IMG/VR virus record: IMGVR_UViG_3300010403_000705
Coordinates: 368,845 to 432,844 of that record
Length of the DNA: 64,000 nt
Direction: 5' to 3' (one strand)
The notes beneath the pieces were generated by a model that did no database searches, was not told the DNA's origin, and worked only from the letters and a program-made list of their open reading frames with translations. A program made the position numbers and the translations under genes. Positions 1-64,000 of the stretch are shown here, piece after piece. Numbering within the stretch: position 1 is the first letter of the stretch; every line of letters begins with the position of its first letter.

Positions 1-326
1 TTATTAGATTAAGATATGTAGACGATAAAGGGATACCACAATCGCTAGGAGAAAATTTTTCTCAACCACCTAATACTAAATATTGGGCAGAAGTCTGGCA
101 AGGTCCCGAATCTATTGTTTATGGTCACTGTGTTCATGATCTAAAAAATCCTAGAATAGATGATCATGGCAGATATAAATGTATAGGCATTGACACAGGA
201 TGCGTTTTCGGTGGAATGTTAACTGCCGCTATATTCAATGTATCAAATAACAATAACTTTGACATTGAATTTGTACAGATTGCCGCTAAGACTAAATATT
301 ATAATTTGTCTAATAAAAAAGAATAA
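1..326 (+). CDS. Metallophosphoesterase (PrpE/ApaH/PNKP-phosphatase-like), 5' truncated by window edge
   Basis: Frame 3 translates to ...IVYGHCVHD...GIDTGCVFGGMLTA..., the calcineurin-like C-terminal motifs; stop TAA at 324-326. Confidence 0.8.
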   Translation, partial: IRLRYVDDKGIPQSLGENFSQPPNTKYWAEVWQGPESIVYGHCVHDLKNPRIDDHGRYKCIGIDTGCVFGGMLTAAIFNVSNNNNFDIEFVQIAAKTKYYNLSNKKE

Positions 327-370
327 ATTTATACCGATTGCATTTACCAAACTAAGGATCGTTAGAATAA

Positions 371-1216
371 ATGTGTATTTCAATTTCACCATCTACAATG
401 TCTGATACACTAATTTATGTAGGAGAATCGCATAGATTAGGACGAGACATTCATGTTTTGGCATATCAAAATATTGCTATAAATGAATCCTCGACACCTA
501 ATGCTATGATCATTCCTTTTCCAACTAGTCAAACTATGACTGAAGAAAATATTATAAATACTACTACCTTTAAAAATTTTTTAAAAGATATTAGTAATGC
601 GACAAAATCTACTAGGAGATTGACGCTAGGTGGACCTGTCTGCGCCACATTACCAACCTGTCAAGCAAAAGTATTTGATATAGGTTCTTATACAGTGGTA
701 TTAGCGTCACATGTCAAATATGTGCCAGAAGCTTTATTAAAAGTACCAAAACATAAAAGACCAGATATTCCAATTAGATTTCTGTTCCAATATGGTAAAT
801 TATATGGGCATAAACCAATAGCTGTTTGCTGTTGGGATGGTCAAATTGAAGCAGAACCTCTTCTATGGTGGTATGAGCCAATCAACAATAAATCTTTGTT
901 TATTCCCACTATGGACGCTCACGATGGTAACCCTCCTAATATAGATGCAATTGTGAAAATGGATCATATTATTTCAGCAGGCTCATCTAATGTACCAAAT
1001 GGTATTTCAGTTAAATATACAGATAGTATTCCAGAAAAGATAGCGGAAATTTTGCCAACTAAAGTTCATGGGACTAAGATGGATTATCAAATCAAAAATG
1101 GAGATAGTTTTATTGATTTAGATTTGGTAAGAAATAAGAGGTATGGTGCTCATATAACACGTGGCATTAATTTAGAAAACTCTTATAAAGTTGATAGCAT
1201 GTATGGTTGGTCATAA
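371..1216 (+). CDS. Hypothetical protein
   Basis: 281 aa ORF in the gene run. Confidence 0.75.
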   Translation: MCISISPSTMSDTLIYVGESHRLGRDIHVLAYQNIAINESSTPNAMIIPFPTSQTMTEENIINTTTFKNFLKDISNATKSTRRLTLGGPVCATLPTCQAKVFDIGSYTVVLASHVKYVPEALLKVPKHKRPDIPIRFLFQYGKLYGHKPIAVCCWDGQIEAEPLLWWYEPINNKSLFIPTMDAHDGNPPNIDAIVKMDHIISAGSSNVPNGISVKYTDSIPEKIAEILPTKVHGTKMDYQIKNGDSFIDLDLVRNKRYGAHITRGINLENSYKVDSMYGWS

Positions 1217-1722
1217 TGAATAAGATAATTTTTTTAGATATTGATGGAGTGTTAAATAGTGATATCTATTTTAATAGCCCTGCTTTTAAAGAAGAATCCA
1301 AAGGTATGTCCTGGGAAGAAATCATGTTAATTGCTCATCATACCCATCTTGATCCAGTAGCAATACACATATTTAATCAATTAGTAAATAGATCTAAAGC
1401 TGAGGTAGTATTATCATCTACATGGAGATTGAAATACTCTATAGAAGCATTAAATAATATGCTTAAAGATCGTGGAGCTACTTTTCAAATTAATGCCGTC
1501 ACACCTAAACATCCTGAATATATAGGTTGGAGTTCTTTTCCAATTCCTCGCGGAATAGAAATTCAAGCATATTTAAATTCACTTGATCAAAAACCGGAAT
1601 CATTTGTTATTTTGGATGATGTAGATAACATGGTTCATTTAATTAATTATCTAATTTTAGTAGATGACTATTATGGACTGACAACTGAAAACGTAGAAAT
1701 GGCTTTAAATATTTTAGGATAA
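1216..1722 (+). CDS. HAD-superfamily phosphatase (Swiss-army-knife RNA-repair HAD type)
   Basis: IIFLDIDGVLN, VLSSTWR, RGIEI and FVILDD motifs. Confidence 0.8.
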   Translation: MNKIIFLDIDGVLNSDIYFNSPAFKEESKGMSWEEIMLIAHHTHLDPVAIHIFNQLVNRSKAEVVLSSTWRLKYSIEALNNMLKDRGATFQINAVTPKHPEYIGWSSFPIPRGIEIQAYLNSLDQKPESFVILDDVDNMVHLINYLILVDDYYGLTTENVEMALNILG

Positions 1723-1726
1723 AATT

Positions 1727-1933
1727 ATGACTGTCCCACCGGAAATTATTGTAGACTGGATAAGAAAGAAAAAATACATTCAAGATCGATTAAATAGAAT
1801 TCGCAAACGCATTAAAAAACTTGAAAAACAAATAAATCATTTTGAATTTAGATTACAAATTATTAAAAAACATTGTATTAAAAATGAAAAAAATATTAAG
1901 AAAGCTTCTTCTTGTAAAAGAGATAATATCTAA
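1727..1933 (+). CDS. Small basic coiled-coil hypothetical protein
   Basis: 68 aa ORF directly after the previous stop. Confidence 0.5.
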   Translation: MTVPPEIIVDWIRKKKYIQDRLNRIRKRIKKLEKQINHFEFRLQIIKKHCIKNEKNIKKASSCKRDNI

Positions 1934-2318
1934 GCAAGGTATTATTCATTTCAGAAGATATCGATTATTACAAACTCCTTTATTTTCAATATATATTCAT
2001 CAAATTTGCCAGTCAGATACAGATGACATGCATGATCATCCCTGGCATTTCTTATCAATTATCTTAAAAGGCGGATATAGAGAAATATCAAGAAGTTTCC
2101 CATATTTTAAAGATCTTAAGGTAGTAGATTACTATCCAGGTGACGTAATCGTACATCATTTGAATGATGTACATAAGATATCTCTTTTAAATAAATCTGT
2201 CTGGACATTAGTATTTGTTTTTGGTAGAAAAAAATATTGGGGGTACCGATTAAAAGATGGTATATCGATCGGTCACGAAGAATATCGTAGTCTTAAAAAT
2301 AAAGGTAAATTAAAATGA
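1884..2318 (+). CDS. Cupin-like phage protein
   Basis: HDHPWHFLSIILKGGYRE motif and a downstream H; start moved to ATG 1884. Confidence 0.65.
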   Translation: MKKILRKLLLVKEIISKQGIIHFRRYRLLQTPLFSIYIHQICQSDTDDMHDHPWHFLSIILKGGYREISRSFPYFKDLKVVDYYPGDVIVHHLNDVHKISLLNKSVWTLVFVFGRKKYWGYRLKDGISIGHEEYRSLKNKGKLK

Positions 2319-3454
2319 TTGAATTATTTATTGCTGATGACAATGTAACTAGTGGAACTATTGCTATTAGTTGGTGTGTTAGTCATGAAACACTAGATTT
2401 TTTAGCCAATGAAAAGGTAGCGAACCCACAACTTGTTATATGCGTATCGCCAGAGGGCGAAGAATATAGTCCTGAAAAAGAATATCGTAAGGTAGTGCCT
2501 CTCAAGGATATGATGACTTATATTGAATTTCATGTTCCAGGCAAAAATAAAATTTCAGCATTTTTATCTCATAAAAATCATAAAGAAGCTAAGGACAAAT
2601 ATTTATCCAAGAATAATGGATCTTATGATTCTGACATTTTAAATAGTAATGGCAGTGATTATTCTATTTGGTTGCGTAGATACTGTGTAGAAAATGAAAG
2701 CCAATATATGCTAGCTGCACCAATTATAGTTAACGTACCGTTAGAATGTTTTGCGCCAGAACCTCCAAAATGGGAAAAGTTATGGGTTAATTATTTCTTT
2801 CGTGATAAACCTATTGATCAATGCCATTATCGCAAGCGTCGACTATTTGCGTATTTGATACAACCATTCATTTTTGTAGCATTTTCTTTAATTAAATTAC
2901 TTCCATTATTAGTAGCAACATTGGTGGGTTCTCGTAATTGGTCTTTAAAATATTTATTGCATCCTTTAACATATGATGTTGAATCTAGCACTGAAGTAGT
3001 ATTTGGTGGTTCTATTTTCATTCGTAAATTACCAGAAGATGATCTTCCGTTACATGAGCAGGGTAATTATGTATGGTACTTGTGTAAAAAACTATGTCTG
3101 CTGCCGTTAATGCCTATGATTTTTATACCATTAGCATTGCTTATCTATTTTCATATTTTTGGTTTATTTGTCTTAGCTGTATGCATGATTTCAACAGTAA
3201 TGCTATGTGTAGTGATTATATCTAATGGTATGGCTAAAAATGTTATTTCATGGTGCTATGACAAGTTAACAGATGTGCTAGATAACAATAAAAGTGATCA
3301 ATTTTGGTATTTGGATAGAGATGAAATAGATATGATAGTTTGTAATAATCGTAGGAAAATTTCCAAATTAGCAGATCTACCATCTAAAAAACGTACTATA
3401 AGTTTAAGATTTCATGATCTAAAATCTAGGGTTTGCAGACCTTTTTCTGCTTAG
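2315..3454 (+). CDS. Membrane protein, hypothetical
   Basis: 379 aa with several hydrophobic segments. Confidence 0.7.
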   Translation: MIELFIADDNVTSGTIAISWCVSHETLDFLANEKVANPQLVICVSPEGEEYSPEKEYRKVVPLKDMMTYIEFHVPGKNKISAFLSHKNHKEAKDKYLSKNNGSYDSDILNSNGSDYSIWLRRYCVENESQYMLAAPIIVNVPLECFAPEPPKWEKLWVNYFFRDKPIDQCHYRKRRLFAYLIQPFIFVAFSLIKLLPLLVATLVGSRNWSLKYLLHPLTYDVESSTEVVFGGSIFIRKLPEDDLPLHEQGNYVWYLCKKLCLLPLMPMIFIPLALLIYFHIFGLFVLAVCMISTVMLCVVIISNGMAKNVISWCYDKLTDVLDNNKSDQFWYLDRDEIDMIVCNNRRKISKLADLPSKKRTISLRFHDLKSRVCRPFSA

Positions 3455-3471
3455 GGAAAGTTAATCTTAAA

Positions 3472-3828
3472 ATGAAACCATATCAACATGCAAAAAATTC
3501 TGCTCGTAAACATGGCGGTGTTCCTGAGGATTATCAAAAAATTCATGATTTTATTGATAGTTCTAAAGCCGCCATGCCTGATATGAGGCACCGCGCACAG
3601 TTACATTCAGCATTTGGAATTTTTCTAGTAGAACAAGTATTTGGAACTACACTTACTAACTCTGATGGAAAAAAAGTCTGTATTAGGGATCTTGCTGAAG
3701 ATCATGTAATTGAAGATCTTGGATTCATTCCAACTATGGAACAGTGGTTTGGTAATATGAAGATGCAAAATTGGATGTTTGGTGGACGCCGCAATGTCAA
3801 TAAAATAAAAGTTATTAAAATAGATTAG
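3472..3828 (+). CDS. DUF6915-like His-rich protein
   Basis: HAKNSARKHGG..EDYQKIHDFIDSSK...RHRAQLH...HVIEDLGFIPT pattern. Confidence 0.65.
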   Translation: MKPYQHAKNSARKHGGVPEDYQKIHDFIDSSKAAMPDMRHRAQLHSAFGIFLVEQVFGTTLTNSDGKKVCIRDLAEDHVIEDLGFIPTMEQWFGNMKMQNWMFGGRRNVNKIKVIKID

Positions 3829-3846
3829 GAGCATCAGGATTAAAAT

Positions 3847-4335
3847 ATGAGTAATAATGGATTCGATAAAATTACTGAAATGAAAAAACGTTTGCAAGAG
3901 ACTATAAAGAATGATGGAATAAAAATTCTAAAAGAAGAAGTAGACCGTATTTTAGAAATTTTACCAGAGGTGGAATGTATCTTATGGGGACAAAATAATA
4001 ATGTATATAATGATGAATCTTATGAGTTTAGAATGTTTGGGATAGATTTTTTACCTTCTACGACATGTTCATGGTATACTAATTTTATTAAAAGTCTAGA
4101 AAACGATCATGGATCCATAAAAAATGCTGTACATTTTCATGGGGAAACTTTAGAACATCTACATTCTCTTTCAAAAAATATTTCGCAACATCGTGATAGA
4201 ATGTTATTTATTTACGACACACTTTCCTCTTTTGGTAAAAGTATTCCAGAAGAAGTTCTTCAAGTTCTCGGAAATGTAACGGTCCGAATAGATAGAAAAA
4301 ACTTCTCAACCCAAGAATATGATTGTGGATATTAG
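3847..4335 (+). CDS. Hypothetical phage protein
   Basis: 162 aa ORF; WGQ...YND motif. Confidence 0.65.
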   Translation: MSNNGFDKITEMKKRLQETIKNDGIKILKEEVDRILEILPEVECILWGQNNNVYNDESYEFRMFGIDFLPSTTCSWYTNFIKSLENDHGSIKNAVHFHGETLEHLHSLSKNISQHRDRMLFIYDTLSSFGKSIPEEVLQVLGNVTVRIDRKNFSTQEYDCGY

Positions 4336-4576
4336 CCCATGTGTATTTGAAGTAAATGATTTTTATGTAACATTTAAAAACTCTGATAGTGAAGATGAGG
4401 ATGACTTATATTCTTTAGCTAGGTCTAAAGATCCGGTGAAGAAAAAAATTGGCCAGGCTGTTGAAGCTTTAAGTAAAGAATTGCCGGATGATGTATTAGA
4501 AGCTGTTTTTGGTGATCATTGTGATGTAGTTGCTACACCAGATAAATTTTCTGTAACAGAATGTGAGCACGATTAA
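4319..4576 (+). CDS. Hypothetical protein, probably a truncated paralog of 3847..4335
   Basis: C-terminus LPDDVLEAVFGDHCDV...FSVTECEH parallels IPEEVLQVLGNVTV...FSTQEYDC. Confidence 0.5.
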   Translation: MIVDISPCVFEVNDFYVTFKNSDSEDEDDLYSLARSKDPVKKKIGQAVEALSKELPDDVLEAVFGDHCDVVATPDKFSVTECEHD

Positions 4577-4598
4577 GAAATCTTGATATATAAAAGCT

Positions 4599-4675
4599 TG
4601 GGATAGGTTATTAGTAAATGTAAATATTTCCCCTCCTTTTCTATTTACATTTATAGATGCCAGTAATTTATCCCA
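4599..4675 (+). ncRNA. Hairpin RNA with pyrimidine-only (anti-SD-like) loop
   Basis: TGGGATA/TATCCCA outer stem, 12-bp inner stem TAAATGTAAATA/TATTTACATTTA, loop TTTCCCCTCCTTTTC; lies just before tRNA-Leu. Confidence 0.55.
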
Positions 4676-4678
4676 TCT

Positions 4679-4762
4679 GGGCAGGTGGCGAAACTGGTAG
4701 ACGCAGCGTGCTTAAAACTCGCCGGATTAATCTCCGTAAGGGTTCGAATCCCTTCTTGCCCA
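4679..4762 (+). tRNA. tRNA-Leu(TAA)
   Basis: Cloverleaf, anticodon loop CTTAAAA, long variable arm, GGTTCGAATCC; CCA not encoded. Confidence 0.9.
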
Positions 4763-4802
4763 CTTATTCTTAATTTATTATTTTAAAGTAATCGAGTTTA
4801 TA

Positions 4803-4967
4803 ATGAAAAAAGTTATTGATTTTACTGATTGTAATATCAAGGATTGTAGACATCCCGAACACAACCCTCCTAATATGATTGTTTTATCCCCAGGCGTTTA
4901 TGAGCATAAATGCCCTCATTGTGGGCAACTACAACGAGTTATTATTCCATTAAAGCCAAGATTGTAA
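4803..4967 (+). CDS. Small Cys/His zinc-binding protein (54 aa)
   Basis: MKKVIDFTDCNIKDCRHPEHNPP...YEHKCPHCG; below the ORF-track cutoff. Confidence 0.6.
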   Translation: MKKVIDFTDCNIKDCRHPEHNPPNMIVLSPGVYEHKCPHCGQLQRVIIPLKPRL

Positions 4968-4974
4968 ATATACT

Positions 4975-6534
4975 ATGTATGAAACTAATTTAGCTGCCGT
5001 GCGACAATCCAAGCACCAAGAATTAAATAGTGGTGCTTATCCACTTGCTTCAGAAAGTGGAATGAAGATTAATCTGATCCTTGATCAGATCAATACCACT
5101 GCCCCAGCAATTTCTTTAGATCCTAGTGAATTAGGTGATATTATTACTGCACATGGTAGAATTACAGCTATTCGTAAGTCAGGTGGTATTACTTTTATAA
5201 AGATTTTTGATTCTACCGGCTCATTACAATTAATTGCCAGTCGATCAGTTTTACTTAATTATGAACAACTTAAGCTCTTAGATTTGGGAGATATAGTTGA
5301 AATTCAAGGTAAGATGTGTCGTTCAAAGACTAGTGAACCATCTCTTTTAATTATTCAATGGTCAGTACTCACTAAGTCACATCGCCCGCCACCCGAAAAA
5401 TATTTGGGTATTTCAAATGTTGAAACTAAGTATCGAAAGAGATATTTAGATCTCATGAGTTCTGATGAGAGCCGTGCTGTATTTACTATTAGGAGTTACA
5501 TTATACGTTCTCTACGTGAGTTCATGGAACGTAATAACTTCATGGAAATGGAAACTTCTACTCTAAACACTATAAATAGTGGAGCTAATGCTTTACCATT
5601 TATTACACGACATAATTATCTAGAAATAGATCTATTTTTACGTATTGCGCCAGAACTCTATCTCAAGAGATTGTTAGTCGGTGGATACGATAAGGTTTTT
5701 GAAATAGGTAGAAATTATAGAAATGAAGGCGTATCTACACGTCATAATCCAGAGTTTACTATGATGGAATTCTATGAAACCTACGGTAGGTTTCCAGATT
5801 TGATTTCCTACACCAAGGAAATGCTACTTTATGTTGATAATTATTTAGAAAATTTAAAGGGCAATTTTGCTTATTCATACTTCCAAGAATGGAAAAATAA
5901 GAGATCCTTTACTTTATCTGCATTCAAAGTAATTACCATGTCAGAAGCTGTTAACAATGCATGCGCTAAGTTTGGCGTGACTATTGACAACCTTGGTGTG
6001 CATATTAATGACATTGATAGTCTTCAGTCAAAGAAAATTGATATTAATAGTCTATTAAATGATTTAGAATCTTGCCCTTCACAAGGCAGATTGACATCAA
6101 TATTATTCGAGTATTTTGCTGAACCATTCTTAACAGAAGATTATCGAGAAACTATTAATGGCGTCTCATATTCTGTTCCAGTATTTATTACAGAATATCC
6201 AACAGAAATTTGTCCACTTGCTAGAAAGAATGATCAAAACCCTAATGTTTGTGATAGATTTGAGTTGTTTGTAGATGGCAGGGAGTTATGCAATGCATTC
6301 CAAGAATTGAATGATCCTAATGAACAGGCTAGTAGATTTCAAGAACAACTTGAATTAAATCAAAAAGATCCTATGGGTTATGATGAAGATTACATTGAAG
6401 CATTACAATATGGTATGCCACCATCAATTGGTTTTGGTATGGGAATAGATCGTTTAGTTATGTTATTAACTAATTCTACATCTATTAAGGATGTTATTTT
6501 GTTTCCTACATTAAAAAAGGTTAATAATGTCTAA
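4975..6534 (+). CDS. lysS: Lysine--tRNA ligase, class II
   Basis: OB-fold N-terminus, YRKRYLDL, LRIAPELYLKRL, YRNEGVSTRHNPEF, GMGIDRL, VILFP. Confidence 0.95.
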   Translation: MYETNLAAVRQSKHQELNSGAYPLASESGMKINLILDQINTTAPAISLDPSELGDIITAHGRITAIRKSGGITFIKIFDSTGSLQLIASRSVLLNYEQLKLLDLGDIVEIQGKMCRSKTSEPSLLIIQWSVLTKSHRPPPEKYLGISNVETKYRKRYLDLMSSDESRAVFTIRSYIIRSLREFMERNNFMEMETSTLNTINSGANALPFITRHNYLEIDLFLRIAPELYLKRLLVGGYDKVFEIGRNYRNEGVSTRHNPEFTMMEFYETYGRFPDLISYTKEMLLYVDNYLENLKGNFAYSYFQEWKNKRSFTLSAFKVITMSEAVNNACAKFGVTIDNLGVHINDIDSLQSKKIDINSLLNDLESCPSQGRLTSILFEYFAEPFLTEDYRETINGVSYSVPVFITEYPTEICPLARKNDQNPNVCDRFELFVDGRELCNAFQELNDPNEQASRFQEQLELNQKDPMGYDEDYIEALQYGMPPSIGFGMGIDRLVMLLTNSTSIKDVILFPTLKKVNNV

Positions 6535-6802
6535 ACTTGATAAAGACATATTTCAGTTTGTAAGTGAATCTTTTATTCATATTAATGTCTATGATAAGTT
6601 AGTAGAAGATGGAAGATTTGTAGGTGCCATCAAAACAGATTTAATTGATGGCAAAGTTGTTCTTACTTTATCTTCTATAGAAGAAATTGATCTCGAACGA
6701 TTAATGGTATTGTGCGAGAAAATGAATAAGATTAAATTATTCTATGAATCAGAGAAGCCACGATTGGTTAAAGTTTTATCATCTATAAATCAGCAAATGT
6801 AA
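6527..6802 (+). CDS. Hypothetical protein
   Basis: 91 aa ORF overlapping the lysS stop. Confidence 0.6.
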   Translation: MSKLDKDIFQFVSESFIHINVYDKLVEDGRFVGAIKTDLIDGKVVLTLSSIEEIDLERLMVLCEKMNKIKLFYESEKPRLVKVLSSINQQM

Positions 6803-6833
6803 TTAGTTATACATTAATACATATTAGGTAAAT

Positions 6834-7433
6834 ATGACGACAGTAAAATGCAGTGAATTTGTTAAAAGACAAACAGCAAATTCTGGGTATTCTCATTTTG
6901 AAGGTTCATGGGAGGAATTAGAAAAAATAACAGAACAATATTTAAATGATAGTTCCAATATTTACATCAGACCTGGGTATAGAGATGGTGTAATTATAAT
7001 AGATTTACCAGGGGAAAAATTTAGATCAGCCATTGTAAAATTGGATGAAAAATCTAAAATCTATGCTAATTATAACCCACGTAGATTAGGGGAAGATCCT
7101 TACATAAAAATTTCTGTAAAATCTAATAAACAAATTGCTGCCTACGCTTCCGTGGTTCTATATAGATCTGATGTTTTATTAGAAGATAATGATCGATCTT
7201 CTAGTGCAGATTGGGAAATTATAGCTATCAAAGCTAGAATGACTGAAGAAGAGCCGATGAATCCTTATACAATGGCAAGAAATTTTTTGCACCTAACTGG
7301 AGGAACAAAAGGCGATTTTACTGCCGAACAATTTGCAAAGTCTATTATATATTGGAATAATCATTGTATAACTATGAGCAAACAAAAATGGTGGAAACGT
7401 ATCTTAAAATTTTTTAAGGTGATTAATGGGTGA
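6834..7433 (+). CDS. DUF3228-like protein
   Basis: VVLYRSDVL...DWEIIAIKA...EEPMNPYTMARNFL...GG pattern. Confidence 0.55.
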   Translation: MTTVKCSEFVKRQTANSGYSHFEGSWEELEKITEQYLNDSSNIYIRPGYRDGVIIIDLPGEKFRSAIVKLDEKSKIYANYNPRRLGEDPYIKISVKSNKQIAAYASVVLYRSDVLLEDNDRSSSADWEIIAIKARMTEEEPMNPYTMARNFLHLTGGTKGDFTAEQFAKSIIYWNNHCITMSKQKWWKRILKFFKVING

Positions 7434-7995
7434 AGGAATTAAAATTTCAGAAGAACATCGACCATCCATTTTGTCTATTTCCAAAAAATTAGATAGTAAA
7501 ATTAGCAAACAACTACAAAGTTTTTTTATTATTGATTTACAAAACGATTGCAATTGTAGTATTGAAAATTACGATGCAGAGATAGATTGTACAATAGCCT
7601 ATTTATCTACTAGCGGTGTTAAATACTACAATAGTTCTCATTGTCTTGCTTTACCCATGCTGAGCGAAATTTGTGATCAAGATATTTTGAATTTATTGCA
7701 AGAAGCAGGTACAACGTCTTCTGGTGTGTCTAATATAGATTGTTTGCCAACCAACATGCTTTTTAATATAGAAAATGATAGCGATCAGGTGTGGTCAATA
7801 TATAAAAAATATACAAAACAATATGTTCCTTCTATTAATAGAGCATTTATTAATGGGGTATTTGGTGCTGATTTTGTTCCAAAAAATCAGATTTGGTTTA
7901 TGCCACAGCCAGAATTTTTTGGCTGTATTTCAGTGAACATAGATAAATTTGGAGTTTTTTGTTTACCTCAACAAATCTTCAAGATTGGAATTTAA
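7426..7995 (+). CDS. Hypothetical protein, possibly a degenerate capsid-protein paralog
   Basis: 189 aa; VPKNQIWFMPQPEFFGCI recalls a capsid-protein C-terminal strand motif (from memory). Confidence 0.5.
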   Translation: MGEGIKISEEHRPSILSISKKLDSKISKQLQSFFIIDLQNDCNCSIENYDAEIDCTIAYLSTSGVKYYNSSHCLALPMLSEICDQDILNLLQEAGTTSSGVSNIDCLPTNMLFNIENDSDQVWSIYKKYTKQYVPSINRAFINGVFGADFVPKNQIWFMPQPEFFGCISVNIDKFGVFCLPQQIFKIGI

Positions 7996-8238
7996 ATGTT
8001 TAAAATGAAATTATTTTTATTGTTATTATTATCCTTATGTGCTTGTTCACGTTTTTATGCTAGCCAACAAGCAACGACATGGGCTAAATCAAATGGAATC
8101 AATACGTTTTCTATTTTTTGTGATACGAAAGAAAACATAAATTATCATAGTTGTACATTAACATATCCCTTGCCCGGTAATGTGATTGTGTCACAGGCAT
8201 TAATTTGTAATTCTGAATCTTGTGTTGAGGTAAAATAA
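7996..8238 (+). CDS. Small lipoprotein
   Basis: Hydrophobic N-terminus with LCAC lipobox-like site. Confidence 0.6.
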   Translation: MFKMKLFLLLLLSLCACSRFYASQQATTWAKSNGINTFSIFCDTKENINYHSCTLTYPLPGNVIVSQALICNSESCVEVK

Positions 8239-8244
8239 CATAAT

Positions 8245-9057
8245 ATGATTATTGATTGTCACGCACATATTGGAAAGAACGAGCATATTAATTTTTCTGT
8301 TCATCAGTTACTTAAATCAATGGATAAAGCAAAAATAGATAAAACTTTAGTATTTGCTGGAAAGATAAATGACTGCTCTAACGAATGGATGTTAGAACAA
8401 ATTGCTCCATATAAAGATAGACTATATGGAGTCGCAGCGGCTGATATGGCTGGTGGACCAATCACTTGGAGACAAGGAGTTCCATCAATGACTGAGCTTC
8501 AAGATGAAGCAAGTAAAATTACTGATTGGTATGCAGAAGGCAAAATTATTGCCTGTAAATTTTATACTGGTTATCATCACTATTACCCATTTGATAGATT
8601 AATAGAAGATTATTTATCTTCTTTAGAAGAGGTTGGTTGCCCAGCTATTTTTCATTGTGGTGATTGTTTGTGTTCAATTAAAAATGCTAAACTTAAATAC
8701 GCGCACCCATTACATATAGATGATATAGCGGTAGATTATCCAAATATGAATTTTGTTATTGCTCATGTTGGATTCCCTTGGGTAGATGATACTGCTGAAG
8801 TTTGTTATAAAAATAAAAATGTTTATACTGATATTTCTGGATTTGTATATAATGAATTTGATGTTGAATCTAAAGTAAAATTTTCTAATATGATATCTAA
8901 ATTTCTGGATATTGCTAGTAATAATAAATTGCTATTTGGAACGGATTGTCCAATTTCCAATCAACAATCATATAGAGAAACAGTGGAAGATTTATTAGGA
9001 TCTATTATTTTCGAAAATATGCAAAAAAATATAAGAACAGTATTTAATTTGAAATAA
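8245..9057 (+). CDS. Amidohydrolase family protein (Amidohydro_2)
   Basis: IDCHAH, FHCG, IAHVGFPW, VYTDIS, LLFGTDCP. Confidence 0.85.
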   Translation: MIIDCHAHIGKNEHINFSVHQLLKSMDKAKIDKTLVFAGKINDCSNEWMLEQIAPYKDRLYGVAAADMAGGPITWRQGVPSMTELQDEASKITDWYAEGKIIACKFYTGYHHYYPFDRLIEDYLSSLEEVGCPAIFHCGDCLCSIKNAKLKYAHPLHIDDIAVDYPNMNFVIAHVGFPWVDDTAEVCYKNKNVYTDISGFVYNEFDVESKVKFSNMISKFLDIASNNKLLFGTDCPISNQQSYRETVEDLLGSIIFENMQKNIRTVFNLK

Positions 9058-9129
9058 TATGTTTATTATAATTGAGTATTTTATTACTACGTTCACTATG
9101 ACAATTAGCACATACTAATTCACATTTAT

Positions 9130-9318
9130 CTATTTCAGAAAATATAATACTCAATTTTCATAAATTTAAATATAACAAAATTCTTGTAAAGTGATGTTAG
9201 AAAATATTATATGACTCTGATACCCATCTCCAATCAGGATGACTACGTTTCAGTGGTATCAAAAATTCTTCCGGAAGAAATCTTTTTCGAAAATCTAAAA
9301 AAAGTTTTTAAGTTATAA
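9130..9318 (+). pseudogene. Frameshifted remnant of a second amidohydrolase C-terminus
   Basis: KILYDSDT/PISNQDDY...IFFENLKKVFKL matches KLLFGTDCPISNQQSY...IIFEN...TVFNLK of the upstream gene; 5' limit approximate. Confidence 0.55.
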
Positions 9319-9336
9319 TTTAATAGAAGAATTAAT

Positions 9337-10677
9337 ATGAATAGAGTTAGATTTGCTCCCAGCCCTACTGGATCTCTTCATGTAGGAGGAGTTCGTACAG
9401 CCTTATATAATTGGTTATGGTCTAAGAAAATTGGTGGTCAATTTATATTACGTATTGAAGATACTGATTTTATTAGAAATGATCCATCAAGTTATGATAA
9501 TATTTTACGAACTTTAGATTGGTTAGGTTTACATTGGGATGAGGGTCCAGATATTAATGGTAAATTTGGTCCTTATACTCAATCAGATAGGCGAGATTTT
9601 TATAAGGCATTTGCAAATTCTTTAATTGCTGATGGCAAAGCATACCGTTGCAATTGTAGTATGCAACAATTGATGCAATGGAAATCGCAATCTCCTAATT
9701 GGAAATATCCTGGCATTTGTAGGGACAAGAATATTGACTCTAGTAACTCACATGTTGTAAGACTAAAAGTAGATACTGATGCTATAATTTCATATAATGA
9801 TTTAGTTTTTGGAAAAATAACAACTCCTACATCCTCATTATATGATTTTGTTTTGCTTAGGGAAAATGGTATTCCACTTTATAATTTTGCAGCTGTTGTG
9901 GATGATCATTTAATGCATATTGATTTAGTAGCTAGAGGTCGTGATCATATGATTAATACTCCCAATCAAATTTTATTATATAATGCTTTTGGCTGGGACC
10001 TCCCATCGTTTGCGCATCTTCCTATGCTATTAAACATGCAAGGAGACAAACTTTCTAAAAGAGATGGATCAGTCTCAGTAAATGAGTTTAGAAAACTTGG
10101 ATTTTCTGCCAACGGGTTATTAAATTATTTATTAAGATTTGGTTGGTCTCACGGTGACCAAGAACTTTTCTCTATGGGGGAAATGATTGAATTGTTTTCT
10201 TGGGAATCATGTAAAAAATCGGATGGTCGATTTGACATGGCAAAAGCACTTGCTATTAATGGTAAAAACTTGATGAGGTCCAATTTAGTATCTAATGAAA
10301 CATATATTAAAGATTTAGCGTCATTTGGAATTTGTGCAGATGATAAAATTATTGAAATGGTACGAGCCAAGGCTAAGTCCTACCTAGAAGCAAAAGAATT
10401 ATTATCCTTTTTGGTAGATGGTGCATTAACTAATTATCCTATGGATATTCCAGAAGATGGAAAAATTCATATCAGCAATTTGTTAAAAATTTACTCGCAA
10501 CTATCTTTAATAGATAAAGATGCATTAGTATTAGCGACTAAATCTTATTGCCAAGAAAATAATTTAAATTTTCCAAATATTTCTCAATTGTTAAGACATT
10601 ATTTTACTGGTAAAACGATTGGTCCAGATATTTATAAAATTATAGAATATTTATGTCATTACAAAAATATCCATTGA
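9337..10677 (+). CDS. gltX: Glutamate--tRNA ligase
   Basis: RFAPSPTG, HVGG (HIGH), LRIEDTD, YNFAAVVDD, KLSKR. Confidence 0.93.
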   Translation: MNRVRFAPSPTGSLHVGGVRTALYNWLWSKKIGGQFILRIEDTDFIRNDPSSYDNILRTLDWLGLHWDEGPDINGKFGPYTQSDRRDFYKAFANSLIADGKAYRCNCSMQQLMQWKSQSPNWKYPGICRDKNIDSSNSHVVRLKVDTDAIISYNDLVFGKITTPTSSLYDFVLLRENGIPLYNFAAVVDDHLMHIDLVARGRDHMINTPNQILLYNAFGWDLPSFAHLPMLLNMQGDKLSKRDGSVSVNEFRKLGFSANGLLNYLLRFGWSHGDQELFSMGEMIELFSWESCKKSDGRFDMAKALAINGKNLMRSNLVSNETYIKDLASFGICADDKIIEMVRAKAKSYLEAKELLSFLVDGALTNYPMDIPEDGKIHISNLLKIYSQLSLIDKDALVLATKSYCQENNLNFPNISQLLRHYFTGKTIGPDIYKIIEYLCHYKNIH

Positions 10678-10703
10678 TAAATAAAAATTTTAAGGTAAAA
10701 TGA

Positions 10704-11324
10704 ATGAGTAAAGATCGAATAACAACATCGCCTAATCTATTAGAATCCTCACCTTTACATCATGAAGCTAGAACACTAGGAGATATTCATTTCCGAGCTT
10801 GGTCACATAATGTACAAGATAAGTATAAAGGGATGGCGGTAGAAGATATTAAAGATGCGTTACAAAAAACATCTTTGCCATATGCTGTATGTTTTGAGCA
10901 TTGGATTGGTGATTTTAATATGGGTACTGGCATACGTAACGCAAATGCTTTTAATGCTAGGGAAGTTTTTTATATTGGTGATAAAAAATGGGATCGCCGA
11001 TCAGCAGTAGGGGTGCATAATTATATTGATGTTAAATGGGTTCCCACAATAGAAGAATTTCTATCTTTAAAAGATAGATATGTTTTCATCGGAGTTGATA
11101 ATATCCCTGGCTCTGTACCGTTAGTGAACTTTAAATGGCCAAAAAATACTTTAATGATTTTTGGTGAAGAAGGTGTGGGTCTTACTCCAGAAATACAATC
11201 ACATTGTGAAGCTATTGTAGCTATTGAAATGTTTGGCAGTGTTCGATCTCTTAATTGTGGAACAGCATCGGGTATTGTAATGTATGATTTTGTATCTAAA
11301 TTAGGAAATATTTATGAAAAGTAA
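10704..11324 (+). CDS. TrmH/SpoU family RNA 2'-O-methyltransferase
   Basis: NMGTGIRNANAF, FGEEGVGL, VRSLNCGTASGI. Confidence 0.88.
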   Translation: MSKDRITTSPNLLESSPLHHEARTLGDIHFRAWSHNVQDKYKGMAVEDIKDALQKTSLPYAVCFEHWIGDFNMGTGIRNANAFNAREVFYIGDKKWDRRSAVGVHNYIDVKWVPTIEEFLSLKDRYVFIGVDNIPGSVPLVNFKWPKNTLMIFGEEGVGLTPEIQSHCEAIVAIEMFGSVRSLNCGTASGIVMYDFVSKLGNIYEK

Positions 11325-11571
11325 AAATAGTTTACCTTTTATGAATAAAAAAGAGATAAAATTTAATGCGCATGATTTAGTAGATTATATAGATGAAGTT
11401 GTGGATCCAGATCATAAGTTATCTATATCTGAAATAGATATGTTGGTATCATTTTCTATGAAAATTCATAATCTTATCCCAGATAAAAGAATGATTTTTG
11501 TTGGTCAAGGATTATATAATGAGTTATGTGTAACTATAACAAAATTGTTTAAAAATTGGATTTTTTCTTAG
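11314..11571 (+). CDS. Hypothetical protein with C-terminal F-x motif
   Basis: Ends KLFKNWIFS*. Confidence 0.6.
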   Translation: MKSKNSLPFMNKKEIKFNAHDLVDYIDEVVDPDHKLSISEIDMLVSFSMKIHNLIPDKRMIFVGQGLYNELCVTITKLFKNWIFS

Positions 11572-11666
11572 AGGTTTTTATGAGTTGCGATAATGATTGT
11601 TGGTTAATGTGACAAACAGGAGTCACAAGTAGTTAAATGGTTGAAACTAACCGAGAAATTATTTAA

Positions 11667-11870
11667 ATGATTAAAAAATTACTTTCTAGAGAAGAAATGG
11701 AAAAGTTAAATACAAGAAGGCTTTTGTCCTATAGAGATAAACTATTATCTTATCATGATTATCCAGACCATGATGATCCTACTTCAATAGGCAAATCTAG
11801 CCCAGAGTGGCAAGAAGCATATCTAAACATTAGAGAAATTCTTTCTACTAGAGAACATGTAGATAGGTAA
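11667..11870 (+). CDS. Hypothetical phage protein
   Basis: 67 aa, ends ILSTREHV. Confidence 0.6.
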   Translation: MIKKLLSREEMEKLNTRRLLSYRDKLLSYHDYPDHDDPTSIGKSSPEWQEAYLNIREILSTREHVDR

Positions 11871-11874
11871 GTTT

Positions 11875-12276
11875 ATGAGACAAGCAGCAGTAATGTTAAT
11901 TATTAAAGAAGGACTAATTTTAGGCGTGAGCCGTCGCCTTGATCCAAATAAATTTGGACTCCCTGGTGGTAAATTAGAGGACAATGAATTTCCAATTGAT
12001 GCAGCAATTAGGGAAACTTTTGAAGAGACTGGGGTAAAAGTAAGTTCTGCTTCTTTTCTTTATGAAAGAATAGAGCCGCCGGGATCACCAGATGGTTATG
12101 CTTTTCAAACATATTGTTATTACGCTGATAGTTGGTCTGGTGAAGCTTCAAAACTTGAAGAGAGTGAAGTTAAATGGGTGACAGAAAATGAATTAGCTTC
12201 TGGTGCTTTTCCAGAGCATAATATTAACACAATTGCAGTATTCAAAACATTATATCCTAATGTTTATATTAAGTAA
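11875..12276 (+). CDS. NUDIX hydrolase
   Basis: GGKLEDNEFPIDAAIRETFEETG Nudix box. Confidence 0.9.
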   Translation: MRQAAVMLIIKEGLILGVSRRLDPNKFGLPGGKLEDNEFPIDAAIRETFEETGVKVSSASFLYERIEPPGSPDGYAFQTYCYYADSWSGEASKLEESEVKWVTENELASGAFPEHNINTIAVFKTLYPNVYIK

Positions 12277-12292
12277 AAAGAAGGAGTTAATA

Positions 12293-12949
12293 ATGAATCG
12301 TCTCTTATATACAATTTTATTTGGTTTGACGTTATATGGATGTGATGCCAGCAAACATATGGAAGATTTGGGTTTTAAAAAAGGTAATGGCGTAGTGGAA
12401 AAAGGAGTAGTAAAATATGATTCTTTAGTTGAAAAAGACGAAATTTGTAATCAGAAGTGGTCAGATTATGAAGCGCAACTGCAAAGACGTGCTGATTTAA
12501 TTCCTATGTTAGTTGAGACTGCTAAAGGTTTTGCGACCCATGAACAAGATACTCTTCGTCAAGTGATTGAAGCACGTGCTTCTGCTACGCAAATTAAATT
12601 GACCGGCGAAGATTTTACTGATCCAGTCAAGATGGAAGAATTTCAAAAAGCTCAAAGTCAAATGAAAGGATCCTTATCTCGTTTAATGATGGTAGAAGAA
12701 AAATATCCAGATTTAAAAAGTGATAAACATTTCCATGATTTAATGATTCAAATGGAAGGCACCGAAAATAGGATTCTGCGCTCCCGACAAGAGTATAATA
12801 AAGCTGTAATGGAATTTAATTTAGAATTGCGTCGTATTAGCGGTAAAGCAATTAACCCAATCACAGGGTTTGAATTCAAACCACGTGTATTCTTTACTGC
12901 TGATGAAAGTTCTAAAACTGCTCCTAAAATTGATTTTTCTAAAAAATAA
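12293..12949 (+). CDS. lemA: LemA family lipoprotein
   Basis: QLQRRADLIP, YPDLKS, EGTENRI; lipobox LYGC; SD AAGGAG before ATG 12293. Confidence 0.88.
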   Translation: MNRLLYTILFGLTLYGCDASKHMEDLGFKKGNGVVEKGVVKYDSLVEKDEICNQKWSDYEAQLQRRADLIPMLVETAKGFATHEQDTLRQVIEARASATQIKLTGEDFTDPVKMEEFQKAQSQMKGSLSRLMMVEEKYPDLKSDKHFHDLMIQMEGTENRILRSRQEYNKAVMEFNLELRRISGKAINPITGFEFKPRVFFTADESSKTAPKIDFSKK

Positions 12950-12975
12950 TATAGATAAATCTGTGATATACAAGA

Positions 12976-14010
12976 ATGCATTTTAAATTTAAAAATTTAC
13001 TTATATTAATTGTTTTATTAATAACATTAATTAATAAATTCTCATACGCTTTTACTCCTCCCCCAGCACCTAAGCCTCCTAGAAATTACATAGTAGATAT
13101 GGCTAATAAGTTATCTCCGGTTAATTTGAATAACCTAAATGCTAGAATTAATCAAGTAAACAGAATTTCTAAAAATGAAATTGCAGTTTTGATTATTCCA
13201 TCTTTAGAAAGTGAGAATATCAGTGATGTTGCACATACAACTTTTAATGATTGGAAAATTGGAAAAAAAGGTCTTGACAATGGTGTATTAATAGTTATTG
13301 CTGTCCTTGATCGTTGTTCTAGAATCGAAACGGGTAAAGGTGTTGAAGGTGATTTAACTGATCTTAAAACTAATGATATATTAAAAAATAACCTAAACCC
13401 TTTCCTTAAGAAAGGAGATTTTTATGGAGGGTTGATAGAAACAATAAATCTCTTATCTAATACTATAGATAGTCGTAAGGATCAACAAACATCTCCTTTA
13501 CCTAGTTCTTTTTCTCCTAAAAATAATCAGCCAGCTAACTGCTCTTCGTCAACAATTGGATCTGATACAGATCATGGTGGTACAATTATGTTATTTTTAA
13601 TTTTTATAAGTAGTATGATAGTTTTTATATGTTGGCGCAAGTTTCGCACATCACGTAAACCACTGTATGATGCAGATTATAGTAGTACGCAGTCGACATA
13701 TACTAATACAGAAAACACTTATTATTCATCTTCTTCAACAGTACGTCCTGTAACATATACTCCATACACTAGGGAAAAAAATGAAGATTCATTGGTAAAT
13801 ACCATAAGTGTGGTTGCTGCTGTTACTCCATTTGTGCCGTACCTCACAGAAGACAATGATCCTCCAACTAGTAAAAGGATAGAAAATTATCATAATGATA
13901 ATTCTGATAATAACTTTACTTCAGATGATCATGAATTTTGTTCAGATGATCATGAATTTGGAGGCGGTGAATCTGGCGGCGGCGGATCTGACGATAGTTG
14001 GGACGAATGA
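12976..14010 (+). CDS. TPM-domain membrane protein (LemA partner)
   Basis: WKIGKKGLDNGVLI, RIETGKGVEG, TM helix, FGGGESGGGG tail. Confidence 0.85.
   Translation: MHFKFKNLLILIVLLITLINKFSYAFTPPPAPKPPRNYIVDMANKLSPVNLNNLNARINQVNRISKNEIAVLIIPSLESENISDVAHTTFNDWKIGKKGLDNGVLIVIAVLDRCSRIETGKGVEGDLTDLKTNDILKNNLNPFLKKGDFYGGLIETINLLSNTIDSRKDQQTSPLPSSFSPKNNQPANCSSSTIGSDTDHGGTIMLFLIFISSMIVFICWRKFRTSRKPLYDADYSSTQSTYTNTENTYYSSSSTVRPVTYTPYTREKNEDSLVNTISVVAAVTPFVPYLTEDNDPPTSKRIENYHNDNSDNNFTSDDHEFCSDDHEFGGGESGGGGSDDSWDE
13920..13959 (+). repeat. 21-nt-period tandem duplication in the TPM gene
   Basis: TTCAGATGATCATGAATTT twice (SDDHEF x2). Confidence 0.8.
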
Positions 14011-14093
14011 TCAAATATAAAATTTGTAAAACTTACGACTCCCATCACACATTATATGTATGATGTACATTGTGCTCAAATTTTTGGATTAAT

Positions 14094-14624
14094 ATGATTA
14101 TAGCTCATGCGAGTAAAAACTCCCACTGTTCTTATTGTGGTTCATATTTTTCAGAACAGGAAAAGTGGCCAAGACGATGCATCATATGCGACAATATAAC
14201 ATATTGTAATCCTACACCAGTTAGCGTTTCCTTAATAAGGGTCTTAGTAGATTGTAATAAATTAGGCATTCTAGTTGTTAGAAGAGCTGCTGATCCTAAA
14301 TTTGGAGAGTGGGCATTACCAGGTGGGTATTTAGTAGTACAAGAAAGCTGGGAAGAAGGTGCAGTTCGCGAGCTTCATGAGGAAGTTGGAATTAAATTAG
14401 ATCCATCAAAAATTGAAACATATCATGTTTCAAATGCCACCGAAAACAGTAACTTACTAATTTTCCACACATACCAAGACATTATAATGTGGAATGAAAT
14501 ATTAGAACATTTCATTCCAAACAATGAAGTGTTAGATATAGATGTTTGTTTTCTACCTACGGAATTATGTTTTTCTACACATACAAAATGTCTAGAAAAA
14601 TATCTTAAAGAGATTTCTAAATAA
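14094..14624 (+). CDS. Zinc-ribbon NUDIX hydrolase (ADP-ribose pyrophosphatase-like)
   Basis: CSYCG...CIICD, NPTPV, WALPGG...AVRELHEEVG. Confidence 0.85.
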   Translation: MIIAHASKNSHCSYCGSYFSEQEKWPRRCIICDNITYCNPTPVSVSLIRVLVDCNKLGILVVRRAADPKFGEWALPGGYLVVQESWEEGAVRELHEEVGIKLDPSKIETYHVSNATENSNLLIFHTYQDIIMWNEILEHFIPNNEVLDIDVCFLPTELCFSTHTKCLEKYLKEISK

Positions 14625-14660
14625 AATATTTTTTCATTCATTGGCAAGATAATATCTAAT

Positions 14661-14778
14661 GGAGCGATGGCGGAATTGATATACGCAAGCGGTAAAAAAC
14701 AGTGTATGATTTTTTTACCGCTTAATTAGTATAATACACTATACTAATTTATAGGTTTGACTCCTATTCGCTCCACCA
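14661..14778 (+). ncRNA. tRNA-shell RNA with two long complementary-loop hairpins
   Basis: GGAGCGA/TCGCTCC-ACCA, Leu-like D arm, T arm ATAGG-TTTGACT-CCTAT; 13-bp and 10-bp hairpins replace the anticodon and variable arms. Confidence 0.75.
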
Positions 14779-14798
14779 TAAATAAACATAAGGGCATA

Positions 14799-15026
14799 AT
14801 GAAAAAAATCACACTATTAGCAGTTATACTAGTAATAGGATGTCAGCAAGAACCAATACCTATAACCAAAGAAATTATACCTAGGAATACACATGTCGCA
14901 CCGTTTACATTGGAACAATGTGATGAAATACTTCAAAAAGCTGAAAATGAAACTTTTTTTCAAGGTATGCAAGCCCGCGCAACTTTAGCTACGGCTTGTT
15001 ACAATAGTTTAACAGTAAAAAGATAA
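14799..15026 (+). CDS. Small lipoprotein
   Basis: MKKITLLAVILVIGC lipobox. Confidence 0.65.
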   Translation: MKKITLLAVILVIGCQQEPIPITKEIIPRNTHVAPFTLEQCDEILQKAENETFFQGMQARATLATACYNSLTVKR

Positions 15027-15034
15027 TTATTTAG

Positions 15035-15418
15035 ATGTATAGCGTATCTCAATATCATAATGATAAATATGGTAATGTAATAGAAATTTCTATCGATAAG
15101 AATGGAATCTATGAAACACCTTTTAAAGCCATTGCGCAAGTAAAACTTATTAGAAGATTATGGTCAGAAAATCATAATGATAAAATTAGAATATTAATCA
15201 ATAAACAAGTTTTAACCATTAAAGAGATGGAAAAATGGTGCCTGGAGGAATACAAGCTTTTACCAAAGTGTAAAAATTGCGCTATTTGTTTAAAAGAAAG
15301 AATCTATACTCATCCTTTGTCTAAGACGAGCATTTTTTGCTCACAAAAATGCGCAGATGTAGATTATAATTACGAAATAGAAAAAATGAAAGATGAAGAA
15401 GAAATAGATTATTTATAG
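15035..15418 (+). CDS. Hypothetical zinc-finger protein
   Basis: CKNC...FCSQKC (TRASH-like). Confidence 0.6.
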   Translation: MYSVSQYHNDKYGNVIEISIDKNGIYETPFKAIAQVKLIRRLWSENHNDKIRILINKQVLTIKEMEKWCLEEYKLLPKCKNCAICLKERIYTHPLSKTSIFCSQKCADVDYNYEIEKMKDEEEIDYL

Positions 15419-15549
15419 CAATAATATGAATATATAGACATTGATATAGGTCTCTCAACGGACAGTCGATAATCTATTTAGGATAAAATATCCGCGGCAT
15501 ATTTCATCTGTAAAAAGATTGATAAAATACCTACAATAAGGAGAATATT

Positions 15550-15783
15550 ATGGTAGCAAAAAAATTAGTTGAAAAAAAGCCAGTAAAGAAATCTCCAAAA
15601 TCTGGAGCTACTGATACTGTAGTCAAGACTGTTAAAAAAGCCGTCAAAAAGGTGGCAGAAGCAGTAAAAAAAGTGTCTCCAGTAGTTGAAGCGGTTGACA
15701 CCATGTTAGACTCTGGTAGTTCTACCGATTCTGACAAAAATGACTCTGATAAAAAAGTTTCTTCGAAAAAAGAAACAGAATAA
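15550..15783 (+). CDS. Lysine-rich histone-H1-like small protein
   Basis: VKKAVKKV repeats; SD AAGGAG. Confidence 0.55.
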   Translation: MVAKKLVEKKPVKKSPKSGATDTVVKTVKKAVKKVAEAVKKVSPVVEAVDTMLDSGSSTDSDKNDSDKKVSSKKETE

Positions 15784-15811
15784 CGCAGATACAAAATAGT
15801 GTCTTTATTTT

Positions 15812-15842
15812 AAAAGAGAGGGTTATGTCCTCTCTTTTTTTT
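15812..15842 (+). terminator. Rho-independent terminator
   Basis: AAAAGAGAGG/CCTCTCTTTT stem followed by a T-tract. Confidence 0.65.
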
Positions 15843-15847
15843 ATTTA

Positions 15848-16459
15848 GTGGATTCCTTGATTATGCAAGTTTTAAAATTAATTGATAGTCATCCGCTCAA
15901 ATCAAGATTAAGTTATGAAGTGGGTTTTGGTGGCGCAGATGGACAAGTATTTCAACACTTAACTGATAAAGAAAAAGTAATTAAAATATCTGTAGTTTAT
16001 GAACATGCGATTCCAGTTGAAAAGCAAATTTCAAACACATTTCAGGTATTAGAATACTTAAAGTTATATAAACCAGACGCGTACGCGCATGTGTATGAAT
16101 TTGATATAATCAAAAATTATTATCGTGATACTATTTCAGGTGTGCAAAAATATATTGTATACTATTACATAATGGATAAATGCAATCCTTTAACAGAAGA
16201 TGAAAAAAAAGTATTTCACACAATTGTATCACATGAAGATAAATTAAAAAATAAAAGTCCCGTACCAGCATTACATGTTCTAGATGATTTAAGTATGGGT
16301 TTGGATTTTGATTTGTCAAAAATTATAAAATTCTGTCAAACAATTAATTGTTTGCCGATCCAGCATTTAGATATTCATCCGAGAAATATTATGAAAAATA
16401 AATTAGGAGATTTTTGTCTTATTGATTTTGATCGTTGTGAACTAAGAAAGGAAATATAA
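15848..16459 (+). CDS. Protein kinase/APH-like phosphotransferase
   Basis: GFGGADG loop, VIKI, HLDIHPRNIM, IDFD. Confidence 0.75.
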   Translation: MDSLIMQVLKLIDSHPLKSRLSYEVGFGGADGQVFQHLTDKEKVIKISVVYEHAIPVEKQISNTFQVLEYLKLYKPDAYAHVYEFDIIKNYYRDTISGVQKYIVYYYIMDKCNPLTEDEKKVFHTIVSHEDKLKNKSPVPALHVLDDLSMGLDFDLSKIIKFCQTINCLPIQHLDIHPRNIMKNKLGDFCLIDFDRCELRKEI

Positions 16460-16462
16460 ATA

Positions 16463-16771
16463 GTGTCAAAAATAGATAAATTACCAAAAGTAGATTTAGT
16501 GTTACTAAAACAATTAGTTACAGAACTAGAAAATAGTCTAGAGATTTGTGAGAAAATTAAAAATGACGACAATTTCGATCATACAAAATTCATAATTGAA
16601 ATGTCAAAATCCACCGGACTTATAGCTGGTATTATACAAGAAAGTTCAATGTTAATAGGTGACACCCAAACTATTGTAAAAGCAAGTCAGCAACCAAGTT
16701 CTAAGAACACCGACTTTATTGATAAGATATTATCGGGTGGATTAAAAGGTTCTGGCGGTTCAACAAATTAA
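16463..16771 (+). CDS. Hypothetical protein
   Basis: 102 aa ORF in the run. Confidence 0.65.
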   Translation: MSKIDKLPKVDLVLLKQLVTELENSLEICEKIKNDDNFDHTKFIIEMSKSTGLIAGIIQESSMLIGDTQTIVKASQQPSSKNTDFIDKILSGGLKGSGGSTN

Positions 16772-16788
16772 ATAAGGATTATAAAATA

Positions 16789-17076
16789 ATGAAAACATCT
16801 ACACGTAATGACGTAAAACAATTAGCTATTTCAATTGAATCATTAGCTCGTGAAATTCAAAATAAAATTGATTCAGGATCTGATGTGCTTGCTACAGCTA
16901 ATGAGCTGGTAAGAAATAATTTAACATTAGTTTTTGCTTTAGGAGAAGTATCGGCTGTTGAATATATGGAGTCTTCTAAGAAGAAAACGCCTTTAGTAAA
17001 AAAAGGATTAACTCGCAATTATAGCAATTATTATCGCGTAAGAGATAGTCTAACAGGTCGCTTTACTGCCAAATAA
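16789..17076 (+). CDS. Hypothetical protein
   Basis: 95 aa, C-terminal RDSLTGRF. Confidence 0.65.
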   Translation: MKTSTRNDVKQLAISIESLAREIQNKIDSGSDVLATANELVRNNLTLVFALGEVSAVEYMESSKKKTPLVKKGLTRNYSNYYRVRDSLTGRFTAK

Positions 17077-17094
17077 TGAGGGATTATTCAGAAG

Positions 17095-17505
17095 ATGAAT
17101 GATATTATTGATAGTATAATAAAACAAATTTATAGTATTTTTGCTGTTACAGAAGAATCATTACAGAGTTGGAATGGTGAAGGAAATTTGCAATTTCCGG
17201 CATTACTTGCAAAATTAGCGGCTCAAATGAATTGGGATGAAAAACAATTACGCGAAGCCGATCCTATTATTAGGTTTTATATTCGTCGCAATCCTAACTA
17301 CCATGTAACTCGTGGAGCACATGGTGGGATTATGAGAGCTTCTGATAAATATAAAAAAGAAGTTCTCAAAGCTGCAAAGGATTCAGCAAAAAAACAAATG
17401 TTGGCAGCTCTAGAAGCTAAGGCTGCAAGTATGCTAGCAAATAGCAAAAACGATTCAAATAAAAGTGAAGATGAAGATTTAGATAATCTTTTTACAGATA
17501 AGTAA
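17095..17505 (+). CDS. Putative winged-helix DNA-binding protein
   Basis: HVTRGAHGGIMR wing motif shared with 49143..49484. Confidence 0.55.
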   Translation: MNDIIDSIIKQIYSIFAVTEESLQSWNGEGNLQFPALLAKLAAQMNWDEKQLREADPIIRFYIRRNPNYHVTRGAHGGIMRASDKYKKEVLKAAKDSAKKQMLAALEAKAASMLANSKNDSNKSEDEDLDNLFTDK

Positions 17506-17507
17506 TT

Positions 17508-17548
17508 TTTATAGGTGAGTAGTTTTTTTAAATTTACTCACCTATAAA
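17508..17548 (+). terminator. Inverted repeat / terminator
   Basis: TTTATAGGTGAGTA/TACTCACCTATAAA directly after a stop codon. Confidence 0.6.
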
Positions 17549-17772
17549 TAACTACTTCCCCTATTATATAGTCCCCAACTTTTTGTCGAGAGTTACTTTT
17601 TAATTAGTAAATTACCAAGCAGGTCATCACGCGAAGTGCTATGTAACAGAAATTTAATAGATTCCTGTAATTTTATAGAAAGTCTTTGTTGTAAGGTTAG
17701 TCTCTAGGATCCCTTATTGGTTAATGATTGATATAAATTATAATTGTAAGTTTGTCATTTTAAAGGTGAATA

Positions 17773-18300
17773 ATGAAAAAATTTTTAGTATTGTTAGGTT
17801 TATCATTTCTTAATCAAAGCTGTATAAAAAATGATGCAAATATTGCTACACCACCTGCTACTACAAAATCTGTGACAGAAATTGCAGATTCAAAAATCGT
17901 AAATGATAGAAACATAGTTTTTGGTGATATGGAGATTTTAATTCCATTAGCTTGGAGTAGTAAAAAAAATGATGATGGTTTAGTTTTCCTTAATAAACCT
18001 AGAGAGGCTTTGATATTCTTAGGTAAGGAAAGTTGCGATTTAAGTTACGACCAGTGCGTACTGTCATCAGTAAAAGGATTAGAAGAATCAAATGCGGAGC
18101 TTCTTGCAGTAGATCATGTTTTTTTTAATAATAACAAATTCATGTCATTGACGACTCGAAAAAACGGTATTAAAGTATGGTCTTGGGTAACTCATTACCA
18201 TGGCACTCTTTACCTTTTTTCATGTGGAGGTCAAAAACCTGATGCAGATCTTCAACAAGATTGTAAGGCAATTTCTAGTACTATAAAACTGCTACAATAA
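17773..18300 (+). CDS. Putative lipoprotein (PsbP/DcrB-like)
   Basis: Signal peptide ending in QSC; IPLAW motif. Confidence 0.55.
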   Translation: MKKFLVLLGLSFLNQSCIKNDANIATPPATTKSVTEIADSKIVNDRNIVFGDMEILIPLAWSSKKNDDGLVFLNKPREALIFLGKESCDLSYDQCVLSSVKGLEESNAELLAVDHVFFNNNKFMSLTTRKNGIKVWSWVTHYHGTLYLFSCGGQKPDADLQQDCKAISSTIKLLQ

Positions 18301-18304
18301 TTAT

Positions 18305-19228
18305 ATGGACAAAATATTATTGATAGATGGTATGAATTTTATTTGGAGAGCGAATGTTTATTTTCCCTTCAAAGACAAGAAACACTTTTTATGCACACGT
18401 TGTGATGAGAGTTTAAATCATTCACACGCAGAACATTGTCAATGTGGTGGAAGTTGGATAAATGAAAAATGTGAGCATGAACCAAATAAAGAATTTATTC
18501 TTATTTATAATTTTTTTCGAAATCTTCGTTCCATAATAGAAACGTTTTCTCCTGACAAATGTTTTTTTGTTTTAGAAGGTCATCCACAATTTAGATATGA
18601 TTTATTCGCCGAATACAAAGCAAATAGGATTATTAAACAAGCGCATAAAAAAGAAGATTTGGATAAGTTTTATCATTCCAAAAAAGAAATAATAAAATTA
18701 TTACAATTATTACCATTCACAATTTGTCGTGCTGCTAACTATGAATGTGATGATGTAATAAATACTCTGTGCGAAAATATGAAAGAAGAATTATTAATTG
18801 TATTAAGTAATGATTCTGATTATATTCAGCTTCTTCAGAGGGGTTATAAAAATTGTAGGATTTACAATCCTATTAAAAAAGAATTTATGATAGCCCCGCC
18901 TTATCCTTATGTAGCATGGAAATGTTTAAATGGTGACAAATCAGATAATATTCCACCCTTATTAAAACCAAAAAAAGCATTAGAGACCATAACTAATCCA
19001 GAAAAATTTAAAACATTTTTATCTACTGAAGAGAATAGAGCTAATTTTAATATTAGTCGACAGTTAATAGAATTTAGATCTGTTCCAGAAGAAGAGATTA
19101 TTATAAGTGAAGGAGAAAAAAAATTCTCCTTCTTAAAAGAAGAATTTGTTCGTATGAAGTTTGACTCATTAACTAATGAAAAATCATGGATGAAATTTGT
19201 TAAAACTTTTAATTGTCTTAAATTTTGA
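18305..19228 (+). CDS. 5'-3' exonuclease / T4 RNase H-like flap nuclease with Cys/His insertion
   Basis: LLIDGMN, EYKANR, ECDDVI, SNDSDYIQL, GDKSDNIP. Confidence 0.88.
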   Translation: MDKILLIDGMNFIWRANVYFPFKDKKHFLCTRCDESLNHSHAEHCQCGGSWINEKCEHEPNKEFILIYNFFRNLRSIIETFSPDKCFFVLEGHPQFRYDLFAEYKANRIIKQAHKKEDLDKFYHSKKEIIKLLQLLPFTICRAANYECDDVINTLCENMKEELLIVLSNDSDYIQLLQRGYKNCRIYNPIKKEFMIAPPYPYVAWKCLNGDKSDNIPPLLKPKKALETITNPEKFKTFLSTEENRANFNISRQLIEFRSVPEEEIIISEGEKKFSFLKEEFVRMKFDSLTNEKSWMKFVKTFNCLKF

Positions 19229-19498
19229 ATGACACATACATAATACTGATTTGTAGTTTATAAGATGGCGAAAAATTAAGAAATAAGATTAGAAGAAGGT
19301 CTAAGTTCGTTCTTCTTAGTCTAGAAAACGGCTCAATGAAATTTTTTACTTTACTTTATTTTATGATAAATTTAAGAAAGAGTTTACTTCAGGAAGTGAT
19401 TATTTTACTTTTACAGAATTAAGTAAAGAAGTAGCGCGCTCCTCAAAATTGTATAGAAAATTTTGTTCTTTTAAAAAAAACAAAGCATTTATTTAAAA

Positions 19499-19807
19499 AT
19501 GAAATACCATATTAATGATGTTGTAAAAGTTAATGTTGAATCTATCAAAGATAAACAAAAAAGAATATCTATTAAACCACAAAAAAATTCTGTTTTAGAA
19601 GAAATGAATTTTACCATCATTGACGTAAATGAACGTTTACAATCATATAGAATATTAATTCATCAAGATATGGTGGGTTGGATTATTAGCAAATTTCATA
19701 CTAAACATTATAATGTTAGTCCTGAATTAATCGGTAGAAAATTTTATGATATTCCTGAATCATTAATTTTAGGTCTTGTATCTCCTAAGAAAATAAATGA
19801 AAAATGA
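19499..19807 (+). CDS. Hypothetical protein
   Basis: 102 aa ORF. Confidence 0.6.
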   Translation: MKYHINDVVKVNVESIKDKQKRISIKPQKNSVLEEMNFTIIDVNERLQSYRILIHQDMVGWIISKFHTKHYNVSPELIGRKFYDIPESLILGLVSPKKINEK

Positions 19808-20190
19808 AAAAATTTATCATCCAATCTAAACAAAAAATCTCTATTCTAGAGGTTGAATGTGAAAAATTATCAATAATCGATGATATGTCTATTATGCAAC
19901 TTAAGCCTGGAGAATGGAAGGCAAAAATTAATAAACCAATTTCCTTATTTGAGAAAGATAATTGTGGAAAGTTAGTACCTCCAGTGTGGTGTTGGCATTC
20001 TTTTTATGAAACTATAGATGAATGTACTGACCAGATAAAAGATATGGTTAGAACAGAATTATTTAGAGATAGGAAAAAATATTTTTTGAAAAATCTAAAT
20101 ATCACATCTATTGAAATAGATGAAGAAGAAATCAATAAAGAGATAGCAGATGTTATCTCTAAAGTAGAAGTTGTATATCTTAAGTGTTAA
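19804..20190 (+). CDS. Hypothetical protein
   Basis: 128 aa ORF, ATGA overlap. Confidence 0.65.
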   Translation: MKKFIIQSKQKISILEVECEKLSIIDDMSIMQLKPGEWKAKINKPISLFEKDNCGKLVPPVWCWHSFYETIDECTDQIKDMVRTELFRDRKKYFLKNLNITSIEIDEEEINKEIADVISKVEVVYLKC

Positions 20191-20213
20191 ATTAGATTTT
20201 AGTTGAAAGTTAT

Positions 20214-20801
20214 ATGAAGATTTTTATTGTTGGACTACCCTCAACTGGACGAACTACAATTTCAAAAGCATTGAGTCAGGATTGTAATTTTATTTATATT
20301 GATCCTGTATCCTGGCTAAAATCTACTTTTAGGGGTCAATATCCTACAGAACATGAACAACAATATCAAGATTCATATAATGATTATCTAATAAATAGAT
20401 TAAAATTAGATCCAGATTTGTACTACAGAAATATTAATGATTTAATAAAATCTAATCCTGATAACAGTATTTTCGTTATTGATGGTCTTGCTAATCCAAA
20501 AGATTTTATTCAATTGTTTGATTATAATAATGATCACATAATTTTTCTAAATAGAATAGATAATGAAGCTGAATATAAAAGTAATCAAAATATTGCTATT
20601 TCTGTAATAAAAGATTATTGTTTTTGGCTAGCATCTTTAAAATTATTAGATAAAAACAGATGGTTAGAATTTAACTTTTCGATACCTGGTGATTCTAATA
20701 ATGATGTTATAAAAAAATTAGGTATTCACAACACAGTTATTTTGGCAAAATCTATTAGAAAAGTTATTCTCTGTGTAAAAGATAACTTTTTAAATTCTTA
20801 A
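20214..20801 (+). CDS. P-loop nucleotide-kinase-like protein
   Basis: IFIVGLPSTGRTT (variant Walker A), VIDG. Confidence 0.6.
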   Translation: MKIFIVGLPSTGRTTISKALSQDCNFIYIDPVSWLKSTFRGQYPTEHEQQYQDSYNDYLINRLKLDPDLYYRNINDLIKSNPDNSIFVIDGLANPKDFIQLFDYNNDHIIFLNRIDNEAEYKSNQNIAISVIKDYCFWLASLKLLDKNRWLEFNFSIPGDSNNDVIKKLGIHNTVILAKSIRKVILCVKDNFLNS

Positions 20802-20846
20802 CATAAAAGTTGTAGATATAGAAGATAATATCTACAACTTTTATGT
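20801..20846. repeat. 19-bp perfect inverted repeat upstream of DNA methylase
   Basis: ACATAAAAGTTGTAGATAT / ATATCTACAACTTTTATGT. Confidence 0.8.
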
Positions 20847-20855
20847 GAGTACATT

Positions 20856-21755
20856 ATGACTGTAATAAAATCACCATACCCTTATTTTGGAAGTAAGAAA
20901 AGAGTTATTAAGGATGTATGGGATAGATTTGGTGAGATTGAGAATTTTATTGAACCGTTTGCTGGATCACTAGCTGTTATGCTTGGAAATCCTAATATTC
21001 CTAAGATTGAAACGTTAAATGATTTTGATGCTTTCATTCCAAATTTTTGGCGCGCAGTTCAAGCAGAGCCGGATAAAGTAGCTAAACACGCTGATTATCC
21101 AGTTTTGGAAGCTGATTTACATGCTAGGCACAGGTGGTTAATCTCTCCTGCTGCAGATGATTTTAAAAAGAAAATGAGTTTGGATCCGCACTATTATGAT
21201 GCTAAAATAGCAGGATGGTGGGTATGGGGCATGAATGCATCTTTGGGTATCACGTTTTGTAAGCAGCGTGGGTTAAATTGTAAACCATTTTTATCTATGG
21301 TAGGACAAGGAATAACTACACCTACTGTAAATGTTTTAGAATGGTTCAACATCCTACAAAACAGATTAAAAAAAGTTAGAGTATGTTGTGGAGATTGGTC
21401 AAGAGTAGTTACACCTTCAGTAACTTATAAGAATAAAAGCCTAACTAAGAAGGGTATGGTAGGTGTCTTCTTGGATCCTCCATATCTAGTAGAGAATAGA
21501 GAAGATAAACTTTATAGAGTAGAAACTAATGTATTTTATGATGTGTGTAAATGGGCGCTGGAAAATTCTTCAAACCCACGTATGAGAATTGCAGTATGTG
21601 GCTATGAAGGTGATTTTGTTTTTCCCAACGATTGGGATGCATTCAACTGGAACACCGGAGGAGGTTTTTCATCTTTTGCTAAAGATGAAAAAAGAGGCAA
21701 GGAAAACTCTAAAAAAGAAATTATATATTTTTCTCCCTCTTGTCTTAAAGTTTAA
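20856..21755 (+). CDS. DNA adenine methyltransferase (D12 class), copy 1
   Basis: YFGSK, FIEPFAGS, FLDPPY. Confidence 0.88.
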   Translation: MTVIKSPYPYFGSKKRVIKDVWDRFGEIENFIEPFAGSLAVMLGNPNIPKIETLNDFDAFIPNFWRAVQAEPDKVAKHADYPVLEADLHARHRWLISPAADDFKKKMSLDPHYYDAKIAGWWVWGMNASLGITFCKQRGLNCKPFLSMVGQGITTPTVNVLEWFNILQNRLKKVRVCCGDWSRVVTPSVTYKNKSLTKKGMVGVFLDPPYLVENREDKLYRVETNVFYDVCKWALENSSNPRMRIAVCGYEGDFVFPNDWDAFNWNTGGGFSSFAKDEKRGKENSKKEIIYFSPSCLKV

Positions 21756-21919
21756 GATTGTAATTTAGTAATCTCAGCATCAACTGTTTGATCCCATATT
21801 CTTTCAAAAATAGAATCTGCCATTCTATCTGAATCCATGTCATTGATAGGTGTTGTGGATTCTATTTCTGCTTCTTGAGATATTTTTTTTAAGATGTTAA
21901 TTCTTTGATTTTTATTCAT
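21752..21919 (-). CDS. Small hypothetical protein (55 aa)
   Basis: MNKNQRINILKKISQEAE...; coupled to the stop of the 662-aa gene. Confidence 0.5.
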   Translation of the reverse strand: MNKNQRINILKKISQEAEIESTTPINDMDSDRMADSIFERIWDQTVDAEITKLQS

Positions 21920-23900
21920 ATGTTATGGCTCCTGTTTCGGGATTTACTTTTCTTTTTAATATTTCTCCAGTTACTGGATCAATTTTCTCTTCTTCATTAG
22001 AGATACTTCCTGCTCTTTCTAAGATATTCTGTAAATACATACAGGCATTATTAATAATGTTGATTTGTGTGGCATATGGATTATTATATGCAGGACCGCT
22101 TGGACCGGCAAAATTAGTGCCTTGAGGACCTATACTTTTTATCTCTAGTTTAGAAAAGTAATTTACTAATCCTTCACCCATATTTATAACTTGATTAATT
22201 GCTTCAACTTCTTTGTCGTTAAGAGATTCTTTTTCTTCAATCCCCATTTTATCTAGTGTAGATAAAGTGTCTTTGAATTTGTGAAATGATTTGCTAAGTC
22301 TAACACTAAGAACAAATTGACTAAATTCTGGAAGCAATTCTACTTCTTGTTGTACTGCTTTCCTTAAAGCACTTACAGCATTTAACATTGATTTCCTATC
22401 TTTTGCTTTTGTTGCATCTGCAATGCTATCCAAATATGGTTTGAATTTTGATTTTTTCTCTTCTTTAACTTTTCTATTTTTTGAGCCTACCAATCTATCC
22501 TTAGCAGTTTTCCTTTCAGCTAACATTGCTTTAGATAAATTTTCTACATAGCCCGAAAGTTTAATACTCGTCCATTCGCGTACTCCAGGTAAGTGCTTGT
22601 TTTGATACCTACCGAGACCAGATTCTTCACGAGCTTTTTGTAGTTCTTCAGTTATTTCAACCTTTTGCATTTTTTTAGCAATCTCAGTCGCTTGTTGCTT
22701 ATTCCATTCCGCAATTGGTATTTTTTTATTTTCTGCCGCTTTAATCTTATCAAGTAAGTTTTTTAGAGTTGCTTGACCCATCGGAGTTTTACTCATATGA
22801 GGTAAGAAATCTAGTAATTGTTTTCTTAACTTAGTTTCTTCGCCTTTGTTTTTGTCTGCGCTACGCATGGTCTTGCGTAAAAGTAATTCATGTTCAAGCC
22901 TTAATTTTTCTAGTGGATCTCTAACATTTTCATATTCTTTCATTAACTGATCGGTTTGACGTGTTAGAGTGTTTTGACGAATAGCAGCTTTTGCAGCTAT
23001 TCTTTCTTGTTTTGCTTTTTTAAGCTGCCCTCTAATGTTAGCTAGTTCTTGTTGTGTAGCAGGATCTGGTGCCACTTGATTTTCTGCATTGAGTTTGGCT
23101 TCTTTAGCAGTCAATAATTTTAATTGATCTAAAAGGGTTATTAATTTTCTTTTCCTTTCAGCAGTTTTAGGGTCTCTATCAGTAGGTAATTCTTCTAAAT
23201 ATCTTTGTCTTTCGTTTTCGTAACTTTGAATCCAATCTTTTGGCTCTTTGACATTACGAACAAAATATCCTCTTCCTTTGCTTTGCGCCTCTTCCATTCC
23301 TACCCCACCTGACAAATCAAATTTTGCCACGGCTTCTGGATCAATATCTGATAAATCACTAGTGCTTTTATTGCGACCAGCTAATTCATCTTTTAATGAC
23401 TGTTCATTAAATTGATTCTTAACAGCTCTTATTTCTTTTTCGGCTGATGGATTATCACCTTTATTAAATCCTCCTCCCGCTTCTTTAGCGCGTCTACTTA
23501 AATCATTATGCATATCATTAAGTACGCTTTCTAAATCATTTAGTGGACTCTCTTCATCATCTGGATCCACGTCTTCTAGTTGGGTATTAATAAAATTACC
23601 AATAGCTTTTTTTACAGTATTAAAACCTCCATTGATATCCAAAGCTTTACGATACATATCAGCGATTAATAAAGCTTCAGAAACTATGTCTGGATCTGAT
23701 ACAACGCGTGCTAATTCTAATAATTTATTATATAATTCAGTTTCCCCAGGATTTCTTTCGGTAGAAGGACCTTCCTCATCATCAGGCATTGTATATGTTT
23801 GTGGTGATTTATCTTGTGCCAAAGCAATGATTTTATAATCATTTACAGCGTTGTAATAAAAATGGTCAATTTTTTGTATTATAGTTGATAGTTTTAACAT
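21912..23900 (-). CDS. Large coiled-coil protein, possible virion internal protein
   Basis: 662 aa, charged and helical; N-terminal KIDHF motif. Confidence 0.75.
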   Translation of the reverse strand: MLKLSTIIQKIDHFYYNAVNDYKIIALAQDKSPQTYTMPDDEEGPSTERNPGETELYNKLLELARVVSDPDIVSEALLIADMYRKALDINGGFNTVKKAIGNFINTQLEDVDPDDEESPLNDLESVLNDMHNDLSRRAKEAGGGFNKGDNPSAEKEIRAVKNQFNEQSLKDELAGRNKSTSDLSDIDPEAVAKFDLSGGVGMEEAQSKGRGYFVRNVKEPKDWIQSYENERQRYLEELPTDRDPKTAERKRKLITLLDQLKLLTAKEAKLNAENQVAPDPATQQELANIRGQLKKAKQERIAAKAAIRQNTLTRQTDQLMKEYENVRDPLEKLRLEHELLLRKTMRSADKNKGEETKLRKQLLDFLPHMSKTPMGQATLKNLLDKIKAAENKKIPIAEWNKQQATEIAKKMQKVEITEELQKAREESGLGRYQNKHLPGVREWTSIKLSGYVENLSKAMLAERKTAKDRLVGSKNRKVKEEKKSKFKPYLDSIADATKAKDRKSMLNAVSALRKAVQQEVELLPEFSQFVLSVRLSKSFHKFKDTLSTLDKMGIEEKESLNDKEVEAINQVINMGEGLVNYFSKLEIKSIGPQGTNFAGPSGPAYNNPYATQINIINNACMYLQNILERAGSISNEEEKIDPVTGEILKRKVNPETGAITYE

Positions 23901-23944
23901 ATTTTTTATTTATTAAGTTTGGGTTATAATTATATATAACATTA

Positions 23945-24625
23945 TTAGGCATTTAACGATAGTAATATTGTTCGCAATTCTTTAACTATTAGATATACTA
24001 CAGCAATTAGTGTTTGCCCACGAGTAGACCTTCCATCAATGACCATATTGGTGTCATTTGGTGTAATTAGTAATGATTCGCCTTCTTCAATTAATTTTTT
24101 AATACTATCCACTTGTTTTGAGGGATCAGTTAATTGAGGAAGTAATTTGCTTACATTAGCCTTGAATTGACTAAATGGTTCTGTAGATTTTAGTGCATTG
24201 GAGATATAATTTAATTCTTCTTGAGTTGGGCTACTTCTATTTTGTTTTTTTAATTTATCCATAACTGTCTGTTTAGCAGTGCTTCTAACAGTAGCTATTC
24301 TTTGTCTTAAATGAATTAACAATCCTTCAATTTTTTGCCTTAAAGGAATGAAAGGTCCTTCAATATTTGAATTATTTTTCATTTCTCTAAGTTTATCTCT
24401 ATTTCTTATATTATATTGTTTTTTCTTTTCTTTCCATGCAATATAATCCGGATCGTTAGGATTGTTTAATCCCTTTTCCTTCATATTTTGAGCGATTTCT
24501 CTGCTATATTCTCGAGTCCAGTCTCTATTATATTCTCGTCTTTGTTGAAGTTTTTCTTCTGGAGTTTCTGCTAGCGCCAAAAAATGGTCTATCTTTTCAT
24601 ATAAAGAGCTATATATATTTTTCAT
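23945..24625 (-). CDS. Hypothetical protein related to its neighbour
   Basis: 226 aa; N-terminal KIDHF and FSQF motifs shared with the 662-aa protein. Confidence 0.7.
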   Translation of the reverse strand: MKNIYSSLYEKIDHFLALAETPEEKLQQRREYNRDWTREYSREIAQNMKEKGLNNPNDPDYIAWKEKKKQYNIRNRDKLREMKNNSNIEGPFIPLRQKIEGLLIHLRQRIATVRSTAKQTVMDKLKKQNRSSPTQEELNYISNALKSTEPFSQFKANVSKLLPQLTDPSKQVDSIKKLIEEGESLLITPNDTNMVIDGRSTRGQTLIAVVYLIVKELRTILLSLNA

Positions 24626-24645
24626 ATCTGATATAATTCAATATT

Positions 24646-25548
24646 ATGAGTATGAAGAATAAATTAAAAACTGCTTTTAGCTGGTTTGGTGGAAAATCTA
24701 AAGTGGCAAAAGTTGTTTGGTTAGGTTTAGGTGAAGTTTCTAATTATGTAGAACCCTTTGCTGGTTCTTTAGCAGTATTATTATCGAACCCTAATATTCC
24801 TAAAATTGAAACAGTTAATGATTTAGATTGTGGATTATCTAATTTTTGGAGAGCTATTTCTTATGATGCAGAGGCAGTAGCAAAATATGCGGATTATCCA
24901 GTAAATGAATCTGATTTACATGCTCGTCATAAATGGTTAACTTCTGTTATAACAGACGACTTTAGAAATAAGATGGATTCAGATCCAGACTTTTTTGATG
25001 CCAAAGTTGCTGGATATTGGGTTTGGGGACAGTGTGCTAGTGTAGGTAATAATTGGTTGCAAAATAAAGGTCTAAAAGCTTTGCCTATGTTATCTTCGGC
25101 AGGAGGAGGCATTCACGGTTTAACTTATGATATAAAAGAAGATTTCAAAAAATTACAAAATAGACTAAGAAGAGTTAGAGTAGCATGTGGTGATTGGTCC
25201 AGAATAATTACTCCAGGAATTACTTATGCCAGCAAAGGCTTAGGTAATAATGATATTACTGGGGTATTTCTGGATCCACCATACGATGTCAATGTAAGAG
25301 ATAAAGTGTACAAAGAAGATAATGATGTTTTTACACAAGTTTGTAAGTGGGCAATAGAGAATGGAGATAATCATCGTATGAGAATCGCTTTGTGTGGATA
25401 TGAAGGAAATCATAACATCCCAGATACCTGGCAAACATATGCTTGGAAGACCGGTGGCGGTCTATCTAGTCTTGGAAATGATAGAGGTAAAGACAATGCA
25501 CTTAAAGAACGCATCTATTTTTCTCCTCATTGCTTAAAAATAATATGA
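24646..25548 (+). CDS. DNA adenine methyltransferase (D12 class), copy 2
   Basis: WFGGKS, YVEPFAGS, FLDPPY; paralog of 20856..21755. Confidence 0.88.
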   Translation: MSMKNKLKTAFSWFGGKSKVAKVVWLGLGEVSNYVEPFAGSLAVLLSNPNIPKIETVNDLDCGLSNFWRAISYDAEAVAKYADYPVNESDLHARHKWLTSVITDDFRNKMDSDPDFFDAKVAGYWVWGQCASVGNNWLQNKGLKALPMLSSAGGGIHGLTYDIKEDFKKLQNRLRRVRVACGDWSRIITPGITYASKGLGNNDITGVFLDPPYDVNVRDKVYKEDNDVFTQVCKWAIENGDNHRMRIALCGYEGNHNIPDTWQTYAWKTGGGLSSLGNDRGKDNALKERIYFSPHCLKII

Positions 25549-25670
25549 TATTTATTTTTACTAGTGATTTTTGTTTAACAACTTTATAAAAAAATTAATT
25601 ACAATCAATAATTGTATTAGTCGAAGTAGTATTATTTACTTCACTTTTACTTAATATTAAAGATATTAAA

Positions 25671-25895
25671 ATGAATTTAAGACAAATATTATGTTACTTA
25701 GATACTTGGGGCAAACATATAGAATCATCAAGATGGTTTGATCAAACTGATTCTAGATATAGATGTATTTTCTTAAAGAAAGGTGGGGATCATTATTGCA
25801 CCAACTGTGGTTATTATTTGTATACTGAATATAATTTTCCAGAATCATTAAAAAAGATGCGTGAGATGTATAAAATGTGGTGGGAAATTAAATAA
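25671..25895 (+). CDS. Hypothetical protein
   Basis: 74 aa, CTNCG. Confidence 0.55.
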   Translation: MNLRQILCYLDTWGKHIESSRWFDQTDSRYRCIFLKKGGDHYCTNCGYYLYTEYNFPESLKKMREMYKMWWEIK

Positions 25896-26155
25896 TGATA
25901 ATTAAAAGTGTACCATCAAGTGTTTATCCAGAAGGAGTTACTAAAAAATATTTAATATTTGAAAAAGAAAAAGATGAACATGTTTGTTCAGTAGAGTTTG
26001 TTGATAAATTAGTTTGGATAAAATTTATAGGTTATGGAATAGAGTTTGCACGTATAAAAAATAATAAATTAGTTTGGACAACTAAGCATGATTTTATCAA
26101 AGAAAAGTATAAAAAAATGATAGATAAGTTAATTAGTTTGCACATTTTTTCTTAA
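25895..26155 (+). CDS. Hypothetical protein with C-terminal F-x motif
   Basis: Ends DKLISLHIFS*. Confidence 0.6.
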   Translation: MIIKSVPSSVYPEGVTKKYLIFEKEKDEHVCSVEFVDKLVWIKFIGYGIEFARIKNNKLVWTTKHDFIKEKYKKMIDKLISLHIFS

Positions 26156-26291
26156 TAAAATGGCAAAATTATGGTTTTTAAAGTTTAAAAAAGATAATCG
26201 ATGTTAAAAAAATAACTAGGACTAAGTTATATCATTATCATTAATTATCTGTTTATCGTTGAAATTTTTGTTCAAATATAAGGAATGTATT

Positions 26292-27851
26292 ATGTCTTCA
26301 AAAAAGTTATTTTCTAATAAGTCTGTGGATGTTAAGTTAGTTAAACCAACTGATACAGTAAATAATGCTGGTGGTCAAGCCTATTCTTTAGATGATAAGG
26401 CAGCCTTGGCTCAATTAGCCATGACGGGATGTTTCAATGGTACTTATTATGTTTCTGATGAAGATCAATTAAAAAAAGTATTAGATTTAGCAAATAAATT
26501 GCCAGCAAAATATGTTGCACAACTAGCTGTTTATTCTCGTCAATATGGTTTAATGAAAGATATGCCAGCAGTTTTGGCAGCGGTAGTGGCAGGTAAGGAT
26601 TCAGATCTTTTATCAAAAATTTTTGATAAGGTAGTAGATTCCCCCAAAATGTTAAGAAATTTTGTACAAATTCTTCGTTCAGGAGTAGTAGGTCGCAAAT
26701 CTTTAGGCACTAGACCTAAGAAATTGGTTCAAAAATACCTTGAATCTTTAACTGACGAACAATTATTTATGGCTGATGTTGGAAACGACCCATCTTTACA
26801 AGATGTAATTAAATTGGTTCATCCTAAACCAACTACCAAACAACGTTCTGCTATGTTTGCATATCTCTTAAATAAAGAATATTCCCAGGATGATTTATCT
26901 TTATTAGTAAGACAATTTGAGGACTTTAAAAAGGACATGTCCAAGGACATTCCTAATGTACCTTTTCAAAAATTAACTGCTTTACCACTTACTTCTGATC
27001 ATTGGAAAAAAATTGCTTCAAATGCCACTTGGAATCAAATCAGACAAAATCTTAATACATTCGCTCGTCATAATGTCTTAAGTGATCAGGCATTATTGAA
27101 TCTTATATGTTCTAGAATAGAGGATAAGGAATTAGTTAAAAGAGCTAGAGTATTTCCTTATCAGCTTTTTACCACGTTTCAAAATTTGGAATCAAGTATA
27201 CCAACTAAGATCTCAGTTGCTTTACAAAAAGCTGCTGAACATGCATTGGAAAATATTCCAGAATTTAAAGGTAAAGTCTATGTTATGGTAGATACTTCTG
27301 GTTCTATGAGTTCGCCAGTGACTGGTAAACGTGGTACAGCTACTACAAAAATGTCTTGCATTGATGTTGCTGCTTTAGTGGCGGCAGCTATAATGAGAAA
27401 AAATTCTGATGTAGAAGTATTACCTTTTGATACTAAAGTTCATACACATAAACTGAATCCACTTGATTCGATTATGACTAATGCAAAGATTTTATCTGCT
27501 TTTGGTGGAGGAGGTACGAATTGTTCTCTTCCATTACAAGAATTGAATCGTAGAAAAGCCATGGGAGATTTAGTTATTTATGTAAGTGATAATGAATCTT
27601 GGGTTGATTCTAGCAGAGGAAAGGGGACTGCAACTATGAATGCTTGGGAAGTTTTTAAAGCTCGTAATAGAAATGCAAAATTAGTTTGTATTGATTTGAC
27701 ACCCAATACTTCTACACAAGTTTATTCTAAAAAAGACGTTCTTAACATCGGAGGTTTCTCAGATTCTGTATTTGAAGTGATAAATAAGTTCATGGAGTAC
27801 GGAAATGACGCAAATCTATGGATTAGAACAATTGAGCAGATTAAACTTTAA
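26292..27851 (+). CDS. Ro60/Rsr TROVE-vWA RNA-binding protein
   Basis: NNAGGQAY, LAQLAMTGCFNGTYY, ARVFPYQL, VDTSGSM MIDAS, GGGGTNCS, SDNESW, IGGFSD. Confidence 0.92.
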   Translation: MSSKKLFSNKSVDVKLVKPTDTVNNAGGQAYSLDDKAALAQLAMTGCFNGTYYVSDEDQLKKVLDLANKLPAKYVAQLAVYSRQYGLMKDMPAVLAAVVAGKDSDLLSKIFDKVVDSPKMLRNFVQILRSGVVGRKSLGTRPKKLVQKYLESLTDEQLFMADVGNDPSLQDVIKLVHPKPTTKQRSAMFAYLLNKEYSQDDLSLLVRQFEDFKKDMSKDIPNVPFQKLTALPLTSDHWKKIASNATWNQIRQNLNTFARHNVLSDQALLNLICSRIEDKELVKRARVFPYQLFTTFQNLESSIPTKISVALQKAAEHALENIPEFKGKVYVMVDTSGSMSSPVTGKRGTATTKMSCIDVAALVAAAIMRKNSDVEVLPFDTKVHTHKLNPLDSIMTNAKILSAFGGGGTNCSLPLQELNRRKAMGDLVIYVSDNESWVDSSRGKGTATMNAWEVFKARNRNAKLVCIDLTPNTSTQVYSKKDVLNIGGFSDSVFEVINKFMEYGNDANLWIRTIEQIKL

Positions 27852-27899
27852 TCTGCCATCAAGATTTAAGCATAACTATGCTAAGAAAGATCTTTTATT

Positions 27900-28127
27900 A
27901 TGAAAATAGAAATTGACACAGAAACTTTTGATTTTTCTTATCAAAATGAAGAATTTATTAAAGCCAGTACTCATTATTGGAAGTTACTTAAAGGTGAGGA
28001 TGATGGTTTGAATGGTGAAGAATTATTAAAAGCTTCAGAAAAAGAGCAGGCGTTAAACGAATTTCGTATGAGAGCTTTTAAGTTTTATTGTTTAAATATT
28101 AAAAGTAAATTATGTTTGCAAAAGTAA
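27900..28127 (+). CDS. Hypothetical protein
   Basis: 75 aa ORF. Confidence 0.55.
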   Translation: MKIEIDTETFDFSYQNEEFIKASTHYWKLLKGEDDGLNGEELLKASEKEQALNEFRMRAFKFYCLNIKSKLCLQK

Positions 28128-28417
28128 AAGAATTTTTTATAAATAATAATATAGATATTAATAATAAAGTTAAAGAATTTACTAATGAATATAGGTTTGC
28201 TGTTTTTGGACCCAGAGATTCTGTAGTATATTATCGTATTTGGGGCACAGAAGATACGCCTATTGTGGATGCCTGGTTTGGTAAACATAATAGTGAGAGT
28301 GGTGGATTGAGCTTACAATCAAGTGCTAATAATGAAAATCAATTATATTATATGTTTAAATTGCATAAACGTTTTATGCAATCGGGTCGTAAAAAAATTT
28401 TACGTAATTGGAAATAA
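28112..28417 (+). CDS. Hypothetical protein
   Basis: 101 aa ORF. Confidence 0.6.
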   Translation: MFAKVKEFFINNNIDINNKVKEFTNEYRFAVFGPRDSVVYYRIWGTEDTPIVDAWFGKHNSESGGLSLQSSANNENQLYYMFKLHKRFMQSGRKKILRNWK

Positions 28418-28419
28418 AA

Positions 28420-28821
28420 ATGGGTCATTATTGTTCTATTAAATTTACTAGTAATTTGTCTGAGCTAGGTGCAGAAATTATTGAATATTTACAGAATCAT
28501 TCTTTACTAGAAGCTAGTCAAACATTTACCTATTATCCTTTTATAGAAGCCTGTTATAATAGATATCAATGGGCGGTAATTCCCATTACAATTTTCGATA
28601 AGAACAACAAAATATGGAAAGTTGATTGGGAACATAAAATTAAATTTTATGAGAGACCTTTAAAGTTTCTTATTCCTTATTTAACTACAAAAGAAACAAA
28701 TTTTATATATTCTTCTGAACATAGTGATTGGGTGGAGTTTTCTATTACTTTATGCCCAAAAACTCCTATAATACAATGGGATCGTAAATTTGGAGATCCA
28801 ACTGGAATAGAAATTTATTAA
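28420..28821 (+). CDS. Hypothetical protein
   Basis: ORF starting MGHYCS. Confidence 0.6.
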   Translation: MGHYCSIKFTSNLSELGAEIIEYLQNHSLLEASQTFTYYPFIEACYNRYQWAVIPITIFDKNNKIWKVDWEHKIKFYERPLKFLIPYLTTKETNFIYSSEHSDWVEFSITLCPKTPIIQWDRKFGDPTGIEIY

Positions 28822-28835
28822 AAGGATTTTTAAAA

Positions 28836-29318
28836 ATGGCAAATCATGGATTTTTGATATTTAAAAGTAATATAAAATTAAATGAAATATCTAAAATTTT
28901 ACAAGAAATAAATGAAAATAGATTTAAAAATAAGTTAATTATTACTTTTCATGAAGGTGACCAATCATGGTTTATTGAATATCAGTCACCCACAAGACTT
29001 GGATGTCCAGGATTTAGAATTTGGAAGAGATCACCTCGTAAATTAGAATTTCGTCATCCTTATGGAAAGTGGATGCCATATGTGATGACAGTTTTTATTG
29101 AGACACTTTCATTTAAAATGAATTCTATCATTTCTGATGAGGGAACAAATAATAAATGGATAGGAGACCCAAATAATTATTGTTCTTTTAAGCAATGGTC
29201 TGGAGACTTTTATCCAAAAAATTGTGATTATATATCTATTGTAGATAAAATTTTTTCTATAAATTCATTTATAGAATCTGATTTAGAAGATGCACCAGAA
29301 GAATTGAGAGACTGTTAA
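28836..29318 (+). CDS. Hypothetical protein
   Basis: 160 aa ORF. Confidence 0.65.
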   Translation: MANHGFLIFKSNIKLNEISKILQEINENRFKNKLIITFHEGDQSWFIEYQSPTRLGCPGFRIWKRSPRKLEFRHPYGKWMPYVMTVFIETLSFKMNSIISDEGTNNKWIGDPNNYCSFKQWSGDFYPKNCDYISIVDKIFSINSFIESDLEDAPEELRDC

Positions 29319-29319
29319 A

Positions 29320-30150
29320 ATGATAAAAAGAGATGGTGTTAAGTTAATGAATGCAAGAACTAATAACGTTTCTATTGCCAAAGAAACGCTGGCTATTTTG
29401 AAACAAAAATATTATAATTCTCCCAATGGTAACAAAATAAATATTTCTGAAGCATTGGATGCCGCTGTTAAAGGATCTGTTCTTTATCAAAATGAAATAA
29501 GTTTTGTTGAAAATGAGTCGGTAAAATTACCATTAATAGAAGTTACTCCTGAAACAACTGCTCAAGCAGCACAACGATTATTATGTATACATAAAGATGT
29601 AGTAGTTTTAAATTTTGCTTCTGCTAGAAATCCAGGCGGTGGATTTTTATCTGGTGCTATAGCACAAGAAGAAGATTTATGTCGCTGTTCTGGATTATAT
29701 TCTTGTCTTAAATCTAAGCCAATTTTTTATAATGAAAATATATTATGTGATAATACATATTATACAGATAATATTATTTACTCACCAAATGTTCCATTTT
29801 TTAGAAGCGAACATTTTTTATTTTTAGAAAATCCATTTTGTGTTTCTGTTATAACTGCTCCAGCACCTAATATTAGAGGTATGAATAATATCGATGAAAA
29901 ACAATTATTTGATGTATTGAGTAATAGAATATCTAAAATATTAAAAATTGCTGCATATCATAATCATAAAAATATTATTTTGGGCGCATTTGGATGTGGA
30001 GCATTTGGTAATGATCCATTAATGGTTGCACATATTTTTTTAAATTCTTTGAAAATGTTTAATTATTTTGGAAATGTATGTTTTGCTATTTATTCTAATA
30101 AAGGAGATTTAACTAATTTAAATGCATTTAAAAAAATATTTGATAAATGA
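29320..30150 (+). CDS. TIGR02452 family microbial-type PARG / macrodomain
   Basis: LNFASARNPGGGFLSGAIAQEEDLCRCS, LGAFGCGAFGNDP. Confidence 0.88.
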   Translation: MIKRDGVKLMNARTNNVSIAKETLAILKQKYYNSPNGNKINISEALDAAVKGSVLYQNEISFVENESVKLPLIEVTPETTAQAAQRLLCIHKDVVVLNFASARNPGGGFLSGAIAQEEDLCRCSGLYSCLKSKPIFYNENILCDNTYYTDNIIYSPNVPFFRSEHFLFLENPFCVSVITAPAPNIRGMNNIDEKQLFDVLSNRISKILKIAAYHNHKNIILGAFGCGAFGNDPLMVAHIFLNSLKMFNYFGNVCFAIYSNKGDLTNLNAFKKIFDK

Positions 30151-30551
30151 AGAATTTTTTGATAAATTAGATACTGAAGATAAAGCTTATACATTAGGTT
30201 TTATTTATGCGGATGGTTGTGTTAGAAATTCCTAAACATTTTATTAGAGGATATTTTGATGGTGACGGATCATTAAGATTACCTGATAAAAAGAGTGCAT
30301 CGATAGATATCATTGGTACATATGATTTTTGTTTAGGGATACAGACTGTGGTTAATGAACAGATCAAAGATATTTATTCTAATATAAGAAAAGATAAAAG
30401 TTCCGAAATGTTTCGTTTTGAGGTTAGTGGAAATAAAAATTCTAAAAAATTTCTTGATTGGTTATATTTGGGTTCTTCTATTTATCTTTATAGAAAATAT
30501 GATAAATATTTAAAATTATGTAACAAAATAGATGTGAAAGAAAAATCATGA
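30146..30551 (+). pseudogene. Internally deleted LAGLIDADG homing endonuclease
   Basis: KAYTLGFIYADGCV, then a frameshift directly into HFIRGYFDGDG...YLYRKY; the inter-motif region is missing. Confidence 0.75.
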
Positions 30552-30787
30552 ATTGTTTAATTACAAGTAGTCTTGGTAACACTCAACAAATTTTAGAAAA
30601 AGTAGGATATTTTGTTATGCCTACTGATAAAGATGAAGTATTTGAAATGATTTTTGAATCGGTGGATGAATTATTTCATTTAGCAGATATCATAGATTAT
30701 GATTTGCTAATTCATAAGAGAACTTCGAAAGAAGGAAGTTTTGTAGTTGAGATTTTTGATAAGAAAAAGTTTGTACCAAAAGCCTAA
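30548..30787 (+). CDS. Hypothetical protein
   Basis: 79 aa ORF. Confidence 0.6.
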   Translation: MNCLITSSLGNTQQILEKVGYFVMPTDKDEVFEMIFESVDELFHLADIIDYDLLIHKRTSKEGSFVVEIFDKKKFVPKA

Positions 30788-30894
30788 AATATGCAGGGAA
30801 TTTTTGAACATATTTGTATTCATTAATATAAAAAATTCATAAAAATAGAATAAAATTCGATAACATAATCGCACAGATATTCATACTAATATAT

Positions 30895-31173
30895 ATGTAT
30901 ATCTTTATGTGGTACGTATATATTATTCGTTGCTTAAAAGATAATTCTTTATATACTGGTATTACAAATAATCTTAACAAACGAATTGCCATACATAATG
31001 ATGGTAAAGGGGCAAAATATACTAGAGGGCGTCGTCCAGTAATATTAATGAAATATTTTCAAGTTGATAACAAAAGTCATGCTCTTAGAATAGAAATGAA
31101 AATAAAGTCTCTTCCAAAAAATAAAAAACTTATGTTCTCTTTATCGCAATATGATTATAAAAAGGAAAATTAA
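30895..31173 (+). CDS. GIY-YIG nuclease (UPF0213-like)
   Basis: YVYIIRC..NSLYTGITNN...HN.GKGAKYTRGRRPV. Confidence 0.88.
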   Translation: MYIFMWYVYIIRCLKDNSLYTGITNNLNKRIAIHNDGKGAKYTRGRRPVILMKYFQVDNKSHALRIEMKIKSLPKNKKLMFSLSQYDYKKEN

Positions 31174-31177
31174 TTTT

Positions 31178-31339
31178 ATGAATAAATTACTATTAATGTT
31201 TTTTCTTACCGTCATCAGTTGTGGACCAAGTTCAAGATGCCAATCACGATGTAAAGAAACTCAAAATGAATTTGGCTGCCAGTGTCAATGTGACCCTTTT
31301 TGGGAATGTGGAAATTTTAGTTCGGAAGAAGAAGAATAA
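31178..31339 (+). CDS. Small Cys-rich lipoprotein
   Basis: MNKLLLMFFLTVISC plus 6 Cys. Confidence 0.55.
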   Translation: MNKLLLMFFLTVISCGPSSRCQSRCKETQNEFGCQCQCDPFWECGNFSSEEEE

Positions 31340-31348
31340 GAAAAGCTT

Positions 31349-32047
31349 ATGAAAAAAGATTTTACTTCAATTAATGTAGTTTTAGATGCTAGTGGCTCAA
31401 TGGGACGTTTGGTTGATGATACAATTGGTGGTTTTAATAATTTTCTAAAAGACCAACAAGCTCTGGCGGGTGAGGCAACTCTATCTTTATGTTTGTTTAA
31501 TGACGATTATAAATTAATATACGATTATGTACCAATTACTCTAGCACAACCGTTAGATAAAAAAGTTTATAGAGCTTCTGGCGGTACAGCTTTATTAGAT
31601 GCTTTAGGAATTACTATTGATAATGTTGGCAAAAAACTTTCAGAAATGAAAGAAAAAGACAGACCTTCAAAAGTTATTTTTCTGGTTATCACGGATGGTC
31701 AGGAAAATTCTAGTCATTTATTAGGAGAATCAGAAGCTAGCTTGCCTAAATTTGTGCAAGGACAACATAATATTTATAAATGGATTGAAAAAGATAATGA
31801 AATTTTTTATAAAAGAAAGCTACGTTATCCTTTGTCACGCATCAAAGATATGATTACTCATCAGCAACAAAAATATAATTGGGAATTTTTGTATTACGGT
31901 GCTAATGTTAATTCAATAGCTGAAGCAAAAACTTTAGGAATTGTTGCGGCTCGCAGCCAAAGTTATAGTGCTACTTCTGTAGGGACTAAGGATTTATATA
32001 ATAGTATTTCTAATACAGTATTAGACTATAGAACAGGTAAAAAATGA
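31349..32047 (+). CDS. vWA domain protein
   Basis: LDASGSM, GGTALLDA, ITDGQENSS, WEFLYYGAN. Confidence 0.85.
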   Translation: MKKDFTSINVVLDASGSMGRLVDDTIGGFNNFLKDQQALAGEATLSLCLFNDDYKLIYDYVPITLAQPLDKKVYRASGGTALLDALGITIDNVGKKLSEMKEKDRPSKVIFLVITDGQENSSHLLGESEASLPKFVQGQHNIYKWIEKDNEIFYKRKLRYPLSRIKDMITHQQQKYNWEFLYYGANVNSIAEAKTLGIVAARSQSYSATSVGTKDLYNSISNTVLDYRTGKK

Positions 32048-32216
32048 AAAATAACAGAAGATAGTGTATTTAGATTAGAAGTTGTTGGGAATTTTCATGA
32101 TATATTTGATAAAAATTTTCCAACAAGATTTTAGGGCGTCCGCTCCCATCGACCACGGCATACGGTGCGGTACTCACCAAGCACGGTTATGAAAAAATAA
32201 AAAAAATAAAAAGCAG

Positions 32217-32244
32217 TCGACAATTACTAAATTGGTGTTATAGT
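32217..32244 (+). promoter_or_regulatory. Sigma70-like promoter upstream of the tRNA array
   Basis: TCGACA-N16-TATAGT with upstream A-tract; same GGTG pre -10 segment as at 49067. Confidence 0.5.
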
Positions 32245-32316
32245 ATGGGTACGTAGATGATGAAATGAAAAATCTATGCATAGTTTAGTATACTAAATAC
32301 CATTTTTAAGTTAAAT

Positions 32317-32392
32317 GTCTCTGTAGTCTAACGGATAGGGCAACTGCCTTCTAAGCAGTGCGGTGCAAGTTCGAATCTTGCCAGAGGCACCA
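32317..32392 (+). tRNA. tRNA-Arg(TCT)
   Basis: Cloverleaf, loop CTTCTAA, CCA. Confidence 0.93.
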
Positions 32393-32481
32393 ATCTTCAA
32401 TTATCCTGAAGAGATTAATAGAAGGATTAATTAGCAAACCATATTAACTTATGTTTAGGCTAGTAATTGCGGACAGTACAT

Positions 32482-32558
32482 GGAGGAGTAGCTCAGTGAA
32501 AGAGCACGATGCTATAAACATAACGAGGTCCTTGGTTCAAGTCCAAGCTCTTCCACCA
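32482..32558 (+). ncRNA. tRNA-like RNA, bulged anticodon stem (nominal anticodon ATA)
   Basis: Intact acceptor, D and T arms and CCA; anticodon arm CGATG-CTATAAA-CAT-AA-CG. Confidence 0.65.
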
Positions 32559-32573
32559 ATGATCTACAACAAA

Positions 32574-32680
32574 GGCATCCAGGGACACTGAACCCGCTTC
32601 GCAGGTGGGCAGTGCCACCCTCTCTGACAGAGGGGAACGTCACCAGTAACTAGACGTGACACGTTGGAGAGAAAATGTGA
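32574..32680 (+). ncRNA. GC-rich four-hairpin structured RNA
   Basis: CACTG..CCCGC/GTGGG..CAGTG; CCCTCT/AGAGGG; ACGTC/GACGT; CACGTT/AATGTG. Confidence 0.55.
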
Positions 32681-32738
32681 ATGTTAGACCCAAATCACTA
32701 CACATAATAAAATATGCATAAATTGATATATAAATATT

Positions 32739-32812
32739 GGGCTTGTAATTAAATGGGATAATAATTCGTTTGCACCGAATTTTTGAGAGTTCGATTCTCT
32801 CCGGGTCCACCA
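32739..32812 (+). tRNA. tRNA-Ala(TGC)
   Basis: G3:U70, loop TTTGCAC, CCA. Confidence 0.88.
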
Positions 32813-32833
32813 GAATTTAAGGTAAATTTCATT

Positions 32834-33034
32834 ATGAATGTGAAAGATTTGAAGAAAAAGTTAGATGGATTACCCGATAATCTTGAAGTAAAAATTGCTT
32901 ATGGTTGCCAGCTTTTTGAAACGGCAGGTAGTAAAGGTCATACTTTAGACGAGATTCAAGATGTAGTGATAGTGCACCATAACGATTGTATTGATGAAGT
33001 TTGGTTATATAATGAATATGCGTCTGAGGTTTAA
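32834..33034 (+). CDS. Hypothetical phage protein
   Basis: MNVKDLKKKLDGLPDNLEV, a common small phage family. Confidence 0.65.
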   Translation: MNVKDLKKKLDGLPDNLEVKIAYGCQLFETAGSKGHTLDEIQDVVIVHHNDCIDEVWLYNEYASEV

Positions 33035-33221
33035 GTTTTTAAAAATATGAATAAAACAGAACAGTCAGAATTATTAAAAATAAAAGAGTTTTTGGAATCT
33101 CTGTTAGAATCATTATCTAGAAAAGAATTGTTGTACTTTAAAGATAGATTTGAAAAATTAATGATTGAGAATAGTTATTCTGGTTTGTTAGATTCATTTA
33201 ACAAAGATACAAAAAAGTAAT

Positions 33222-33300
33222 GGTGATCGTAGTGTACTGGTTTTGTGCATGACTGACTGTGACTCAGTAGGTGCGGGTTCAAATCCCGTCGATCACCCCA
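33222..33300 (+). tRNA. tRNA-His(GTG)
   Basis: G-1:C73, loop CTGTGAC, CCA. Confidence 0.92.
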
Positions 33301-33324
33301 ATTAGCAATAGTACAGGTAAATTT

Positions 33325-33398
33325 GCCTCGTTCGTCTAATGGTAGGACAAAGCCCTTTCAAGGCTTGAACAGGAGATCGATACTCCTACGAGGTACCA
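33325..33398 (+). tRNA. tRNA-Glu(TTC)
   Basis: Loop CTTTCAA, T-loop ATCGATA, CCA. Confidence 0.9.
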
Positions 33399-33405
33399 AG
33401 TATAT

Positions 33406-33480
33406 TGTGGAGTAGAGCATCGGTAGCTTGCTTGGCTCATAACCAAGAGGTAGGAAGTTCAATTCTTCCCTCCGCAACCA
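33406..33480 (+). tRNA. tRNA-Met(CAT), initiator-like D arm
   Basis: Loop CTCATAA, CCA. Confidence 0.88.
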
Positions 33481-33500
33481 ATAGAAAGACAAACCGTAAA

Positions 33501-33725
33501 ATGAGAAAAACTGGTGTTATAGTATATTCAAATTCTTCAAAAGAAACCGTGGATTACTATTGTGAGGCTCTGAAAAAACATTTTGCAATGCCTCTGTATT
33601 TCGAAATTGAAATGATTAATAATCAATATTCAATTTTGTTTGATCCTTGGGACGGATATCTTGTAAATACTAGTGGATATGTTGATGAAATTAAAAAGTA
33701 TGTGACTAAAATACAAAAAGAATAA
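33501..33725 (+). CDS. Hypothetical protein
   Basis: Start moved to the ATG after the tRNA. Confidence 0.55.
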   Translation: MRKTGVIVYSNSSKETVDYYCEALKKHFAMPLYFEIEMINNQYSILFDPWDGYLVNTSGYVDEIKKYVTKIQKE

Positions 33726-33787
33726 TATGATGACTGTGGACAAAGTTATTATGAGGAACCATTATATGGTTGTGGTGGTTATTAAAA

Positions 33788-33952
33788 ATGTGTGATATTT
33801 GTAATGATGATTCTTTAAATGAAAGCTTCGTTGAAGAACAGAATTTTAAATTCTGGCAACGTTTGAAAAATAAATTAAGCGAAGAAGATTTAGAAAAGAT
33901 GTATCCTAATAAGAATAATGTTGTCATTAAACGTAATGATGATTATCAATAA
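33788..33952 (+). CDS. Small hypothetical protein
   Basis: MCDICN... Confidence 0.4.
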   Translation: MCDICNDDSLNESFVEEQNFKFWQRLKNKLSEEDLEKMYPNKNNVVIKRNDDYQ

Positions 33953-33953
33953 T

Positions 33954-34027
33954 TGGAATATCGTCCAACGGCAGGACAACGGGCTTTGAACCCGTGAATC
34001 TAGGTTCGAATCCTAGTATTCCAGCCA
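33954..34027 (+). tRNA. tRNA-Gln(TTG)
   Basis: U1-A72, loop CTTTGAA, G73, CCA. Confidence 0.93.
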
Positions 34028-34030
34028 ACT

Positions 34031-34246
34031 ATGAGTAGGCTTAAAAGGATAAATATGTCAATAAAAAATGCTGATGAATTGATTGATTTATTTAAAAATA
34101 AATTAAATAAACCATCATTGAAGAAAGACGTACAAATTCTTAAAGAAAGCATAAAGATTATATATGAAGATAAAAATTCAAACAATGAAATTAAAGAGAA
34201 AGCATTGTTAAGTCTACAATATTTACAAGAAAAAACAGAGAACTAA
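34031..34246 (+). CDS. Hypothetical protein
   Basis: 71 aa between RNA genes. Confidence 0.5.
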   Translation: MSRLKRINMSIKNADELIDLFKNKLNKPSLKKDVQILKESIKIIYEDKNSNNEIKEKALLSLQYLQEKTEN

Positions 34247-34255
34247 TTGTTCTTA

Positions 34256-34364
34256 AGCAAGAATAGTTTAATGGTAGAACGCTGGAGTCCATCCAGAAGC
34301 GGTACAAAAAGAATCCACGTGCACTGGGTAAAAAAATTCTTAGGTTCAAATCCTCCTTCTTGCT
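34256..34364 (+). ncRNA. tRNA-shell RNA with enlarged variable region
   Basis: AGCAAGAA/TTCTTGCT, D arm TAGTTTAATGGTAGAAC, CTGGA-GTCCA-TCCAG, ~45-nt insert, AGGTTCAAATCCT. Confidence 0.6.
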
Positions 34365-34365
34365 C

Positions 34366-34435
34366 TATGACGAATGCTAAAATGGGATTACATTTAATTT
34401 ACAAAAACATATCTCATTTAATTTTTGTCGTCATA
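34366..34435 (+). ncRNA. Hairpin RNA, Y-RNA candidate
   Basis: TATGACGA/TCGTCATA and AAATGGGAT/ATCTCATTT stems; 5' strand contains GACGAATG. Confidence 0.35.
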
Positions 34436-34441
34436 ATATTT

Positions 34442-34548
34442 GGGTACGTACCTCAAATATGGATGAGGATCGGAGCGGGGGCGAATTGGTAAAATATTAG
34501 CTAGTCCCGAGCACTCTAAAGTTGTTGGTTCAAATTCAATCGTATCCA
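34442..34548 (+). ncRNA. tRNA-shell RNA with extended bulged anticodon-position stem and G3:U70
   Basis: GGGTACG/CGTATCC-A, CCTC/GAGG D stem, GTTGG-TTCAAAT-TCAAT T arm; ~55-nt central domain. Confidence 0.65.
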
Positions 34549-34669
34549 CTTAGATTTTATGTTCCCTGAAAAAGTATACCCGTTAGTTTGGGCGGAGAAC
34601 ACTATAGCTGAATGCAGATAGGTTTACATCGGAAAAAAATAGACTTATCAAATTTTGTCAGCTTAATAT

Positions 34670-34744
34670 AGAGTAATAGTTTAATGTAAAGAATAGCCTC
34701 ATTAACAGAGGAAGATTTTGGTTTAAATCCAAATTACTCTACCA
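34670..34744 (+). ncRNA. Atypical tRNA (nominal anticodon TAA, short variable loop)
   Basis: AGAGTAA/TTACTCT-ACCA, loop ATTAACA, T-loop TTTAAAT. Confidence 0.6.
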
Positions 34745-34752
34745 CCTATAAT

Positions 34753-34838
34753 GCCGACGTTGAGCAGGTGGTGGGCTCAGTGCGCTGTAAACGCATATCC
34801 TTAAGGACTTGGAGGTTCGATTCCTCTCGGCGGCACCA
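34753..34838 (+). tRNA. tRNA-Tyr(GTA)
   Basis: Loop CTGTAAA, variable arm, CCA. Confidence 0.88.
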
Positions 34839-34964
34839 AGATAAAATTATTTTTATTTGGGGTATAATTAGGTATAACTATAACAAGTTGTAAGAACAAT
34901 ATTTAACTCACTACCGCAATTAAATATTGTACAGACTAAATCTAGCGGTGTTATTAGAGGTTTT

Positions 34965-35393
34965 ATGATAAAGATCAAGAAACTTGAAAAAATAGAAACC
35001 AATCAAATGGGTGATAATTATCTTGACCATTTAGTAACTGTTGATATAGATAGTATTACACATAGAGTTTGGGTAAGTTGTAGTGGTTCTCTAATGCGTA
35101 CCGAGAAGAAATCTTTAAAAGATGTAAGTAAGTTTATCAATGATAAATTAGAAAAGTCATTATATAATGATATCAGTTTTGAACATTGGTTAGGAAATCA
35201 AGGAGATTATGCTGCTCCGTATGTTGTGTTAAAAGCAGGCAATGTTGATAAGGTAGTAGATGATGAGTGTTTTTATCATGAATACCCACGTTTGATATTC
35301 ACTACTCCACCACCTCCTCCAGCAGAACCAAAACAGAAACCAACGAATACTATTAATGACGAAATTAAAAAATCAATTATTAATGTAACTTAA
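34965..35393 (+). CDS. Hypothetical protein with polyproline tract
   Basis: 142 aa; SD GAGG; TPPPPPAEP. Confidence 0.65.
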   Translation: MIKIKKLEKIETNQMGDNYLDHLVTVDIDSITHRVWVSCSGSLMRTEKKSLKDVSKFINDKLEKSLYNDISFEHWLGNQGDYAAPYVVLKAGNVDKVVDDECFYHEYPRLIFTTPPPPPAEPKQKPTNTINDEIKKSIINVT

Positions 35394-35399
35394 TGAAAA

Positions 35400-35428
35400 A
35401 AGTATGGTAGATTTTATCTACCATACTT
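35400..35428. terminator. Inverted repeat / terminator or processing stem
   Basis: AAGTATGGTAGA/TCTACCATACTT. Confidence 0.55.
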
Positions 35429-35435
35429 AATAAAA

Positions 35436-35508
35436 CGGGAATAAAGTGTAGCCTGGTTGCACACGTCGTTTGGGGCGATGTAGGGTGGTTCAAATCCAAT
35501 ATTCCCGA
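35436..35508 (+). tRNA. tRNA-Pro(TGG), 8/4-like
   Basis: CGGGAATA/TATTCCCG, loop TTTGGGG. Confidence 0.8.
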
Positions 35509-35509
35509 C

Positions 35510-35591
35510 TAGATAAAATATGGTGCGGTGACGCCTGTAAATAATTTCTAAAGAAAATTATTTATCCGTTGCAACTACGGTATTTTATCTA
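35510..35591 (+). ncRNA. Cloverleaf-like RNA
   Basis: 11-bp closing stem TAGATAAAATA/TATTTTATCTA enclosing three hairpins, the last CCGT-TGCAACT-ACGG (T-like). Confidence 0.5.
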
Positions 35592-35602
35592 AAAATTATT
35601 AT

Positions 35603-35705
35603 GCACATCTAAAAAGTCTCCAGCAGAACCCCAGGAGGCACGAATCTAAGGAGTAGTGGCAGTCGAATTAACGATAGATACGTTTGAACTTAGAATGTGT
35701 TGTGC
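35603..35705 (+). ncRNA. Multi-branch structured RNA
   Basis: GCACATCTAA/TTAGAATGTGT closing stem, GTCTCC/GGAGGC, ATCTA/TAGAT. Confidence 0.4.
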
Positions 35706-35717
35706 TTAATGATATTT

Positions 35718-35793
35718 CGGGAATGAGGTGTAACTTGGTTGCATGGGAGCTCTGGAAGCTTTTGGAGGCGTTCGAATCGCACATTCCCGACCA
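35718..35793 (+). tRNA. tRNA-Pro(TGG), C33/A37, 8/4-like
   Basis: CGGGAATG/CATTCCCG-ACCA, loop TCTGGAA. Confidence 0.75.
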
Positions 35794-35900
35794 GTAGAGA
35801 GATCGTATTAGCAGATAAAACTTTAGTACGAGTTAAAGGAATTAGTAATATATCTTAAATGATAAATGTTTGGCGGTGCAAGACCCGCCTCTCTACTCCA
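35794..35900 (+). ncRNA. tRNA-shell RNA ending in CCA
   Basis: GTAGAGA/TCTCTAC-TCCA, T-like GGCGG-TGCAAGAC-CCGCC, internal TCGTATTA/TAGTACGA hairpin. Confidence 0.6.
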
Positions 35901-35946
35901 AAACCTAAATTAAAAATCAACACAAACTCATAACAAGGAGCTTATA

Positions 35947-36204
35947 ATGTCAATTGTACTATGGATTCTATTTGGACTTGTAGTTGGTGTTATCGCTAAA
36001 TTATTGACTCCTGGTCGTGAACCTAGTGGATTTGTTTTAACTACTCTATTAGGTATTGGTGGTTCGTTATTGGGAGGATTTCTAGGAAAATTGATTGGTA
36101 TATATCCAACGTACCAATCAACGGGTGGATTTTTTATGGCTATTTTAGGAGCTGTCGTTATACTAGCGATATATAACTCTTTTCTATTTCGTAGAACTTT
36201 TTAA
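35947..36204 (+). CDS. GlsB/YeaQ/YmgE (transglycosylase-associated) membrane protein
   Basis: WILFGLVVGVIAKLLTPG...LGIGGSLLGG...AILGAVVIL. Confidence 0.88.
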   Translation: MSIVLWILFGLVVGVIAKLLTPGREPSGFVLTTLLGIGGSLLGGFLGKLIGIYPTYQSTGGFFMAILGAVVILAIYNSFLFRRTF

Positions 36205-36227
36205 TAAAAAAAGTATTTAAAAATCTT

Positions 36228-36300
36228 CAGAATATGTGGTCTAAGGGCAGGGCAGGTGGAAGTGTTCATCACGTTCAGGTTCGATTCCTGACATATTCTG
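36228..36300 (+). ncRNA. tRNA-like RNA with shrunken anticodon loop
   Basis: CAGAATATG/CATATTCTG, TCAGG-TTCGATT-CCTGA; loop of 4-6 nt; no CCA. Confidence 0.6.
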
Positions 36301-36306
36301 TTTTAT

Positions 36307-36382
36307 CGGGAAATGTTGTAATCTGGTAGCATCCGTGCTCAGGAAGCATGTAGTATGAGTTCAAATCTCGTTTTCCCGACCA
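36307..36382 (+). tRNA. tRNA-Pro(AGG), C33/A37
   Basis: CGGGAAA/TTTCCCG-ACCA, loop TCAGGAA. Confidence 0.8.
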
Positions 36383-36385
36383 TAT

Positions 36386-36494
36386 TGTAATTAAGTGTAA
36401 TGGTGCATCATCTCGATAATGATACGTACGTTCAATTCGTACACTTCCAGTCGGATATAGTAGAGAGAAAAAGGTTCGATTCCTTTAATTACAA
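36386..36494 (+). ncRNA. tRNA-shell RNA with a nested second T-arm
   Basis: TGTAATT/AATTACA, D arm, TCTC/GAGA enclosing GTACG-TTCAATT-CGTAC, outer AAAGG-TTCGATT-CCTTT. Confidence 0.65.
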
Positions 36495-36502
36495 TATACT
36501 AT

Positions 36503-36587
36503 GGATCTGTTCTCTAGCGGCAATGAGAAGAGCCTTTTAAGCTCTCGGCGAAAGCCTACGTGGGTTCGAGTCCCTCCAGATCCACCA
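36503..36587 (+). tRNA. tRNA-Lys(TTT) with long variable arm
   Basis: Loop CTTTTAA, variable stem GGC-GAAA-GCC, CCA. Confidence 0.85.
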
Positions 36588-36674
36588 CATCAAAACGATG
36601 TAGTAAGAAAATGAATATAGATTACGATTTTCTAGATATTATGATGTTACAATATTTGAATAGAGAGATAACAA

Positions 36675-36914
36675 ATGAAGTCAAGGTATATAAATAATTC
36701 TGCAATGAATAGTGCTGAATTTGGAAAATTCATGCAAAGTGAAGAAACTAAAGCCGCCATAGAAGAAGGATATAATATTATTAATATTAAAGGTTATACA
36801 AAAGGCAGTGGATCGGAAGTTTGTTATTGTGTTTCTATGAAAAAACCTTTTTTTAAATTTATTTGTGACGAGATAAATTCTACTATAAGACTATGGTTTA
36901 TGTTAGATAAATAA
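36675..36914 (+). CDS. Hypothetical protein
   Basis: 79 aa ORF. Confidence 0.55.
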   Translation: MKSRYINNSAMNSAEFGKFMQSEETKAAIEEGYNIINIKGYTKGSGSEVCYCVSMKKPFFKFICDEINSTIRLWFMLDK

Positions 36915-36920
36915 TTTTAT

Positions 36921-36995
36921 TCCTACCTAGCTCAATGGTAGAGCGTTCGGCTGTTAACCGAATGGTTCCAGGTTCGAGTCCTGGGGTAGGAGCCA
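36921..36995 (+). tRNA. tRNA-Asn(GTT)
   Basis: Canonical cloverleaf, G73, CCA. Confidence 0.95.
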
Positions 36996-37003
36996 ATAAA
37001 TAG

Positions 37004-37096
37004 CATGGAGGATACCAGCAGCGAGAGCAGCTTACCTTAAGTGGCAACTGGATAAAATCTTCCCAAAGTAGTTTGCTCAAACTACATAGATCCATG
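37004..37096 (+). ncRNA. Structured RNA between tRNAs
   Basis: CATGGA/TCCATG, CCAG/CTGG, GTAGTTT-GCTC-AAACTAC. Confidence 0.4.
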
Positions 37097-37125
37097 ATAT
37101 AACATGGTTATACTATTTATTCTAT

Positions 37126-37201
37126 GGTACGTTAGCTGGCTTGGTGCAGCGCCCGCCTGTTAAGCGGATGACGGAGGGTTCAATTCCCTCACGTATCGCC
37201 A
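37126..37201 (+). tRNA. tRNA-Asn(GTT), second type
   Basis: Loop CTGTTAA, G73, CCA. Confidence 0.88.
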
Positions 37202-37251
37202 TCATGATTTGTGAATAAAATATATTCATATAATGATATATAATTAGAAAT

Positions 37252-37326
37252 AGCTTCATCGTTCAATGGTTAGGACACTGGCTTGTCACGTCAGTAATGA
37301 GGGTTCGATTCCCTTTGGAGCTGCCA
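37252..37326 (+). tRNA. tRNA-Asp(GTC)
   Basis: Loop TTGTCAC, CCA. Confidence 0.92.
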
Positions 37327-37421
37327 ATAAACATAATTAGGTATGTAGTAATTTTATAATGTTTATTCCCAGAACTTATCACTAGTCAAGGCAAAGTATA
37401 GTAATAATAATTCATTACAAT

Positions 37422-37739
37422 ATGAATATTTCTCAATTATGCAAATTAGCAGACAAGTTTGAAGAAAAAATTAAATTAGCTACTGCTAGTAATAGTTGCT
37501 CACGTTGTAATGATATTCATTGTTGTATGAATTTTGGTAATTCTCATAGTCTAGATCAAGATAATAATGAGGCAAAATGTGAGGGTTACAAAAAATCTCC
37601 TGTAGGATCTCCGAGACAAAGATCTTTTTGTGCAAGACATTGTGCTATGAAAAAACAAAGAACTTCTATAGAAGTTGCAAATGATCCAGAATCTTGTATT
37701 AATAAAGGTTTAAGGCGTTGGAAATGCCGTTGTGGTTGA
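37422..37739 (+). CDS. DUF6321-like Cys-rich phage protein
   Basis: RQRSFCAR...DPESCINKGLRRWKC. Confidence 0.6.
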   Translation: MNISQLCKLADKFEEKIKLATASNSCSRCNDIHCCMNFGNSHSLDQDNNEAKCEGYKKSPVGSPRQRSFCARHCAMKKQRTSIEVANDPESCINKGLRRWKCRCG

Positions 37740-37769
37740 TATAAAACAACTACATAAATAGTGATATAT

Positions 37770-37845
37770 AGGTGTGTAGCAATTCGGCAATTGCACTTGC
37801 TTGTCAAGCAAGACCAAGCGGGATCGACACCCGTCATGCCTGCCA
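37770..37845 (+). tRNA. tRNA-Asp(GTC), second type
   Basis: Loop TTGTCAA, T-loop ATCGACA, CCA. Confidence 0.85.
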
Positions 37846-37848
37846 TAT

Positions 37849-37924
37849 AGTCCATTAGCTCAGGGGTTAGAGCGCCTGTCTTATAAACAGGAAGTCGTTG
37901 GTTCAATTCCAACATGGACTACCA
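37849..37924 (+). tRNA. tRNA-Ile(TAT)
   Basis: Loop CTTATAA, CCA. Confidence 0.9.
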
Positions 37925-38100
37925 TATTATACTAAAAACGCAAGATTGCGATACTATAAAATTGGAGTGTCAATCATGAAAAAAGTCATCAATAACTTGA
38001 TGTGTTCGCTATGCTATCTGCTACCATTACACAATACAAAATATTGTGTTTGTCCATGTCATTGGGATTAAATATTAGTACATAATAATATTTCATACAT

Positions 38101-38322
38101 ATGAAAAAAATGCAAGATTGTGATTTTGTCGTAGGTTTTAATAATAAAGGAATCTATGTTTTAAAAGATAGAAATTCATTTTCAGATGAAATTGCTATAA
38201 CATTTCAAGAATTTTTTCATAGATTATCTGATTATTCTTTATATTTAGAGCCAATAAAGATATTCGAGCCTCTAATACAATTTATGTATAAAAAAATTAT
38301 CTCGTTGAAATGTTTTTTATAA
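38101..38322 (+). CDS. Hypothetical protein with C-terminal F-x motif
   Basis: Ends KKIISLKCFL*. Confidence 0.6.
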   Translation: MKKMQDCDFVVGFNNKGIYVLKDRNSFSDEIAITFQEFFHRLSDYSLYLEPIKIFEPLIQFMYKKIISLKCFL

Positions 38323-38330
38323 AATAAAAT

Positions 38331-38579
38331 GCGATTGTGGTGAAAGAGGAAAACACACCATCAAAAATGTTAAAAGAAGATGGCATATTAAAAATGGCAT
38401 CATAGTATTTTTTAATATAAGCTTTATAAGGTGATGCCTAGGAAAGATATATTTATAAAATATGTAACGGGTTTGCGGAAGCACCGGACAGGGTTTTGAC
38501 AAGTTCTGTAGGGAAGCGCGTTTGCCTAATAGTTATAGTGTGATGTTATATACGGGTTCAAATCCCGTCAATCGCACCA
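38331..38579 (+). ncRNA. 249-nt tRNA-shell RNA with pseudoknotted insert
   Basis: GCGATTG/CAATCGC-ACCA, D arm, ACGGG-TTCAAAT-CCCGT; ~190-nt structured insert. Confidence 0.75.
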
Positions 38580-38715
38580 TTTTGCAAATTTAGGATATAT
38601 GATGCATTATAATATAATAAATGCTCATAATGAAATTGTGCATATTAAGAGATATAAAGTAAGAAGAAGTATGATAGAGAAATTGGTATAAGTAGAATAC
38701 AATAATTTAAGTTAT

Positions 38716-38792
38716 CGTCCTTTAGCTCATTTGGTTAGAGCGCCGTTCTGATAAGGCGGAGGTGCTGGGATCGTAGCCCAGGAGGACGACCA
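38716..38792 (+). tRNA. tRNA-Ile(GAT)
   Basis: Loop CTGATAA, T-loop ATCGTAG, CCA. Confidence 0.9.
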
Positions 38793-38805
38793 ATTAGAAA
38801 ATAAC

Positions 38806-38881
38806 GGCACTGTCGTATTTGTGGTCAAGACTCGGGTCTGAAAAGCCCAGAAAAGCGGATCGTTACCGCTCGGTGCCGCCA
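38806..38881 (+). tRNA. tRNA-Phe(GAA), divergent
   Basis: Loop CTGAAAA, T-loop ATCGTTA, G73, CCA. Confidence 0.8.
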
Positions 38882-38884
38882 TTA

Positions 38885-38961
38885 GGGTTTGTAACTCAAT
38901 TGGAAGCAGTAGCTGGCTCTTAACCAGTGTTGTGAGAGTTCGAGTCTCTCCAGACCCACCA
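38885..38961 (+). tRNA. tRNA-Lys(CTT)
   Basis: Loop CTCTTAA, CCA. Confidence 0.9.
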
Positions 38962-39026
38962 CAAAATAAATATATGTGAAAGATTACATTTTATTTGTAA
39001 TTTACAAATTCTTATAATCTATAAAT

Positions 39027-39134
39027 ATGAGTACATAACAATGTGCTCAATGTAAATTAGATAATGAATTATTAGAATTCAATTCCAAAGGTAATAGAAA
39101 GTTTGCTAGCAAATGTAAAATTTGTTTGGTATAA
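39027..39134 (+). pseudogene. Remnant of the zinc-finger N-terminus typical of phage HNH endonucleases
   Basis: MST*QCAQCK...EFNSKG...SKCKICLV*. Confidence 0.5.
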
Positions 39135-39200
39135 AATGGTCTTTCTAGTTTTTGTTGTTTCATATTTTTTATTTTAAATTAGTAAAAGATATAAAAAATT

Positions 39201-40112
39201 ATGTCAATAGATCAATCGTTTAATTATTTGACTTGGAAATATTCAGATAAACCTGATACATCATTAATTTGTTATTTAAAAATTGATTTATCTTTGAGAA
39301 AAGATAATTTATATGTAGGTTCGGGACTGGGTGGAGATCCTTCCCAATTTTTCTTCTTATTAACCAAAAAGATAAAAACAAAGTGGTCAAACGATTCTAA
39401 TATTCATGTATATTTAGATGAAAAAAATTCAGATGAATTAATTTTTGAATTACCAAAGTCTTCCGATGAAAGTATTAATACAGATCTTCTTTCCCCTAGA
39501 AAAGCTTTGAATAGTTTTTGGGATAATTATACAACAAAAATAGAAGTTACTTTTAAGCAACTTATTGATTCGTCTTTTCTTAAGAACCAAAATTCTGATT
39601 CTATAGATTTGTATTTTTTGATAAAAGCAGTGGAAATAGCAAAGGATATAGTTTTCTGTTTAAATCACGCTGAAAAATTTATGAGTGACATATCTAATTT
39701 TTTTGTCGTAGAATATAAAGATATAGAGAAACAGTACTTAATAGAAGTTGGCTTGCCACTTAATTATTTTGAAAAATTTGATGCATTAGAGCTACAAGAA
39801 AATAAAATAGGATATTCTTATGAACCAAATTATGTGCGAAGTGCATTGCAGAAACATCCGATTTGGGGTACTAAATTAAAAAATATAGGTAAAAGAGAAT
39901 CTAGCATTTTAGATCAATTACTAAGTGAACAAGTTATGCAAAAATTTGATCTTATTGGTTCTTTTCCTCCTTATGTTGTTGGGTATGTAATACGCTATGT
40001 TATTTCTTTAGAAAGAATTGTTAAATTTGATTTAGATAAAAAAATTACTTTGTTTTCTGAAATGACAAAAATGTTTCAAACTCTTGAATTAAATGATGAT
40101 GAAAAGACATAA
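39201..40112 (+). CDS. Hypothetical protein
   Basis: 303 aa ORF. Confidence 0.7.
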   Translation: MSIDQSFNYLTWKYSDKPDTSLICYLKIDLSLRKDNLYVGSGLGGDPSQFFFLLTKKIKTKWSNDSNIHVYLDEKNSDELIFELPKSSDESINTDLLSPRKALNSFWDNYTTKIEVTFKQLIDSSFLKNQNSDSIDLYFLIKAVEIAKDIVFCLNHAEKFMSDISNFFVVEYKDIEKQYLIEVGLPLNYFEKFDALELQENKIGYSYEPNYVRSALQKHPIWGTKLKNIGKRESSILDQLLSEQVMQKFDLIGSFPPYVVGYVIRYVISLERIVKFDLDKKITLFSEMTKMFQTLELNDDEKT

Positions 40113-40362
40113 ATTAAAAGATAATTTAGGGAAGAATAAAATTTTCTATATTCATATCTCTAATATTCGTACTCCACTACAAACTATTGAAAATTCATAC
40201 TTAATAGAAGGTCCAAAATCAAAAGAAGATTTTGAAGATTTTAGGTATGAAAATTGGGAGGAACAGATTACTAATTTAGATGAAAAAGATGCATTATTAG
40301 CTTTGACTAAACATGAAGCCGAAAAGCTACAAGCTAGATTAGCCAGGATGCTCTCAGAATGA
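40093..40362 (+). CDS. Hypothetical protein
   Basis: 89 aa ORF. Confidence 0.6.
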   Translation: MMMKRHKLKDNLGKNKIFYIHISNIRTPLQTIENSYLIEGPKSKEDFEDFRYENWEEQITNLDEKDALLALTKHEAEKLQARLARMLSE

Positions 40363-40598
40363 GAGTAGGATTAGAGATAGATATCTCAGGTAGACGTAAG
40401 TGTCGCTACCATAACTGTGATAAAAATCCTGAATATATTGCACAGAATGGAAGAATAAAAAAAGGAACTACCTGTGCCTGGATTTCTGTAGAAGATGCTA
40501 GCGGTTCTTCTTGTGGATATTATTGTAGAGGTTGCATAGATAAAGTTTATGCAGACTTAAAGAAAATACTAAATCCTAATTTATGGGTTTTTCATTAA
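40359..40598 (+). CDS. Zinc-binding (PARP-type finger-like) protein with C-terminal F-x motif
   Basis: SGRRKCRYHNC...IKKG...YCRGC; ends NPNLWVFH*. Confidence 0.6.
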   Translation: MRVGLEIDISGRRKCRYHNCDKNPEYIAQNGRIKKGTTCAWISVEDASGSSCGYYCRGCIDKVYADLKKILNPNLWVFH

Positions 40599-40672
40599 AT
40601 TCTTCTAAAAATAACATATGATTTGTATGTATTATATGTAATATTACATAGGAACAATCATATAGGTGGTCT

Positions 40673-41824
40673 ATGGCTTCTTTAGAAGATATACAAAGTG
40701 TAAAAGGTTTGTTAGGGAATATAGAAAATATTCTAAAACATTTATCAGGATTAGAATATGCCTCAGTGGATAACTTAAATTTGTATTTAACTAAAATAAA
40801 ATCTTTAGTAATTGATTATAATAATTTAAATAAATATACCTATCAAGGAAAATTTTCACCTGCTTTAAGGTTAAAATTAAAAAAATTAATAGCATGGAAA
40901 AATAATGTAGATTCATTACTTGAAAAAGAAGTCAGAATGAAGAAGAACAAAGATTTCATGCTTGATCGAGAAAATGTTGATAAATATGTTGATTACATAG
41001 AAAAATCTGAATATTTTATGGAAAGTTTTCCATCGATATTAAAAGATATAAAGAAGAATATTGATTCTTTATATAAAGGTTCATCTTATTTAAAGAATAA
41101 TTTAGATAAGTTTAAAATGCAAGAATCTGATATTGCAACTTCTGATTTATTGAAAGCTGAAGATGAAGAAGTAACTGCTATTGAACCAATAAAAACATTA
41201 AGTGCTGCAAAATCCTCTATTAACGAATTTGCGAGAGTTATAAAAAAAGTTAAAGGCATACTAAGTGAAATAAATTTAGCCATAAATGAATGTAATAATT
41301 ATTCTGTTGAAGACGTTTTATCAGCATTAAATAAGAAAAATTTGTTAGTAAAAAATCTGTTTCTTATTTTAAACAAGACAAATAGAATTCTTTCAACTAC
41401 AAATATTAGCGGTGATTTATCTTTACGTCAAAAATATAATCAACTTTTAGCTGAGTCTATTAAATATTTACCGCCCGGCTTAATAAATAAATTTACATTA
41501 GACACTTCTACAAAATCTAAGTCTAGAATTGAAAATATTACAGATAGTTCTATTGGAGTATTAAAAGATCAAATAGAAAAAGATAAAATAAAAACTGATA
41601 AAATTTCTCCTTGGGGAAAAGTTGATGTACCAAGTGGAAAAACTCCTTTTCCAGCTAATACTAATTATACAAATATACAAAAAACTCCTTTTCCAGCTAA
41701 TACAAATATACAAGTAAAAGCGCCAACTAGTCCTATACCTACTGGCAAATATCAAGAGTATATAAAATCTACTAAAATAGACCCAGAAGAAAAAAGTAGA
41801 TATGAACAGTTATGGCAACAATAA
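40673..41824 (+). CDS. Coiled-coil hypothetical protein
   Basis: 383 aa; internal repeat KTPFPANTN x2. Confidence 0.7.
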   Translation: MASLEDIQSVKGLLGNIENILKHLSGLEYASVDNLNLYLTKIKSLVIDYNNLNKYTYQGKFSPALRLKLKKLIAWKNNVDSLLEKEVRMKKNKDFMLDRENVDKYVDYIEKSEYFMESFPSILKDIKKNIDSLYKGSSYLKNNLDKFKMQESDIATSDLLKAEDEEVTAIEPIKTLSAAKSSINEFARVIKKVKGILSEINLAINECNNYSVEDVLSALNKKNLLVKNLFLILNKTNRILSTTNISGDLSLRQKYNQLLAESIKYLPPGLINKFTLDTSTKSKSRIENITDSSIGVLKDQIEKDKIKTDKISPWGKVDVPSGKTPFPANTNYTNIQKTPFPANTNIQVKAPTSPIPTGKYQEYIKSTKIDPEEKSRYEQLWQQ

Positions 41825-41858
41825 TAAAATAGTTTAATTGTAATAATTGAAGTAATAG

Positions 41859-41924
41859 ATATGTTTTTTTGTTATTTAAATTTATAGGAGCATCTTCTAT
41901 AGTTAAATAACAAAAAAAACATAT
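41859..41924. repeat. Long AT-rich inverted repeat (bidirectional terminator-like)
   Basis: ATATGTTTTTTTGTTATTTAA ... TTAAATAACAAAAAAAACATAT with inner TATAGGAG/CTTCTATA. Confidence 0.65.
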
Positions 41925-41951
41925 TATTTAATAATTTGGAGTAAAAACAAA

Positions 41952-42368
41952 GTGAGTGATGAAAAAATTTTGGATGATTTAGGTTTTATAGAAGGTGCAG
42001 GACCAGACAAGTGGGAAGAGGTCCTTCAAGAAAAATTAGGTTTAAAAATTGTTGATCTTCAAAAGTCAATATGCGATTGGGTTACAGATAACATAGAAAC
42101 TTTATCTCAAGATTTTATTAACATTTGTCCTTCAGGTGATTATGGAAAGTTAATAGAAGATTATAATTCTATATCTAAATTTCTCAAAGAAGAGACTACA
42201 AAACCAGAAGCGTGGAAAATAATGGGAGTAAGACAAAATAGCAATCCAAATATGATCCAATTTATATTTGATTGTGATGTGGTAGATGAAGGTGATACTT
42301 TTAAGGGTTTTGTTTTTGTAAGTAAAACTGGTAAAATTCGCCATGCTTTTGCTCAAAATCAATCATAA
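41952..42368 (+). CDS. Hypothetical protein
   Basis: 138 aa, GTG start with GGAG SD. Confidence 0.7.
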   Translation: MSDEKILDDLGFIEGAGPDKWEEVLQEKLGLKIVDLQKSICDWVTDNIETLSQDFINICPSGDYGKLIEDYNSISKFLKEETTKPEAWKIMGVRQNSNPNMIQFIFDCDVVDEGDTFKGFVFVSKTGKIRHAFAQNQS

Positions 42369-42376
42369 AAGATTTT

Positions 42377-42601
42377 ATGAAGAATATTTTATATTTAGTT
42401 ATTATTTGTGCTGTGGTATTAGGCTGTCATTCTACTAAAGAAAGTCAGAAAAGACCATTACTACATACACTTACATATTACAAAGATCCACGTACAAATT
42501 TGTGTTTTGCAGGAGCTCTTGTTTGGCATCCTGCGGGACTATTAACTAATGTACCGTGCACACCACAAGTAGAAGAATTAGTTAAATATTATGATGAATA
42601 A
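42377..42601 (+). CDS. Small lipoprotein
   Basis: VLGC lipobox; YYKDPRTNLCFA...NVPC. Confidence 0.7.
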   Translation: MKNILYLVIICAVVLGCHSTKESQKRPLLHTLTYYKDPRTNLCFAGALVWHPAGLLTNVPCTPQVEELVKYYDE

Positions 42602-42890
42602 ACATAAAACTAAAAAAAAGAAATTGGAATTCAACTCGGAAAAAGAATACATTAGTTATTACAATACTTTAAGTGTAACTTATAAATCAATTTATTTAAA
42701 TAAATGGAATATATTGTTTTCCGAAATTTTAAAAAATGATCCAGAAAATTCTTTATCTAAAAATATGTATGAATTTTGCCAAAAAGAGCAAGAAGTGTTG
42801 AGTAACGAAAAGCAAAAACAGATTCAAAAAATGGATGAGCAAATAAATATTATTCACCATTTACATCTAGATAAAAAGAAGAGAAAGTAA
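42591..42890 (+). CDS. Hypothetical protein
   Basis: 99 aa ORF. Confidence 0.5.
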   Translation: MMNKHKTKKKKLEFNSEKEYISYYNTLSVTYKSIYLNKWNILFSEILKNDPENSLSKNMYEFCQKEQEVLSNEKQKQIQKMDEQINIIHHLHLDKKKRK

Positions 42891-43030
42891 TAAATTAATT
42901 AATCATATAATAAGATCTGATAAAGGATGACGACCCATCAGAGATAGCATACTATGAATCGATCTGATAATATCATTGACTACACTATTAATTAAATTTT
43001 CACTATATTACGAAAATAAGTATTTAGGAA

Positions 43031-43297
43031 ATGAATCTAGATAAATTAGATATAGCTTTGTGTTTAGCTTTTCAATGTGGAGAAGGACCTTTTAATGTTG
43101 TAATATGTAAAATAAATGGTGATGTAGAAGAATCTTTTTTACTGAGAGAAGAAATTAAAGCATTGTCAATGTCTGAAGATATACAAACTATTAGCCTATG
43201 TAAGCGTATCTATCGGAGAAGATGGCGCCCTCGTTCTAATTCAGGTAGGAGAAAAACAGATAAAGAAACAGATTGGACGAAATGGCCAACAAAGTAA
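43031..43297 (+). CDS. Hypothetical protein
   Basis: 88 aa, Arg-rich C-terminus. Confidence 0.55.
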   Translation: MNLDKLDIALCLAFQCGEGPFNVVICKINGDVEESFLLREEIKALSMSEDIQTISLCKRIYRRRWRPRSNSGRRKTDKETDWTKWPTK

Positions 43298-43509
43298 TGT
43301 AAAAAATTCCAATTTGGATGTGTTATATAATATTGATGCGACATCCAATATTTATTGATCCTCATAATAGAGGGTATAAACTACATTGTCCCGCTGTAAT
43401 GGATAATGTATGGAATAATTTTAAAAAAATTTTTAATGTAAGTTCAATACAACTGTATAGATTATTATAAATCATTGTGGGTTAATAACATACTGATATA
43501 TGTTTCATT

Positions 43510-43875
43510 ATGAAACACCCAGTAATTATTGATCCTCATAATAATATACAGGATACATATAAAAAAGTTATTACGGCACCAGGTCTCCAAAAGCTAGCGT
43601 CACTTATGACGCAACCATTACGTCTTAAGTTTGATTATCGGAGCATTGGAAGTAAAACTTTTTTAGCAGATCAATTGCCTACACCATCACCGCAAATTTA
43701 TGTTGATAAATATCTACATAATGAAATAAGTATAGATCAACATAATAAAATACAACAACGTAGACATGGTTTTCAAATTAAAAAAGTTATGTTTCCAGTC
43801 TTTTCATTGAGTAATAATCCTACGATTAGCTTAAAGCAAATTAAACATCGTCGTTTCACTCTGATTGATAGATAA
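43510..43875 (+). CDS. Truncated major-capsid-protein-like paralog
   Basis: GLQKLASLMTQPLR..DY.SIGSKTFLADQLP...VMFPVF.LSNNP.I.LKQIK.RRF.LIDR resembles the N-terminal half of a jumbo-phage MCP (from memory). Confidence 0.55.
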   Translation: MKHPVIIDPHNNIQDTYKKVITAPGLQKLASLMTQPLRLKFDYRSIGSKTFLADQLPTPSPQIYVDKYLHNEISIDQHNKIQQRRHGFQIKKVMFPVFSLSNNPTISLKQIKHRRFTLIDR

Positions 43876-43945
43876 GCAATTGATGTTGCAGATAACATAT
43901 TTTTCTTTCTGTAAAAGAATGGCGATTGTGAAATGGTTTTAGTTG

Positions 43946-44101
43946 ATGAAAATTAAAAGATATCATTTGAAAAAATCTAAATCAGATAATTTGATTAGAT
44001 TAGCAAAATTCCTTAAACTACATATAGATGGAATGTCACATCGACAAATAGCCAAATTAATTTATTGGCGTATAACTAGAACAGAATATAATCGTCATTA
44101 A
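43946..44101 (+). CDS. Small basic protein (51 aa)
   Basis: MKIKRYHLKK...GMSHRQIAKLI. Confidence 0.5.
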   Translation: MKIKRYHLKKSKSDNLIRLAKFLKLHIDGMSHRQIAKLIYWRITRTEYNRH

Positions 44102-44131
44102 ACTGATTGTATTTCATTCCTTTTTAGAAAA

Positions 44132-44500
44132 ATGAATTATATATTATTGCCTGCCCCAAATAGATTAACAATTTTTGTAAAGGTATCAAACGATATTGAT
44201 AATGGGTGTTATCCATCACGTGTACACTTAGAATCAATAAGTAGAATAGTTAACAATAATAATTGGGACGTAAAGAATATTATAGATAATTATCCGAATT
44301 GTCATGTTACTACTTACCAACCCTACGAAGAAGGCAAAATGTATTATTACATAATTTATGGGGCTGAGGAACAACATATTTCTAATTGGAAGGCTGTTTT
44401 GGAAGAAGCTAGCAATTGTATTGATTTTGATTTCAAAATTTTTCATGCGGCATGTTATACAGTTCAAAGAATATCGGAAAACTTGAGAGTGTTTATTTAA
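44132..44500 (+). CDS. Hypothetical protein with C-terminal F-x motif
   Basis: Ends RISENLRVFI*. Confidence 0.6.
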   Translation: MNYILLPAPNRLTIFVKVSNDIDNGCYPSRVHLESISRIVNNNNWDVKNIIDNYPNCHVTTYQPYEEGKMYYYIIYGAEEQHISNWKAVLEEASNCIDFDFKIFHAACYTVQRISENLRVFI

Positions 44501-44569
44501 ACTTAATAATATCGATGTACTCAATAATCATTTTTAAAATAAACTTGTCTCCTAATGGAGAATTAATTT

Positions 44570-45466
44570 ATGTCCAAAAAGCGTCTTAGTCGTACAATTA
44601 TTGAAGGTGGAAGAGACAATTATAACAAATGGGAACGAAGAAATTCTCATAACCCAGTCCGTGCCTCTGAAAGGGATTTTTGTAAGCGCATCATTACAGA
44701 TGAAGAAAGAGCAGATGATGATATTTTTATCTTACAAAAATATACGGTTATAAAAGAATTTAATGACAAATTAGGACCTATGTATCGATGGTTACATAGT
44801 CAAATTGGAAGATCATGGAATGATGTACGTTCGGAGATATCAAAGAAATTTGATTCACGCACAACTGCTAGTCGACATATTTTAAATGATCATCTTCTTT
44901 CTTCTGTGGAAGAAGTTCCAGATTTAACCTATAATAGATTTTATCGCAATACTGGAGAATATACTACATCCAGATATAAGAATGATTTTTATGTGGATAT
45001 TAATGGTCTATTACAAGCTAAAACGTATTTACCATATAAAAATGATAAGATTCCCCAGTTTAATAGAAAAACAATCGTAGATTGGTTAAGTGGGAGAACA
45101 GTTGGAAAAGTAGGTGAGAAACTATTTTGGTTTGTTCCTACTACTAAAAATAAAAAAAGAGGGGGTGCAAATAAAGAATGGAAAATTGAATGGAACAGCA
45201 ATGGTTACCGTGGATATTATAATCATAATACTTTAAGTTTTCTTTATTTATATCAAAAGCCTATTTATAGTAAAAATAAAGAAAACTTAACAGAAATTAT
45301 AGGATATGACTCAGCATGGCAGGTTGCTTCTCCAAATCTACGTCAAGATCGTAAACTTAATAATAAAGAGATGATTTTTTGGCAATCTCTACCAGAATGG
45401 TATAGAAATAAGATTCTGGAAACATCGCCTATTTACAATGATAAATTAAGTCATAGAAATTATTAA
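44570..45466 (+). CDS. Conserved hypothetical protein
   Basis: 298 aa; DKLGPMYRWLHSQIGRSWNDVRSEI. Confidence 0.7.
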   Translation: MSKKRLSRTIIEGGRDNYNKWERRNSHNPVRASERDFCKRIITDEERADDDIFILQKYTVIKEFNDKLGPMYRWLHSQIGRSWNDVRSEISKKFDSRTTASRHILNDHLLSSVEEVPDLTYNRFYRNTGEYTTSRYKNDFYVDINGLLQAKTYLPYKNDKIPQFNRKTIVDWLSGRTVGKVGEKLFWFVPTTKNKKRGGANKEWKIEWNSNGYRGYYNHNTLSFLYLYQKPIYSKNKENLTEIIGYDSAWQVASPNLRQDRKLNNKEMIFWQSLPEWYRNKILETSPIYNDKLSHRNY

Positions 45467-45744
45467 AATAATTATTGGTTCTAAAGTTAGGATATCTACT
45501 CATGGTAATAATTGTGGTACAGTAATAGATATAATTGGAGATGAAATGGTTGCCCAAATGGAGGGTAAACCTGGACCCGTTTATGTCTTGCAATCAATGT
45601 ATTTTTAATTAATGAATAATATTTTCTTTTTCGCTGAATCCTATACTAAATGGCTAGATACTAATAATTAATCATAATTTCATGAGCGTAAGAAAATTTG
45701 AGACCATTAAGTTCAAAAAAAAATTGATTGGATGGAGATAGAAA

Positions 45745-46323
45745 ATGAATAAATTTTCTTCTCTGTTAGAAAAAATTTCAGTTTATGAATTAATAACTAA
45801 CGCAAGAAAAATTCATGGTCCATACAAAAGACGAGATGGTCGTCAAATAGTAATTGTTGTGAATGATGATGGAACTAGAAGAACAGTTAGTTATCCAAAA
45901 TTTTTGGTTGAGGAACACCTTGGAAGAATATTAGACCCAGATTTGGAAACAATTGATCATATTGATAGCAATTTTGATAATAACAATTTAGATAATCTTA
46001 GGATAGTAGAGCGATCTCAGCATTCTGGGGACGATACTCGTAGGGTTAAATTAGTAAAATTTGACTGTGCATGGTGTGGTAAAGAGTTTGAGCGTAGTCC
46101 GCGTTTAGTTAGAGATAAAGCTAAAAAGAATAAAGCTGGTCCCTTTTGTTCTAGAGGATGTGCTGGTAAATATAGTCGTATGTTACAACTAAAATTAATA
46201 GATAAAATGGATAGCCAAAAAGCAGTAGACAGTGAGTATTATAAAAGAAAATATGTTACTGCTTCTTCTATACTTGTCTTAGGAGATTTATTTATTGATT
46301 ATTTATGTGACATTTGGGAATAA
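45745..46323 (+). CDS. HNH endonuclease with C-terminal zinc finger
   Basis: EEHLGR..IDHIDSNFDNNNLDNL; CAWCGKEF...FCSRGC. Confidence 0.8.
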   Translation: MNKFSSLLEKISVYELITNARKIHGPYKRRDGRQIVIVVNDDGTRRTVSYPKFLVEEHLGRILDPDLETIDHIDSNFDNNNLDNLRIVERSQHSGDDTRRVKLVKFDCAWCGKEFERSPRLVRDKAKKNKAGPFCSRGCAGKYSRMLQLKLIDKMDSQKAVDSEYYKRKYVTASSILVLGDLFIDYLCDIWE

Positions 46324-46341
46324 ATTTTAGGATAAAATATT

Positions 46342-47040
46342 ATGGAAAATAAGATAGTCACTACTGTTGCTGCGATTGGAGAAGCGGAAGCTAATTATGA
46401 TGTCGCAACTTTTACCTTGTCTATTTTGGTAGAAGATGTGTTGTTGTCTTCGGTGAAAGATAGGTTACAAAATCAGATTACTACTTTAGATCAGATTGTT
46501 AAAGAAATGTTGGAGTTGCATCAAATTAAAATTAAAGATTCAATAAATACTGATACAAGTATCATTAGTAAATTACGTTGGGATAATATCAGAGTAGAAA
46601 ATGTACCTGATGGTTTTCAAGGCGTGTATTGTATAAAATTTCAAACCGAATCAATGGATAAAGTTAGTTCATTATATAATGAATTATCATTGTTGCATAA
46701 TGTAACTGTTCAAAAGCCTGCTTTTAGCATAAAAAACTCAGATCGTTTAGCTAGAAAAGCACTTAAAAACGCTTGGAAAAAAGTAAATGAAAGATTTACT
46801 GATGAATGTGAAATTTTGGGTTTGAATGTAGATGACTATGAAATAATGAATTGGGATGTGTTATATCCAGATTCACAAAAAAATAGCTTATTGCTCGGAC
46901 ATAAGAAGCCTTATGTTGAAGTAGGTCTTATAGGTCAAGAAATTCAGAATCCAGCATTGATAGTTAATGTCAATGCTGAAGTAGCAAAAGTGGCAAAAAT
47001 GTCAGTAAATTTAAATGTTTCCTTTAAGAAAAAGGAATAA
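46342..47040 (+). CDS. SIMPL (DUF541) domain-like protein
   Basis: GEAEANYDVATFTL, helix, ALKNA, final strand VNLNVSF. Confidence 0.6.
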   Translation: MENKIVTTVAAIGEAEANYDVATFTLSILVEDVLLSSVKDRLQNQITTLDQIVKEMLELHQIKIKDSINTDTSIISKLRWDNIRVENVPDGFQGVYCIKFQTESMDKVSSLYNELSLLHNVTVQKPAFSIKNSDRLARKALKNAWKKVNERFTDECEILGLNVDDYEIMNWDVLYPDSQKNSLLLGHKKPYVEVGLIGQEIQNPALIVNVNAEVAKVAKMSVNLNVSFKKKE

Positions 47041-47070
47041 TATAGTCATTTGAAAGATTTTATAAAACAT

Positions 47071-47438
47071 ATATAGTTGGTTAAGATAATCGCTGCCAAT
47101 TTTAATTGGGAGAGGAAGTTCCGAACACCAATAAAGCAGAGTGCCAGTTAACGGCTGGGTGCAGTGATGCAACTGAAAGTGTAACAGAAAATAAACCGCC
47201 TGTAAAGGTAAGGGTGAAATGGTGAAAAATGGCGAACTAAGAGTGCGCCATGTGTAAGAGACCACCGCATATTTGGTAACAAATATGGCAATACAAACCA
47301 CACTCGGTGCAAGACAAATAGAAAACGTTTGAGAATCGCTTATTCGATGTTTTCGGGTTGTTGCTTGATCCAAATAGTGATATTTGGACTAGATTAATGA
47401 TTATCCTAGACAGAATTCGGGCTACTTATTAACTATAT
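47071..47438 (+). ncRNA. rnpB: RNase P RNA (bacterial type A-like)
   Basis: GAGGAAGTTCCG(AAC), GAAAGTGTAACAGAAA, AGGGTGAAA, GTGCAAGAC, ACAGAATTCGGGCTA; P1 ATATAGTTGGT/ATTAACTATAT. Confidence 0.92.
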
Positions 47439-47472
47439 TTCTTTTATAAAAGTTATCTAAAACATCAATACC

Positions 47473-48141
47473 ATGAAAATACCTCTTATTTATCCCAAAA
47501 TTCCTAATGGTAATAATTGCACTCTTAAAGAATGTACCGCTTTTGAGAAATTAGATGGCACCAATATTCATTTTGTATGGGAAAAATTGGCGTACCAAAT
47601 ATTAGGAAACGGGTGGGTTTCTTTTGGTACAAGGCGTGATAGTTTTTCTTTGGAAACAAAAGAAATAGATAATTTTGTATTTAAACATCCAAATTTGAAA
47701 TTGGTTATACCAGATTTTGAGGATAGATTAAGTGAAGATTTAAATAAAAAATTTGGTTCTTCTAATTATGAGAGAGTCCGTTTGTTTACAGAGTTCTTAG
47801 GAGCCAATTCTTTTGCGGGCACACATGATAAAAATGAAAAACAATATCATACAATAATAGATTTGCAAATAGATCAGCAATTAGGCGATAATTCTTTTCT
47901 TGATCCAAAATCATTTATTAATGGGTATAAAATGTTTGGTATACCAAAAGTAGTATACCAGGGTAAATATACTGGGCAATTTGTACAAGATGTGAGGACT
48001 GGAAAATATTTAGTTAATGAGGGTGTAGTTTGTAAAGGTATTGTAGATAATAAAATCTATAGAGTAAAAATTAAAACTGATGCTTATTTAAGAAAATTGA
48101 AAAACGTATTTCATAATTCTTGGCAAGATTATTGGGAATAA
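47473..48141 (+). CDS. RNA ligase-like nucleotidyltransferase
   Basis: YPKI, FEKLDGTN (motif I), EGVVCK, KIK. Confidence 0.75.
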   Translation: MKIPLIYPKIPNGNNCTLKECTAFEKLDGTNIHFVWEKLAYQILGNGWVSFGTRRDSFSLETKEIDNFVFKHPNLKLVIPDFEDRLSEDLNKKFGSSNYERVRLFTEFLGANSFAGTHDKNEKQYHTIIDLQIDQQLGDNSFLDPKSFINGYKMFGIPKVVYQGKYTGQFVQDVRTGKYLVNEGVVCKGIVDNKIYRVKIKTDAYLRKLKNVFHNSWQDYWE

Positions 48142-48158
48142 ATTAGATTGGAAAGAAA

Positions 48159-48497
48159 ATGAAGGTTCTATCTCTAAAAGATTTCACTAGAGGATGGATT
48201 GTGGGAAAATTCGAACCTAATCTTTATACTAAAGATTACGAGCTTGGCTTTAAGTATTATCAAAAAGGAGAATGTGAAAAATTTCACACCCATCTTCTTA
48301 GTGATGAGGTAACCATCGTTCTTTTAGGAGAAATACAAATGAATTATCAGGTTTATAGGGAAGGAGATATAATAATTCAAGAAAAGGGTGAATTTACAGA
48401 TTTCATATGTCTCTCAGACAAAGCTATTACCGCAGTATATAGACCAGACGGTTCTTTTCCAAATGATAAAATTATTATAAAAAGTGATTATGAGTGA
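48159..48497 (+). CDS. Cupin domain protein
   Basis: RGWIVGKFEP, HTH...E. Confidence 0.7.
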   Translation: MKVLSLKDFTRGWIVGKFEPNLYTKDYELGFKYYQKGECEKFHTHLLSDEVTIVLLGEIQMNYQVYREGDIIIQEKGEFTDFICLSDKAITAVYRPDGSFPNDKIIIKSDYE

Positions 48498-48690
48498 ACA
48501 ATTAAGAGATGTTTTGATCTTTATTTTCGAAGAAGGTTTAGATGAAGATGCGTTTTATAGATCAAACCAATATAGTGATATGTCCCTTGATAAGTTAATA
48601 AAAGAAAGATTATCTTTTAGCAGCGAGTGTTTAGAGGCAACATTACTGGATTTGTTGATTGTGAATGTACAAAATAAGATTGGAAAGTAA
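48484..48690 (+). CDS. Hypothetical protein
   Basis: 68 aa ORF. Confidence 0.5.
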   Translation: MIMSEQLRDVLIFIFEEGLDEDAFYRSNQYSDMSLDKLIKERLSFSSECLEATLLDLLIVNVQNKIGK

Positions 48691-48692
48691 AA

Positions 48693-49046
48693 GTGAAATT
48701 TAATATTAAAATTTGTATTCATTGCAATGAAGAATTTGATTTTACTTCTCCTGCTAAAAAGTCGGCAGGCGGTCTAATAAATGAGTGCCCAGAGTGCTCC
48801 TGTGAGAATGTTATAAAATACGCTGGTGTCCAAGCCGCCGACGGTAAGCAAGCGCAGGCTACAATTTTAAAATTTGATACTGCCGCCGACCGTAGCCGAT
48901 ACTTAGATTTCTGGAAAAATAATTCTGGTTTACATAAAGGTAAATCTTGTCAATTAGGTAACCATCTTTCTACAACTCCTGGAATAAAATTCCAAACAAT
49001 TATGGCATTTAAACCGACAAATCATAAAGGTAAAAATAATACGTAA
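48693..49046 (+). CDS. Zinc-ribbon hypothetical protein
   Basis: CIHC...CPEC. Confidence 0.65.
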   Translation: MKFNIKICIHCNEEFDFTSPAKKSAGGLINECPECSCENVIKYAGVQAADGKQAQATILKFDTAADRSRYLDFWKNNSGLHKGKSCQLGNHLSTTPGIKFQTIMAFKPTNHKGKNNT

Positions 49047-49066
49047 TTATTTTTAATTACATAAGA

Positions 49067-49094
49067 TTGACGAATTAAGCGCGGTGATTATAAT
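49067..49094 (+). promoter_or_regulatory. Sigma70-type promoter
   Basis: TTGACG-N16-TATAAT. Confidence 0.65.
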
Positions 49095-49142
49095 TTGTAT
49101 TATCAAAAAATGGCAATTAAGCCATAAAACTGGAGATTAAAA

Positions 49143-49484
49143 ATGAATAAAAATAAAAACATTTTAAATATGTTAGAAACGGTCGAGCGTATATTTGAAG
49201 CAACAAATTCTGCTGTGGAAGGAATGAATGAAGGTGATCGCATTCAACTAAAAGAGTTAGCTCAGACTGTAGGTCTTGCGGTAGCAATGGAGCCAAAAAA
49301 TGTGTTAAGTTTTGTCAATCATTTTGTTCATAATAGTGATATAGCATATGTGACTAGAGGAAAAAATGGCGGTGTAATTAGAGGTAGTAAAAATTCTAAG
49401 GTCATTAAAAGTATCAAAAATACAAAATCAACTCGTGATCCATCAGTGGAGTTAGTGGATCCTGCTGACGATTTAGAGGAATGA
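49143..49484 (+). CDS. Putative winged-helix DNA-binding protein
   Basis: LKELAQTV...YVTRGKNGGVIR. Confidence 0.55.
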   Translation: MNKNKNILNMLETVERIFEATNSAVEGMNEGDRIQLKELAQTVGLAVAMEPKNVLSFVNHFVHNSDIAYVTRGKNGGVIRGSKNSKVIKSIKNTKSTRDPSVELVDPADDLEE

Positions 49485-49556
49485 TTTTGTCGAGTCAAAA
49501 GTTTTTTTTGACTCGTTTTATAGGGTTGTTGACCCTAAATAAAACGGAAAGTAATT

Positions 49557-50093
49557 ATGGGTATTAATCTTGAGATTGAAAGAAGATTTTTAGTTAATTT
49601 TCCATCCTCTTGGGCTGAATTAGCAGAGATGTTTGATGGTTTAATAGATGTAAAAAGAATTAGTCAGACCTATCTAGAACCAGAGGAAGGCAAGCCATCA
49701 AGTAGAGTTCGAAAGACTGTAGAAGGTTTGACTGGAGAAACAAATACAGTTTTTCATTTCAATCAAAAGAAGTTTATTAAACCAGGTGTTAATGAAGAGA
49801 AAGAACATGAAATTTCTAGAAATCAGTACGAAAAGTATCTACAGAAATTTCATCCTGATAAAGTTACGTTAGAAAAAACACGATTCGTTTTTAAATATAA
49901 TGATCAGGTTTTTGAACTAGATGTTTTTAAAGGACCCTTAAAAGGTCTGGCTATCTTAGAGATAGAATTAGATAGTATGGATGAGAAAATAGAACTTCCA
50001 CCTTTTTTAAAAATAATAGAAGAGGTTACAACAGATAGAAAATTCAATAATTTCACTTTATCTAATAAAAATCTTGTCAAGAAATTGAAATAA
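49557..50093 (+). CDS. CYTH domain (triphosphate tunnel) protein
   Basis: LEIERRFLV, QTYL, EKTR, FELDVF, LEIEL, EVT.DRKFNN. Confidence 0.88.
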   Translation: MGINLEIERRFLVNFPSSWAELAEMFDGLIDVKRISQTYLEPEEGKPSSRVRKTVEGLTGETNTVFHFNQKKFIKPGVNEEKEHEISRNQYEKYLQKFHPDKVTLEKTRFVFKYNDQVFELDVFKGPLKGLAILEIELDSMDEKIELPPFLKIIEEVTTDRKFNNFTLSNKNLVKKLK

Positions 50094-50101
50094 GGTATTA
50101 T

Positions 50102-50563
50102 ATGGGAATAGATTACTACTCAAAATCTGGTTTAGGAATTATAGTTACTCTAGATAATCTTACAATTTTTAAGAAAGAAAAAACTTTTCCTCATGATAAT
50201 TTTCCAGAAGATTGGGAAGTACATCCAAAAACAGGTAAAAGATTATGGCGGACAGTAATTTTTTATAATCCTATTGTTTTCCCGGAACGGAAAAATGTTG
50301 AATATGAAGGATTATATAATGCATCTGTTGGAGGTTATGACATTATCCCACTTGATCATGGGATGCGCGAAGGTAATGAATTTCTAATCTGCTTGGACTC
50401 TGCCGTTACTGATTCTCATAGAAACGGTGAGAGTATCGCTTATTGTAAAATTGATCCAAATTCTTTTTTAAATAGATTTGAAAAATTTAAATCTTGTATG
50501 GATCAAAAGGGTCTTTGGAATGATAGTTTTGGTTTGTATTCTTATTTAAAAATAAGTGTATAA
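50102..50563 (+). CDS. Hypothetical protein
   Basis: 153 aa ORF. Confidence 0.65.
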   Translation: MGIDYYSKSGLGIIVTLDNLTIFKKEKTFPHDNFPEDWEVHPKTGKRLWRTVIFYNPIVFPERKNVEYEGLYNASVGGYDIIPLDHGMREGNEFLICLDSAVTDSHRNGESIAYCKIDPNSFLNRFEKFKSCMDQKGLWNDSFGLYSYLKISV

Positions 50564-50570
50564 GTAGATT

Positions 50571-50837
50571 ATGCATCCAGAAGTTAAAGAATTTTGGGAA
50601 CATCATTATAAAAAAGATATTATTGAAAATATAAGTCCAAGATATTATTATATCTCACCCTTAGGCAATAAAAATGGTATAATAATATTAGCTATGTCAT
50701 TTAAAGTAGCGGAAGTAATTAATAATGATAATACGGATTTGTCAAAATTTGATACAAATAAATTAGTATATTTATGGGAAGGGCTTCATACTGAGAATGA
50801 AATGCTGAAGCGTATTAAATTAATAAATTTTTTATGA
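50571..50837 (+). CDS. MHPE-family paralog 1 (F-x tail)
   Basis: MHPEVKEFW...EMLKRIKLINFL*. Confidence 0.7.
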   Translation: MHPEVKEFWEHHYKKDIIENISPRYYYISPLGNKNGIIILAMSFKVAEVINNDNTDLSKFDTNKLVYLWEGLHTENEMLKRIKLINFL

Positions 50838-51067
50838 ACGTCGAGATAAAACAGTATTGGATTAAAAAATTGCAAAAAGATCAGATTTTGATTCCTATAG
50901 AAAATGGATGCTGGAGAGTGCAAGTTAAAAATCAAGATAATACTTGGTTTGCGATTGCCATATTACCTCCTAATAATGTATGGGAGTATCTTTTAGATAA
51001 AGAAGAATGGAAGTTTTATTCTGAATCGGAAGCTTTAAGAAGAATAAGATTAAAATCATTTTGGTAG
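50834..51067 (+). CDS. MHPE-family paralog 2 (F-x tail)
   Basis: EIKQYW...YSESEALRRIRLKSFW*. Confidence 0.7.
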   Translation: MNVEIKQYWIKKLQKDQILIPIENGCWRVQVKNQDNTWFAIAILPPNNVWEYLLDKEEWKFYSESEALRRIRLKSFW

Positions 51068-51078
51068 AGTAATAAAAT

Positions 51079-51324
51079 ATGCATCCAGAAATCATTAAAT
51101 TTTGGAGACAAAATTTTCCTATAGGCAGTATTAAAGGTATTGGTATAGAAATTTATTTTATAATTTCTGATATTGATTATTATAACCAAGGTGGTCTGCC
51201 TCTACCGTTGACTAACGATATTATATACATGAGTTCAAAAACAAATGAACCTTATCAATTGAATAATAAATGGTATTCTGAGGAAATAATGTTGAAAATG
51301 ATTTATTTGAAACCCTTTTTGTGA
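51079..51324 (+). CDS. MHPE-family paralog 3 (F-x tail)
   Basis: MHPEIIKFW...YSEEIMLKMIYLKPFL*. Confidence 0.7.
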   Translation: MHPEIIKFWRQNFPIGSIKGIGIEIYFIISDIDYYNQGGLPLPLTNDIIYMSSKTNEPYQLNNKWYSEEIMLKMIYLKPFL

Positions 51325-51356
51325 TTTATAAAATATAATACGATAATTATTTTGAT

Positions 51357-51620
51357 ATGAGTATACATTCTGATATTAAGAAATTTTGGGAAGATGCTGG
51401 GTACTACATTTCTTCTATAAGAATTTGGGATAAAAATAGAGATGATATAAAAGGTTGGCATAGATATGCCCCACCAGATTTTATAAAAAACAAGATTATT
51501 GCGCGCCATTTTGACATTGACGGTAAACTTGAAATACAATATTTTTTAGATCCATCTGATGGTAATAAATATACCGAGGAAGAAATGTTAAGGTTAATTA
51601 AATTAAAAGGATTTTTATAA
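51357..51620 (+). CDS. MHPE-family paralog 4 (F-x tail)
   Basis: HSDIKKFW...YTEEEMLRLIKLKGFL*. Confidence 0.7.
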   Translation: MSIHSDIKKFWEDAGYYISSIRIWDKNRDDIKGWHRYAPPDFIKNKIIARHFDIDGKLEIQYFLDPSDGNKYTEEEMLRLIKLKGFL

Positions 51621-51627
51621 TATAATT

Positions 51628-51882
51628 ATGCATCCAGAAATTAGAAAGTTTTGGGAAAAAAAATTTCCCATAGGTAGTGTTAAACTTGGTAATACACAGA
51701 TTTATTTTGTGTCTTCTGGTAATACCAAAATTTTTATGGGTGATTTGCTATCAACACATGACGACATCATATATATGGAGTCAAAGACAAAAACTTTACC
51801 CTTTAAGCCATATAAGGTTAATGATAAGTGGTATTCTGAACAAGAAATGTTAAAATTAATTAAGTTAAAGTCCTTTTGGTGA
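51628..51882 (+). CDS. MHPE-family paralog 5 (F-x tail)
   Basis: MHPEIRKFW...YSEQEMLKLIKLKSFW*. Confidence 0.7.
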   Translation: MHPEIRKFWEKKFPIGSVKLGNTQIYFVSSGNTKIFMGDLLSTHDDIIYMESKTKTLPFKPYKVNDKWYSEQEMLKLIKLKSFW

Positions 51883-51911
51883 ATATCGAGATATATAGAT
51901 AGTCTTAATGT

Positions 51912-51988
51912 GTCGTCGTACTCAAATGGATTAAGAGGCGAATCTGCAAAATTCGTATTTGTCCGTTCGAATCGGACCGACGACTCCA
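51912..51988 (+). tRNA. tRNA-Cys(GCA)
   Basis: Loop CTGCAAA, U73, CCA. Confidence 0.92.
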
Positions 51989-51990
51989 AT

Positions 51991-52078
51991 GGAAGATGAA
52001 TTAGCTAGGGGCTAAGCATGCCTGGAAAGCATGTCGTACTCGCAAGGGTATTTGGGTCGGAACCAACTTCTTCCTCCA
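51991..52078 (+). tRNA. tRNA-Ser(GGA), non-canonical 8/4-like
   Basis: Loop CTGGAAA, long variable arm, T arm TTGG-GTCGGAA-CCAA, U73, CCA. Confidence 0.75.
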
Positions 52079-52156
52079 AATATGAGCAGTAATTGTCAGC
52101 GTTAAGAATATTACTGATATATTCAATAAGTAATAGTTAACTTTTTGGAGGCATTT

Positions 52157-52585
52157 ATGAAACTAATATTATTAGCAATAGTGAGTACGTTTCTATTATC
52201 TTGTGTGCCAAATGGCAGCGCCTCAGGAGTAGGTGGGCATAGTTCTTCATCTGGCGACGTTTCTTCCTGTGTTTCATCAAGCTTTGTTTCATCAGGTGAA
52301 AATACATCTTGTATAAAATGTAATACAAGATTATTTACAACTATCGGTTATCCATTATGTGCAGAACCTCAGGATGGTGGCTTATCTAGTCAGCAAAAAT
52401 GGGATGCTCTGCAAAAATGTTCCTGTAGTGAAGGTGGAGTGTGTGCCAATATTTGTGCAAATAATTACTGTGTTAATTTAAATGGTTCAGCAGCTACTTC
52501 AGATTGTAATAATTGTATTCGTGCTAGTGAAGGATGTAGTAAATATTTTGATGAGTGTGCGCATGATACCAAAGATAACTACTGA
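52157..52585 (+). CDS. Cys-rich lipoprotein
   Basis: LLSC lipobox, Gly/Ser linker, many Cys. Confidence 0.7.
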   Translation: MKLILLAIVSTFLLSCVPNGSASGVGGHSSSSGDVSSCVSSSFVSSGENTSCIKCNTRLFTTIGYPLCAEPQDGGLSSQQKWDALQKCSCSEGGVCANICANNYCVNLNGSAATSDCNNCIRASEGCSKYFDECAHDTKDNY

Positions 52586-52613
52586 ACGTTTAAAGGATAT
52601 TTATTTAAATGTA

Positions 52614-52641
52614 TGCTCGTGATTATCGATAATCACGAGCA
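52614..52641. repeat. 28-bp perfect palindrome
   Basis: TGCTCGTGATTATCGATAATCACGAGCA. Confidence 0.85.
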
Positions 52642-52649
52642 GTTTATAT

Positions 52650-52736
52650 GGAAGGTCCACCCGATTGGGGACGGGATTTGCCTTGAAAACAAACGAGTGT
52701 AACAACCTTGGAGTTCGACTCTCTCACCTTCCGCCA
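52650..52736 (+). tRNA. tRNA-Ser(TGA)
   Basis: GGAAGGT/ACCTTCC-GCCA, loop CTTGAAA, variable arm. Confidence 0.8.
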
Positions 52737-52775
52737 ATTTTCCAACTAACAATATTTAAATATTTTTGTTGATTT

Positions 52776-53162
52776 ATGAAAACTGTTAAAGAATTAGTTA
52801 TTGAACATACAGATATGATTAAAAATATGGTTAAAGCTTCTGAAATTAAGTTTTTAGAACCTCACGAGTCGTTTAGTCCAACCACAATTGTTCAACCTGT
52901 GTATGTTTCAGATCAATTGATAGAGATTGGTGTGGATGTTGCAGACTGTGTTGATGTGGAAAAAGAATTTCAGAAAATAGATAAAGAACGTGCCAAGAAA
53001 CAAAAAGAGTTGATTGTTCTGAAAAATAAAATAAATAATGATGATTTTGTGAAAAGAGCTCCATCAGAAATAGTAGAAAAAGTGAGAAATTCAATTAGGA
53101 ATATTGAAGATTTTCTAGACTCTTTAACTTGTTCAGAAGAGAAATTAAAATTAAGTTTGTAA
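52776..53162 (+). CDS. Stand-alone ValRS C-terminal coiled-coil (tRNA-binding arm)
   Basis: VDVEKEFQKIDKE...KINNDDFVKRAPSEIVEKVR. Confidence 0.75.
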   Translation: MKTVKELVIEHTDMIKNMVKASEIKFLEPHESFSPTTIVQPVYVSDQLIEIGVDVADCVDVEKEFQKIDKERAKKQKELIVLKNKINNDDFVKRAPSEIVEKVRNSIRNIEDFLDSLTCSEEKLKLSL

Positions 53163-53189
53163 TATTTTCAATTTAATGAAAGTAAAATT

Positions 53190-54104
53190 ATGTCATTTAA
53201 GTTTGCTACGTTAGTCGGCTGTGCCATTGGTGATGCTTTAGGTAATCCATTCGAAACAAAATTATCATCATATCAACCTTTACAAGATTGGGATGGAACC
53301 TTCAAAGAAGGTGGAACATTTTGGTGGGGTCAACCAGGACAATATACTGATGATACATTGATGAGTTTAGGATTAGCTAATAGTTTAGTTCGCTGTAAGG
53401 GTTTTGATCCAGTAGATGCTGCCCAAGAATATTTAGCTTGGTATAATTCAAAAAATACGCGAGGTATTGGCGGCACAACTGCTCGAGCTATGCATAACTT
53501 AAAACAAGGTATTCCTTGGACACATAGTGGGATTACTGGCGACACAATTGGTGGTAATGGTACAGCTATGAGGGTATCTCCATTAGGAATCGTTTACAAA
53601 AACGATATCTATAAGCTACTGCAATATGCCATACAAGACGCTCAAATTACTCATAATGCAATAGAGCCAAAGCTAGGATCAATGGCAGTTGCAATTGGCA
53701 CAGCTATGTTAGCGTCTGGTAAATTTTCTTCGATAGATGTGTTAGAAAAATTAATAGAGATGTTGGTAGATTCTATAGTCAAATCTAAATTACTTTTAGT
53801 ACAAGAACATTTGAAAAAAGGTAGCGAACATAAAGATGCATTATTAGAAATTGGATCTTCTGGTTATGTTCCAGAAACTGTTGGAGCTGCTTATTACTGT
53901 TTACTAGCAAATAATAATTTCAAAGACACAGTGATTATGGCAGTTAAAGCAGGTGGTGATACAGATACCACTGCTGCAATTGCTGGAGCTATGGCTGGCA
54001 CCTTATATGGTATAGATGTCATTCCAGATGAATATAAAAATGGAGTTGAAAATTTTGAAATGCTTTCTTCATTAGATGAAGAACTTACTAATATCTTGAT
54101 ATAA
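53190..54104 (+). CDS. ADP-ribosylglycohydrolase (DraG/ARH family)
   Basis: GCAIGDALG, YTDDT, GNGTAMR, ITH, GGDTDTTAAIAGA. Confidence 0.92.
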   Translation: MSFKFATLVGCAIGDALGNPFETKLSSYQPLQDWDGTFKEGGTFWWGQPGQYTDDTLMSLGLANSLVRCKGFDPVDAAQEYLAWYNSKNTRGIGGTTARAMHNLKQGIPWTHSGITGDTIGGNGTAMRVSPLGIVYKNDIYKLLQYAIQDAQITHNAIEPKLGSMAVAIGTAMLASGKFSSIDVLEKLIEMLVDSIVKSKLLLVQEHLKKGSEHKDALLEIGSSGYVPETVGAAYYCLLANNNFKDTVIMAVKAGGDTDTTAAIAGAMAGTLYGIDVIPDEYKNGVENFEMLSSLDEELTNILI

Positions 54105-54119
54105 ACACATATCAGATAC

Positions 54120-54209
54120 GGAAAGTTGTCCGAGTGGTCTATGGAGATTGTTTGCTAAACAATTGGAGCGTAACAGCTCCCACAGGTTCGAATCCTGTAC
54201 TTTCCACCA
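54120..54209 (+). tRNA. tRNA-Ser(GCT)
   Basis: Loop TTGCTAA, long variable arm, CCA (A73). Confidence 0.9.
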
Positions 54210-54212
54210 TAT

Positions 54213-54286
54213 AGGTGTCTGGTGTAACGGCAACATAACTGTTTCCAACTCAGTAGATACGGGTTCAATTCCTGTGACATCTGCCA
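54213..54286 (+). tRNA. tRNA-Trp(CCA)
   Basis: Loop TTCCAAC, G73, CCA. Confidence 0.88.
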
Positions 54287-54334
54287 ATTTTTATTGTGTA
54301 TTACATTATTTTATATCAAAGGAAGAAATTGTTA

Positions 54335-54703
54335 ATGAAAAAGTTACTGGCTACTGCATTTATGTGTTTTATGGTTGTAGGTTGTTCTGGCGGCATGAAT
54401 GATGGTTGTGCTGGTTGGTCTGCCAAGGAAGTAACTGGATCTGGACAAGTTAAAAGGGTATGGAAAGAAACCCCAATTATTTGCCCTGATTACCATATGA
54501 TAGATATTTCTTTAGGTATTATGCGCAATGGGATTGGATCAATGAGTGGTCATGACATGTTTTTGTACCTTCCAGATAAAGATGTAGCAGGACTAAAAAA
54601 AGCCGCAGAAGATAGTAGTATCATAGATTTTACATATGATCGACGTCGTTTTAGTTGGTGTGCTAATAGTGATCGTATGACTTCTTTTAAAATTCAGAAA
54701 TAA
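54335..54703 (+). CDS. Lipoprotein
   Basis: MKKLL...VVGC lipobox. Confidence 0.7.
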   Translation: MKKLLATAFMCFMVVGCSGGMNDGCAGWSAKEVTGSGQVKRVWKETPIICPDYHMIDISLGIMRNGIGSMSGHDMFLYLPDKDVAGLKKAAEDSSIIDFTYDRRRFSWCANSDRMTSFKIQK

Positions 54704-54727
54704 TTTAATTAAGGATTATAAAATAGC

Positions 54728-55195
54728 ATGAGTACATATAATCAGGATTTAAGTTTATTTATTAATACACTTGAGCAATACGACTGGTTTTGTGATGTCG
54801 AATTAGATGATTTAGGTAGATTTGTTGTGTATGTAGATAGAATGGATCTTAATTTTATAAGGTCAACACCTGACAAAATTGGTGGTCATCATGTTTTGTT
54901 CCATTATATTTCTAGTCAACCTATGTTGAAAGAAAAACAGCCCAACCATATTGTAAATGTAGAAAATTATCCGACAGAGGAATTGGAAACTAATTTAGAT
55001 TCCTTGATTTTTGAACTAGATAGATTAGAAAAAATTTGTGGATCAAATATTTTACAGGATATTTTTTACGAGGTTCACGATGGCAAAAACGCAGTTACTA
55101 ACCTATCAAATAAATTTCCAGAGGTAAGACAAGTATTAGATTCATTATATAATGAGTATGGATTCGACCTGATCTATGAGGAATTAGATGGATGA
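54728..55195 (+). CDS. Hypothetical protein
   Basis: 155 aa ORF. Confidence 0.7.
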   Translation: MSTYNQDLSLFINTLEQYDWFCDVELDDLGRFVVYVDRMDLNFIRSTPDKIGGHHVLFHYISSQPMLKEKQPNHIVNVENYPTEELETNLDSLIFELDRLEKICGSNILQDIFYEVHDGKNAVTNLSNKFPEVRQVLDSLYNEYGFDLIYEELDG

Positions 55196-55484
55196 TTGTA
55201 TCACTTCAATATTTGAATTAGTATATGATTTATTAAAATCATATAATGTGGTTGATTTAAATAAAAAAGTTTTTGTAGCGCAAGCTAATAAAATATTTAA
55301 TGGTCAACAAAAAATTAAATATGTAGATTTAGGTTACTTATACTTTTATATTAATCGCCCTCTTTATTTATATGTGGGACAAAGTAATAAAAGGTGTATG
55401 AGAAAATTGCCAATTGCTGAGACTAATAATCAAATAGATGAGGTAATAATGAAACGTTTTAGAAGATTAAAAGCATTTTGGTGA
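55188..55484 (+). CDS. Hypothetical protein with C-terminal F-x motif
   Basis: IFELVYDLLKSYN...RFRRLKAFW*; paralog of the next gene. Confidence 0.65.
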   Translation: MDDCITSIFELVYDLLKSYNVVDLNKKVFVAQANKIFNGQQKIKYVDLGYLYFYINRPLYLYVGQSNKRCMRKLPIAETNNQIDEVIMKRFRRLKAFW

Positions 55485-55566
55485 ATTATGGGATTATGAA
55501 TGTCCTACTAAAATATAAACATAATTTAGCGGGTGAGACATGCCAAAATAATGAGGTTTGTAACTC

Positions 55567-55872
55567 ATGACCATACCCAGTATAATACTTTCAGAAATTT
55601 ATGATTTGTTATGTAGCTATAATGAATGTCCAAAGATATCCAAAGAAACATTTGTGGGTTGGTATGCCAAAGGTCATATTTACACTATCAGTATTCAATT
55701 AAGAACTTTAGTATTTACATGTGTAAAACCATTTTCTTGTTCTGTAATTCAGGATGATTTGGAGTTATCAAATAATAATACCGAATTAATGCCTCAAAGT
55801 CAGTTAGATGAATTAAACGAAAAACTTTCTTTGTTTTCTTCAAGATTCTATAGAGTAAAAGTTTTTTGGTAA
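55567..55872 (+). CDS. Hypothetical protein with C-terminal F-x motif
   Basis: EIYDLLCSYN...RFYRVKVFW*. Confidence 0.65.
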   Translation: MTIPSIILSEIYDLLCSYNECPKISKETFVGWYAKGHIYTISIQLRTLVFTCVKPFSCSVIQDDLELSNNNTELMPQSQLDELNEKLSLFSSRFYRVKVFW

Positions 55873-55877
55873 ATTAT

Positions 55878-56201
55878 ATGAATAATAAAAAACAAATTCG
55901 TAAAATTTTTCGTGATGCTTGTCTTAGAAGAGATGATTATAAATGTGTCATTTGTGGTATGAAATCATCACAAGAATTGGCAGAAAAAGAGTTAGATGTA
56001 CATCATATTACTAATAGAAAAGATATTGTAAATGGTGGTTATGTTAAAGAAAATGGTATTTCTTTATGCGGCGCCTGTCACATGAAAGCAGAGAGTTTTC
56101 ATTCTACTGGAATTGCTCTTCCTGGATATTCTATAAATGAACTATATGAAGCTATCAAATCTTCTTTAGGAGCAGCTCAATTAGCTAGTTCGAGATTATG
56201 A
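55878..56201 (+). CDS. HNH endonuclease
   Basis: RDDYKCVICG, DVHHI, NGISLCGACH. Confidence 0.85.
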   Translation: MNNKKQIRKIFRDACLRRDDYKCVICGMKSSQELAEKELDVHHITNRKDIVNGGYVKENGISLCGACHMKAESFHSTGIALPGYSINELYEAIKSSLGAAQLASSRL

Positions 56202-56611
56202 AAAATCTTTCGCTTGATGAATTAAAAGAATTATCTATTTTAGATGTTTTAGATTTTTTAAATAAAAAATGTGAATCATATCTAGTAGAGCAACAAGTAA
56301 TAGTACCGTTTAATGTGGCTATGTCATTCTCTTTTAACATCTGTCTTCCATCCGATCTTCCTCTTAGAGAAGATCAAAATGTGAAAGTTTATATTTTCGA
56401 ATTTGTACGACATTATAATAGATCGTATTCTCTAAAAAACATTGATCCAAAGACTGATAAGAGATTTGTTAATGAGATATGGTCAAAATTATTTATATCT
56501 GAAAATTCTGTTAATGATTTAGGATATGTTGCCGAAAATGTATCTATCGATAATTTGTTAGAAATGATAAAATTTACAGCCCGTCTATCTAGAATTAAAA
56601 TATTTGAATAG
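56198..56611 (+). CDS. Hypothetical protein with C-terminal F-x motif
   Basis: D.RF...W; ends ARLSRIKIFE*; related to 57120..57506. Confidence 0.65.
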   Translation: MKNLSLDELKELSILDVLDFLNKKCESYLVEQQVIVPFNVAMSFSFNICLPSDLPLREDQNVKVYIFEFVRHYNRSYSLKNIDPKTDKRFVNEIWSKLFISENSVNDLGYVAENVSIDNLLEMIKFTARLSRIKIFE

Positions 56612-56719
56612 CATTGTTATGATTAATTTAGCATAAGGTATATAGTGTTTTTAAAATTGGAGGTCTACATTATTGTTATTTGTACCTTATAATTATTAAT
56701 TTTTTCATAAGGAGTTCTT

Positions 56720-57058
56720 ATGACTACTCAAGAGTTAAGTTTAGCTAATATCGCTATTACAGATGAAGAATATAATATTCCTTTAGACATTTCAGATATT
56801 ATTTATATCTGTCGCGAATATAATAAATTAGGTTGCCAAGTTCAGAATCAAATTGAAAATATATTAGATATTGGAGTGGCTCAATCTATTGAAAATATGT
56901 GCGTAAAAAGAGAATCACTACCTCATATTAAAAGTTTCCTTCGCAGCATTGTTAAAAATCCATATTTTGGTGATGCAGTATTACAAGCTGAGGAATGTTT
57001 ATATTTAATAGATGAATATGAAACTAAGCATAAAATAATTAATATACAGGTTAATTAA
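56720..57058 (+). CDS. Hypothetical protein
   Basis: 112 aa; SD AAGGAG. Confidence 0.7.
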   Translation: MTTQELSLANIAITDEEYNIPLDISDIIYICREYNKLGCQVQNQIENILDIGVAQSIENMCVKRESLPHIKSFLRSIVKNPYFGDAVLQAEECLYLIDEYETKHKIINIQVN

Positions 57059-57081
57059 ACAACTTATGTAAACAATCTATT

Positions 57082-57114
57082 GAGGAGAGTATTATACTCT
57101 CCTCGTATTTTTTT
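57082..57114 (+). terminator. Rho-independent terminator
   Basis: GAGGAGAGTA/TACTCTCCTC followed by a T-tract. Confidence 0.65.
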
Positions 57115-57119
57115 ATATT

Positions 57120-57506
57120 ATGAATAATACAGATATTATGGAAATTTTAACTAAATTAAAGAAAGTCCCACATAAATCATATTATATTTATTGTGTGGGT
57201 GGATTTATAGTTAAGATATATACGCAACGTATACAAGAGCATCCATCAACAGAATGTGTGGATGAATGCCTTACCAAATACAATATAGTGGATGTGGATC
57301 TATATGAATTAACAAGACGGGATGATCCTCGTTTTATAGAGCATACTATGGTGTATTTAGATAAAGATTTTAGATTTAAGAACTATACTCCCATTAAGTA
57401 TGGTAAGTGGGCGGGATATTCTACTGGATTAGAAATGCCATTAATTTATTTATGTGAATTAATAAAATATCTTCACAGATTATCTAGTTTATCAATCTTT
57501 GGTTAA
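57120..57506 (+). CDS. Hypothetical protein with C-terminal F-x motif
   Basis: Ends IKYLHRLSSLSIFG*. Confidence 0.65.
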   Translation: MNNTDIMEILTKLKKVPHKSYYIYCVGGFIVKIYTQRIQEHPSTECVDECLTKYNIVDVDLYELTRRDDPRFIEHTMVYLDKDFRFKNYTPIKYGKWAGYSTGLEMPLIYLCELIKYLHRLSSLSIFG

Positions 57507-57712
57507 TAAGTGCTTAACAGATAAATATATTTTATCAAATATGATGAATTCATATTTATTGGCACAAATTTCATCATTCTCAGCATTGAAACTGTCAGAT
57601 TTACAGTTATATAATAGCACTAAAAGCTAGAGTAAAAATGCTTTTGTGTTACAGTCAATCATAAAATCTTTAAAAAATTAAAGATTATAACGTTTTTATA
57701 AGTTAAATTAAT

Positions 57713-59794
57713 ATGAAACCTACAAACTTGTCTATAGAAAAATTTAGAAATATTGGTATTATGGCACATATTGATGCTGGTAAAACAACAGTATCAGAGC
57801 GCATATTATTTTATAGTGGACGTATTCATTCTATGGGTGAAGTTCATAACGGTGATACTGTTATGGATGATGATCCTCTTGAAATGAAGCACGGCATCAC
57901 CATTAATTCGGCTGCCACCACTGTGTTTTGGGGCAAAGGTGGAGATATCTATCGTATTAATTTGATTGATACACCTGGTCACATTGATTTTACAGTTGAA
58001 GTTGAAAGATCATTAAGAGTGCTTGATGGTGCTGTATGTGTTCTTGACGGATCCCAAGGTGTTGAACCGCAAACAGAACAAGTATGGAGACAAGCTGATA
58101 AATATAATGTTACTCGTATAATTTTTGTTAATAAGATGGATAAAGTTGGTGCCAGTTTTCAAATGTCTTTGGATTCTTTAAAAGAAAAATTGGGCATTAA
58201 ACCTGTAGCCATTCAATTGCCGGCAGGTGAAGAAGATAAATTCAAAGGTATTTATGATCTGGTTAACATGAAATTAATTTCTTTTGATGAGAAATCTTTA
58301 GGAAGACAATATGATATTTCGGAAATTCCTCTTTCTGCTTTGGAAGAAGTCAAGGCTGCCAGGAATCAAATGATTGAGTCGTTAGCCGATGTTAGTGATT
58401 CTATTATGGAAAAATTTTTGGAGGGTAACCTGAGCGCTATTTCGATTGATGAGATTAAAATTGCTCTTCGTAAAGGTACTATCAACAGAGATTTATATCC
58501 AGTCATGTGTGGATCCGCTCTTCGTAACAAGGGAGTTCAAATGTTATTGGATGCAATAATAGATTATTTACCTTCTCCCATTGATCTGCCAGCTATAGCT
58601 GCGTTATCTAGTACAACAGGTGAAATGTTAAATTTCAAACCAGAAGCTAATGAAAAATTAGCTGCCCTATCTTTTAAGGTCGTTAATGATAAAAATGGTG
58701 ATCTTACATTCATTAGAATTTATTCTGGAACTTTAAGTGCTGGAAGTGTGGTATTTAACTCTACTCGACAACATACAGAACGTATTTCAAAATTGGTTTT
58801 GGTTCATGCTTCAAATAAGAATGAAGAAATAAAATCAGCCGGACCAGGAACTATTGTTGCGGCAGTTGGATTAAAAAATACTTTTACTGGAGACACGTTG
58901 TGTGAAAAGAAAAATCCAATTACCTTGGAGAAGATGGAATTTCCAGAACCAGTAGTAGAATTATCTGTGGAACCAAAAACTAATGCTGACCAAGATAAAT
59001 TATCAGCCGGCTTACAGAAAATGCTTTTATCAGATCCCTCATTGAAAGCGGGTACCAATATTGAAACCGGGCAAACTGTCCTAAAAGGTATGGGCGAGCT
59101 TCATTTGGAGATTGTAGTTGAACGTTTGAAAAGCGTGCATGGTGTTGATGTTAATACTGGTAAACCACAAGTTTCCTATAAAGAAACTATCACTAAGTCA
59201 AGCCAAGCAGATTATAAGTATGTTCGACAATCAGGTGGTAGAGGTCAATATGGTCATGTAGTAATTACTATTACTCCTGCTCCTAGAGGATCTGGATTGA
59301 TTTTTGTTAATGATATTGTAGGAGGAACTATTCCAAAAGAATATGTTCCTGCTGTTGAGAAAGGTATTAAAGGAGCCATGGAAAAAGGTGTATTAGCTGA
59401 TTATCCAGTCGTAGATGTAGAAGTACATCTTGTAGATGGAAGCTATCATAATGTAGACTCAAGTACCAATGCATTCGAAATTGCTGGCTCATTGGCTTTT
59501 CAACAAGCTGCAAAGGGTGCTGGAATGGTTATTTTAGAACCAATTATGGCATTAGAAATTGTAACTCCAGAACAATTTATGGGAGATGTAATTGGTACTG
59601 TTTCATCTAGAGGTGGACATATTAAAGATTCTACTATTAGAGGTAATGCTAGAGTGCTTTCAGCTCAAATGCCATTGAGAAATTTATTTGGTTATACTAC
59701 CGAGCTTCGTGGTAGAACTCAAGGCAGAGCCACACCCTCAGCAATTTTTTCTCACTATGAAGTATGTAATCTAAAATTATCTGAACTGAAATGA
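57713..59794 (+). CDS. fusA: Elongation factor G
   Basis: RNIGIMAHIDAGKTT, DTPGHIDF, NKMD, GMGELHL, QSGGRGQYGHV, SYHNVDSS. Confidence 0.95.
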   Translation: MKPTNLSIEKFRNIGIMAHIDAGKTTVSERILFYSGRIHSMGEVHNGDTVMDDDPLEMKHGITINSAATTVFWGKGGDIYRINLIDTPGHIDFTVEVERSLRVLDGAVCVLDGSQGVEPQTEQVWRQADKYNVTRIIFVNKMDKVGASFQMSLDSLKEKLGIKPVAIQLPAGEEDKFKGIYDLVNMKLISFDEKSLGRQYDISEIPLSALEEVKAARNQMIESLADVSDSIMEKFLEGNLSAISIDEIKIALRKGTINRDLYPVMCGSALRNKGVQMLLDAIIDYLPSPIDLPAIAALSSTTGEMLNFKPEANEKLAALSFKVVNDKNGDLTFIRIYSGTLSAGSVVFNSTRQHTERISKLVLVHASNKNEEIKSAGPGTIVAAVGLKNTFTGDTLCEKKNPITLEKMEFPEPVVELSVEPKTNADQDKLSAGLQKMLLSDPSLKAGTNIETGQTVLKGMGELHLEIVVERLKSVHGVDVNTGKPQVSYKETITKSSQADYKYVRQSGGRGQYGHVVITITPAPRGSGLIFVNDIVGGTIPKEYVPAVEKGIKGAMEKGVLADYPVVDVEVHLVDGSYHNVDSSTNAFEIAGSLAFQQAAKGAGMVILEPIMALEIVTPEQFMGDVIGTVSSRGGHIKDSTIRGNARVLSAQMPLRNLFGYTTELRGRTQGRATPSAIFSHYEVCNLKLSELK

Positions 59795-60018
59795 TATCCT
59801 ATTATTCGATAGATGATAACTACTATCAGATTATTTTTACAAAGAATAGATTAACTATCTGGAAACATAGTGATGTTACCAATAACCATGGTTTTTGGAT
59901 TTATACTGCTAGTGCTAAGATTAAACATGGTAACCTAGACCATAATTGGTCTAGGTCTGTCCCAATAGAACTTAAAAAGTTTTGTGAAAAAATTTTAACA
60001 AATAAGGTATTTTGGTAA
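59791..60018 (+). CDS. Hypothetical protein with C-terminal F-x motif
   Basis: Ends FCEKILTNKVFW*. Confidence 0.65.
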   Translation: MISYYSIDDNYYQIIFTKNRLTIWKHSDVTNNHGFWIYTASAKIKHGNLDHNWSRSVPIELKKFCEKILTNKVFW

Positions 60019-60338
60019 TGTGCACAAGTTGTTTATCTTATACGGTATTAATTTCAAAAGAGACAAAAATTAATTCAGATTCAAGAGTAATTGATTCTCT
60101 AAGAGGTAATGTTAAAGGTGTTATTTTTAATAGAATATATTATAACATTATGCATCCAAAACAATCCTCTTATTGGTGCAATACTTCAGATATAGAATTG
60201 ATGTCAGTCTGTTTGATAAGAAACATCATAGATAACCAAATACAGTGGAATAAATTTGATTATGATCATGAATATCATATGATTTTAAATGGAAAATTTC
60301 TACTGGAAAAATTTAATAAGTTAGTGTTATTTGTATAA
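60018..60338 (+). CDS. Hypothetical protein with C-terminal F-x motif
   Basis: Ends EKFNKLVLFV*. Confidence 0.6.
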   Translation: MCTSCLSYTVLISKETKINSDSRVIDSLRGNVKGVIFNRIYYNIMHPKQSSYWCNTSDIELMSVCLIRNIIDNQIQWNKFDYDHEYHMILNGKFLLEKFNKLVLFV

Positions 60339-60340
60339 TT

Positions 60341-61093
60341 ATGTTATTTATTACTCAACCACGTGTAGGAATTTCTCATAATGAGATTCTAGCTTTACAA
60401 ATCTCAGCCAGAGAATATGGGTGGGATGTAATTCCGGCAGATAGTAGTTGGAGACTTGATGAAGAATTAATAGCCAAAAAACAATTAGGCGTTCCATATG
60501 GTTCACAGATGTTTTGTGAAATTATTGCTCAACAAATGAATTGGAAACTTCATCAAAATGCTTTTGATTGGTTAGCACGATTACCAAAACATTACTTGAA
60601 ACGTCAAGTAGATTTTATGTCATTAAAAGAAGCAAAAAATCTACATGTTAAAAAATTTATTAAACCTGCTGATGATAAATGTTTTGACGCCAAAGTGTAT
60701 GAAGTGGGTACATTTAAACCTTCTGATTTAATATCAGAAGATTATCCAGTCTTAGTTTCTGAAATAGTAAAATGGGATTTAGAATATAGATGTTTTGTTA
60801 AAAATGGCATTGTTTATACTTGGTCTAATTATTTATTTTTTGGTGAAGTAAATGAAAGGAAATATAAGTATATGATTCCTGGAGATGATATCAGACCAGA
60901 TCAATTCGTATTAAATTTATTAAATGAGATTGGTGAAACTCCTAATTGTGTAATTGATATTGGAATTATTCACAATAAAGGTTGGGCGGTAATTGAAACA
61001 AATCCTATTTGGGCATCTGGTATTTATGGATGTGATCCGTATAAAATTATTGAAGCTATGGATGGATCTACTTCATTTTTGGAGAGTAAATGA
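60341..61093 (+). CDS. ATP-grasp protein, R2K-like
   Basis: FIKP, EYRCFV, VIDIG, WAVIETN, SGIYG. Confidence 0.8.
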   Translation: MLFITQPRVGISHNEILALQISAREYGWDVIPADSSWRLDEELIAKKQLGVPYGSQMFCEIIAQQMNWKLHQNAFDWLARLPKHYLKRQVDFMSLKEAKNLHVKKFIKPADDKCFDAKVYEVGTFKPSDLISEDYPVLVSEIVKWDLEYRCFVKNGIVYTWSNYLFFGEVNERKYKYMIPGDDIRPDQFVLNLLNEIGETPNCVIDIGIIHNKGWAVIETNPIWASGIYGCDPYKIIEAMDGSTSFLESK

Positions 61094-61308
61094 CTTACTG
61101 GTTTGAAGAAAAATATGGTATAAGTATTTGTGATCGAGATACGGCAGAAATAATTTTAAAATGGGGACCAGAACTACAATATAAGATGTCCACCTATGTG
61201 GACATTCAAGGGGGTCTAATCATATGGAATCAAGGTAATAGTAAGGGTTTTCCAGCAGAAGCTATTATCTTTTTTAATAAAATAGTGAAAAATAAGGTAT
61301 TTTTGTAA
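61090..61308 (+). CDS. Hypothetical protein with C-terminal F-x motif
   Basis: Ends FNKIVKNKVFL*. Confidence 0.65.
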   Translation: MTYWFEEKYGISICDRDTAEIILKWGPELQYKMSTYVDIQGGLIIWNQGNSKGFPAEAIIFFNKIVKNKVFL

Positions 61309-61581
61309 ATGGAATTTACATTAAATCTTGATAAAAATGAAGTTTATGATATTTATATACATTTAGATCATCTTATAATTCATAAGATAAATAAAGACCA
61401 TACTCTGGGCATTGAGATTTATTTTCAAGTGCCGATTAATAATATAATTCAATGGGAAAATATTTATTCATCACGCCCTTTAGTTGATCTAGCTATTAAT
61501 CCTTATGAAAAAGGAAATTTGCCTCATTATAAAGTAGTGAATTTTTGTAATAAGATAATGAACAATAAAATTTTTTGGTAA
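61309..61581 (+). CDS. Hypothetical protein with C-terminal F-x motif
   Basis: Ends FCNKIMNNKIFW*. Confidence 0.65.
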   Translation: MEFTLNLDKNEVYDIYIHLDHLIIHKINKDHTLGIEIYFQVPINNIIQWENIYSSRPLVDLAINPYEKGNLPHYKVVNFCNKIMNNKIFW

Positions 61582-61588
61582 ATAATCT

Positions 61589-62218
61589 ATGGCGCAAATA
61601 CAATTTGATCAGTTAAGTTACTTTTTGGAAAGTAAAATTTTTATTATTGGAATAGATGAATGTGGATATGGAAGTATTTCTGGTCCACTTTGCGTGGGTG
61701 CAGTTAAAGCTCCTAAAAATTGGTCTATTCCTGGTCTTAAAGATTCCAAACAATTAACTCCCAAGAATCGCGAAATAATGCGTGTACAATTATTAAAATT
61801 GATTGAAAAAAACGTTATTCAATTTCATTTGGCTGAACGCACTAATAAACAAATTGATCAATTTGGTTTAGGAGTAATGTTGAAGGATTGTTATGTCGAA
61901 AATTTTAAAAAATTATATACGGATGACTCATTATTAGTTTGTGATGGAAATTTAAAATTTAATAATCTTGGAGTGGACGATTTAGATAAAGTTTGTATTA
62001 TTAAAGCCGACACTTTGGTCCCATCCGTTATGGCTGCTTCCATCTTAGCGAAAACCTATAGAGATGAAAAAATGAGAGAATTGCATAAGCAATATCCAAT
62101 GTATAATTGGATTGAAAATATGGGGTACTACGGCGCACAAGAAATTCACATTGGTGCCATCCGAAAATATGGATTTTCTCCATTACATCGTTTATCATAT
62201 AAATTAAAAAAGTTATAA
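61589..62218 (+). CDS. rnhB: Ribonuclease HII
   Basis: GIDECGYG.ISGP, DSKQL, DG, KAD...AASILAK..RD, HR.SY. Confidence 0.88.
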   Translation: MAQIQFDQLSYFLESKIFIIGIDECGYGSISGPLCVGAVKAPKNWSIPGLKDSKQLTPKNREIMRVQLLKLIEKNVIQFHLAERTNKQIDQFGLGVMLKDCYVENFKKLYTDDSLLVCDGNLKFNNLGVDDLDKVCIIKADTLVPSVMAASILAKTYRDEKMRELHKQYPMYNWIENMGYYGAQEIHIGAIRKYGFSPLHRLSYKLKKL

Positions 62219-62253
62219 ATACTATCAATAATGAAGGTGTTTTGGTAATAGTT

Positions 62254-63135
62254 ATGAATATTTTATTTCCAGCCAATTTTAATAGTAAAAATCAGATTGA
62301 TGATTCTTGGCAAAAAGAAGCTGAGGCTGCTAAATCTGTTGGATTTGATGTCTCTATTTTGATTGATGGCTATTTTGGATCGCCTATAAAGATCTATAAC
62401 AAAAAGTCTCCTTCTCTATATCGTGGATGGATAGTAACTCCGCAAGTCTATCAAGAGGTAGATTCGTTAGGTGCCGAACTTATTAACTCATATAATAGTT
62501 ATATGTGGTCATATGAATTTCCTAAATGGTACTTATGTCTTGAGGAATATACTCCACATTCATTAATTATTAAAGCTGATGAAATAGTTAAATGTGGACT
62601 TGAAGGAATAACTCCATTAGTGATTGACAATTTTAATTCTCAATCTATTATGATCAAAGATTTTTTGAAGAGTCGCAAACATGAATGGTACGATGCTTGT
62701 TTTATTAGAGATGCCTCCGACAGAACTGAACTTATTAGAGTGATGTCTAATTTTTTCAAACTTCAAGGCAGAGAATTTTATGGTGGTCTAGTGTTTAGAG
62801 AATTCCTTAATCTAAAGAAAATTGGATTTCATCCTAAGAGTAAGATGCCTTTGCCTCTAGAGTTTAGAACGTTTTTTGTGAATGGTAAACCTGTTTTCAC
62901 TACCCCTTATTGGAGTAATGATGTTAGTTATCCAGATAATGTCAACTATCCACCAAATAGTTGGTTAGAAGAAGTTGGAAAGAATGTTAATAGTCCTTTT
63001 GTAGCACTTGATATTGCGCAAGATGAAAATGATAAGTGGTGGGTTATTGAAGTAAATGATGGTGGGATTTCTGGATTGCCATCGCATGTCAATTTAGAAT
63101 CTTTCTATAAAATATTGTATGATCAGTTTCAATAA
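62254..63135 (+). CDS. ATP-grasp protein, R2K-like
   Basis: YRGW, KDFLKSRKHEW, EFRTF, LDIA, WWVIEVNDG. Confidence 0.8.
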   Translation: MNILFPANFNSKNQIDDSWQKEAEAAKSVGFDVSILIDGYFGSPIKIYNKKSPSLYRGWIVTPQVYQEVDSLGAELINSYNSYMWSYEFPKWYLCLEEYTPHSLIIKADEIVKCGLEGITPLVIDNFNSQSIMIKDFLKSRKHEWYDACFIRDASDRTELIRVMSNFFKLQGREFYGGLVFREFLNLKKIGFHPKSKMPLPLEFRTFFVNGKPVFTTPYWSNDVSYPDNVNYPPNSWLEEVGKNVNSPFVALDIAQDENDKWWVIEVNDGGISGLPSHVNLESFYKILYDQFQ

Positions 63136-63194
63136 TTATAATGAATTGGAGAATAAATTAATGCGAAAAGTCTTTAAAAAATAAATGAGTAATT

Positions 63195-63440
63195 ATGGGA
63201 TATCATATTCGTGAAATAAAAAAAGGTAAATTCGGAGATTTTTCTAAAGTCCAAGAAGAATGGGAAGAATTATTGGATGCCTGTGAGCAGAATGCAAAAA
63301 TATTGGAATTAATTGAACTATCGGATTTATATGGAGCCATAGAAGGTTATCTTAATATTAAATATGGAATGACCATGGATGATATTAAGAAAATGTCAGA
63401 TATGACGTCATCTGCGTTTAAAGAAGGAAAAAGAAAATGA
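63195..63440 (+). CDS. MazG-like nucleotide pyrophosphohydrolase
   Basis: KVQEEWEEL...ELSDLY acidic motif. Confidence 0.6.
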   Translation: MGYHIREIKKGKFGDFSKVQEEWEELLDACEQNAKILELIELSDLYGAIEGYLNIKYGMTMDDIKKMSDMTSSAFKEGKRK

Positions 63441-64000
63441 AACCAATTAATTGGACTTGGATTGGACAAGCCGTTCAATATTATGTTGATAATGAATTTA
63501 ATTATATAGAAGCTCCTTGGATTGTACAACAATCAGCTACAGAAGTTACTTTACCACTTTTTAGGCGTGCTTTTAAAGTTAGTCATCCAGTACCAAACCT
63601 AAACCTAGGTTTTTTGGTTGGTTCAGCAGAACAAAGTTTTATTCAAATGATGATGGACGGAGATTTGTCTAAAGGTAAGTATTGCGCAGCCGGACCTTGT
63701 TTTAGAGACGAGCAAATTGCAAATGAATGGCAATTGCATTATTTTTTCAAAGTAGAATTAATAGAAGTGTCTCCGAATTCCAAAAATGTGTTTGAGGTAA
63801 TGGATTGTGCACGCCATTTTATGGAGCAGATTGGTAATTGTAATATTAGAGTAGAAAAAACAGAAGAAGGTTTTGATTTAATTTGCAAAGATATTGAATT
63901 AGGGTCTTATGGTTTTCGTACTTATGATAATTTTTCCTGGACTTATGGGACTGGTTTAGCTTTGCCAAGATTTAGTCAAATGCTAGAAGTAGTAGAATAG
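63437..64000 (+). CDS. Class II aminoacyl-tRNA synthetase catalytic-core-like protein
   Basis: GSAEQ, PCFRDE (motif 2), FFKVEL, ELGSYG, GTGLALPR (motif 3); TAG at 63998-64000. Confidence 0.7.
   Translation: MKPINWTWIGQAVQYYVDNEFNYIEAPWIVQQSATEVTLPLFRRAFKVSHPVPNLNLGFLVGSAEQSFIQMMMDGDLSKGKYCAAGPCFRDEQIANEWQLHYFFKVELIEVSPNSKNVFEVMDCARHFMEQIGNCNIRVEKTEEGFDLICKDIELGSYGFRTYDNFSWTYGTGLALPRFSQMLEVVE

Follow-up and report, generated by a model that had tools for sequence, protein, structure and literature searches.

We identified in a phage genome a 107-nucleotide (nt) gene that has the acceptor stem, D arm, and T arm of a tRNA and carries 38 nt in place of the 7-nt anticodon loop. The explanation that we tentatively prefer, from its sequence and its neighborhood, is that this element is a non-decoding tRNA relic that would be kept as a handle for RNase P and 3'-end processing. 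By itself, the element is a modest finding that adds another non-decoding tRNA-like gene to those of phage arrays, and it is probably ordinary to moderately interesting, with surroundings that are more novel. The setting that it revealed holds a phage Ro60, a covarying hairpin RNA, fusions of that RNA to tRNA bodies, and a phage RNase P RNA.

The element has tRNA arms and a replaced anticodon loop

The window is a stretch of 64,000 nt at the end of an IMG/VR record of 432,844 bp, which is 97% complete and derives from a 447,633-bp soil metagenome contig; phage origin is backed by PHROG matches. We numbered the element so that nt n is window position 34441+n (Table 1). The element is present in a single copy in the genome. 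A sequence-only reading of this DNA had reported an acceptor stem with G3:U70 and A73, and these can be read directly, with seven of seven acceptor pairs formed. Its statement that there is no anticodon loop also held, since 38 nt stand in for the 7-nt loop, and the long bulged central stem that it described was reproduced by the minimum-energy fold, which consists of a cloverleaf, a bulged GGAG/CUCU helix, a GGGGC/GUCCC helix, and a weak apical hairpin. The D arm, the T arm, and the 4-nt variable loop were absent from that description.

The element has the acceptor, D, and T arms expected of a tRNA, including U8, G18G19, and a T loop of the UUCRA type. The T arm contains two G.U pairs, among them G53.U61 in place of the usual G53-C61. 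A 5-bp stem topped by a 7-nt anticodon loop with U33 is missing, and the 5' part of the loop region contains no U. The stem at the anticodon position is formed by U-A, C.A, G.U, G-C, and A-U, plus a further G-C, and thus includes one C.A mismatch. Position -1 is U, and CCA is not encoded at the 3' end, where the trailer is CUU. The canonical CCA-less phage tRNAs at 4679-4762 and 35436-35508 have the same A-CUU or A-CUA 3' context.

Folding energy did not distinguish the element from shuffled sequences (z of -1.14 for the whole element). For the 50-nt extended arm alone, z was -0.51 and 64 of 200 shuffles folded as well, while comparable arms and hairpins in relatives gave z values of -2.1 to -3.4. 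The extended arm is not selected for stability. The element is beyond chance by architecture and place, not by energy, because a fully paired acceptor is combined with T and D arms at tRNA spacing, and because the gene shares its strand with the tRNA array and lies 9 nt past a conserved hairpin RNA, a place at which ordinary tRNAs are found in relatives.

TABLE 1 Positions of the element, its parts, and related features (window coordinates unless a contig or genome label is given; (-) marks the minus strand)
Feature	Position	Strand	Evidence or detail
tRNA-like RNA gene (the element), 107 nt	34442-34548	+	Sequence, cloverleaf-like minimum-energy fold, tRNA-shape scans
Element acceptor stem	34442-34448 / 34541-34547	+	GGGUACG (nt 1-7) with CGUAUCC (nt 100-106), 7/7 paired
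Element G3:U70 pair	34444:34545	+	Sequence
Element D arm CCUC/GAGG, GG in loop	34451-34468 (nt 10-27)	+	Sequence, fold
Extended "anticodon" arm	34470-34519 (nt 29-78)	+	Fold; 5- to 6-bp stem, then insert
Element 38-nt insert replacing 7-nt loop	34476-34513 (nt 35-72)	+	Sequence
GGCGAA in insert	34480-34485	+	Sequence
Element variable loop AGUU, 4 nt	34520-34523	+	Sequence
Element T arm GUUGG-UUCAAAU-UCAAU	34524-34540 (nt 83-99)	+	Sequence
Element discriminator A73	34548	+	Sequence
Ro60/Rsr ortholog, 530 aa	26259-27851	+	Pfam vWA_Ro60 65.7 bits, TROVE 26 bits
Likely promoter of tRNA/small-RNA array	32217-32244	+	Best promoter-like site, TCGACA-16-TATAGT with TG
Upstream neighbor, oversize tRNA-like gene, 108 nt	34257-34364	+	Rfam tRNA 38.7 bits, long insertion; fold
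Hairpin RNA copy 1, candidate Y RNA, P1 GACGA/UCGUC	34369-34432	+	Covariation, Ro60 linkage, z -2.94
Hairpin RNA copy 2, P1 GCUGA/UCAGC	34607-34662	+	Covariation, z -2.53
Type A bacterial RNase P RNA, full length	47073-47440	+	Rfam RF00010 247.5 bits
Odd tRNA-shaped genes	14661-14775, 32482-32558, 34257-34364, 36229-36300, 36386-36494, 38516-38579	+	
92-nt RNA, D-armless, CCA-encoding	L017:17621-17712 (G028); G003:420954-421045(-)		G3:U70/A73
Intron-like inserts	L003:15618-15746; L045(-) 7062-7182, 7928-8058; L033:4399-4515; L038(-) 584-683; L034:287-392		

The array has a likely promoter and lies in a genome with processing functions

The genome contains 39 tRNA-model matches above the cutoff. 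The best promoter-like site lies at the start of the tRNA and small-RNA array, and relatives have equivalent TTGACG or TTGACA sites at their array starts. A scan of 33900-35000 found no promoter or terminator on the + strand. With a promoter-like site at the array start and neither a promoter nor a terminator around the element, a polycistronic precursor is likely. The gene just upstream of hairpin copy 1 is an oversize tRNA-like gene with about 44 extra nt past the anticodon arm, and it ends 4 nt before that hairpin. Among public sequencing runs, the locus was found in one DNA run only, a soil metagenome that is the likely source.

The phage encodes RtcB (G000:363250-364554) and a nucleotidyltransferase of the PolyA_pol/CCA type; genome searches found no SmpB and no alanyl-tRNA synthetase (AlaRS). 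A true tmRNA with the tag ANDNAFVPMAQAA lies outside the window (G000:55645-55997, 110 bits). The RNase P RNA in the window is also found in the three nearest large relatives (G001:58158-58489, G003:411691-412037 on the minus strand, and G023:51723-52066; 280 to 308 bits), whereas nine members of the clade that are more distant lack it. We found no report of a phage-encoded RNase P RNA in the literature. This RNA may be the enzyme that would make the 5' cut at 34442. The window also encodes an EF-G-like translation factor (57713-59794, +; phrog_6880, 393 bits) and a microbial PARG (29320-30150, +; 159 bits).

Two copies of a Ro60-linked hairpin RNA flank the element

The phage Ro60 matches the D. 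radiodurans Rsr (2nvo), the phage phiLo Ro60 (9kop), and the Xenopus Ro60 (1yvp) over the full length. Its gene lies about 6.5 to 6.6 kb upstream of the element on the same strand, which is beyond the approximately 2 kb typical of bacteria. Orthologs with 35 to 81% identity are present in 24 of 29 related contigs.

The two hairpin RNAs that flank the element have a common layout, with a P1 helix NNNGA/UCNNN, an internal loop AUGC / AAUUUUUG, a P2 helix ending in GAU, and a loop starting UUACAU; the internal loop and the start of the loop are the conserved parts. Copy 1 ends 9 nt before the element. Copy 2 begins 58 nt past the element, and 7 nt separate its end from the next tRNA (34670-34741). 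When IMG/VR was scanned with a pattern, 35 different copies turned up in about 30 contigs of large phages, within tRNA arrays, and an nhmmer profile of 33 copies showed that the 433-kb genome holds only the two that flank the element. The hairpins are 56 to 64 nt long in this phage and 55 to 80 nt across copies. The 5-bp P1 has more than 20 different sequences and is always complementary; the 7-bp P2 has 27 different sequences and is fully paired in 29 of the 35 copies. Examples among the 33 further copies are L017:15719-15779, L031:8119-8183, L042:2396-2475(-), and L066:2830-2898.

A Ro60 ortholog is present in 18 of 23 further hairpin contigs, including all four of those that are at least 90% complete, and the hairpin is on the Ro60 strand in 25 of 25 copies checked. 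The hairpin lies 42 to 162 nt from the Ro60 open reading frame (ORF) in G005, G012, G018, and G025 and 3 to 8 kb downstream of Ro60 in most other genomes, this phage included. Because of this tight linkage to Ro60 across about 25 related phages, we regard the motif as a strong phage Y RNA candidate. The motif is previously undescribed and has no Rfam model. We rejected assignment to the Rfam YrlA or YrlB families, for which the best score was 19.8 bits (YrlB, E of 1.1) for one copy in a relative. We also rejected a sigma-70 promoter or an intrinsic terminator, since both helices covary, the conserved blocks are spaced with a variation of more than 25 nt, and promoter and terminator scans were silent.

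Many of the 35 copies adjoin tRNAs, starting 0 to 8 nt after one and ending 3 to 9 nt before the next. About half of the copies in relatives have no tRNA within 10 nt downstream, and some stand alone beside Ro60.

Some copies are fused to tRNA parts. A 116-nt RNA beside Ro60 in G012 (L042:2274-2389, minus strand) has a T-arm hairpin inside the closing stem of the motif, and L018:16590-16680 is a further fusion; closing-stem fusions with an internal T-arm hairpin that adjoin Ro60 have a z of -3.2. In G025, two tandem tRNA-likes (L065:12113-12240 and 12250-12372) have a circularly permuted hairpin motif in place of the anticodon loop. These fusions are YrlA-like designs of both topologies.

The slot between the hairpins turns over, and one RNA in sister phages resembles the element

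A blastn search of 50,697 phage records (INPHARED) and BLAST searches of the related genomes found no homolog of the element. An exact 22-mer from the element found nothing in IMG/VR beyond the source contig, and a search of IMG/VR and JGI metagenomes with the neighboring 142-amino-acid ORF found no ortholog of the element beyond that contig. In the closest relatives, G003 and G028, Ro60 is 79 to 81% identical. There is always at least one tRNA-shaped gene between the two hairpins, and it is different each time. In G003, it is a tRNA-Cys, and the slot right after hairpin copy 1 is empty; G028 has a weak 70-nt tRNA (30 bits, borderline), another anticodon-less tRNA-like, and a tRNA-Cys. We considered and rejected orthology of the element with the syntenic gene L017:15786-15862 in G028, as tRNA-Lys genes are at least as close to the body of the element and the correspondence is one of position only.

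Relatedness to the element is limited to the acceptor end of a 92-nt RNA, present once in each of these two phages, that has in common with it the first 5 bp of the acceptor and A73 (GGGUA/UAUCC-A). Within this RNA is an exact GUCGAAAG. Its identity between G003 and G028 is 95%, with flanks of about 73% identity, and it is under purifying selection. By its sequence, it looks like the tRNA-like domain of tmRNA closed by a hairpin. Analogues of the 92-nt RNA are a 60-nt RNA with G3:U70 in G008 (L080) and a 73-nt RNA in G002 (L077).

Other unusual tRNA-like genes occur in the window and in relatives

At least six more genes in the window are tRNA shaped and have no normal 7-nt anticodon loop. Among them are genes with an arm of 13 bp, a bulged arm, an extra segment of 44 nt, a short loop, or an insert of 48 nt that contains a T-loop-like hairpin, as well as a mini form that lacks the D arm. 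Most of these genes are missed or mislabeled by ARAGORN. Defective or odd tRNA-likes are abundant in the arrays of this clade. GNCGAA was observed in 3 to 4 of about 14 odd tRNA-likes versus about 0.7 expected, a marginal and post hoc excess.

Related phages also have otherwise normal tRNAs with intron-like inserts of 26 to 47 nt in the anticodon loop, and removing the insert leaves a canonical loop. A tRNA-Asn in two genomes, G002 and G013, has such an insert between CUGU and UAA, with a covarying stem and a T-loop-like hairpin; similar inserts are present in one probable tRNA-Thr and one tRNA-Pro. We know of no splicing mechanism in bacteria or phages for inserts of this kind in the anticodon loop. 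Homology of the insert in the element to the Asn-type inserts was rejected, since a MAFFT alignment gave about 44% identity, which is not convincing.

A further group of tRNAs has 8-nt anticodon loops (L002:14408-14484 and 16426-16500, L003:15058-15135, and L037), for which ARAGORN gives the four-base anticodons ttaa, tttt, and taaa. Judging from these loops, the tRNAs may be quadruplet or frameshift decoders. The tRNA at 34670-34741 of the window is their counterpart, with the loop AUUAACA.

Alanine identity and comparison with tmRNA

G3:U70 and A73 are the main identity elements recognized by AlaRS, and once CCA had been added, the element could plausibly be charged with alanine. The sequence-only reading had taken G3:U70 as the AlaRS determinant. 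The pair is present; it is less diagnostic here than was assumed, because a tRNA-Trp of the same phage has it as well as the tRNA-Ala. This tRNA-Trp(CCA) (54213-54286, +) combines G3:U70 with G73, a finding that one would not expect if G3:U70 is read by the host AlaRS.

The tRNA-like domain of tmRNA has no D stem, and tmRNA contains a tag reading frame and pseudoknots and works with SmpB. The tmRNA model RF00023, which finds the true tmRNA of this phage, did not match the element. The element does have a D stem, and its 107 nt contain neither an ORF nor any part of a pseudoknot. The sequence-only reading had likewise described the RNA as lacking a tag ORF. Its proposal of a mini-tmRNA-like RNA is not supported, given the full D arm, the result for the tmRNA model, and the genuine tmRNA elsewhere in the genome. 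Its further suggestion of an SmpB or EF-Tu decoy is likewise unsupported, as the phage encodes no SmpB and no AlaRS and has a complete tmRNA. The context points instead to tRNA-type processing in a neighborhood of Ro60 and candidate Y RNAs.

A processing handle and competing explanations

If the element is a processing handle, then transcription from the likely promoter at 32217-32244 would yield the array as a single precursor. RNase P, with the RNA of either the host or the phage, would cut at 34442, and a 3' endonuclease would cut after A 34548, as in other CCA-less phage tRNAs with a CU(U/A) trailer. The two cuts would separate and trim the flanking hairpin RNAs, so that the element would act as a "punctuation" handle. 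The released 107-nt RNA would read no codon. If CCA were added to it, then alanylation through G3:U70 and A73 may occur, which would probably be a relic of its ancestry and not its purpose. This reading is based on the intact processing determinants, the wrecked and unremarkable anticodon region, the placement between small RNAs, and the fast turnover of the slot, and it is in line with the likely polycistronic array and with the processing functions that the phage encodes (RNase P RNA and the CCA-type nucleotidyltransferase). The element lies exactly between two hairpin RNAs, and elsewhere the ends of hairpins coincide with the ends of tRNAs. A handle is not obligatory, as about half of the hairpin copies in relatives have no tRNA close downstream and some are alone beside Ro60. 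Two further observations weigh against the handle reading. The first is GGCGAA, the core of a Ro60-binding motif, in the insert. The second is that the acceptor is common to the 92-nt RNA that is under purifying selection, which hints that the acceptor end itself matters.

It is doubtful that the element is simply a tRNA gene in neutral decay, or two tRNA fragments joined as a chimera, and has no role. The element had no Rfam match at the gathering score (29 bits for RF00005). Below that cutoff, the tRNA model gave 15.2 bits (E of 4.8) in an alternative register, 34477-34548 (nt 36 to 107), where GGGGGCG pairs at six of seven positions with the same 3' acceptor strand and a poor 72-nt cloverleaf forms alone, as a chimera or a decayed gene might have. 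The abundance of defective tRNA-likes in the arrays of the clade, the empty slot in G003 and the borderline tRNA in G028, and the lack of a stability signal in the extended arm are also consistent with neutral decay. However, the acceptor is fully paired and both the D arm and the T arm remain intact, with only the anticodon region disrupted, which is what would be expected if the processing signals were selected, and the 9-nt spacing to the upstream hairpin is precise.

We likewise consider it unlikely that the element is a functional, tRNA-shaped partner of Ro60, a counterpart of YrlA that would end at its acceptor and contact Ro60 through the predicted CGAA arm. In bacteria and in phage phiLo, Ro60 binds the motif GNCGAAN0-1G, or CGAA. 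The frequency of GNCGAA in the window is 45 per 128,000 positions, which gives a P of about 0.012 for its presence in the insert. Like a Y RNA, the element is encoded on the Ro60 strand near the Ro60 gene, and it sits between two candidate Y RNAs. Other members of the clade have tRNA-likes with the permuted Ro60-linked motif for an anticodon loop (L065 in G025) and T-arm-bearing hairpin versions that adjoin Ro60, and the conserved 92-nt RNA of the sister phages combines the same acceptor with the exact GUCGAAAG. The YrlA of M. smegmatis is cut by RNase P and receives CCA. Against a role as a Ro60 partner, the conserved hairpin module of the clade, NNNGA-AUGC ... AAUUUUUG-UCNNN, is missing from the element, to which the nhmmer hairpin profile had no match. 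The GNCGAA of the element has two N before G and is on the 5' strand of the arm, the opposite of YrlA and the 92-nt RNA, and it does not lie near the 5' end in a stem made by both ends, as it does in Y RNAs. The extended arm folds no better than shuffles, Rfam YrlA and YrlB do not match the element, and the searches described above found no ortholog.

A broader version of this idea, which is more doubtful still, is that the element and the 92-nt RNA of the sister phages would form a small family of anticodon-less tRNA-topology Y RNAs with alanine identity, cut by RNase P, tailed with CCA, perhaps alanylated, and bound to Ro60 through the CGAA arm.

It is very unlikely that the element is a tRNA-Ala with a short intron, in which cleavage and RtcB ligation would restore a decoding tRNA. 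ARAGORN made no call on the element at default settings; only with introns allowed and an 80% threshold did it report Ala(AGC), with a noncanonical intron site. A 4+3 junction would produce the loop GCGG-CAC with the anticodon GGC (Ala), consistent with G3:U70, the phage encodes RtcB, and the anticodon-loop inserts in relatives leave canonical loops when removed. However, NGC triplets are easily produced by chance from the G/C-rich flanks. U33 is missing at every possible junction, and the C.A mismatch stays in the anticodon stem. When we removed the insert in silico, ARAGORN still found no tRNA, because C33 and the stem mismatches persist. The insert has no convincing homology to the Asn-type inserts and no BHB motif, and its 38 nt are too short for a group I intron and match no Rfam intron. 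To our knowledge, no bacterial or phage endonuclease acts on introns of this sort.

That the element is a mini-tmRNA-like RNA that is alanylated and titrates SmpB or EF-Tu is highly improbable, as the G3:U70, A73, and T arm that it has in common with the tmRNA tRNA-like domain, together with the D-armless G3:U70 RNAs of relatives (the 92-nt RNA and the 60-nt RNA in G008), stand against a normal D arm, a similarity to the tmRNA model that is limited to the T loop, the absence of a phage SmpB, and a complete phage tmRNA, with which the phage appears to use trans-translation, not block it.

The element shows that a class of tRNA-shaped genes in huge phages escapes gene callers. If such tRNA-like RNAs are Ro60 partners or are aminoacylated, then they would be a tractable viral system for asking why Y RNAs mimic tRNA. 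If the reading as a tRNA-topology Y RNA is true, then a viral Ro60 particle would be linked to aminoacylation or to the translation machinery.

Comparison with known systems

The element is like the tRNA-like domain of tmRNA in its G3:U70, discriminator A, T arm, and lack of an anticodon, and it is unlike tmRNA in being noncoding and in having a D arm.

The mascRNA at the 3' end of MALAT1 and the tRNA-like parts of the murine gammaherpesvirus 68 TMERs are non-decoding, and their recognition by RNase P and RNase Z sets the ends of neighboring RNAs. The element resembles them as a non-decoding, tRNA-shaped module to which CCA might be added without a decoding role. Those systems are eukaryotic or herpesviral, whereas the element lies in a phage tRNA array beside Ro60-linked hairpins and its processing is only predicted.

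YrlA, a Y RNA of bacteria and phages, contains a tRNA-like domain (Chen et al. 2014, PMC4201824). Like YrlA, the element is encoded on the Ro60 strand a few kilobases from the gene and includes a T arm, a D arm, an acceptor-type stem, and, at the position of the anticodon stem, a helix that carries (GN)CGAA. It differs in that YrlA ends in the Ro60-binding stem and its acceptor is closed by a loop, an arrangement that is reversed in the element, and in that the motif of the element is internal, on the other strand, and imperfect (GGCGAA, then UU, then G, with two N and not 0 to 1).

The tRNA arrays of jumbo phages such as XacN1 contain tRNA pseudogenes, or "tRNA-like sequences" (PMC5852040). 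The element resembles these as a defective tRNA gene amid functional phage tRNAs, and it differs from them in that its defect is a 38-nt loop replacement, its processing determinants are intact, and it lies between two conserved small RNAs.

What the first reader, a model, noticed from the sequence alone, without database searches (positions are those of the whole stretch)
36386..36494. tRNA-like RNA containing two T-arms
Seen: a perfect GTACG-TTCAATT-CGTAC T-arm sits inside the anticodon stem and is followed by ACTT-CCA. TACACTT could alternatively pair with the 5' AAGTGTA, giving a second, smaller CCA-ended fold. Inference: a bistable or double-elbow mimic, or a tRNA-in-tRNA recombination relic.
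Basis: partly seen in the sequence, partly recalled or inferred. Interest (0 to 1): 0.6.

Follow-up and report, generated by a model that had tools for sequence, protein, structure and literature searches.

The report
Mosaic tRNA relic with two T-arms
In the tRNA gene array of a 433-kb soil phage, this 109-base stretch is a tRNA-shaped shell holding the leftover T-arm of a former asparagine tRNA gene; it is most likely a recombination scar, not a new RNA switch, and whether it is made or used is untested.

Summary
Window 36386-36494 has a perfect 7-bp acceptor stem, a weak D arm and a canonical T-arm (36470-36486). It passes the Rfam tRNA model only narrowly (31.8 bits, cut-off 29). In place of an anticodon arm it has 54 nt. 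These hold a 5-bp hairpin and a second perfect T-arm (36426-36442), followed by ACUU-CCA.

T-arm motifs of this kind occur about 3 times per 433 kb per strand outside tRNA-like calls, so the inner one is not chance. Its 25-nt core (36418-36442) is 88% identical to the variable loop plus T-arm of an intact tRNA-Asn(GUU). That gene lies in the matching interval of the closest relative, a 446-kb phage. A degenerate pattern of this core hit no other record among 2.9 million viral contigs.

The composite has no homologue in the relatives, in metagenome contigs or in 185,579 prokaryote genomes. Most ordinary tRNAs of the array are 74-97% conserved in the relatives. ARAGORN never calls the element. 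It lacks the encoded CCA of nearly all its neighbours and has A8 and U37.

Bistability or a double-elbow function is neither supported nor excluded, because no RNA data exist.

The parts
36386..36392 (+). 5' strand of the outer acceptor stem (UGUAAUU)
   Evidence: Perfect 7-bp pairing with 36487-36493. It also pairs 5 of 7 with ACUUCCA at 36443-36449.
36393..36408 (+). A8-A9 and the D-arm-like region (GUGU-AAUGGU-GCAU) with the GG of a D loop
   Evidence: The Rfam tRNA alignment places the D arm here. The stem has only 3-4 bp including G-U pairs. A stands at position 8 where tRNAs have U.
36407..36423 (+). Perfect 5-bp hairpin AUCAU-CUCGAUA-AUGAU at the anticodon-arm position. The loop has U33 but U at position 37.
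   Evidence: Sequence and constrained folds. The Rfam model does not align it as an anticodon arm.
36418..36442 (+). Segment homologous to the variable loop plus T-arm of the relative's tRNA-Asn(GUU)
   Evidence: 22 of 25 identical to G002:C1:423286-423358. The score is 35, against shuffles of 18.8 +/- 2.5. A degenerate 25-mer hits only that relative among viral contigs.
36426..36442 (+). Inner T-arm GUACG-UUCAAUU-CGUAC
   Evidence: Perfect stem with a canonical T-loop. The motif background is about 3 per 433 kb per strand.
36443..36449 (+). It is 5 of 7 identical to the true acceptor 3' strand AAUUACA.
   Evidence: UACACUU (36440-36446) also pairs with AAGUGUA (36393-36399).
36450..36469 (+). 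Purine-rich spacer (GUCGGAUAUAGUAGAGAGAA) with no recognisable relative
   Evidence: No match in the own genome or in relatives.
36470..36486 (+). Outer T-arm AAAGG-UUCGAUU-CCUUU
   Evidence: Rfam tRNA alignment and motif scan.
36487..36494 (+). Acceptor 3' strand AAUUACA plus discriminator A. No encoded CCA; followed by UAUACUAU.
   Evidence: Nearly all canonical tRNAs of the array encode CCA.
36307..36382 (+). Flanking tRNA-Pro(AGG) with encoded CCA, 3 nt upstream of the element
   Evidence: It is 91% identical in the relative G002.
36503..36587 (+). Flanking tRNA-Lys(UUU) with an extra arm and encoded CCA, 8 nt downstream
   Evidence: It is 95% identical in G002.

Best explanation
The element is a lineage-specific, mosaic tRNA-derived gene in the tRNA array of a 433-kb soil phage. 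A tRNA shell (acceptor stem, weak D arm, T-arm) encloses at least 25 nt left over from a tRNA-Asn(GUU) gene, namely its variable loop and T-arm. That gene is still intact at the matching place in the closest relative.

Shown:
- the anatomy of the element;
- the homology of the inner T-arm segment to the relative's tRNA-Asn;
- the absence of the composite from every relative and every collection searched.

Inferred:
- Recombination or deletion within the fast-changing array removed the 5' two-thirds of the Asn gene and left its 3' module inside, or fused to, another tRNA-like gene.
- The element lies 3 nt after tRNA-Pro and 8 nt before tRNA-Lys, so it would be co-transcribed with them. Processing of its neighbours (RNase P, 3' trimming) would release it as a fragment of roughly 110-120 nt.
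- It does not decode. The 'CCA' is internal sequence, not a 3' end.
For: - The Rfam tRNA model matches only the acceptor stem, D arm and T-arm (31.8 bits, cut-off 29). It skips 54 nt where the anticodon arm should be.
- ARAGORN does not call the element by default, with introns allowed, or at an 80% threshold that adds about 100 further calls, most of them probably spurious.
- It departs from working tRNAs: A8, U37, a 3-4-bp D stem, a 46-nt variable region, and no encoded CCA although nearly all array tRNAs have one.
- The inner segment 36418-36442 is 88% identical to the variable loop plus T-arm of the G002 tRNA-Asn. That is the only significant similarity between the two matching intervals (score 35; shuffles 18.8 +/- 2.5, maximum 27).
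- The degenerate 25-mer AATGATAYGTACGTTCRAWTCGTAC hits only that relative among 2.9 million viral contigs.
- G002 has the order Pro cluster, ORF, Asn, Asn, Asn. G000 has the element where the first Asn would be.
- The composite has no homologue by blastn, by a covariance model built from it, by exact patterns in viral, metagenome and genome collections, or through neighbouring proteins.
- Thirteen of the 21 ordinary-length tRNA(-like) genes of the array match G002 or G001 at 74-97% over most of their length. None of the three over-long tRNA-likes does.
- Folding energy is unremarkable.
Against: - All four helices (22 bp) are perfect Watson-Crick pairs. An old, neutrally decaying relic should show mismatches.
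- The Asn-derived piece has diverged no more (88%) than working tRNAs have between the two phages.
- The 7-bp alternative helix followed by CCA arises in only 0.56% of shuffles.
- The parent of the outer shell could not be identified.
- A control showed that best-hit alignment scores of this size are common between unrelated tRNAs. The Asn link therefore rests on 25 nt plus database-wide specificity and synteny.
- No RNA data exist, so expression and function are untested.
Confidence: 0.6

Rival explanations
1. It is a functional, non-decoding tRNA-like small RNA. The tRNA shell gives processing by RNase P and protection from nucleases. The inner module, with a free T-loop 'second elbow' or an alternative CCA-ended fold, binds a partner. 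Candidates are the phage's own Ro60 protein (a Y-RNA-like role), a tRNA-binding enzyme, or a host tRNA-targeting defence protein (a decoy).
For: - All helices are perfect, and the element is packed between two tRNAs, so it should be transcribed and excised.
- The phage encodes an RNase P RNA, a Ro60/TROVE protein, a VWA protein and an RNA ligase in the same window. Ro60, VWA and a tRNA array are also neighbours in Myxococcus phage Mx1.
- Bacterial and phage Y RNAs mimic tRNA (PMC4201824). T4 makes two small RNAs of unknown role from its tRNA region (PMC3014915).
- Two further tRNA shells with large inserts lie in the same array (34257-34364 and 38331-38579).
- Helix plus CCA is rare in shuffles.
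Against: - It is not conserved in the closest relatives, which do keep Ro60, the RNase P RNA and most tRNAs.
- It has no GNCGAAN0-1G Ro-binding motif and no hit to any Rfam family other than tRNA at or near that family's threshold.
- It lies 8.5 kb from Ro60, against the usual 4 kb or less (PMC4201824).
- The three long shells share no sequence and none is conserved.
- The fold is no more stable than shuffles.
Confidence: 0.2
2. It is a decoding tRNA. Either it is a type-II-like tRNA with a giant variable arm (anticodon CGA in the loop CUCGAUA), or it is a tRNA-Gly(UCC) whose anticodon arm forms only after about 28 nt are removed.
For: - It passes the Rfam tRNA gathering score.
- The hairpin at the anticodon position has a 7-nt loop with U33.
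- ARAGORN finds no tRNA-Gly, tRNA-Val or tRNA-Ser(UCN) in the genome.
- Deleting 28 nt (about 36414-36441) makes ARAGORN call tRNA-Gly(UCC) with the canonical loop CUUCCAG.
- Other tRNAs of this phage carry unusual extra arms, for example Lys(UUU).
Against: - It has U37, A8, a 3-bp D stem and a 46-nt variable region, about twice the longest I know of (own knowledge).
- It lacks the encoded CCA.
- Its acceptor stem and discriminator (U1-A72, A73) do not fit Ser or Gly identity rules (own knowledge).
- The 'spliced' anticodon stem has a C-C mismatch and a G-U pair, and the cut would lie in the 5' strand of the anticodon stem, not at position 37/38.
- I know of no splicing system in bacteria or phages for such a short insert (own knowledge).
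- It is not conserved.
Confidence: 0.08
3. It is not a real feature: a chance resemblance or an assembly chimera between repeated tRNA sequences.
For: It is a singleton from one soil metagenome. tRNA arrays are repeat-rich.
Against: - A second assembler's 84.5-kb contig agrees base for base, as do the JGI and ENA contigs.
- The T-arm motif background is about 7e-6 per nt.
- The tRNA model gives E = 2e-5.
Confidence: 0.03

Closest known systems
Canonical and type II (long-variable-arm) tRNAs, Rfam RF00005
   Same: 7-bp acceptor stem, D loop with GG, canonical T-arm adjacent to the acceptor 3' strand, position within a tRNA array, and a score over the gathering threshold.
   Different: No alignable anticodon arm. 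The region between the anticodon-position hairpin and the T-arm is 46 nt and contains a second complete T-arm. It has A8 and U37, no encoded CCA, and is not called by ARAGORN.
tRNA pseudogenes, chimeric tRNA genes and partial 3' tRNA copies left by recombination or integration at tRNA genes (own knowledge)
   Same: A fragment running from the anticodon-stem 3' side through the T-arm of one tRNA (Asn) sits next to or inside another tRNA-like gene. It is lineage-specific and lies in a rearranging array.
   Different: The fragment is nested inside an otherwise intact tRNA shell rather than lying beside a complete gene. No integrase, direct repeats or island borders were seen.
YrlA / Y RNAs of bacteria and phages that bind Ro60 (PMC4201824)
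   Same: A tRNA-mimicking small RNA in a genome that encodes Ro60. It has a T-arm and a D-arm-like module. Y RNAs can be cut by RNase P and receive CCA.
   Different: YrlA has the order T-arm, closed acceptor-like hairpin, D arm, with the free ends forming the Ro-binding stem and a GNCGAAN0-1G motif. Here the order is that of a tRNA, the motif is absent, no Rfam family other than tRNA matches, and the distance to Ro60 is 8.5 kb.
T4 RNAC and RNAD, small stable RNAs from the T4 tRNA region with unknown roles (PMC3014915)
   Same: A non-tRNA small RNA gene embedded in a phage tRNA cluster and presumably processed with the tRNAs.
   Different: No sequence relation was tested, because no T4 sequence was fetched. 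Those RNAs are known to be expressed. Here expression is unknown.

Membership tests
tRNA (RF00005) | Score at or above the curated gathering threshold | tested here: met
   31.8 bits against 29, E = 2e-5. This holds only through local skipping of 54 nt at the anticodon arm.
tRNA (RF00005) | 7-bp acceptor stem directly followed 5' by the T-arm, and a canonical T-loop | tested here: met
   UGUAAUU/AAUUACA is perfect, with AAAGG-UUCGAUU-CCUUU adjacent.
tRNA (RF00005) | Anticodon arm: 5-bp stem and 7-nt loop with U33 and a purine at position 37 | tested here: not met
   The hairpin AUCAU-CUCGAUA-AUGAU has U33 but U at 37. Infernal does not align it as the anticodon arm.
tRNA (RF00005) | Variable region of 4-5 nt (class I) or a single extra arm of roughly 10-24 nt (class II); size ranges are own knowledge | tested here: not met
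   46 nt (36424-36469) containing a full T-arm plus a 27-nt tail.
tRNA (RF00005) | Core tertiary nucleotides (U8, A14, G18-G19) and a 4-bp D stem | tested here: inconclusive
   A14 and GG are present. Position 8 is A. The D stem has 3-4 bp with G-U pairs and overlaps the next hairpin.
tRNA (RF00005) | Called by an independent cloverleaf finder | tested here: not met
   No ARAGORN call by default, with introns allowed, or at an 80% threshold.
Working tRNAs of this phage's array | Encoded 3' CCA and conservation in related phages | tested here: not met
   No CCA follows 36494, whereas 18 of the 20 ARAGORN-called tRNA genes between 32317 and 38961 encode it. No homologue in G001-G003.
Intron-containing tRNA | Insert at position 37/38 (or another defined site) whose removal gives a sound cloverleaf, plus a known splicing route | tested here: not met
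   ARAGORN -i makes no call. Of all 15-69-nt deletions, only 28-30-nt ones give a call, with a mismatched stem and a cut inside the stem. No group I intron match by Rfam.
YrlA / Y RNA | GNCGAAN0-1G motif near the 5' end, the order T-arm / acceptor-like hairpin / D arm, and location within 4 kb of Ro60 on the same strand | tested here: not met
   The motif is absent from the element. The order is that of a tRNA. It lies 8.5 kb downstream of Ro60, on the same strand. No Y-RNA family hit.
YrlA / Y RNA | Binding to Ro60 | not testable with these tools
   This needs immunoprecipitation or an in vitro binding assay.
Recombination relic / mosaic tRNA gene | A part shows specific homology to a different, intact tRNA gene at the syntenic place in a relative | tested here: met
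   36418-36442 matches the G002 tRNA-Asn at 22 of 25 positions. It is the only significant match in the interval and the only viral-contig hit of the degenerate pattern.
Recombination relic / mosaic tRNA gene | The composite is absent from relatives (lineage-specific) | tested here: met
Recombination relic / mosaic tRNA gene | Signs of decay (mismatched helices) | tested here: not met
   All 22 bp of the four helices are Watson-Crick pairs. Either the event is recent or the structure is maintained.

The most novel reading that the evidence does not exclude
The element, perhaps with the two other tRNA shells carrying large inserts in this array, is a deliberate tRNA-scaffolded small RNA. The phage's own RNase P RNA and the tRNA-processing enzymes would excise it. 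It would then present a second, unpaired T-loop elbow, or switch to a CCA-ended fold, to engage a partner such as the phage Ro60 protein or a host tRNA-targeting defence protein. That would make it a new class of phage tRNA mimic built from recycled tRNA parts.
Probability: 0.12. Interest if true: 0.7.

Novelty: new member of a known kind. Interest (0 to 1): 0.3.

Why it matters
If it is a relic, it is a clean snapshot of how very large phage tRNA arrays rearrange. One tRNA's 3' module is nested in another tRNA shell, while the intact parent gene survives in a sister phage. It also warns that model-based tRNA counts in such phages include non-decoding mosaics.

If it were functional, it would be a natural 'tRNA scaffold' RNA in a phage that also carries RNase P RNA, Ro60, tmRNA and EF-G. 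That would bear on how such phages manage or protect the tRNA pool.

As it stands it is a singleton with no expression data, so the practical value is modest.

Tried and rejected
- **Y RNA / YrlA.** No Rfam hit in the window, in G002/G001 or in Mx1, and no Ro-binding motif. Kept only as part of the speculative reading.
- **Intron.** ARAGORN -i and an exhaustive deletion scan gave only a poor Gly/Trp cloverleaf.
- **Parentage of the 5' half.** Local alignments pointed to the phage's own tRNA-Thr(GGU) (z = 5), and the D arm resembles those of the neighbouring Pro tRNAs. A control showed such best-hit scores are common between unrelated tRNAs, so I make no claim.
- **The 13-bp perfect inverted repeat (36382-36394 / 36485-36497).** It looked like terminal repeats of a mobile element. 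It is explained as 7 bp of acceptor stem, plus A8A9:UU, plus the 'A-UAU' trailer that recurs after several tRNAs of the array.
- **A 7-nt match (GCAUCAU) to the 5' flank of the G002 Asn gene.** It would fit a simple deletion but is below chance level.
- **Searches for any copy elsewhere**. Only the source contig and its re-assemblies were found.
- **Expression.** The only run holding the DNA is a soil DNA metagenome. The read lay-down confirmed the sequence only.
- **Promoter and terminator scan.** Uninformative.
- **Not used.** Protein structure and complex prediction, because no protein claim is made.

Full report
**Context.** The window is bases 368845-432844 of a 432,844-bp IMG/VR virus record estimated 97% complete. 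G+C is about 31% and nearly all genes are on the + strand. The source is a soil metagenome.
- The genome gives 41 matches to the Rfam tRNA model and has a tmRNA and a tRNA with anticodon CUA.
- The window itself holds a class A RNase P RNA (247 bits), a Ro60/TROVE protein, a PARG, an EF-G and an RNA ligase.
- The finding lies in a dense tRNA array (32317-38961). It sits 3 nt after tRNA-Pro(AGG) and 8 nt before a tRNA-Lys(UUU) that carries an extra arm.

**The observation.** With index 1 = 36386, the parts are:
- acceptor stem 1-7/102-108, perfect;
- A8 and A9;
- a weak D arm containing GG;
- a perfect 5-bp hairpin with loop CUCGAUA (22-38);
- two nucleotides;
- a perfect T-arm GUACG-UUCAAUU-CGUAC (41-57);
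- ACUUCCA (58-64);
- a 20-nt purine-rich spacer;
- a second perfect T-arm AAAGG-UUCGAUU-CCUUU (85-101);
- the acceptor 3' strand and discriminator A (109).

No CCA follows, although nearly all canonical tRNAs of the array encode CCA. It actually sits in the variable-region position. AAGUGUA (8-14) does pair perfectly with UACACUU (55-61). This helix is compatible with the outer acceptor stem and competes only with the D stem and the inner T-arm.

**Is it more than chance?**
- The motif 'five Watson-Crick pairs around TTCRANY' occurs 28 times on the + strand of the genome. Of these, 25 fall in tRNA-like calls and 3 outside. The - strand has only 3. A hit inside a 54-nt insert is expected about 4 times in 10,000.
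- The shell reaches 31.8 bits with the Rfam tRNA model (cut-off 29, E about 2e-5). The alignment uses only the acceptor stem, D arm and outer T-arm and skips 54 nt where 18 anticodon-arm positions should be.
- ARAGORN never calls the element, even at a threshold that adds about 100 further calls, most of them probably spurious.
- A 7-bp helix followed by (N)CCA appears in 0.56% of dinucleotide shuffles.
- Overall folding energy is ordinary (z = -0.8). The alternative folds lie within about 2 kcal/mol of one another.
- A different assembler's 84.5-kb contig from what may be the source sample agrees at every base. The feature is therefore not an artefact of one assembly.

**Relatives.** A search with the Ro60 protein found three related viral contigs. 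One is a complete 446,541-bp phage (G002, Ro60 81% identical). The others are a 33.6-kb fragment (G001) and an 8.8-kb fragment (G003).
- G002 and G001 carry the same kind of tRNA array. Thirteen of the 21 ordinary-length tRNA(-like) genes of the G000 array match G002 or G001 at 74-97% over most of their length. Examples are Lys(UUU) 95%, Pro(UGG) 97%, Asn 96% and Pro(AGG) 91%.
- The element has no counterpart by blastn on whole records.
- A covariance model built from the element and its four helices finds only itself in G000 and nothing in G001-G003 at E up to 10.
- Exact patterns in viral contigs, metagenome contigs and 185,579 prokaryote genomes found only the source contig.
- Look-ups through the neighbouring small proteins found only the same phage.
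There are no homologues of the composite at all.

**Origin of the inner T-arm.**
- The one significant similarity between the G000 interval 36383-36502 and the matching G002 interval (after the Pro cluster, up to the Asn genes) is a 25-nt stretch. Element 36418-36442 (AAUGAUAC-GUACG-UUCAAUU-CGUAC) aligns with AAUGAUAU-GUACG-UUCGAAU-CGUAC. The latter is the end of the anticodon stem, the variable loop and the T-arm of an intact G002 tRNA-Asn(GUU), which scores 58.5 bits with the tRNA model.
- That alignment scores 35, against shuffles of 18.8 +/- 2.5 with a maximum of 27.
- A degenerate pattern covering both versions hits only G002 among 2.9 million viral contigs. The signature is thus specific to these two sister phages.
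- G000 has no intact gene with this T-arm.
- I take the inner T-arm to be what is left of the G000 orthologue of that tRNA-Asn.
- Caution: a control showed that generic best-hit alignment scores of this size are common between unrelated tRNAs. The claim rests on the 25-nt identity, its database-wide specificity and the synteny, not on the alignment score alone.
- For the same reason I make no claim about the parent of the 5' half. It resembles the phage's tRNA-Thr(GGU) and the D arms of the neighbouring Pro tRNAs, but not beyond background.

**A further reading of the anatomy.**
- The 5' acceptor strand UGUAAUU pairs 7 of 7 with the distal AAUUACA and 5 of 7 with the proximal ACUUCCA. The two 3' strands are 5 of 7 identical.
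- One 5' half therefore faces two alternative 3' modules, each made of a T-arm plus an acceptor 3' strand. The 'CCA' is part of the first module, not a free end.
- The 13-bp perfect inverted repeat found is the acceptor stem, plus two pairs that invade the outer T-stem, plus the 'A-UAU' trailer that recurs after several tRNAs here. It is not evidence of a mobile element.

**Mechanism, as far as it can be inferred.**
- The element is wedged between two tRNA genes with no promoter or terminator signal of note. It should be transcribed with them and released when RNase P cuts at the 5' end of tRNA-Lys and the 3' end of tRNA-Pro is trimmed.
- RNase P may also recognise the shell itself. The phage encodes its own RNase P RNA, conserved in G002 at 288 bits.
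- I think decoding is unlikely for these reasons: A8, U37, a 3-4-bp D stem, a 46-nt variable region, no CCA, no identity elements for Ser or Gly (own knowledge), and no conservation.
- Removing 28 nt makes ARAGORN call a tRNA-Gly(UCC) with the canonical loop CUUCCAG, and the genome lacks a called tRNA-Gly. However, the stem is mismatched, the cut would fall inside the stem, and I know of no splicing route for it.

**The case for a function.**
- For: the helices are flawless, the Asn-derived piece has diverged no more than working tRNAs, and the array holds two other tRNA shells with large inserts (34257-34364, 38331-38579). The phage also carries Ro60, whose bacterial and phage partners are tRNA-mimicking Y RNAs (PMC4201824). 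T4 makes two small RNAs of unknown role from its tRNA region (PMC3014915).
- Against: none of the three long shells is conserved in G002 or G001. They share no sequence. The Ro-binding motif and the YrlA order of arms are absent, and no RNA family other than tRNA matches.
- Relatives also carry their own unrelated over-long tRNA-likes, with inserts in the D loop or the anticodon loop. This looks like ongoing turnover in these arrays rather than a conserved class.

**Verdict.** The best explanation is a lineage-specific mosaic tRNA remnant (0.6). A functional tRNA-like RNA gets 0.2, a decoding tRNA 0.08 and an artefact 0.03. Interest is modest. It is a tidy example of tRNA-array turnover in a very large phage, and a caution for tRNA counts. 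It would become interesting only if RNA data or further genomes showed that the composite is maintained.

Noticed in passing
window 47073-47440 (+): The phage encodes a bacterial class A RNase P RNA (247.5 bits, full length), directly upstream of an RNA ligase ORF (47473-48141). It is conserved in the 446-kb relative (G002:C1:411691-412037, 288 bits). None of the ten top-ranked papers in a library search on 'RNase P RNA', 'phage-encoded' and 'jumbo phage' contained the term 'RNase P RNA'.
   Followed up: partly
window 26259-27851 (+) and 31349-32047 (+): A Ro60/TROVE orthologue and a weak, sub-threshold VWA-domain match (20.5 bits, Pfam cut-off 23.8) sit beside the tRNA array. Ro60, an annotated VWA protein and a tRNA array are also neighbours in Myxococcus phage Mx1 (Ro60 47% identical). 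No Y RNA (YrlA) was detected by Rfam in any of these loci, so the RNA partner is unknown.
   Followed up: partly
window 34257-34364 (+): A 108-nt tRNA-like gene (38.7 bits) with a 41-nt insert after the anticodon stem, a 5-nt or irregular anticodon loop containing UCC, Gly-like G1-C72/C2-G71/U73, and no CCA. Together with a small ORF (34056-34247), it is an insertion relative to G002 and G001, between tRNA-Gln and a conserved spacer.
   Followed up: partly
window 38331-38579 (+): A 249-nt element with a perfect tRNA acceptor stem (GCGAUUG/CAAUCGC), a T-arm and an encoded CCA around roughly 175 nt of unknown sequence. ARAGORN with introns calls it tRNA-Gly(GCC) with a 160-nt intron. It has no Rfam match and no homologue in relatives. 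Folding z = -1.9.
   Followed up: partly
window 36503-36587 (+): tRNA-Lys(UUU) with a 12-nt extra arm (GGC-GAAA-GCC), unusual for tRNA-Lys. It is 95% conserved in G002 and 79% in G001. G001 also has a long-armed Lys(CUU).
   Followed up: no
window 36229-36300 (+): A tRNA-like gene that ARAGORN reports with a 2-nt 'anticodon' (irregular loop) and no CCA. It has a 76% identical counterpart in G002, so this odd tRNA is conserved, unlike the finding.
   Followed up: no
window 34460-34555, 35723-35797, 32560-32680, 37000-37100 (+): Further uncalled tRNA-like or structured stretches lie between the array's tRNAs. One is a third Pro-type tRNA with acceptor CGGGAAU, a CCA and an irregular anticodon loop (35723-35797). 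Another is a G+C-rich spacer (32560-32680).
   Followed up: no
genome G000:C1:58637-58710, 55645-55997, 306861-307973: A tRNA with anticodon CUA (would read UAG), a tmRNA, and an ARAGORN call of tRNA-Thr(UGU) with a 1016-nt intron (a possible intron; not checked). ARAGORN calls no tRNA-Gly, Val or Ser(UCN) anywhere in the genome.
   Followed up: no
G001:C1:16350-16461; G002:C1:37860-37993; G002:C1:49495-49592: The relatives have their own over-long tRNA-model hits: a 40-nt insert in the D loop (G001), a roughly 55-nt insert in the anticodon loop (G002), and a 98-nt form with a 76% match in G000 at 323568-323641.
   Followed up: partly
window 57713-59794 (+), 29320-30150 (+): A full-length EF-G homologue and a microbial-type poly(ADP-ribose) glycohydrolase are encoded by the phage.
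   Followed up: no

What the first reader, a model, noticed from the sequence alone, without database searches (positions are those of the whole stretch)
36503..36587. tRNA-Lys(UUU) with a class II long variable arm
Seen: a TTT anticodon with a GGC-GAAA-GCC variable stem. Established: long variable arms are normally limited to Leu, Ser, Tyr and Sec. Inference: a dedicated substrate for the phage LysRS that resists anticodon nucleases, or a mis-acylated tRNA reading AAA.
Basis: partly seen in the sequence, partly recalled or inferred. Interest (0 to 1): 0.6.

Follow-up and report, generated by a model that had tools for sequence, protein, structure and literature searches.

The report
Phage lysine tRNA with extra arm
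A giant soil phage carries a real lysine tRNA (anticodon UUU) with the extra hairpin arm normally seen only in Leu, Ser, Tyr and Sec tRNAs. The same odd shape is widespread but apparently undiscussed in phage tRNAs, including those of phiKZ, so it is a recurring phage trait rather than a one-off.

Summary
Window 36503-36587 (+) is a well-formed 85-nt tRNA with anticodon UUU, A73, an encoded CCA and a 14-nt variable region (C, GGC-GAAA-GCC, UAC).

It is the only AAA-reading tRNA of a 433-kb soil phage in which AAA is 6.2% of codons.

It is not unique. Cultured phages carry them under plain annotation: RcXuper, XacN1, and phiKZ tRNA-Asn with the same GGC-GAAA-GCC hairpin.

The arm is selected: it folds better than shuffles, GNRA loops are common, the stem covaries, and positions 15 and 48 covary.

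These tRNAs keep the acceptor and discriminator marks of the amino acid their anticodon specifies, and they occur as UUU/CUU paralogues. I therefore read this one as a genuine lysine tRNA, not a mis-decoder.

The phage does encode a class II LysRS (window 4975-6534). None of 54 other phage records carrying long-arm tRNAs (52 with tRNA-Lys, one with tRNA-Asn) has one, so a dedicated pair is not required.

What the arm does is inferred only. My best guess is that it shields the anticodon arm from tRNA-Lys-targeting defence nucleases. I found no paper describing this.

The parts
36503..36587 (+). Whole tRNA-Lys(UUU) gene, 85 nt, class II shape, CCA encoded
   Evidence: ARAGORN; Rfam tRNA 48.8 bits; 74.4 bits on model R1, for which it was a seed sequence
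36503..36509 (+). Acceptor stem 5' strand GGATCTG. It pairs with 36577-36583 (CAGATCC).
   Evidence: Sequence; ARAGORN drawing. The same acceptor stem plus A73 occurs in a long-arm tRNA-Lys(CUU) of LR756502.1.
36512..36527 (+). D arm: 3-bp stem CTC/GAG, U13.U22, loop AGCGGCAA (A14, G15, C16, G18, G19)
   Evidence: A short D stem with a non-Watson-Crick 13-22 pair is the usual core of class II tRNAs (established knowledge).
36529..36545 (+). Anticodon arm: stem AGAGC/GCTCT, loop C32 U33 U34 U35 U36 A37 A38. Positions 39-41 are G, C, U.
36536..36538 (+). Anticodon TTT (reads AAA, and AAG by wobble)
   Evidence: This is the only UUU anticodon among the 39 tRNA genes of the 433-kb genome.
36546..36559 (+). 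Long variable region, 14 nt: C44, stem GGC (36547-36549) / GCC (36554-36556), GAAA tetraloop (36550-36553), three unpaired bases TAC. The final C is the candidate partner of G15.
   Evidence: Folds at -4.8 kcal/mol alone.
36560..36576 (+). T arm: stem GTGGG/CCCTC with a U.U mismatch, loop TTCGAGT
   Evidence: The same mismatched T stem recurs in other family members (L107, L024) and in two other tRNAs of this genome.
36584..36587 (+). Discriminator A73 followed by encoded CCA
   Evidence: A73 occurs in 61 of 74 long-arm tRNA(UUU) genes.
38885..38961 (+). Ordinary class I tRNA-Lys(CUU) of the same phage. It is the closest acceptor-stem relative of the long-arm tRNA within the genome.
   Evidence: Acceptor plus N73 match at 12 of 15 positions, and T arm plus 3' acceptor at 21 of 25, the best of all tRNAs in the genome.
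4975..6534 (+). Phage-encoded class II lysyl-tRNA synthetase, 519 aa: a possible but not required charging enzyme
   Evidence: NCBIfam NF001756 490.6 bits (cut-off 468) and TIGR00499 489.6 bits (cut-off 427.6). Pfam tRNA-synt_2 plus OB-fold anticodon-binding domain. Best solved relative is E. coli LysS, 1bbu, E = 3.5e-110.

Best explanation
It is a working lysine tRNA of the phage. It is charged with lysine through the usual marks (U34-U35-U36 and A73), by the host's LysRS, the phage's own LysRS, or both. It supplies AAA, the phage's commonest lysine codon.

Its body has the class II build: a 3-bp D stem and a 14-nt variable region with a short GNRA-capped hairpin followed by three unpaired bases. 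This is the layout of bacterial and phage tRNA-Tyr. It belongs to a large, phage-associated set of long-arm tRNAs whose anticodons are for Lys, Asn, Thr, Cys, Trp, Met, Gly and Ile. Each keeps the acceptor and discriminator marks of its own amino acid.

Shown here: the gene, the fold, the family, selection on the arm, retention of Lys-type marks, and independence from a phage LysRS.

Inferred (about 0.35 on its own): the arm is kept because it changes the shape beside the anticodon stem's 3' strand and the D/elbow region. Defence nucleases that destroy tRNA-Lys(UUU) grip the tRNA there. With the arm in place, the phage copy would survive while still decoding normally.
For: Gene and fold.

Sole AAA reader, with AAA at 61.8 and AAG at 14.3 per 1000 codons in 315 long ORFs.

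Family:
- Plainly annotated examples in cultured phages RcXuper, XacN1 and phiKZ.
- Three tandem copies (UUU, UUU, CUU) in LR756502.1, whose EF-G is 47% identical to this phage's.

Arm under selection:
- Variable regions fold at a mean of -2.8 against -0.57 kcal/mol for shuffles; 0 of 300 shuffle sets reach the real mean.
- GNRA loops occur in 26 of the 67 hairpins ARAGORN called, and all Watson-Crick pair types are seen at each stem position.
- Positions 15 and 48 match as G-C or A-U in 41 of 70; 0 of 5000 shuffles reach that.
- On a model-based alignment of 150 tRNAs, 96.7% of cells are paired with covariation 0.893 against 0.199 for shuffles. Both arm pairs show double changes, but only 73.8% of arm cells pair.

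Lysine identity:
- A73 in 61 of 74.
- UUU/CUU paralogue pairs on the same long-arm body.
- The co-resident class I tRNA-Lys is the strictly best acceptor-stem match in 9 of 38 cases, where chance is about 0.087 (p = 0.0045). N73 is the same in 34 of 38, and the acceptor stem is identical in L067.
- Long-arm Asn, Cys, Trp and Gly tRNAs carry G73 with U1-A72, U73, G73 and U73 respectively, as their normal counterparts do.

No phage LysRS in 54 other phage records carrying long-arm tRNAs (52 with tRNA-Lys, one with tRNA-Asn).

Nuclease idea:
- tRNA-Lys(UUU) is the main target of PARIS AriB and of a bacterial Schlafen, both cutting the anticodon arm (PMC12409363, PMC13056530).
- AriB reads U39, A41 and U16. 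This tRNA has G39, U41 and C16.
- Long-arm copies keep the host-like U36-A-A-U-C in 49 of 74, against 6 of 27 neighbouring class I phage copies (p = 1e-4).
- AriB's other targets, Thr(UGU), Asn(GUU) and Thr(CGU), carry long arms in 16 of 81 genes against 36 of 559 for other class I isoacceptors (p = 2.5e-4).
Against: - No expression, charging or cleavage data exist. The only sequencing run holding this DNA is one soil DNA run.
- The whole-molecule fold z-score is weak, at -1.35.
- The T stem and the 13-22 position carry U.U mismatches.
- The counts that bear on nucleases come from loci chosen for having a long-arm tRNA(UUU). Their sequences are related, so the p-values overstate independence.
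- Cys (8 of 23) and Ile(UAU) (3 of 10) carry long arms even more often than the AriB targets, so PARIS alone cannot explain the pattern.
- This particular tRNA already differs from the AriB site in its anticodon stem, so for it the arm may be redundant.
- The host is unknown.
- Class II synthetases such as LysRS are said to approach from the variable-loop side (recalled from memory, not tested). That would make a long arm a possible hindrance to charging.
Confidence: 0.6

Rival explanations
1. The arm is a neutral leftover. Long-arm Lys, Asn, Thr, Cys and similar tRNAs would descend from class II tRNAs (Tyr-, Ser- or Leu-like) in phage tRNA arrays. Anticodon point mutations switched them to synthetases that read the anticodon, and the acceptor end was later remodelled. 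The arm stays only because the class II core needs it to fold.
For: - The arm layout (1 unpaired base, 3-4 bp, 4-nt loop, 3-4 unpaired bases) matches phage tRNA-Tyr, including this phage's own tRNA-Tyr(GUA) at window 34753-34838.
- Outside the long-arm Lys group, the body is on average closest to phage tRNA-Tyr: 27.6 of 46 positions, against 29.0 for long-arm Lys.
- Most affected anticodons are one base change from a Leu, Ser or Tyr anticodon: UGU from UGA, GCA from GCU, GUU from GUA, CAU from CAA, UAU from UAA. This is my reading.
- In L105, the long-arm Lys and Thr genes share their D arm and variable arm.
Against: - Neutral retention does not explain the many independent lineages and the tandem paralogues kept beside normal class I copies.
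- It does not explain the enrichment of GNRA caps.
- It does not explain why long-arm copies keep a host-like anticodon stem more often than class I copies do.
- An origin story and a present function are not mutually exclusive.
Confidence: 0.22
2. A private pair: the arm marks this tRNA for the phage's own LysRS, or for another phage enzyme. The phage would then keep a lysine supply independent of the host.
For: - This phage encodes a full class II LysRS 30 kb upstream.
- It also encodes EF-G, an RNase P RNA and 39 tRNAs, so it invests heavily in its own translation.
- The variable-arm loop of long-arm tRNA-Ile(UAU) is conserved in sequence (CWGATTA). This hints that some arms are read by a protein.
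Against: - 0 of 50 other viral records with long-arm tRNA(UUU) have a LysRS over the family cut-off, and 16 of those records are at least 90% complete.
- The uncultured phage LR756502.1 and the cultured phages RcXuper, XacN1 and phiKZ also lack one.
- The phage LysRS aligns along E. coli LysS with only modest insertions and no added domain.
- Arm sequences in the Lys family are not conserved; only the hairpin is.
Confidence: 0.08
3. A mis-decoder: because of its class II body, the tRNA is charged with Tyr, Leu or Ser and inserts that residue at AAA, as nematode nev-tRNAs do with leucine.
For: - It has A73, U35 and a Tyr-like arm, which are part of the E. coli TyrRS recognition set (recalled from memory).
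- There is a precedent: nev-tRNAs (PMC3333845).
Against: - AAA is 6.2% of all codons and this is the only AAA reader, so mis-insertion would hit nearly every protein.
- G73 and a long Ser-type arm are absent. The pair is G15-C48, not the A15-U48 I recall for tRNA-Leu.
- The family alternates only between the two lysine anticodons.
- Sister long-arm tRNAs carry the discriminators of their own amino acids, the opposite of the nev-tRNA pattern.
- The acceptor stems match those of co-resident normal tRNA-Lys genes.
Confidence: 0.05
4. Not a translation tRNA at all: a decaying gene copy, or a tRNA-shaped decoy that soaks up a host nuclease.
For: - There are two U.U mismatches (13-22 and in the T stem).
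- The same array holds several aberrant tRNA-like elements.
Against: - All universal tertiary positions are intact: U8, A14, G15-C48, G18, G19, and the T loop TTCGA.
- CCA is encoded.
- The same T-stem mismatch recurs in other family members.
- No other AAA reader exists in the genome.
Confidence: 0.05

Closest known systems
Bacterial tRNA-Lys(UUU), e.g. E. coli lysT/lysW
   Same: UUU anticodon in a CUUUUAA loop, A73, G1-C72 and G2-C71, 7/5 acceptor/T arrangement. Reads AAA and AAG.
   Different: The normal form has a 5-nt variable loop and a 4-bp D stem. This one has a 14-nt variable region with a hairpin and a 3-bp D stem. Positions 39-41 are G-C-U rather than U-C-A, and position 16 is C rather than U.
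Bacterial and phage tRNA-Tyr(GUA), a class II tRNA
   Same: Same arm layout: one unpaired base, a 3-bp stem, a 3-4-nt loop, three unpaired bases. Also U8-U9, a 3-bp D stem, an AGCGG-type D loop and A73 (the E. coli comparison is from memory).
   Different: The anticodon is UUU, not GUA. The acceptor stem matches the phage's tRNA-Lys(CUU), not its tRNA-Tyr.
Long-arm tRNA-Lys and tRNA-Asn genes already deposited for cultured phages: Rhodobacter phage RcXuper tRNA-Lys(ttt), Xanthomonas phage XacN1 tRNA-Lys(ctt), Pseudomonas phage phiKZ tRNA-Asn
   Same: Class I anticodon on a class II body with a short GNRA-capped arm followed by 3-4 unpaired bases. The phiKZ arm is the same GGC-GAAA-GCC.
   Different: Only distant sequence relatives, in different hosts. 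They are annotated without comment, and I found no paper discussing their shape.
Phage T5 tRNA-Lys(UUU), which escapes PARIS AriB
   Same: A phage copy of the isoacceptor most often attacked by defence nucleases. It differs from the host tRNA at positions 39, 41 and 16, as this one does (PMC12409363).
   Different: The T5 tRNA is class I and escapes through base changes. Here there is an added arm, and escape has not been tested.
Nematode nev-tRNAs (PMC3333845) and bacterial allo-tRNAs (PMC5389517)
   Same: A long variable arm combined with an anticodon that is not Leu, Ser or Tyr.
   Different: nev-tRNAs keep a leucine body and are leucylated. allo-tRNAs have 8/4 or 9/3 acceptor/T arms and serine-type arms. 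This tRNA is 7/5, has a short Tyr-type arm, and has lysine-type acceptor marks.

Membership tests
tRNA (Rfam RF00005) | Cloverleaf scoring above the curated gathering score | tested here: met
   48.8 bits against 29; ARAGORN call
Class II (long-arm) tRNA architecture | Variable region longer than about 10 nt that forms its own stem-loop | tested here: met
   14 nt, with GGC/GCC closed by GAAA, -4.8 kcal/mol
Class II (long-arm) tRNA architecture | Matching core: 3-bp D stem with a non-Watson-Crick 13-22 pair, and the last variable base pairing with base 15 | tested here: met
   CTC/GAG stem, U13.U22, G15 with C48. 15-48 covariation across the family is 41 of 70, with 0 of 5000 shuffles reaching that.
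tRNA-Lys (class II LysRS recognition set as known for E. coli: U34, U35, U36, A73) | All four recognition bases present | tested here: met
   Anticodon TTT at 36536-36538 and A at 36584. The recognition set itself is from established knowledge, not tested.
tRNA-Lys | Actually charged with lysine | not testable with these tools
   No RNA or biochemical data; only one DNA run holds the sequence
tRNA-Tyr (bacterial) | GUA anticodon | tested here: not met
   The anticodon is UUU. The phage has separate tRNA-Tyr(GUA) genes.
tRNA-Ser | G73, and a long arm (mostly 4-7 bp) with about one unpaired base on its 3' side | tested here: not met
   A73, a 3-bp stem and three unpaired 3' bases. Phage tRNA-Ser genes in the same data set have G73 in 33 of 47, one unpaired 3' base in 34 of 47, and stems of 4-7 bp in 41 of 47.
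tRNA-Leu | Leu anticodon; A73 with a Leu-type D loop and an A15-U48 pair (E. coli set, from memory) | tested here: not met
   A73 is present, but the pair is G15-C48, the D loop is AGCGG-type and the anticodon is UUU
allo-tRNA / tRNA-Sec | 8/4, 9/3 or 8/5 acceptor/T-stem arrangement | tested here: not met
   7-bp acceptor and 5-bp T stem. Rfam tRNA-Sec gave no match to it.
nev-tRNA-like mis-decoder | Body and acceptor marks of one amino acid combined with the anticodon of another | tested here: not met
   The acceptor stem is closest to the phage's tRNA-Lys(CUU). Across the family, the discriminator follows the anticodon's amino acid.
Phage long-arm tRNA-Lys group (defined here) | Matches a structure-and-sequence model built from 25 such genes, and shares their arm layout | tested here: met
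   74.4 bits on R1, though it was one of the seed sequences. Its nearest neighbours outside the anticodon and arm are other long-arm tRNA-Lys genes.

The most novel reading that the evidence does not exclude
The long variable arm on phage tRNA-Lys (and on phage tRNA-Asn, Thr, Cys, Trp, Ile(UAU) and others) is a widespread, so far unrecognised counter-defence device. It would be a bolt-on hairpin next to the anticodon stem that blocks tRNA-cutting immune nucleases such as PARIS AriB, PrrC or Schlafen-type enzymes. Charging and decoding would stay intact, so phages could keep a host-like anticodon stem.
Probability: 0.3. Interest if true: 0.8.

Novelty: new variant of a known kind. Interest (0 to 1): 0.6.

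Why it matters
Textbooks limit long variable arms to Leu, Ser, Tyr (in bacteria) and Sec tRNAs. Here that rule is broken systematically in phages, for Lys and at least seven other amino acids. The affected tRNAs include ones in well-studied phages such as phiKZ.

tRNA-Lys(UUU) is the favourite target of several bacterial immune nucleases. A structural way of escaping them would add a new route to the phage-host arms race over tRNAs.

It would also be of practical use. It shows that LysRS, AsnRS, ThrRS and others tolerate a long arm. That is relevant to tRNA engineering, where the arm can carry tags.

It is a caution for annotation too: tRNA length or class is not a safe guide to identity in phage genomes.

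Tried and rejected
- A parent gene inside the same genome. Whole-length alignment to all other tRNAs gave no close relative. Only the acceptor and T arm resemble tRNA-Lys(CUU).
- Near-identical DNA in deposited phages. There is none; megablast of 4 kb found one unrelated 78-bp tRNA match.
- Class I LysRS in the phage: none.
- Alternative genetic code. Table 11 gives 81% ORF coverage and I saw no sign that the genome uses another code, despite a tRNA(CUA) elsewhere in it. No other code was applied to any protein.
- Prokaryotic genomes. Only 14 of 120 pattern matches were real long-arm tRNA(UUU) genes. Most of these sit in dense tRNA arrays (7-31 tRNA genes per fetched locus of up to 8 kb); two loci hold only two tRNA genes. 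So this is not a normal cellular tRNA.
- The MAFFT alignment of 25 genes (A1) misplaces the arm by one column in some rows. I therefore used a covariance-model alignment instead. In that alignment only two of the three arm pairs are model positions, and 73.8% of arm cells pair.
- RNA evidence: no RNA run holds the sequence. Read laying was not used, because contigs of one DNA run cannot show expression.
- Literature: seven searches and four papers read found no description of long-arm tRNA-Lys in phages. One paper that looked relevant (PMC13219725) used 'class II' for synthetases only. Subscription journals are not covered, so absence is not proven.
- Not run: the large protein searches, structure prediction and complex prediction. 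The LysRS was settled by family scans, and the complex tool takes no RNA.

Full report
**What is there**

The window is the last 64 kb of a 432,844-bp IMG/VR virus record. The record is 97% complete by CheckV, about 31% G+C, and comes from a soil metagenome.

ARAGORN finds 24 tRNA genes in the window. In the whole genome it finds 40 genes: 39 tRNAs and one tmRNA. The gene at 36503-36587 (+) is called tRNA-Lys(ttt). Rfam's tRNA model scores it 48.8 bits against a gathering score of 29 and places the surplus bases as an insertion in the variable region. The free-energy fold gives the same four arms plus the extra hairpin.

Reading the sequence gives:
- a 7-bp acceptor stem;
- U8 and A14;
- a 3-bp D stem with U13.U22;
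- D loop AGCGGCAA;
- anticodon loop CUUUUAA;
- a 14-nt variable region: C, GGC, GAAA, GCC, UAC;
- a 5-bp T stem with one U.U mismatch;
- T loop UUCGAGU;
- A73 and an encoded CCA.

**Is it the phage's lysine tRNA?**

It is the only UUU anticodon in the genome. The other lysine tRNA is an ordinary class I tRNA-Lys(CUU) at window 38885-38961.

In 315 ORFs of at least 150 aa, AAA makes up 61.8 per 1000 codons and AAG 14.3 per 1000. A tRNA that put anything but lysine at AAA would damage almost every protein.

The four bases known to define lysine identity for class II LysRS in E. coli (U34, U35, U36, A73) are all present. That recognition set is established knowledge and was not tested here.

Among all tRNAs of the genome, tRNA-Lys(CUU) has the most similar acceptor stem (12 of 15 positions including N73). 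It also has the most similar T arm plus 3' acceptor strand (21 of 25).

**It is one of many**

I scanned IMG/VR for CTTTTAA followed 21-26 bases later by GGTTCRANTCC. That spacing is only possible with a long variable region.

ARAGORN on those loci gave 74 distinct tRNA(UUU) genes with variable regions of 10-19 nt. Most have a 3-4-bp stem and 3-4 unpaired bases on the 3' side. 61 have A73 and 44 have an encoded CCA. Many lie next to a normal class I tRNA-Lys(UUU).

The same loci hold long-arm genes with other anticodons:

| Isoacceptor | Long-arm genes / all genes |
|---|---|
| Lys(CUU) | 8 of 46 |
| Asn(GUU) | 8 of 38 |
| Thr(UGU) | 7 of 30 |
| Cys(GCA) | 8 of 23 |
| Trp(CCA) | 5 of 30 |
| Met(CAU) | 5 of 53 |
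| Gly(UCC) | 3 of 23 |
| Ile(UAU) | 3 of 10 |

This genome itself has long-arm tRNA-Arg(ACG) and tRNA-Ile(UAU) genes outside the window.

Deposited phages carry them too, annotated without remark:
- Rhodobacter phage RcXuper: tRNA-Lys(ttt), 88 nt.
- Xanthomonas phage XacN1: a long-arm tRNA-Lys(ctt) beside a 77-nt tRNA-Lys(ttt).
- Pseudomonas phage phiKZ: tRNA-Asn, 89 nt as annotated, whose arm is the same GGC-GAAA-GCC.

The 642-kb uncultured phage LR756502.1 has three long-arm lysine tRNAs in tandem. Its CUU copy shares this tRNA's acceptor stem and A73. Its EF-G is 47% identical to the one in this window.

In prokaryotic genomes the same pattern mostly hits by chance. Only 14 of 120 stretches were real long-arm tRNA(UUU) genes. 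Most of these sit in dense tRNA arrays (7-31 tRNA genes per fetched locus of up to 8 kb), and two loci hold only two tRNA genes.

**The arm is a selected structure**

- The 74 variable regions fold at a mean of -2.8 kcal/mol, against -0.57 for shuffles. 0 of 300 shuffle sets reach the real mean.
- Among the 67 hairpins ARAGORN called, GAAA (19), GCAA (4) and GUAA (3) dominate the loops.
- Every stem position shows all four Watson-Crick pair types.
- The last base of the variable region covaries with base 15: G-C 29 times and A-U 12 times, 41 of 70 in total. 0 of 5000 shuffles reach that. The arm therefore sits in a normally folded L-shape.
- On a covariance-model alignment of the 150 best matches, 96.7% of cells pair. 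The covariation score is 0.893, against 0.199 for shuffles and at most 0.129 for slid registers. Both modelled arm pairs show changes on both sides. Only 73.8% of arm cells pair, because arm lengths differ between sequences.

**Identity follows the anticodon, not the body**

Long-arm tRNAs carry the discriminators of their normal counterparts:
- Asn genes all have G73 and U1-A72.
- Cys genes all have U73.
- Trp genes all have G73.
- Gly genes all have U73.

Long-arm Lys genes occur as UUU/CUU paralogue pairs on one body, in L052, L056, L012 and LR756502.1.

Where a class I lysine tRNA lies in the same locus, it is the strictly best acceptor-stem match of the long-arm copy in 9 of 38 cases. Chance expectation is about 0.087 (binomial p = 0.0045). 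The discriminator agrees in 34 of 38. In L067 the two acceptor stems are identical while the rest of the bodies differ.

This is the opposite of nematode nev-tRNAs, which keep a leucine body under a foreign anticodon (PMC3333845).

**The phage LysRS**

Window 4975-6534 encodes a 519-aa class II LysRS. It scores above both curated cut-offs, has the OB-fold anticodon-binding domain, and aligns along E. coli LysS. There is no class I LysRS.

None of 50 other viral records with a long-arm tRNA(UUU) has a LysRS over the cut-off, and 16 of those records are at least 90% complete. LR756502.1, RcXuper, XacN1 and phiKZ also lack one.

Host LysRS must therefore normally charge these tRNAs. The pairing in this genome is a coincidence of a large translation gene set, not the reason for the arm.

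**How it most likely works**

Shown:
- It is a well-formed tRNA with lysine marks.
- It is the only AAA reader in the genome.
- It belongs to a large phage family.
- The family's arm is under selection.
- The family does not depend on a phage LysRS.

Inferred: why the arm is kept. tRNA-Lys(UUU) is the main substrate of PARIS AriB, which cuts between positions 40 and 41 and reads U39, A41 and U16. It is also the main substrate of a bacterial Schlafen that cuts the anticodon arm (PMC12409363, PMC13056530). PrrC targets it as well, from established knowledge.

The variable arm leaves the tRNA three bases after the AriB cut site, beside the D stem.

Three counts fit a shield:
- Long-arm copies keep the host-like U36-A-A-U-C in 49 of 74. 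Neighbouring class I phage copies keep it in 6 of 27 (Fisher p = 1e-4).
- AriB's other targets, Thr(UGU), Asn(GUU) and Thr(CGU), carry arms in 16 of 81 genes. Other class I isoacceptors carry them in 36 of 559 (p = 2.5e-4).
- This tRNA also has G39, U41 and C16.

These counts have limits. They come from loci chosen for a long-arm tRNA(UUU), and the sequences are related. Cys and Ile(UAU) carry arms at least as often as the AriB targets. I therefore give the shield idea about one chance in three.

The main rival is that the arm is a leftover of descent from Tyr-, Ser- or Leu-type tRNAs by anticodon change. The Tyr-like arm layout supports this, and outside the long-arm Lys group the body is on average closest to phage tRNA-Tyr. 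The two ideas can both be true.

**What is new**

I found no paper describing long-arm lysine tRNAs in phages. A 2020 review of non-canonical tRNAs does not mention phages. Subscription journals are outside the library, so this is absence in what I could search, not proof.

The gene in this window is a new variant of a known kind of gene. The wider pattern looks under-described, and it can be tested in phiKZ, RcXuper or XacN1.

**Procedural remarks**

- No other genetic code was applied.
- Read laying, the large protein searches, structure prediction and complex prediction were not used.

Noticed in passing
window 47073-47440 (+): A full-length bacterial class A RNase P RNA inside the phage genome (Rfam RF00010, 247.5 bits, model positions 1-367). 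None of the eight listed results of a paper search on jumbo or huge phages mentioned RNase P RNA.
   Followed up: partly
window 36386-36494 (+) and 34257-34364 (+): Two tRNA-like elements with good acceptor, D and T arms but about 54 extra bases where the anticodon arm should be (Rfam tRNA 31.8 and 38.7 bits). A Ro60/TROVE-vWA protein gene lies at window 26259-27851, so these could be Y-RNA/YrlA-like partners. Folding gave no clear answer.
   Followed up: partly
window 38331-38579 (+): With introns allowed, ARAGORN proposes a tRNA-Gly(gcc)-like gene interrupted by a 160-nt insert. Not checked further.
   Followed up: no
window 32482-32558, 36307-36382, 36229-36300 (+): Unusual tRNA genes in the array: tRNA-Tyr with anticodon ATA, tRNA-Pro with AGG, and a tRNA with a 6-nt anticodon loop.
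   Followed up: no
window 57713-59794 (+); 26259-27851 (+); 29320-30150 (+): The phage encodes a complete EF-G (all five domains), a Ro60-like TROVE/vWA protein and a microbial-type poly(ADP-ribose) glycohydrolase domain protein. An EF-G 47% identical is found in the 642-kb uncultured phage LR756502.1.
   Followed up: partly
G000 genome 23289-23371 and 290541-290633 (outside the window); L041, L076, L084: The same phage has long-arm tRNA-Arg(ACG) and tRNA-Ile(UAU). In four unrelated phages, the long-arm tRNA-Ile(UAU) genes share a conserved arm loop (CAGATTA or CTGATTA) on covarying stems. This suggests sequence-specific recognition of that arm.
   Followed up: partly
G000 genome 58637-58710 and 55645-55997 (outside the window): An amber-suppressor-type tRNA (anticodon CTA) and a tmRNA. 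TAG is the rarest stop (28 of 315 long ORFs), but table 11 still gives 81% ORF coverage, so recoding is not evident.
   Followed up: partly
NC_004629.1 269557-269645 (locus L245 1492-1580): The tRNA-Asn of the model jumbo phage phiKZ is class II shaped (87-89 nt) and has the same GGC-GAAA-GCC arm as this tRNA-Lys. It is annotated simply as tRNA-Asn.
   Followed up: yes
window 63437-64000 (+), runs off the end of the contig: An open-ended ORF with a weak class II synthetase core match (Pfam tRNA-synt_2, 32.7 bits; faint serS match). Its identity is unresolved.
   Followed up: no
window 34670-34741 (+): A tRNA found by Rfam (44.9 bits) but missed by ARAGORN. By my reading, its anticodon loop gives UAA on a class I body.
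   Followed up: no
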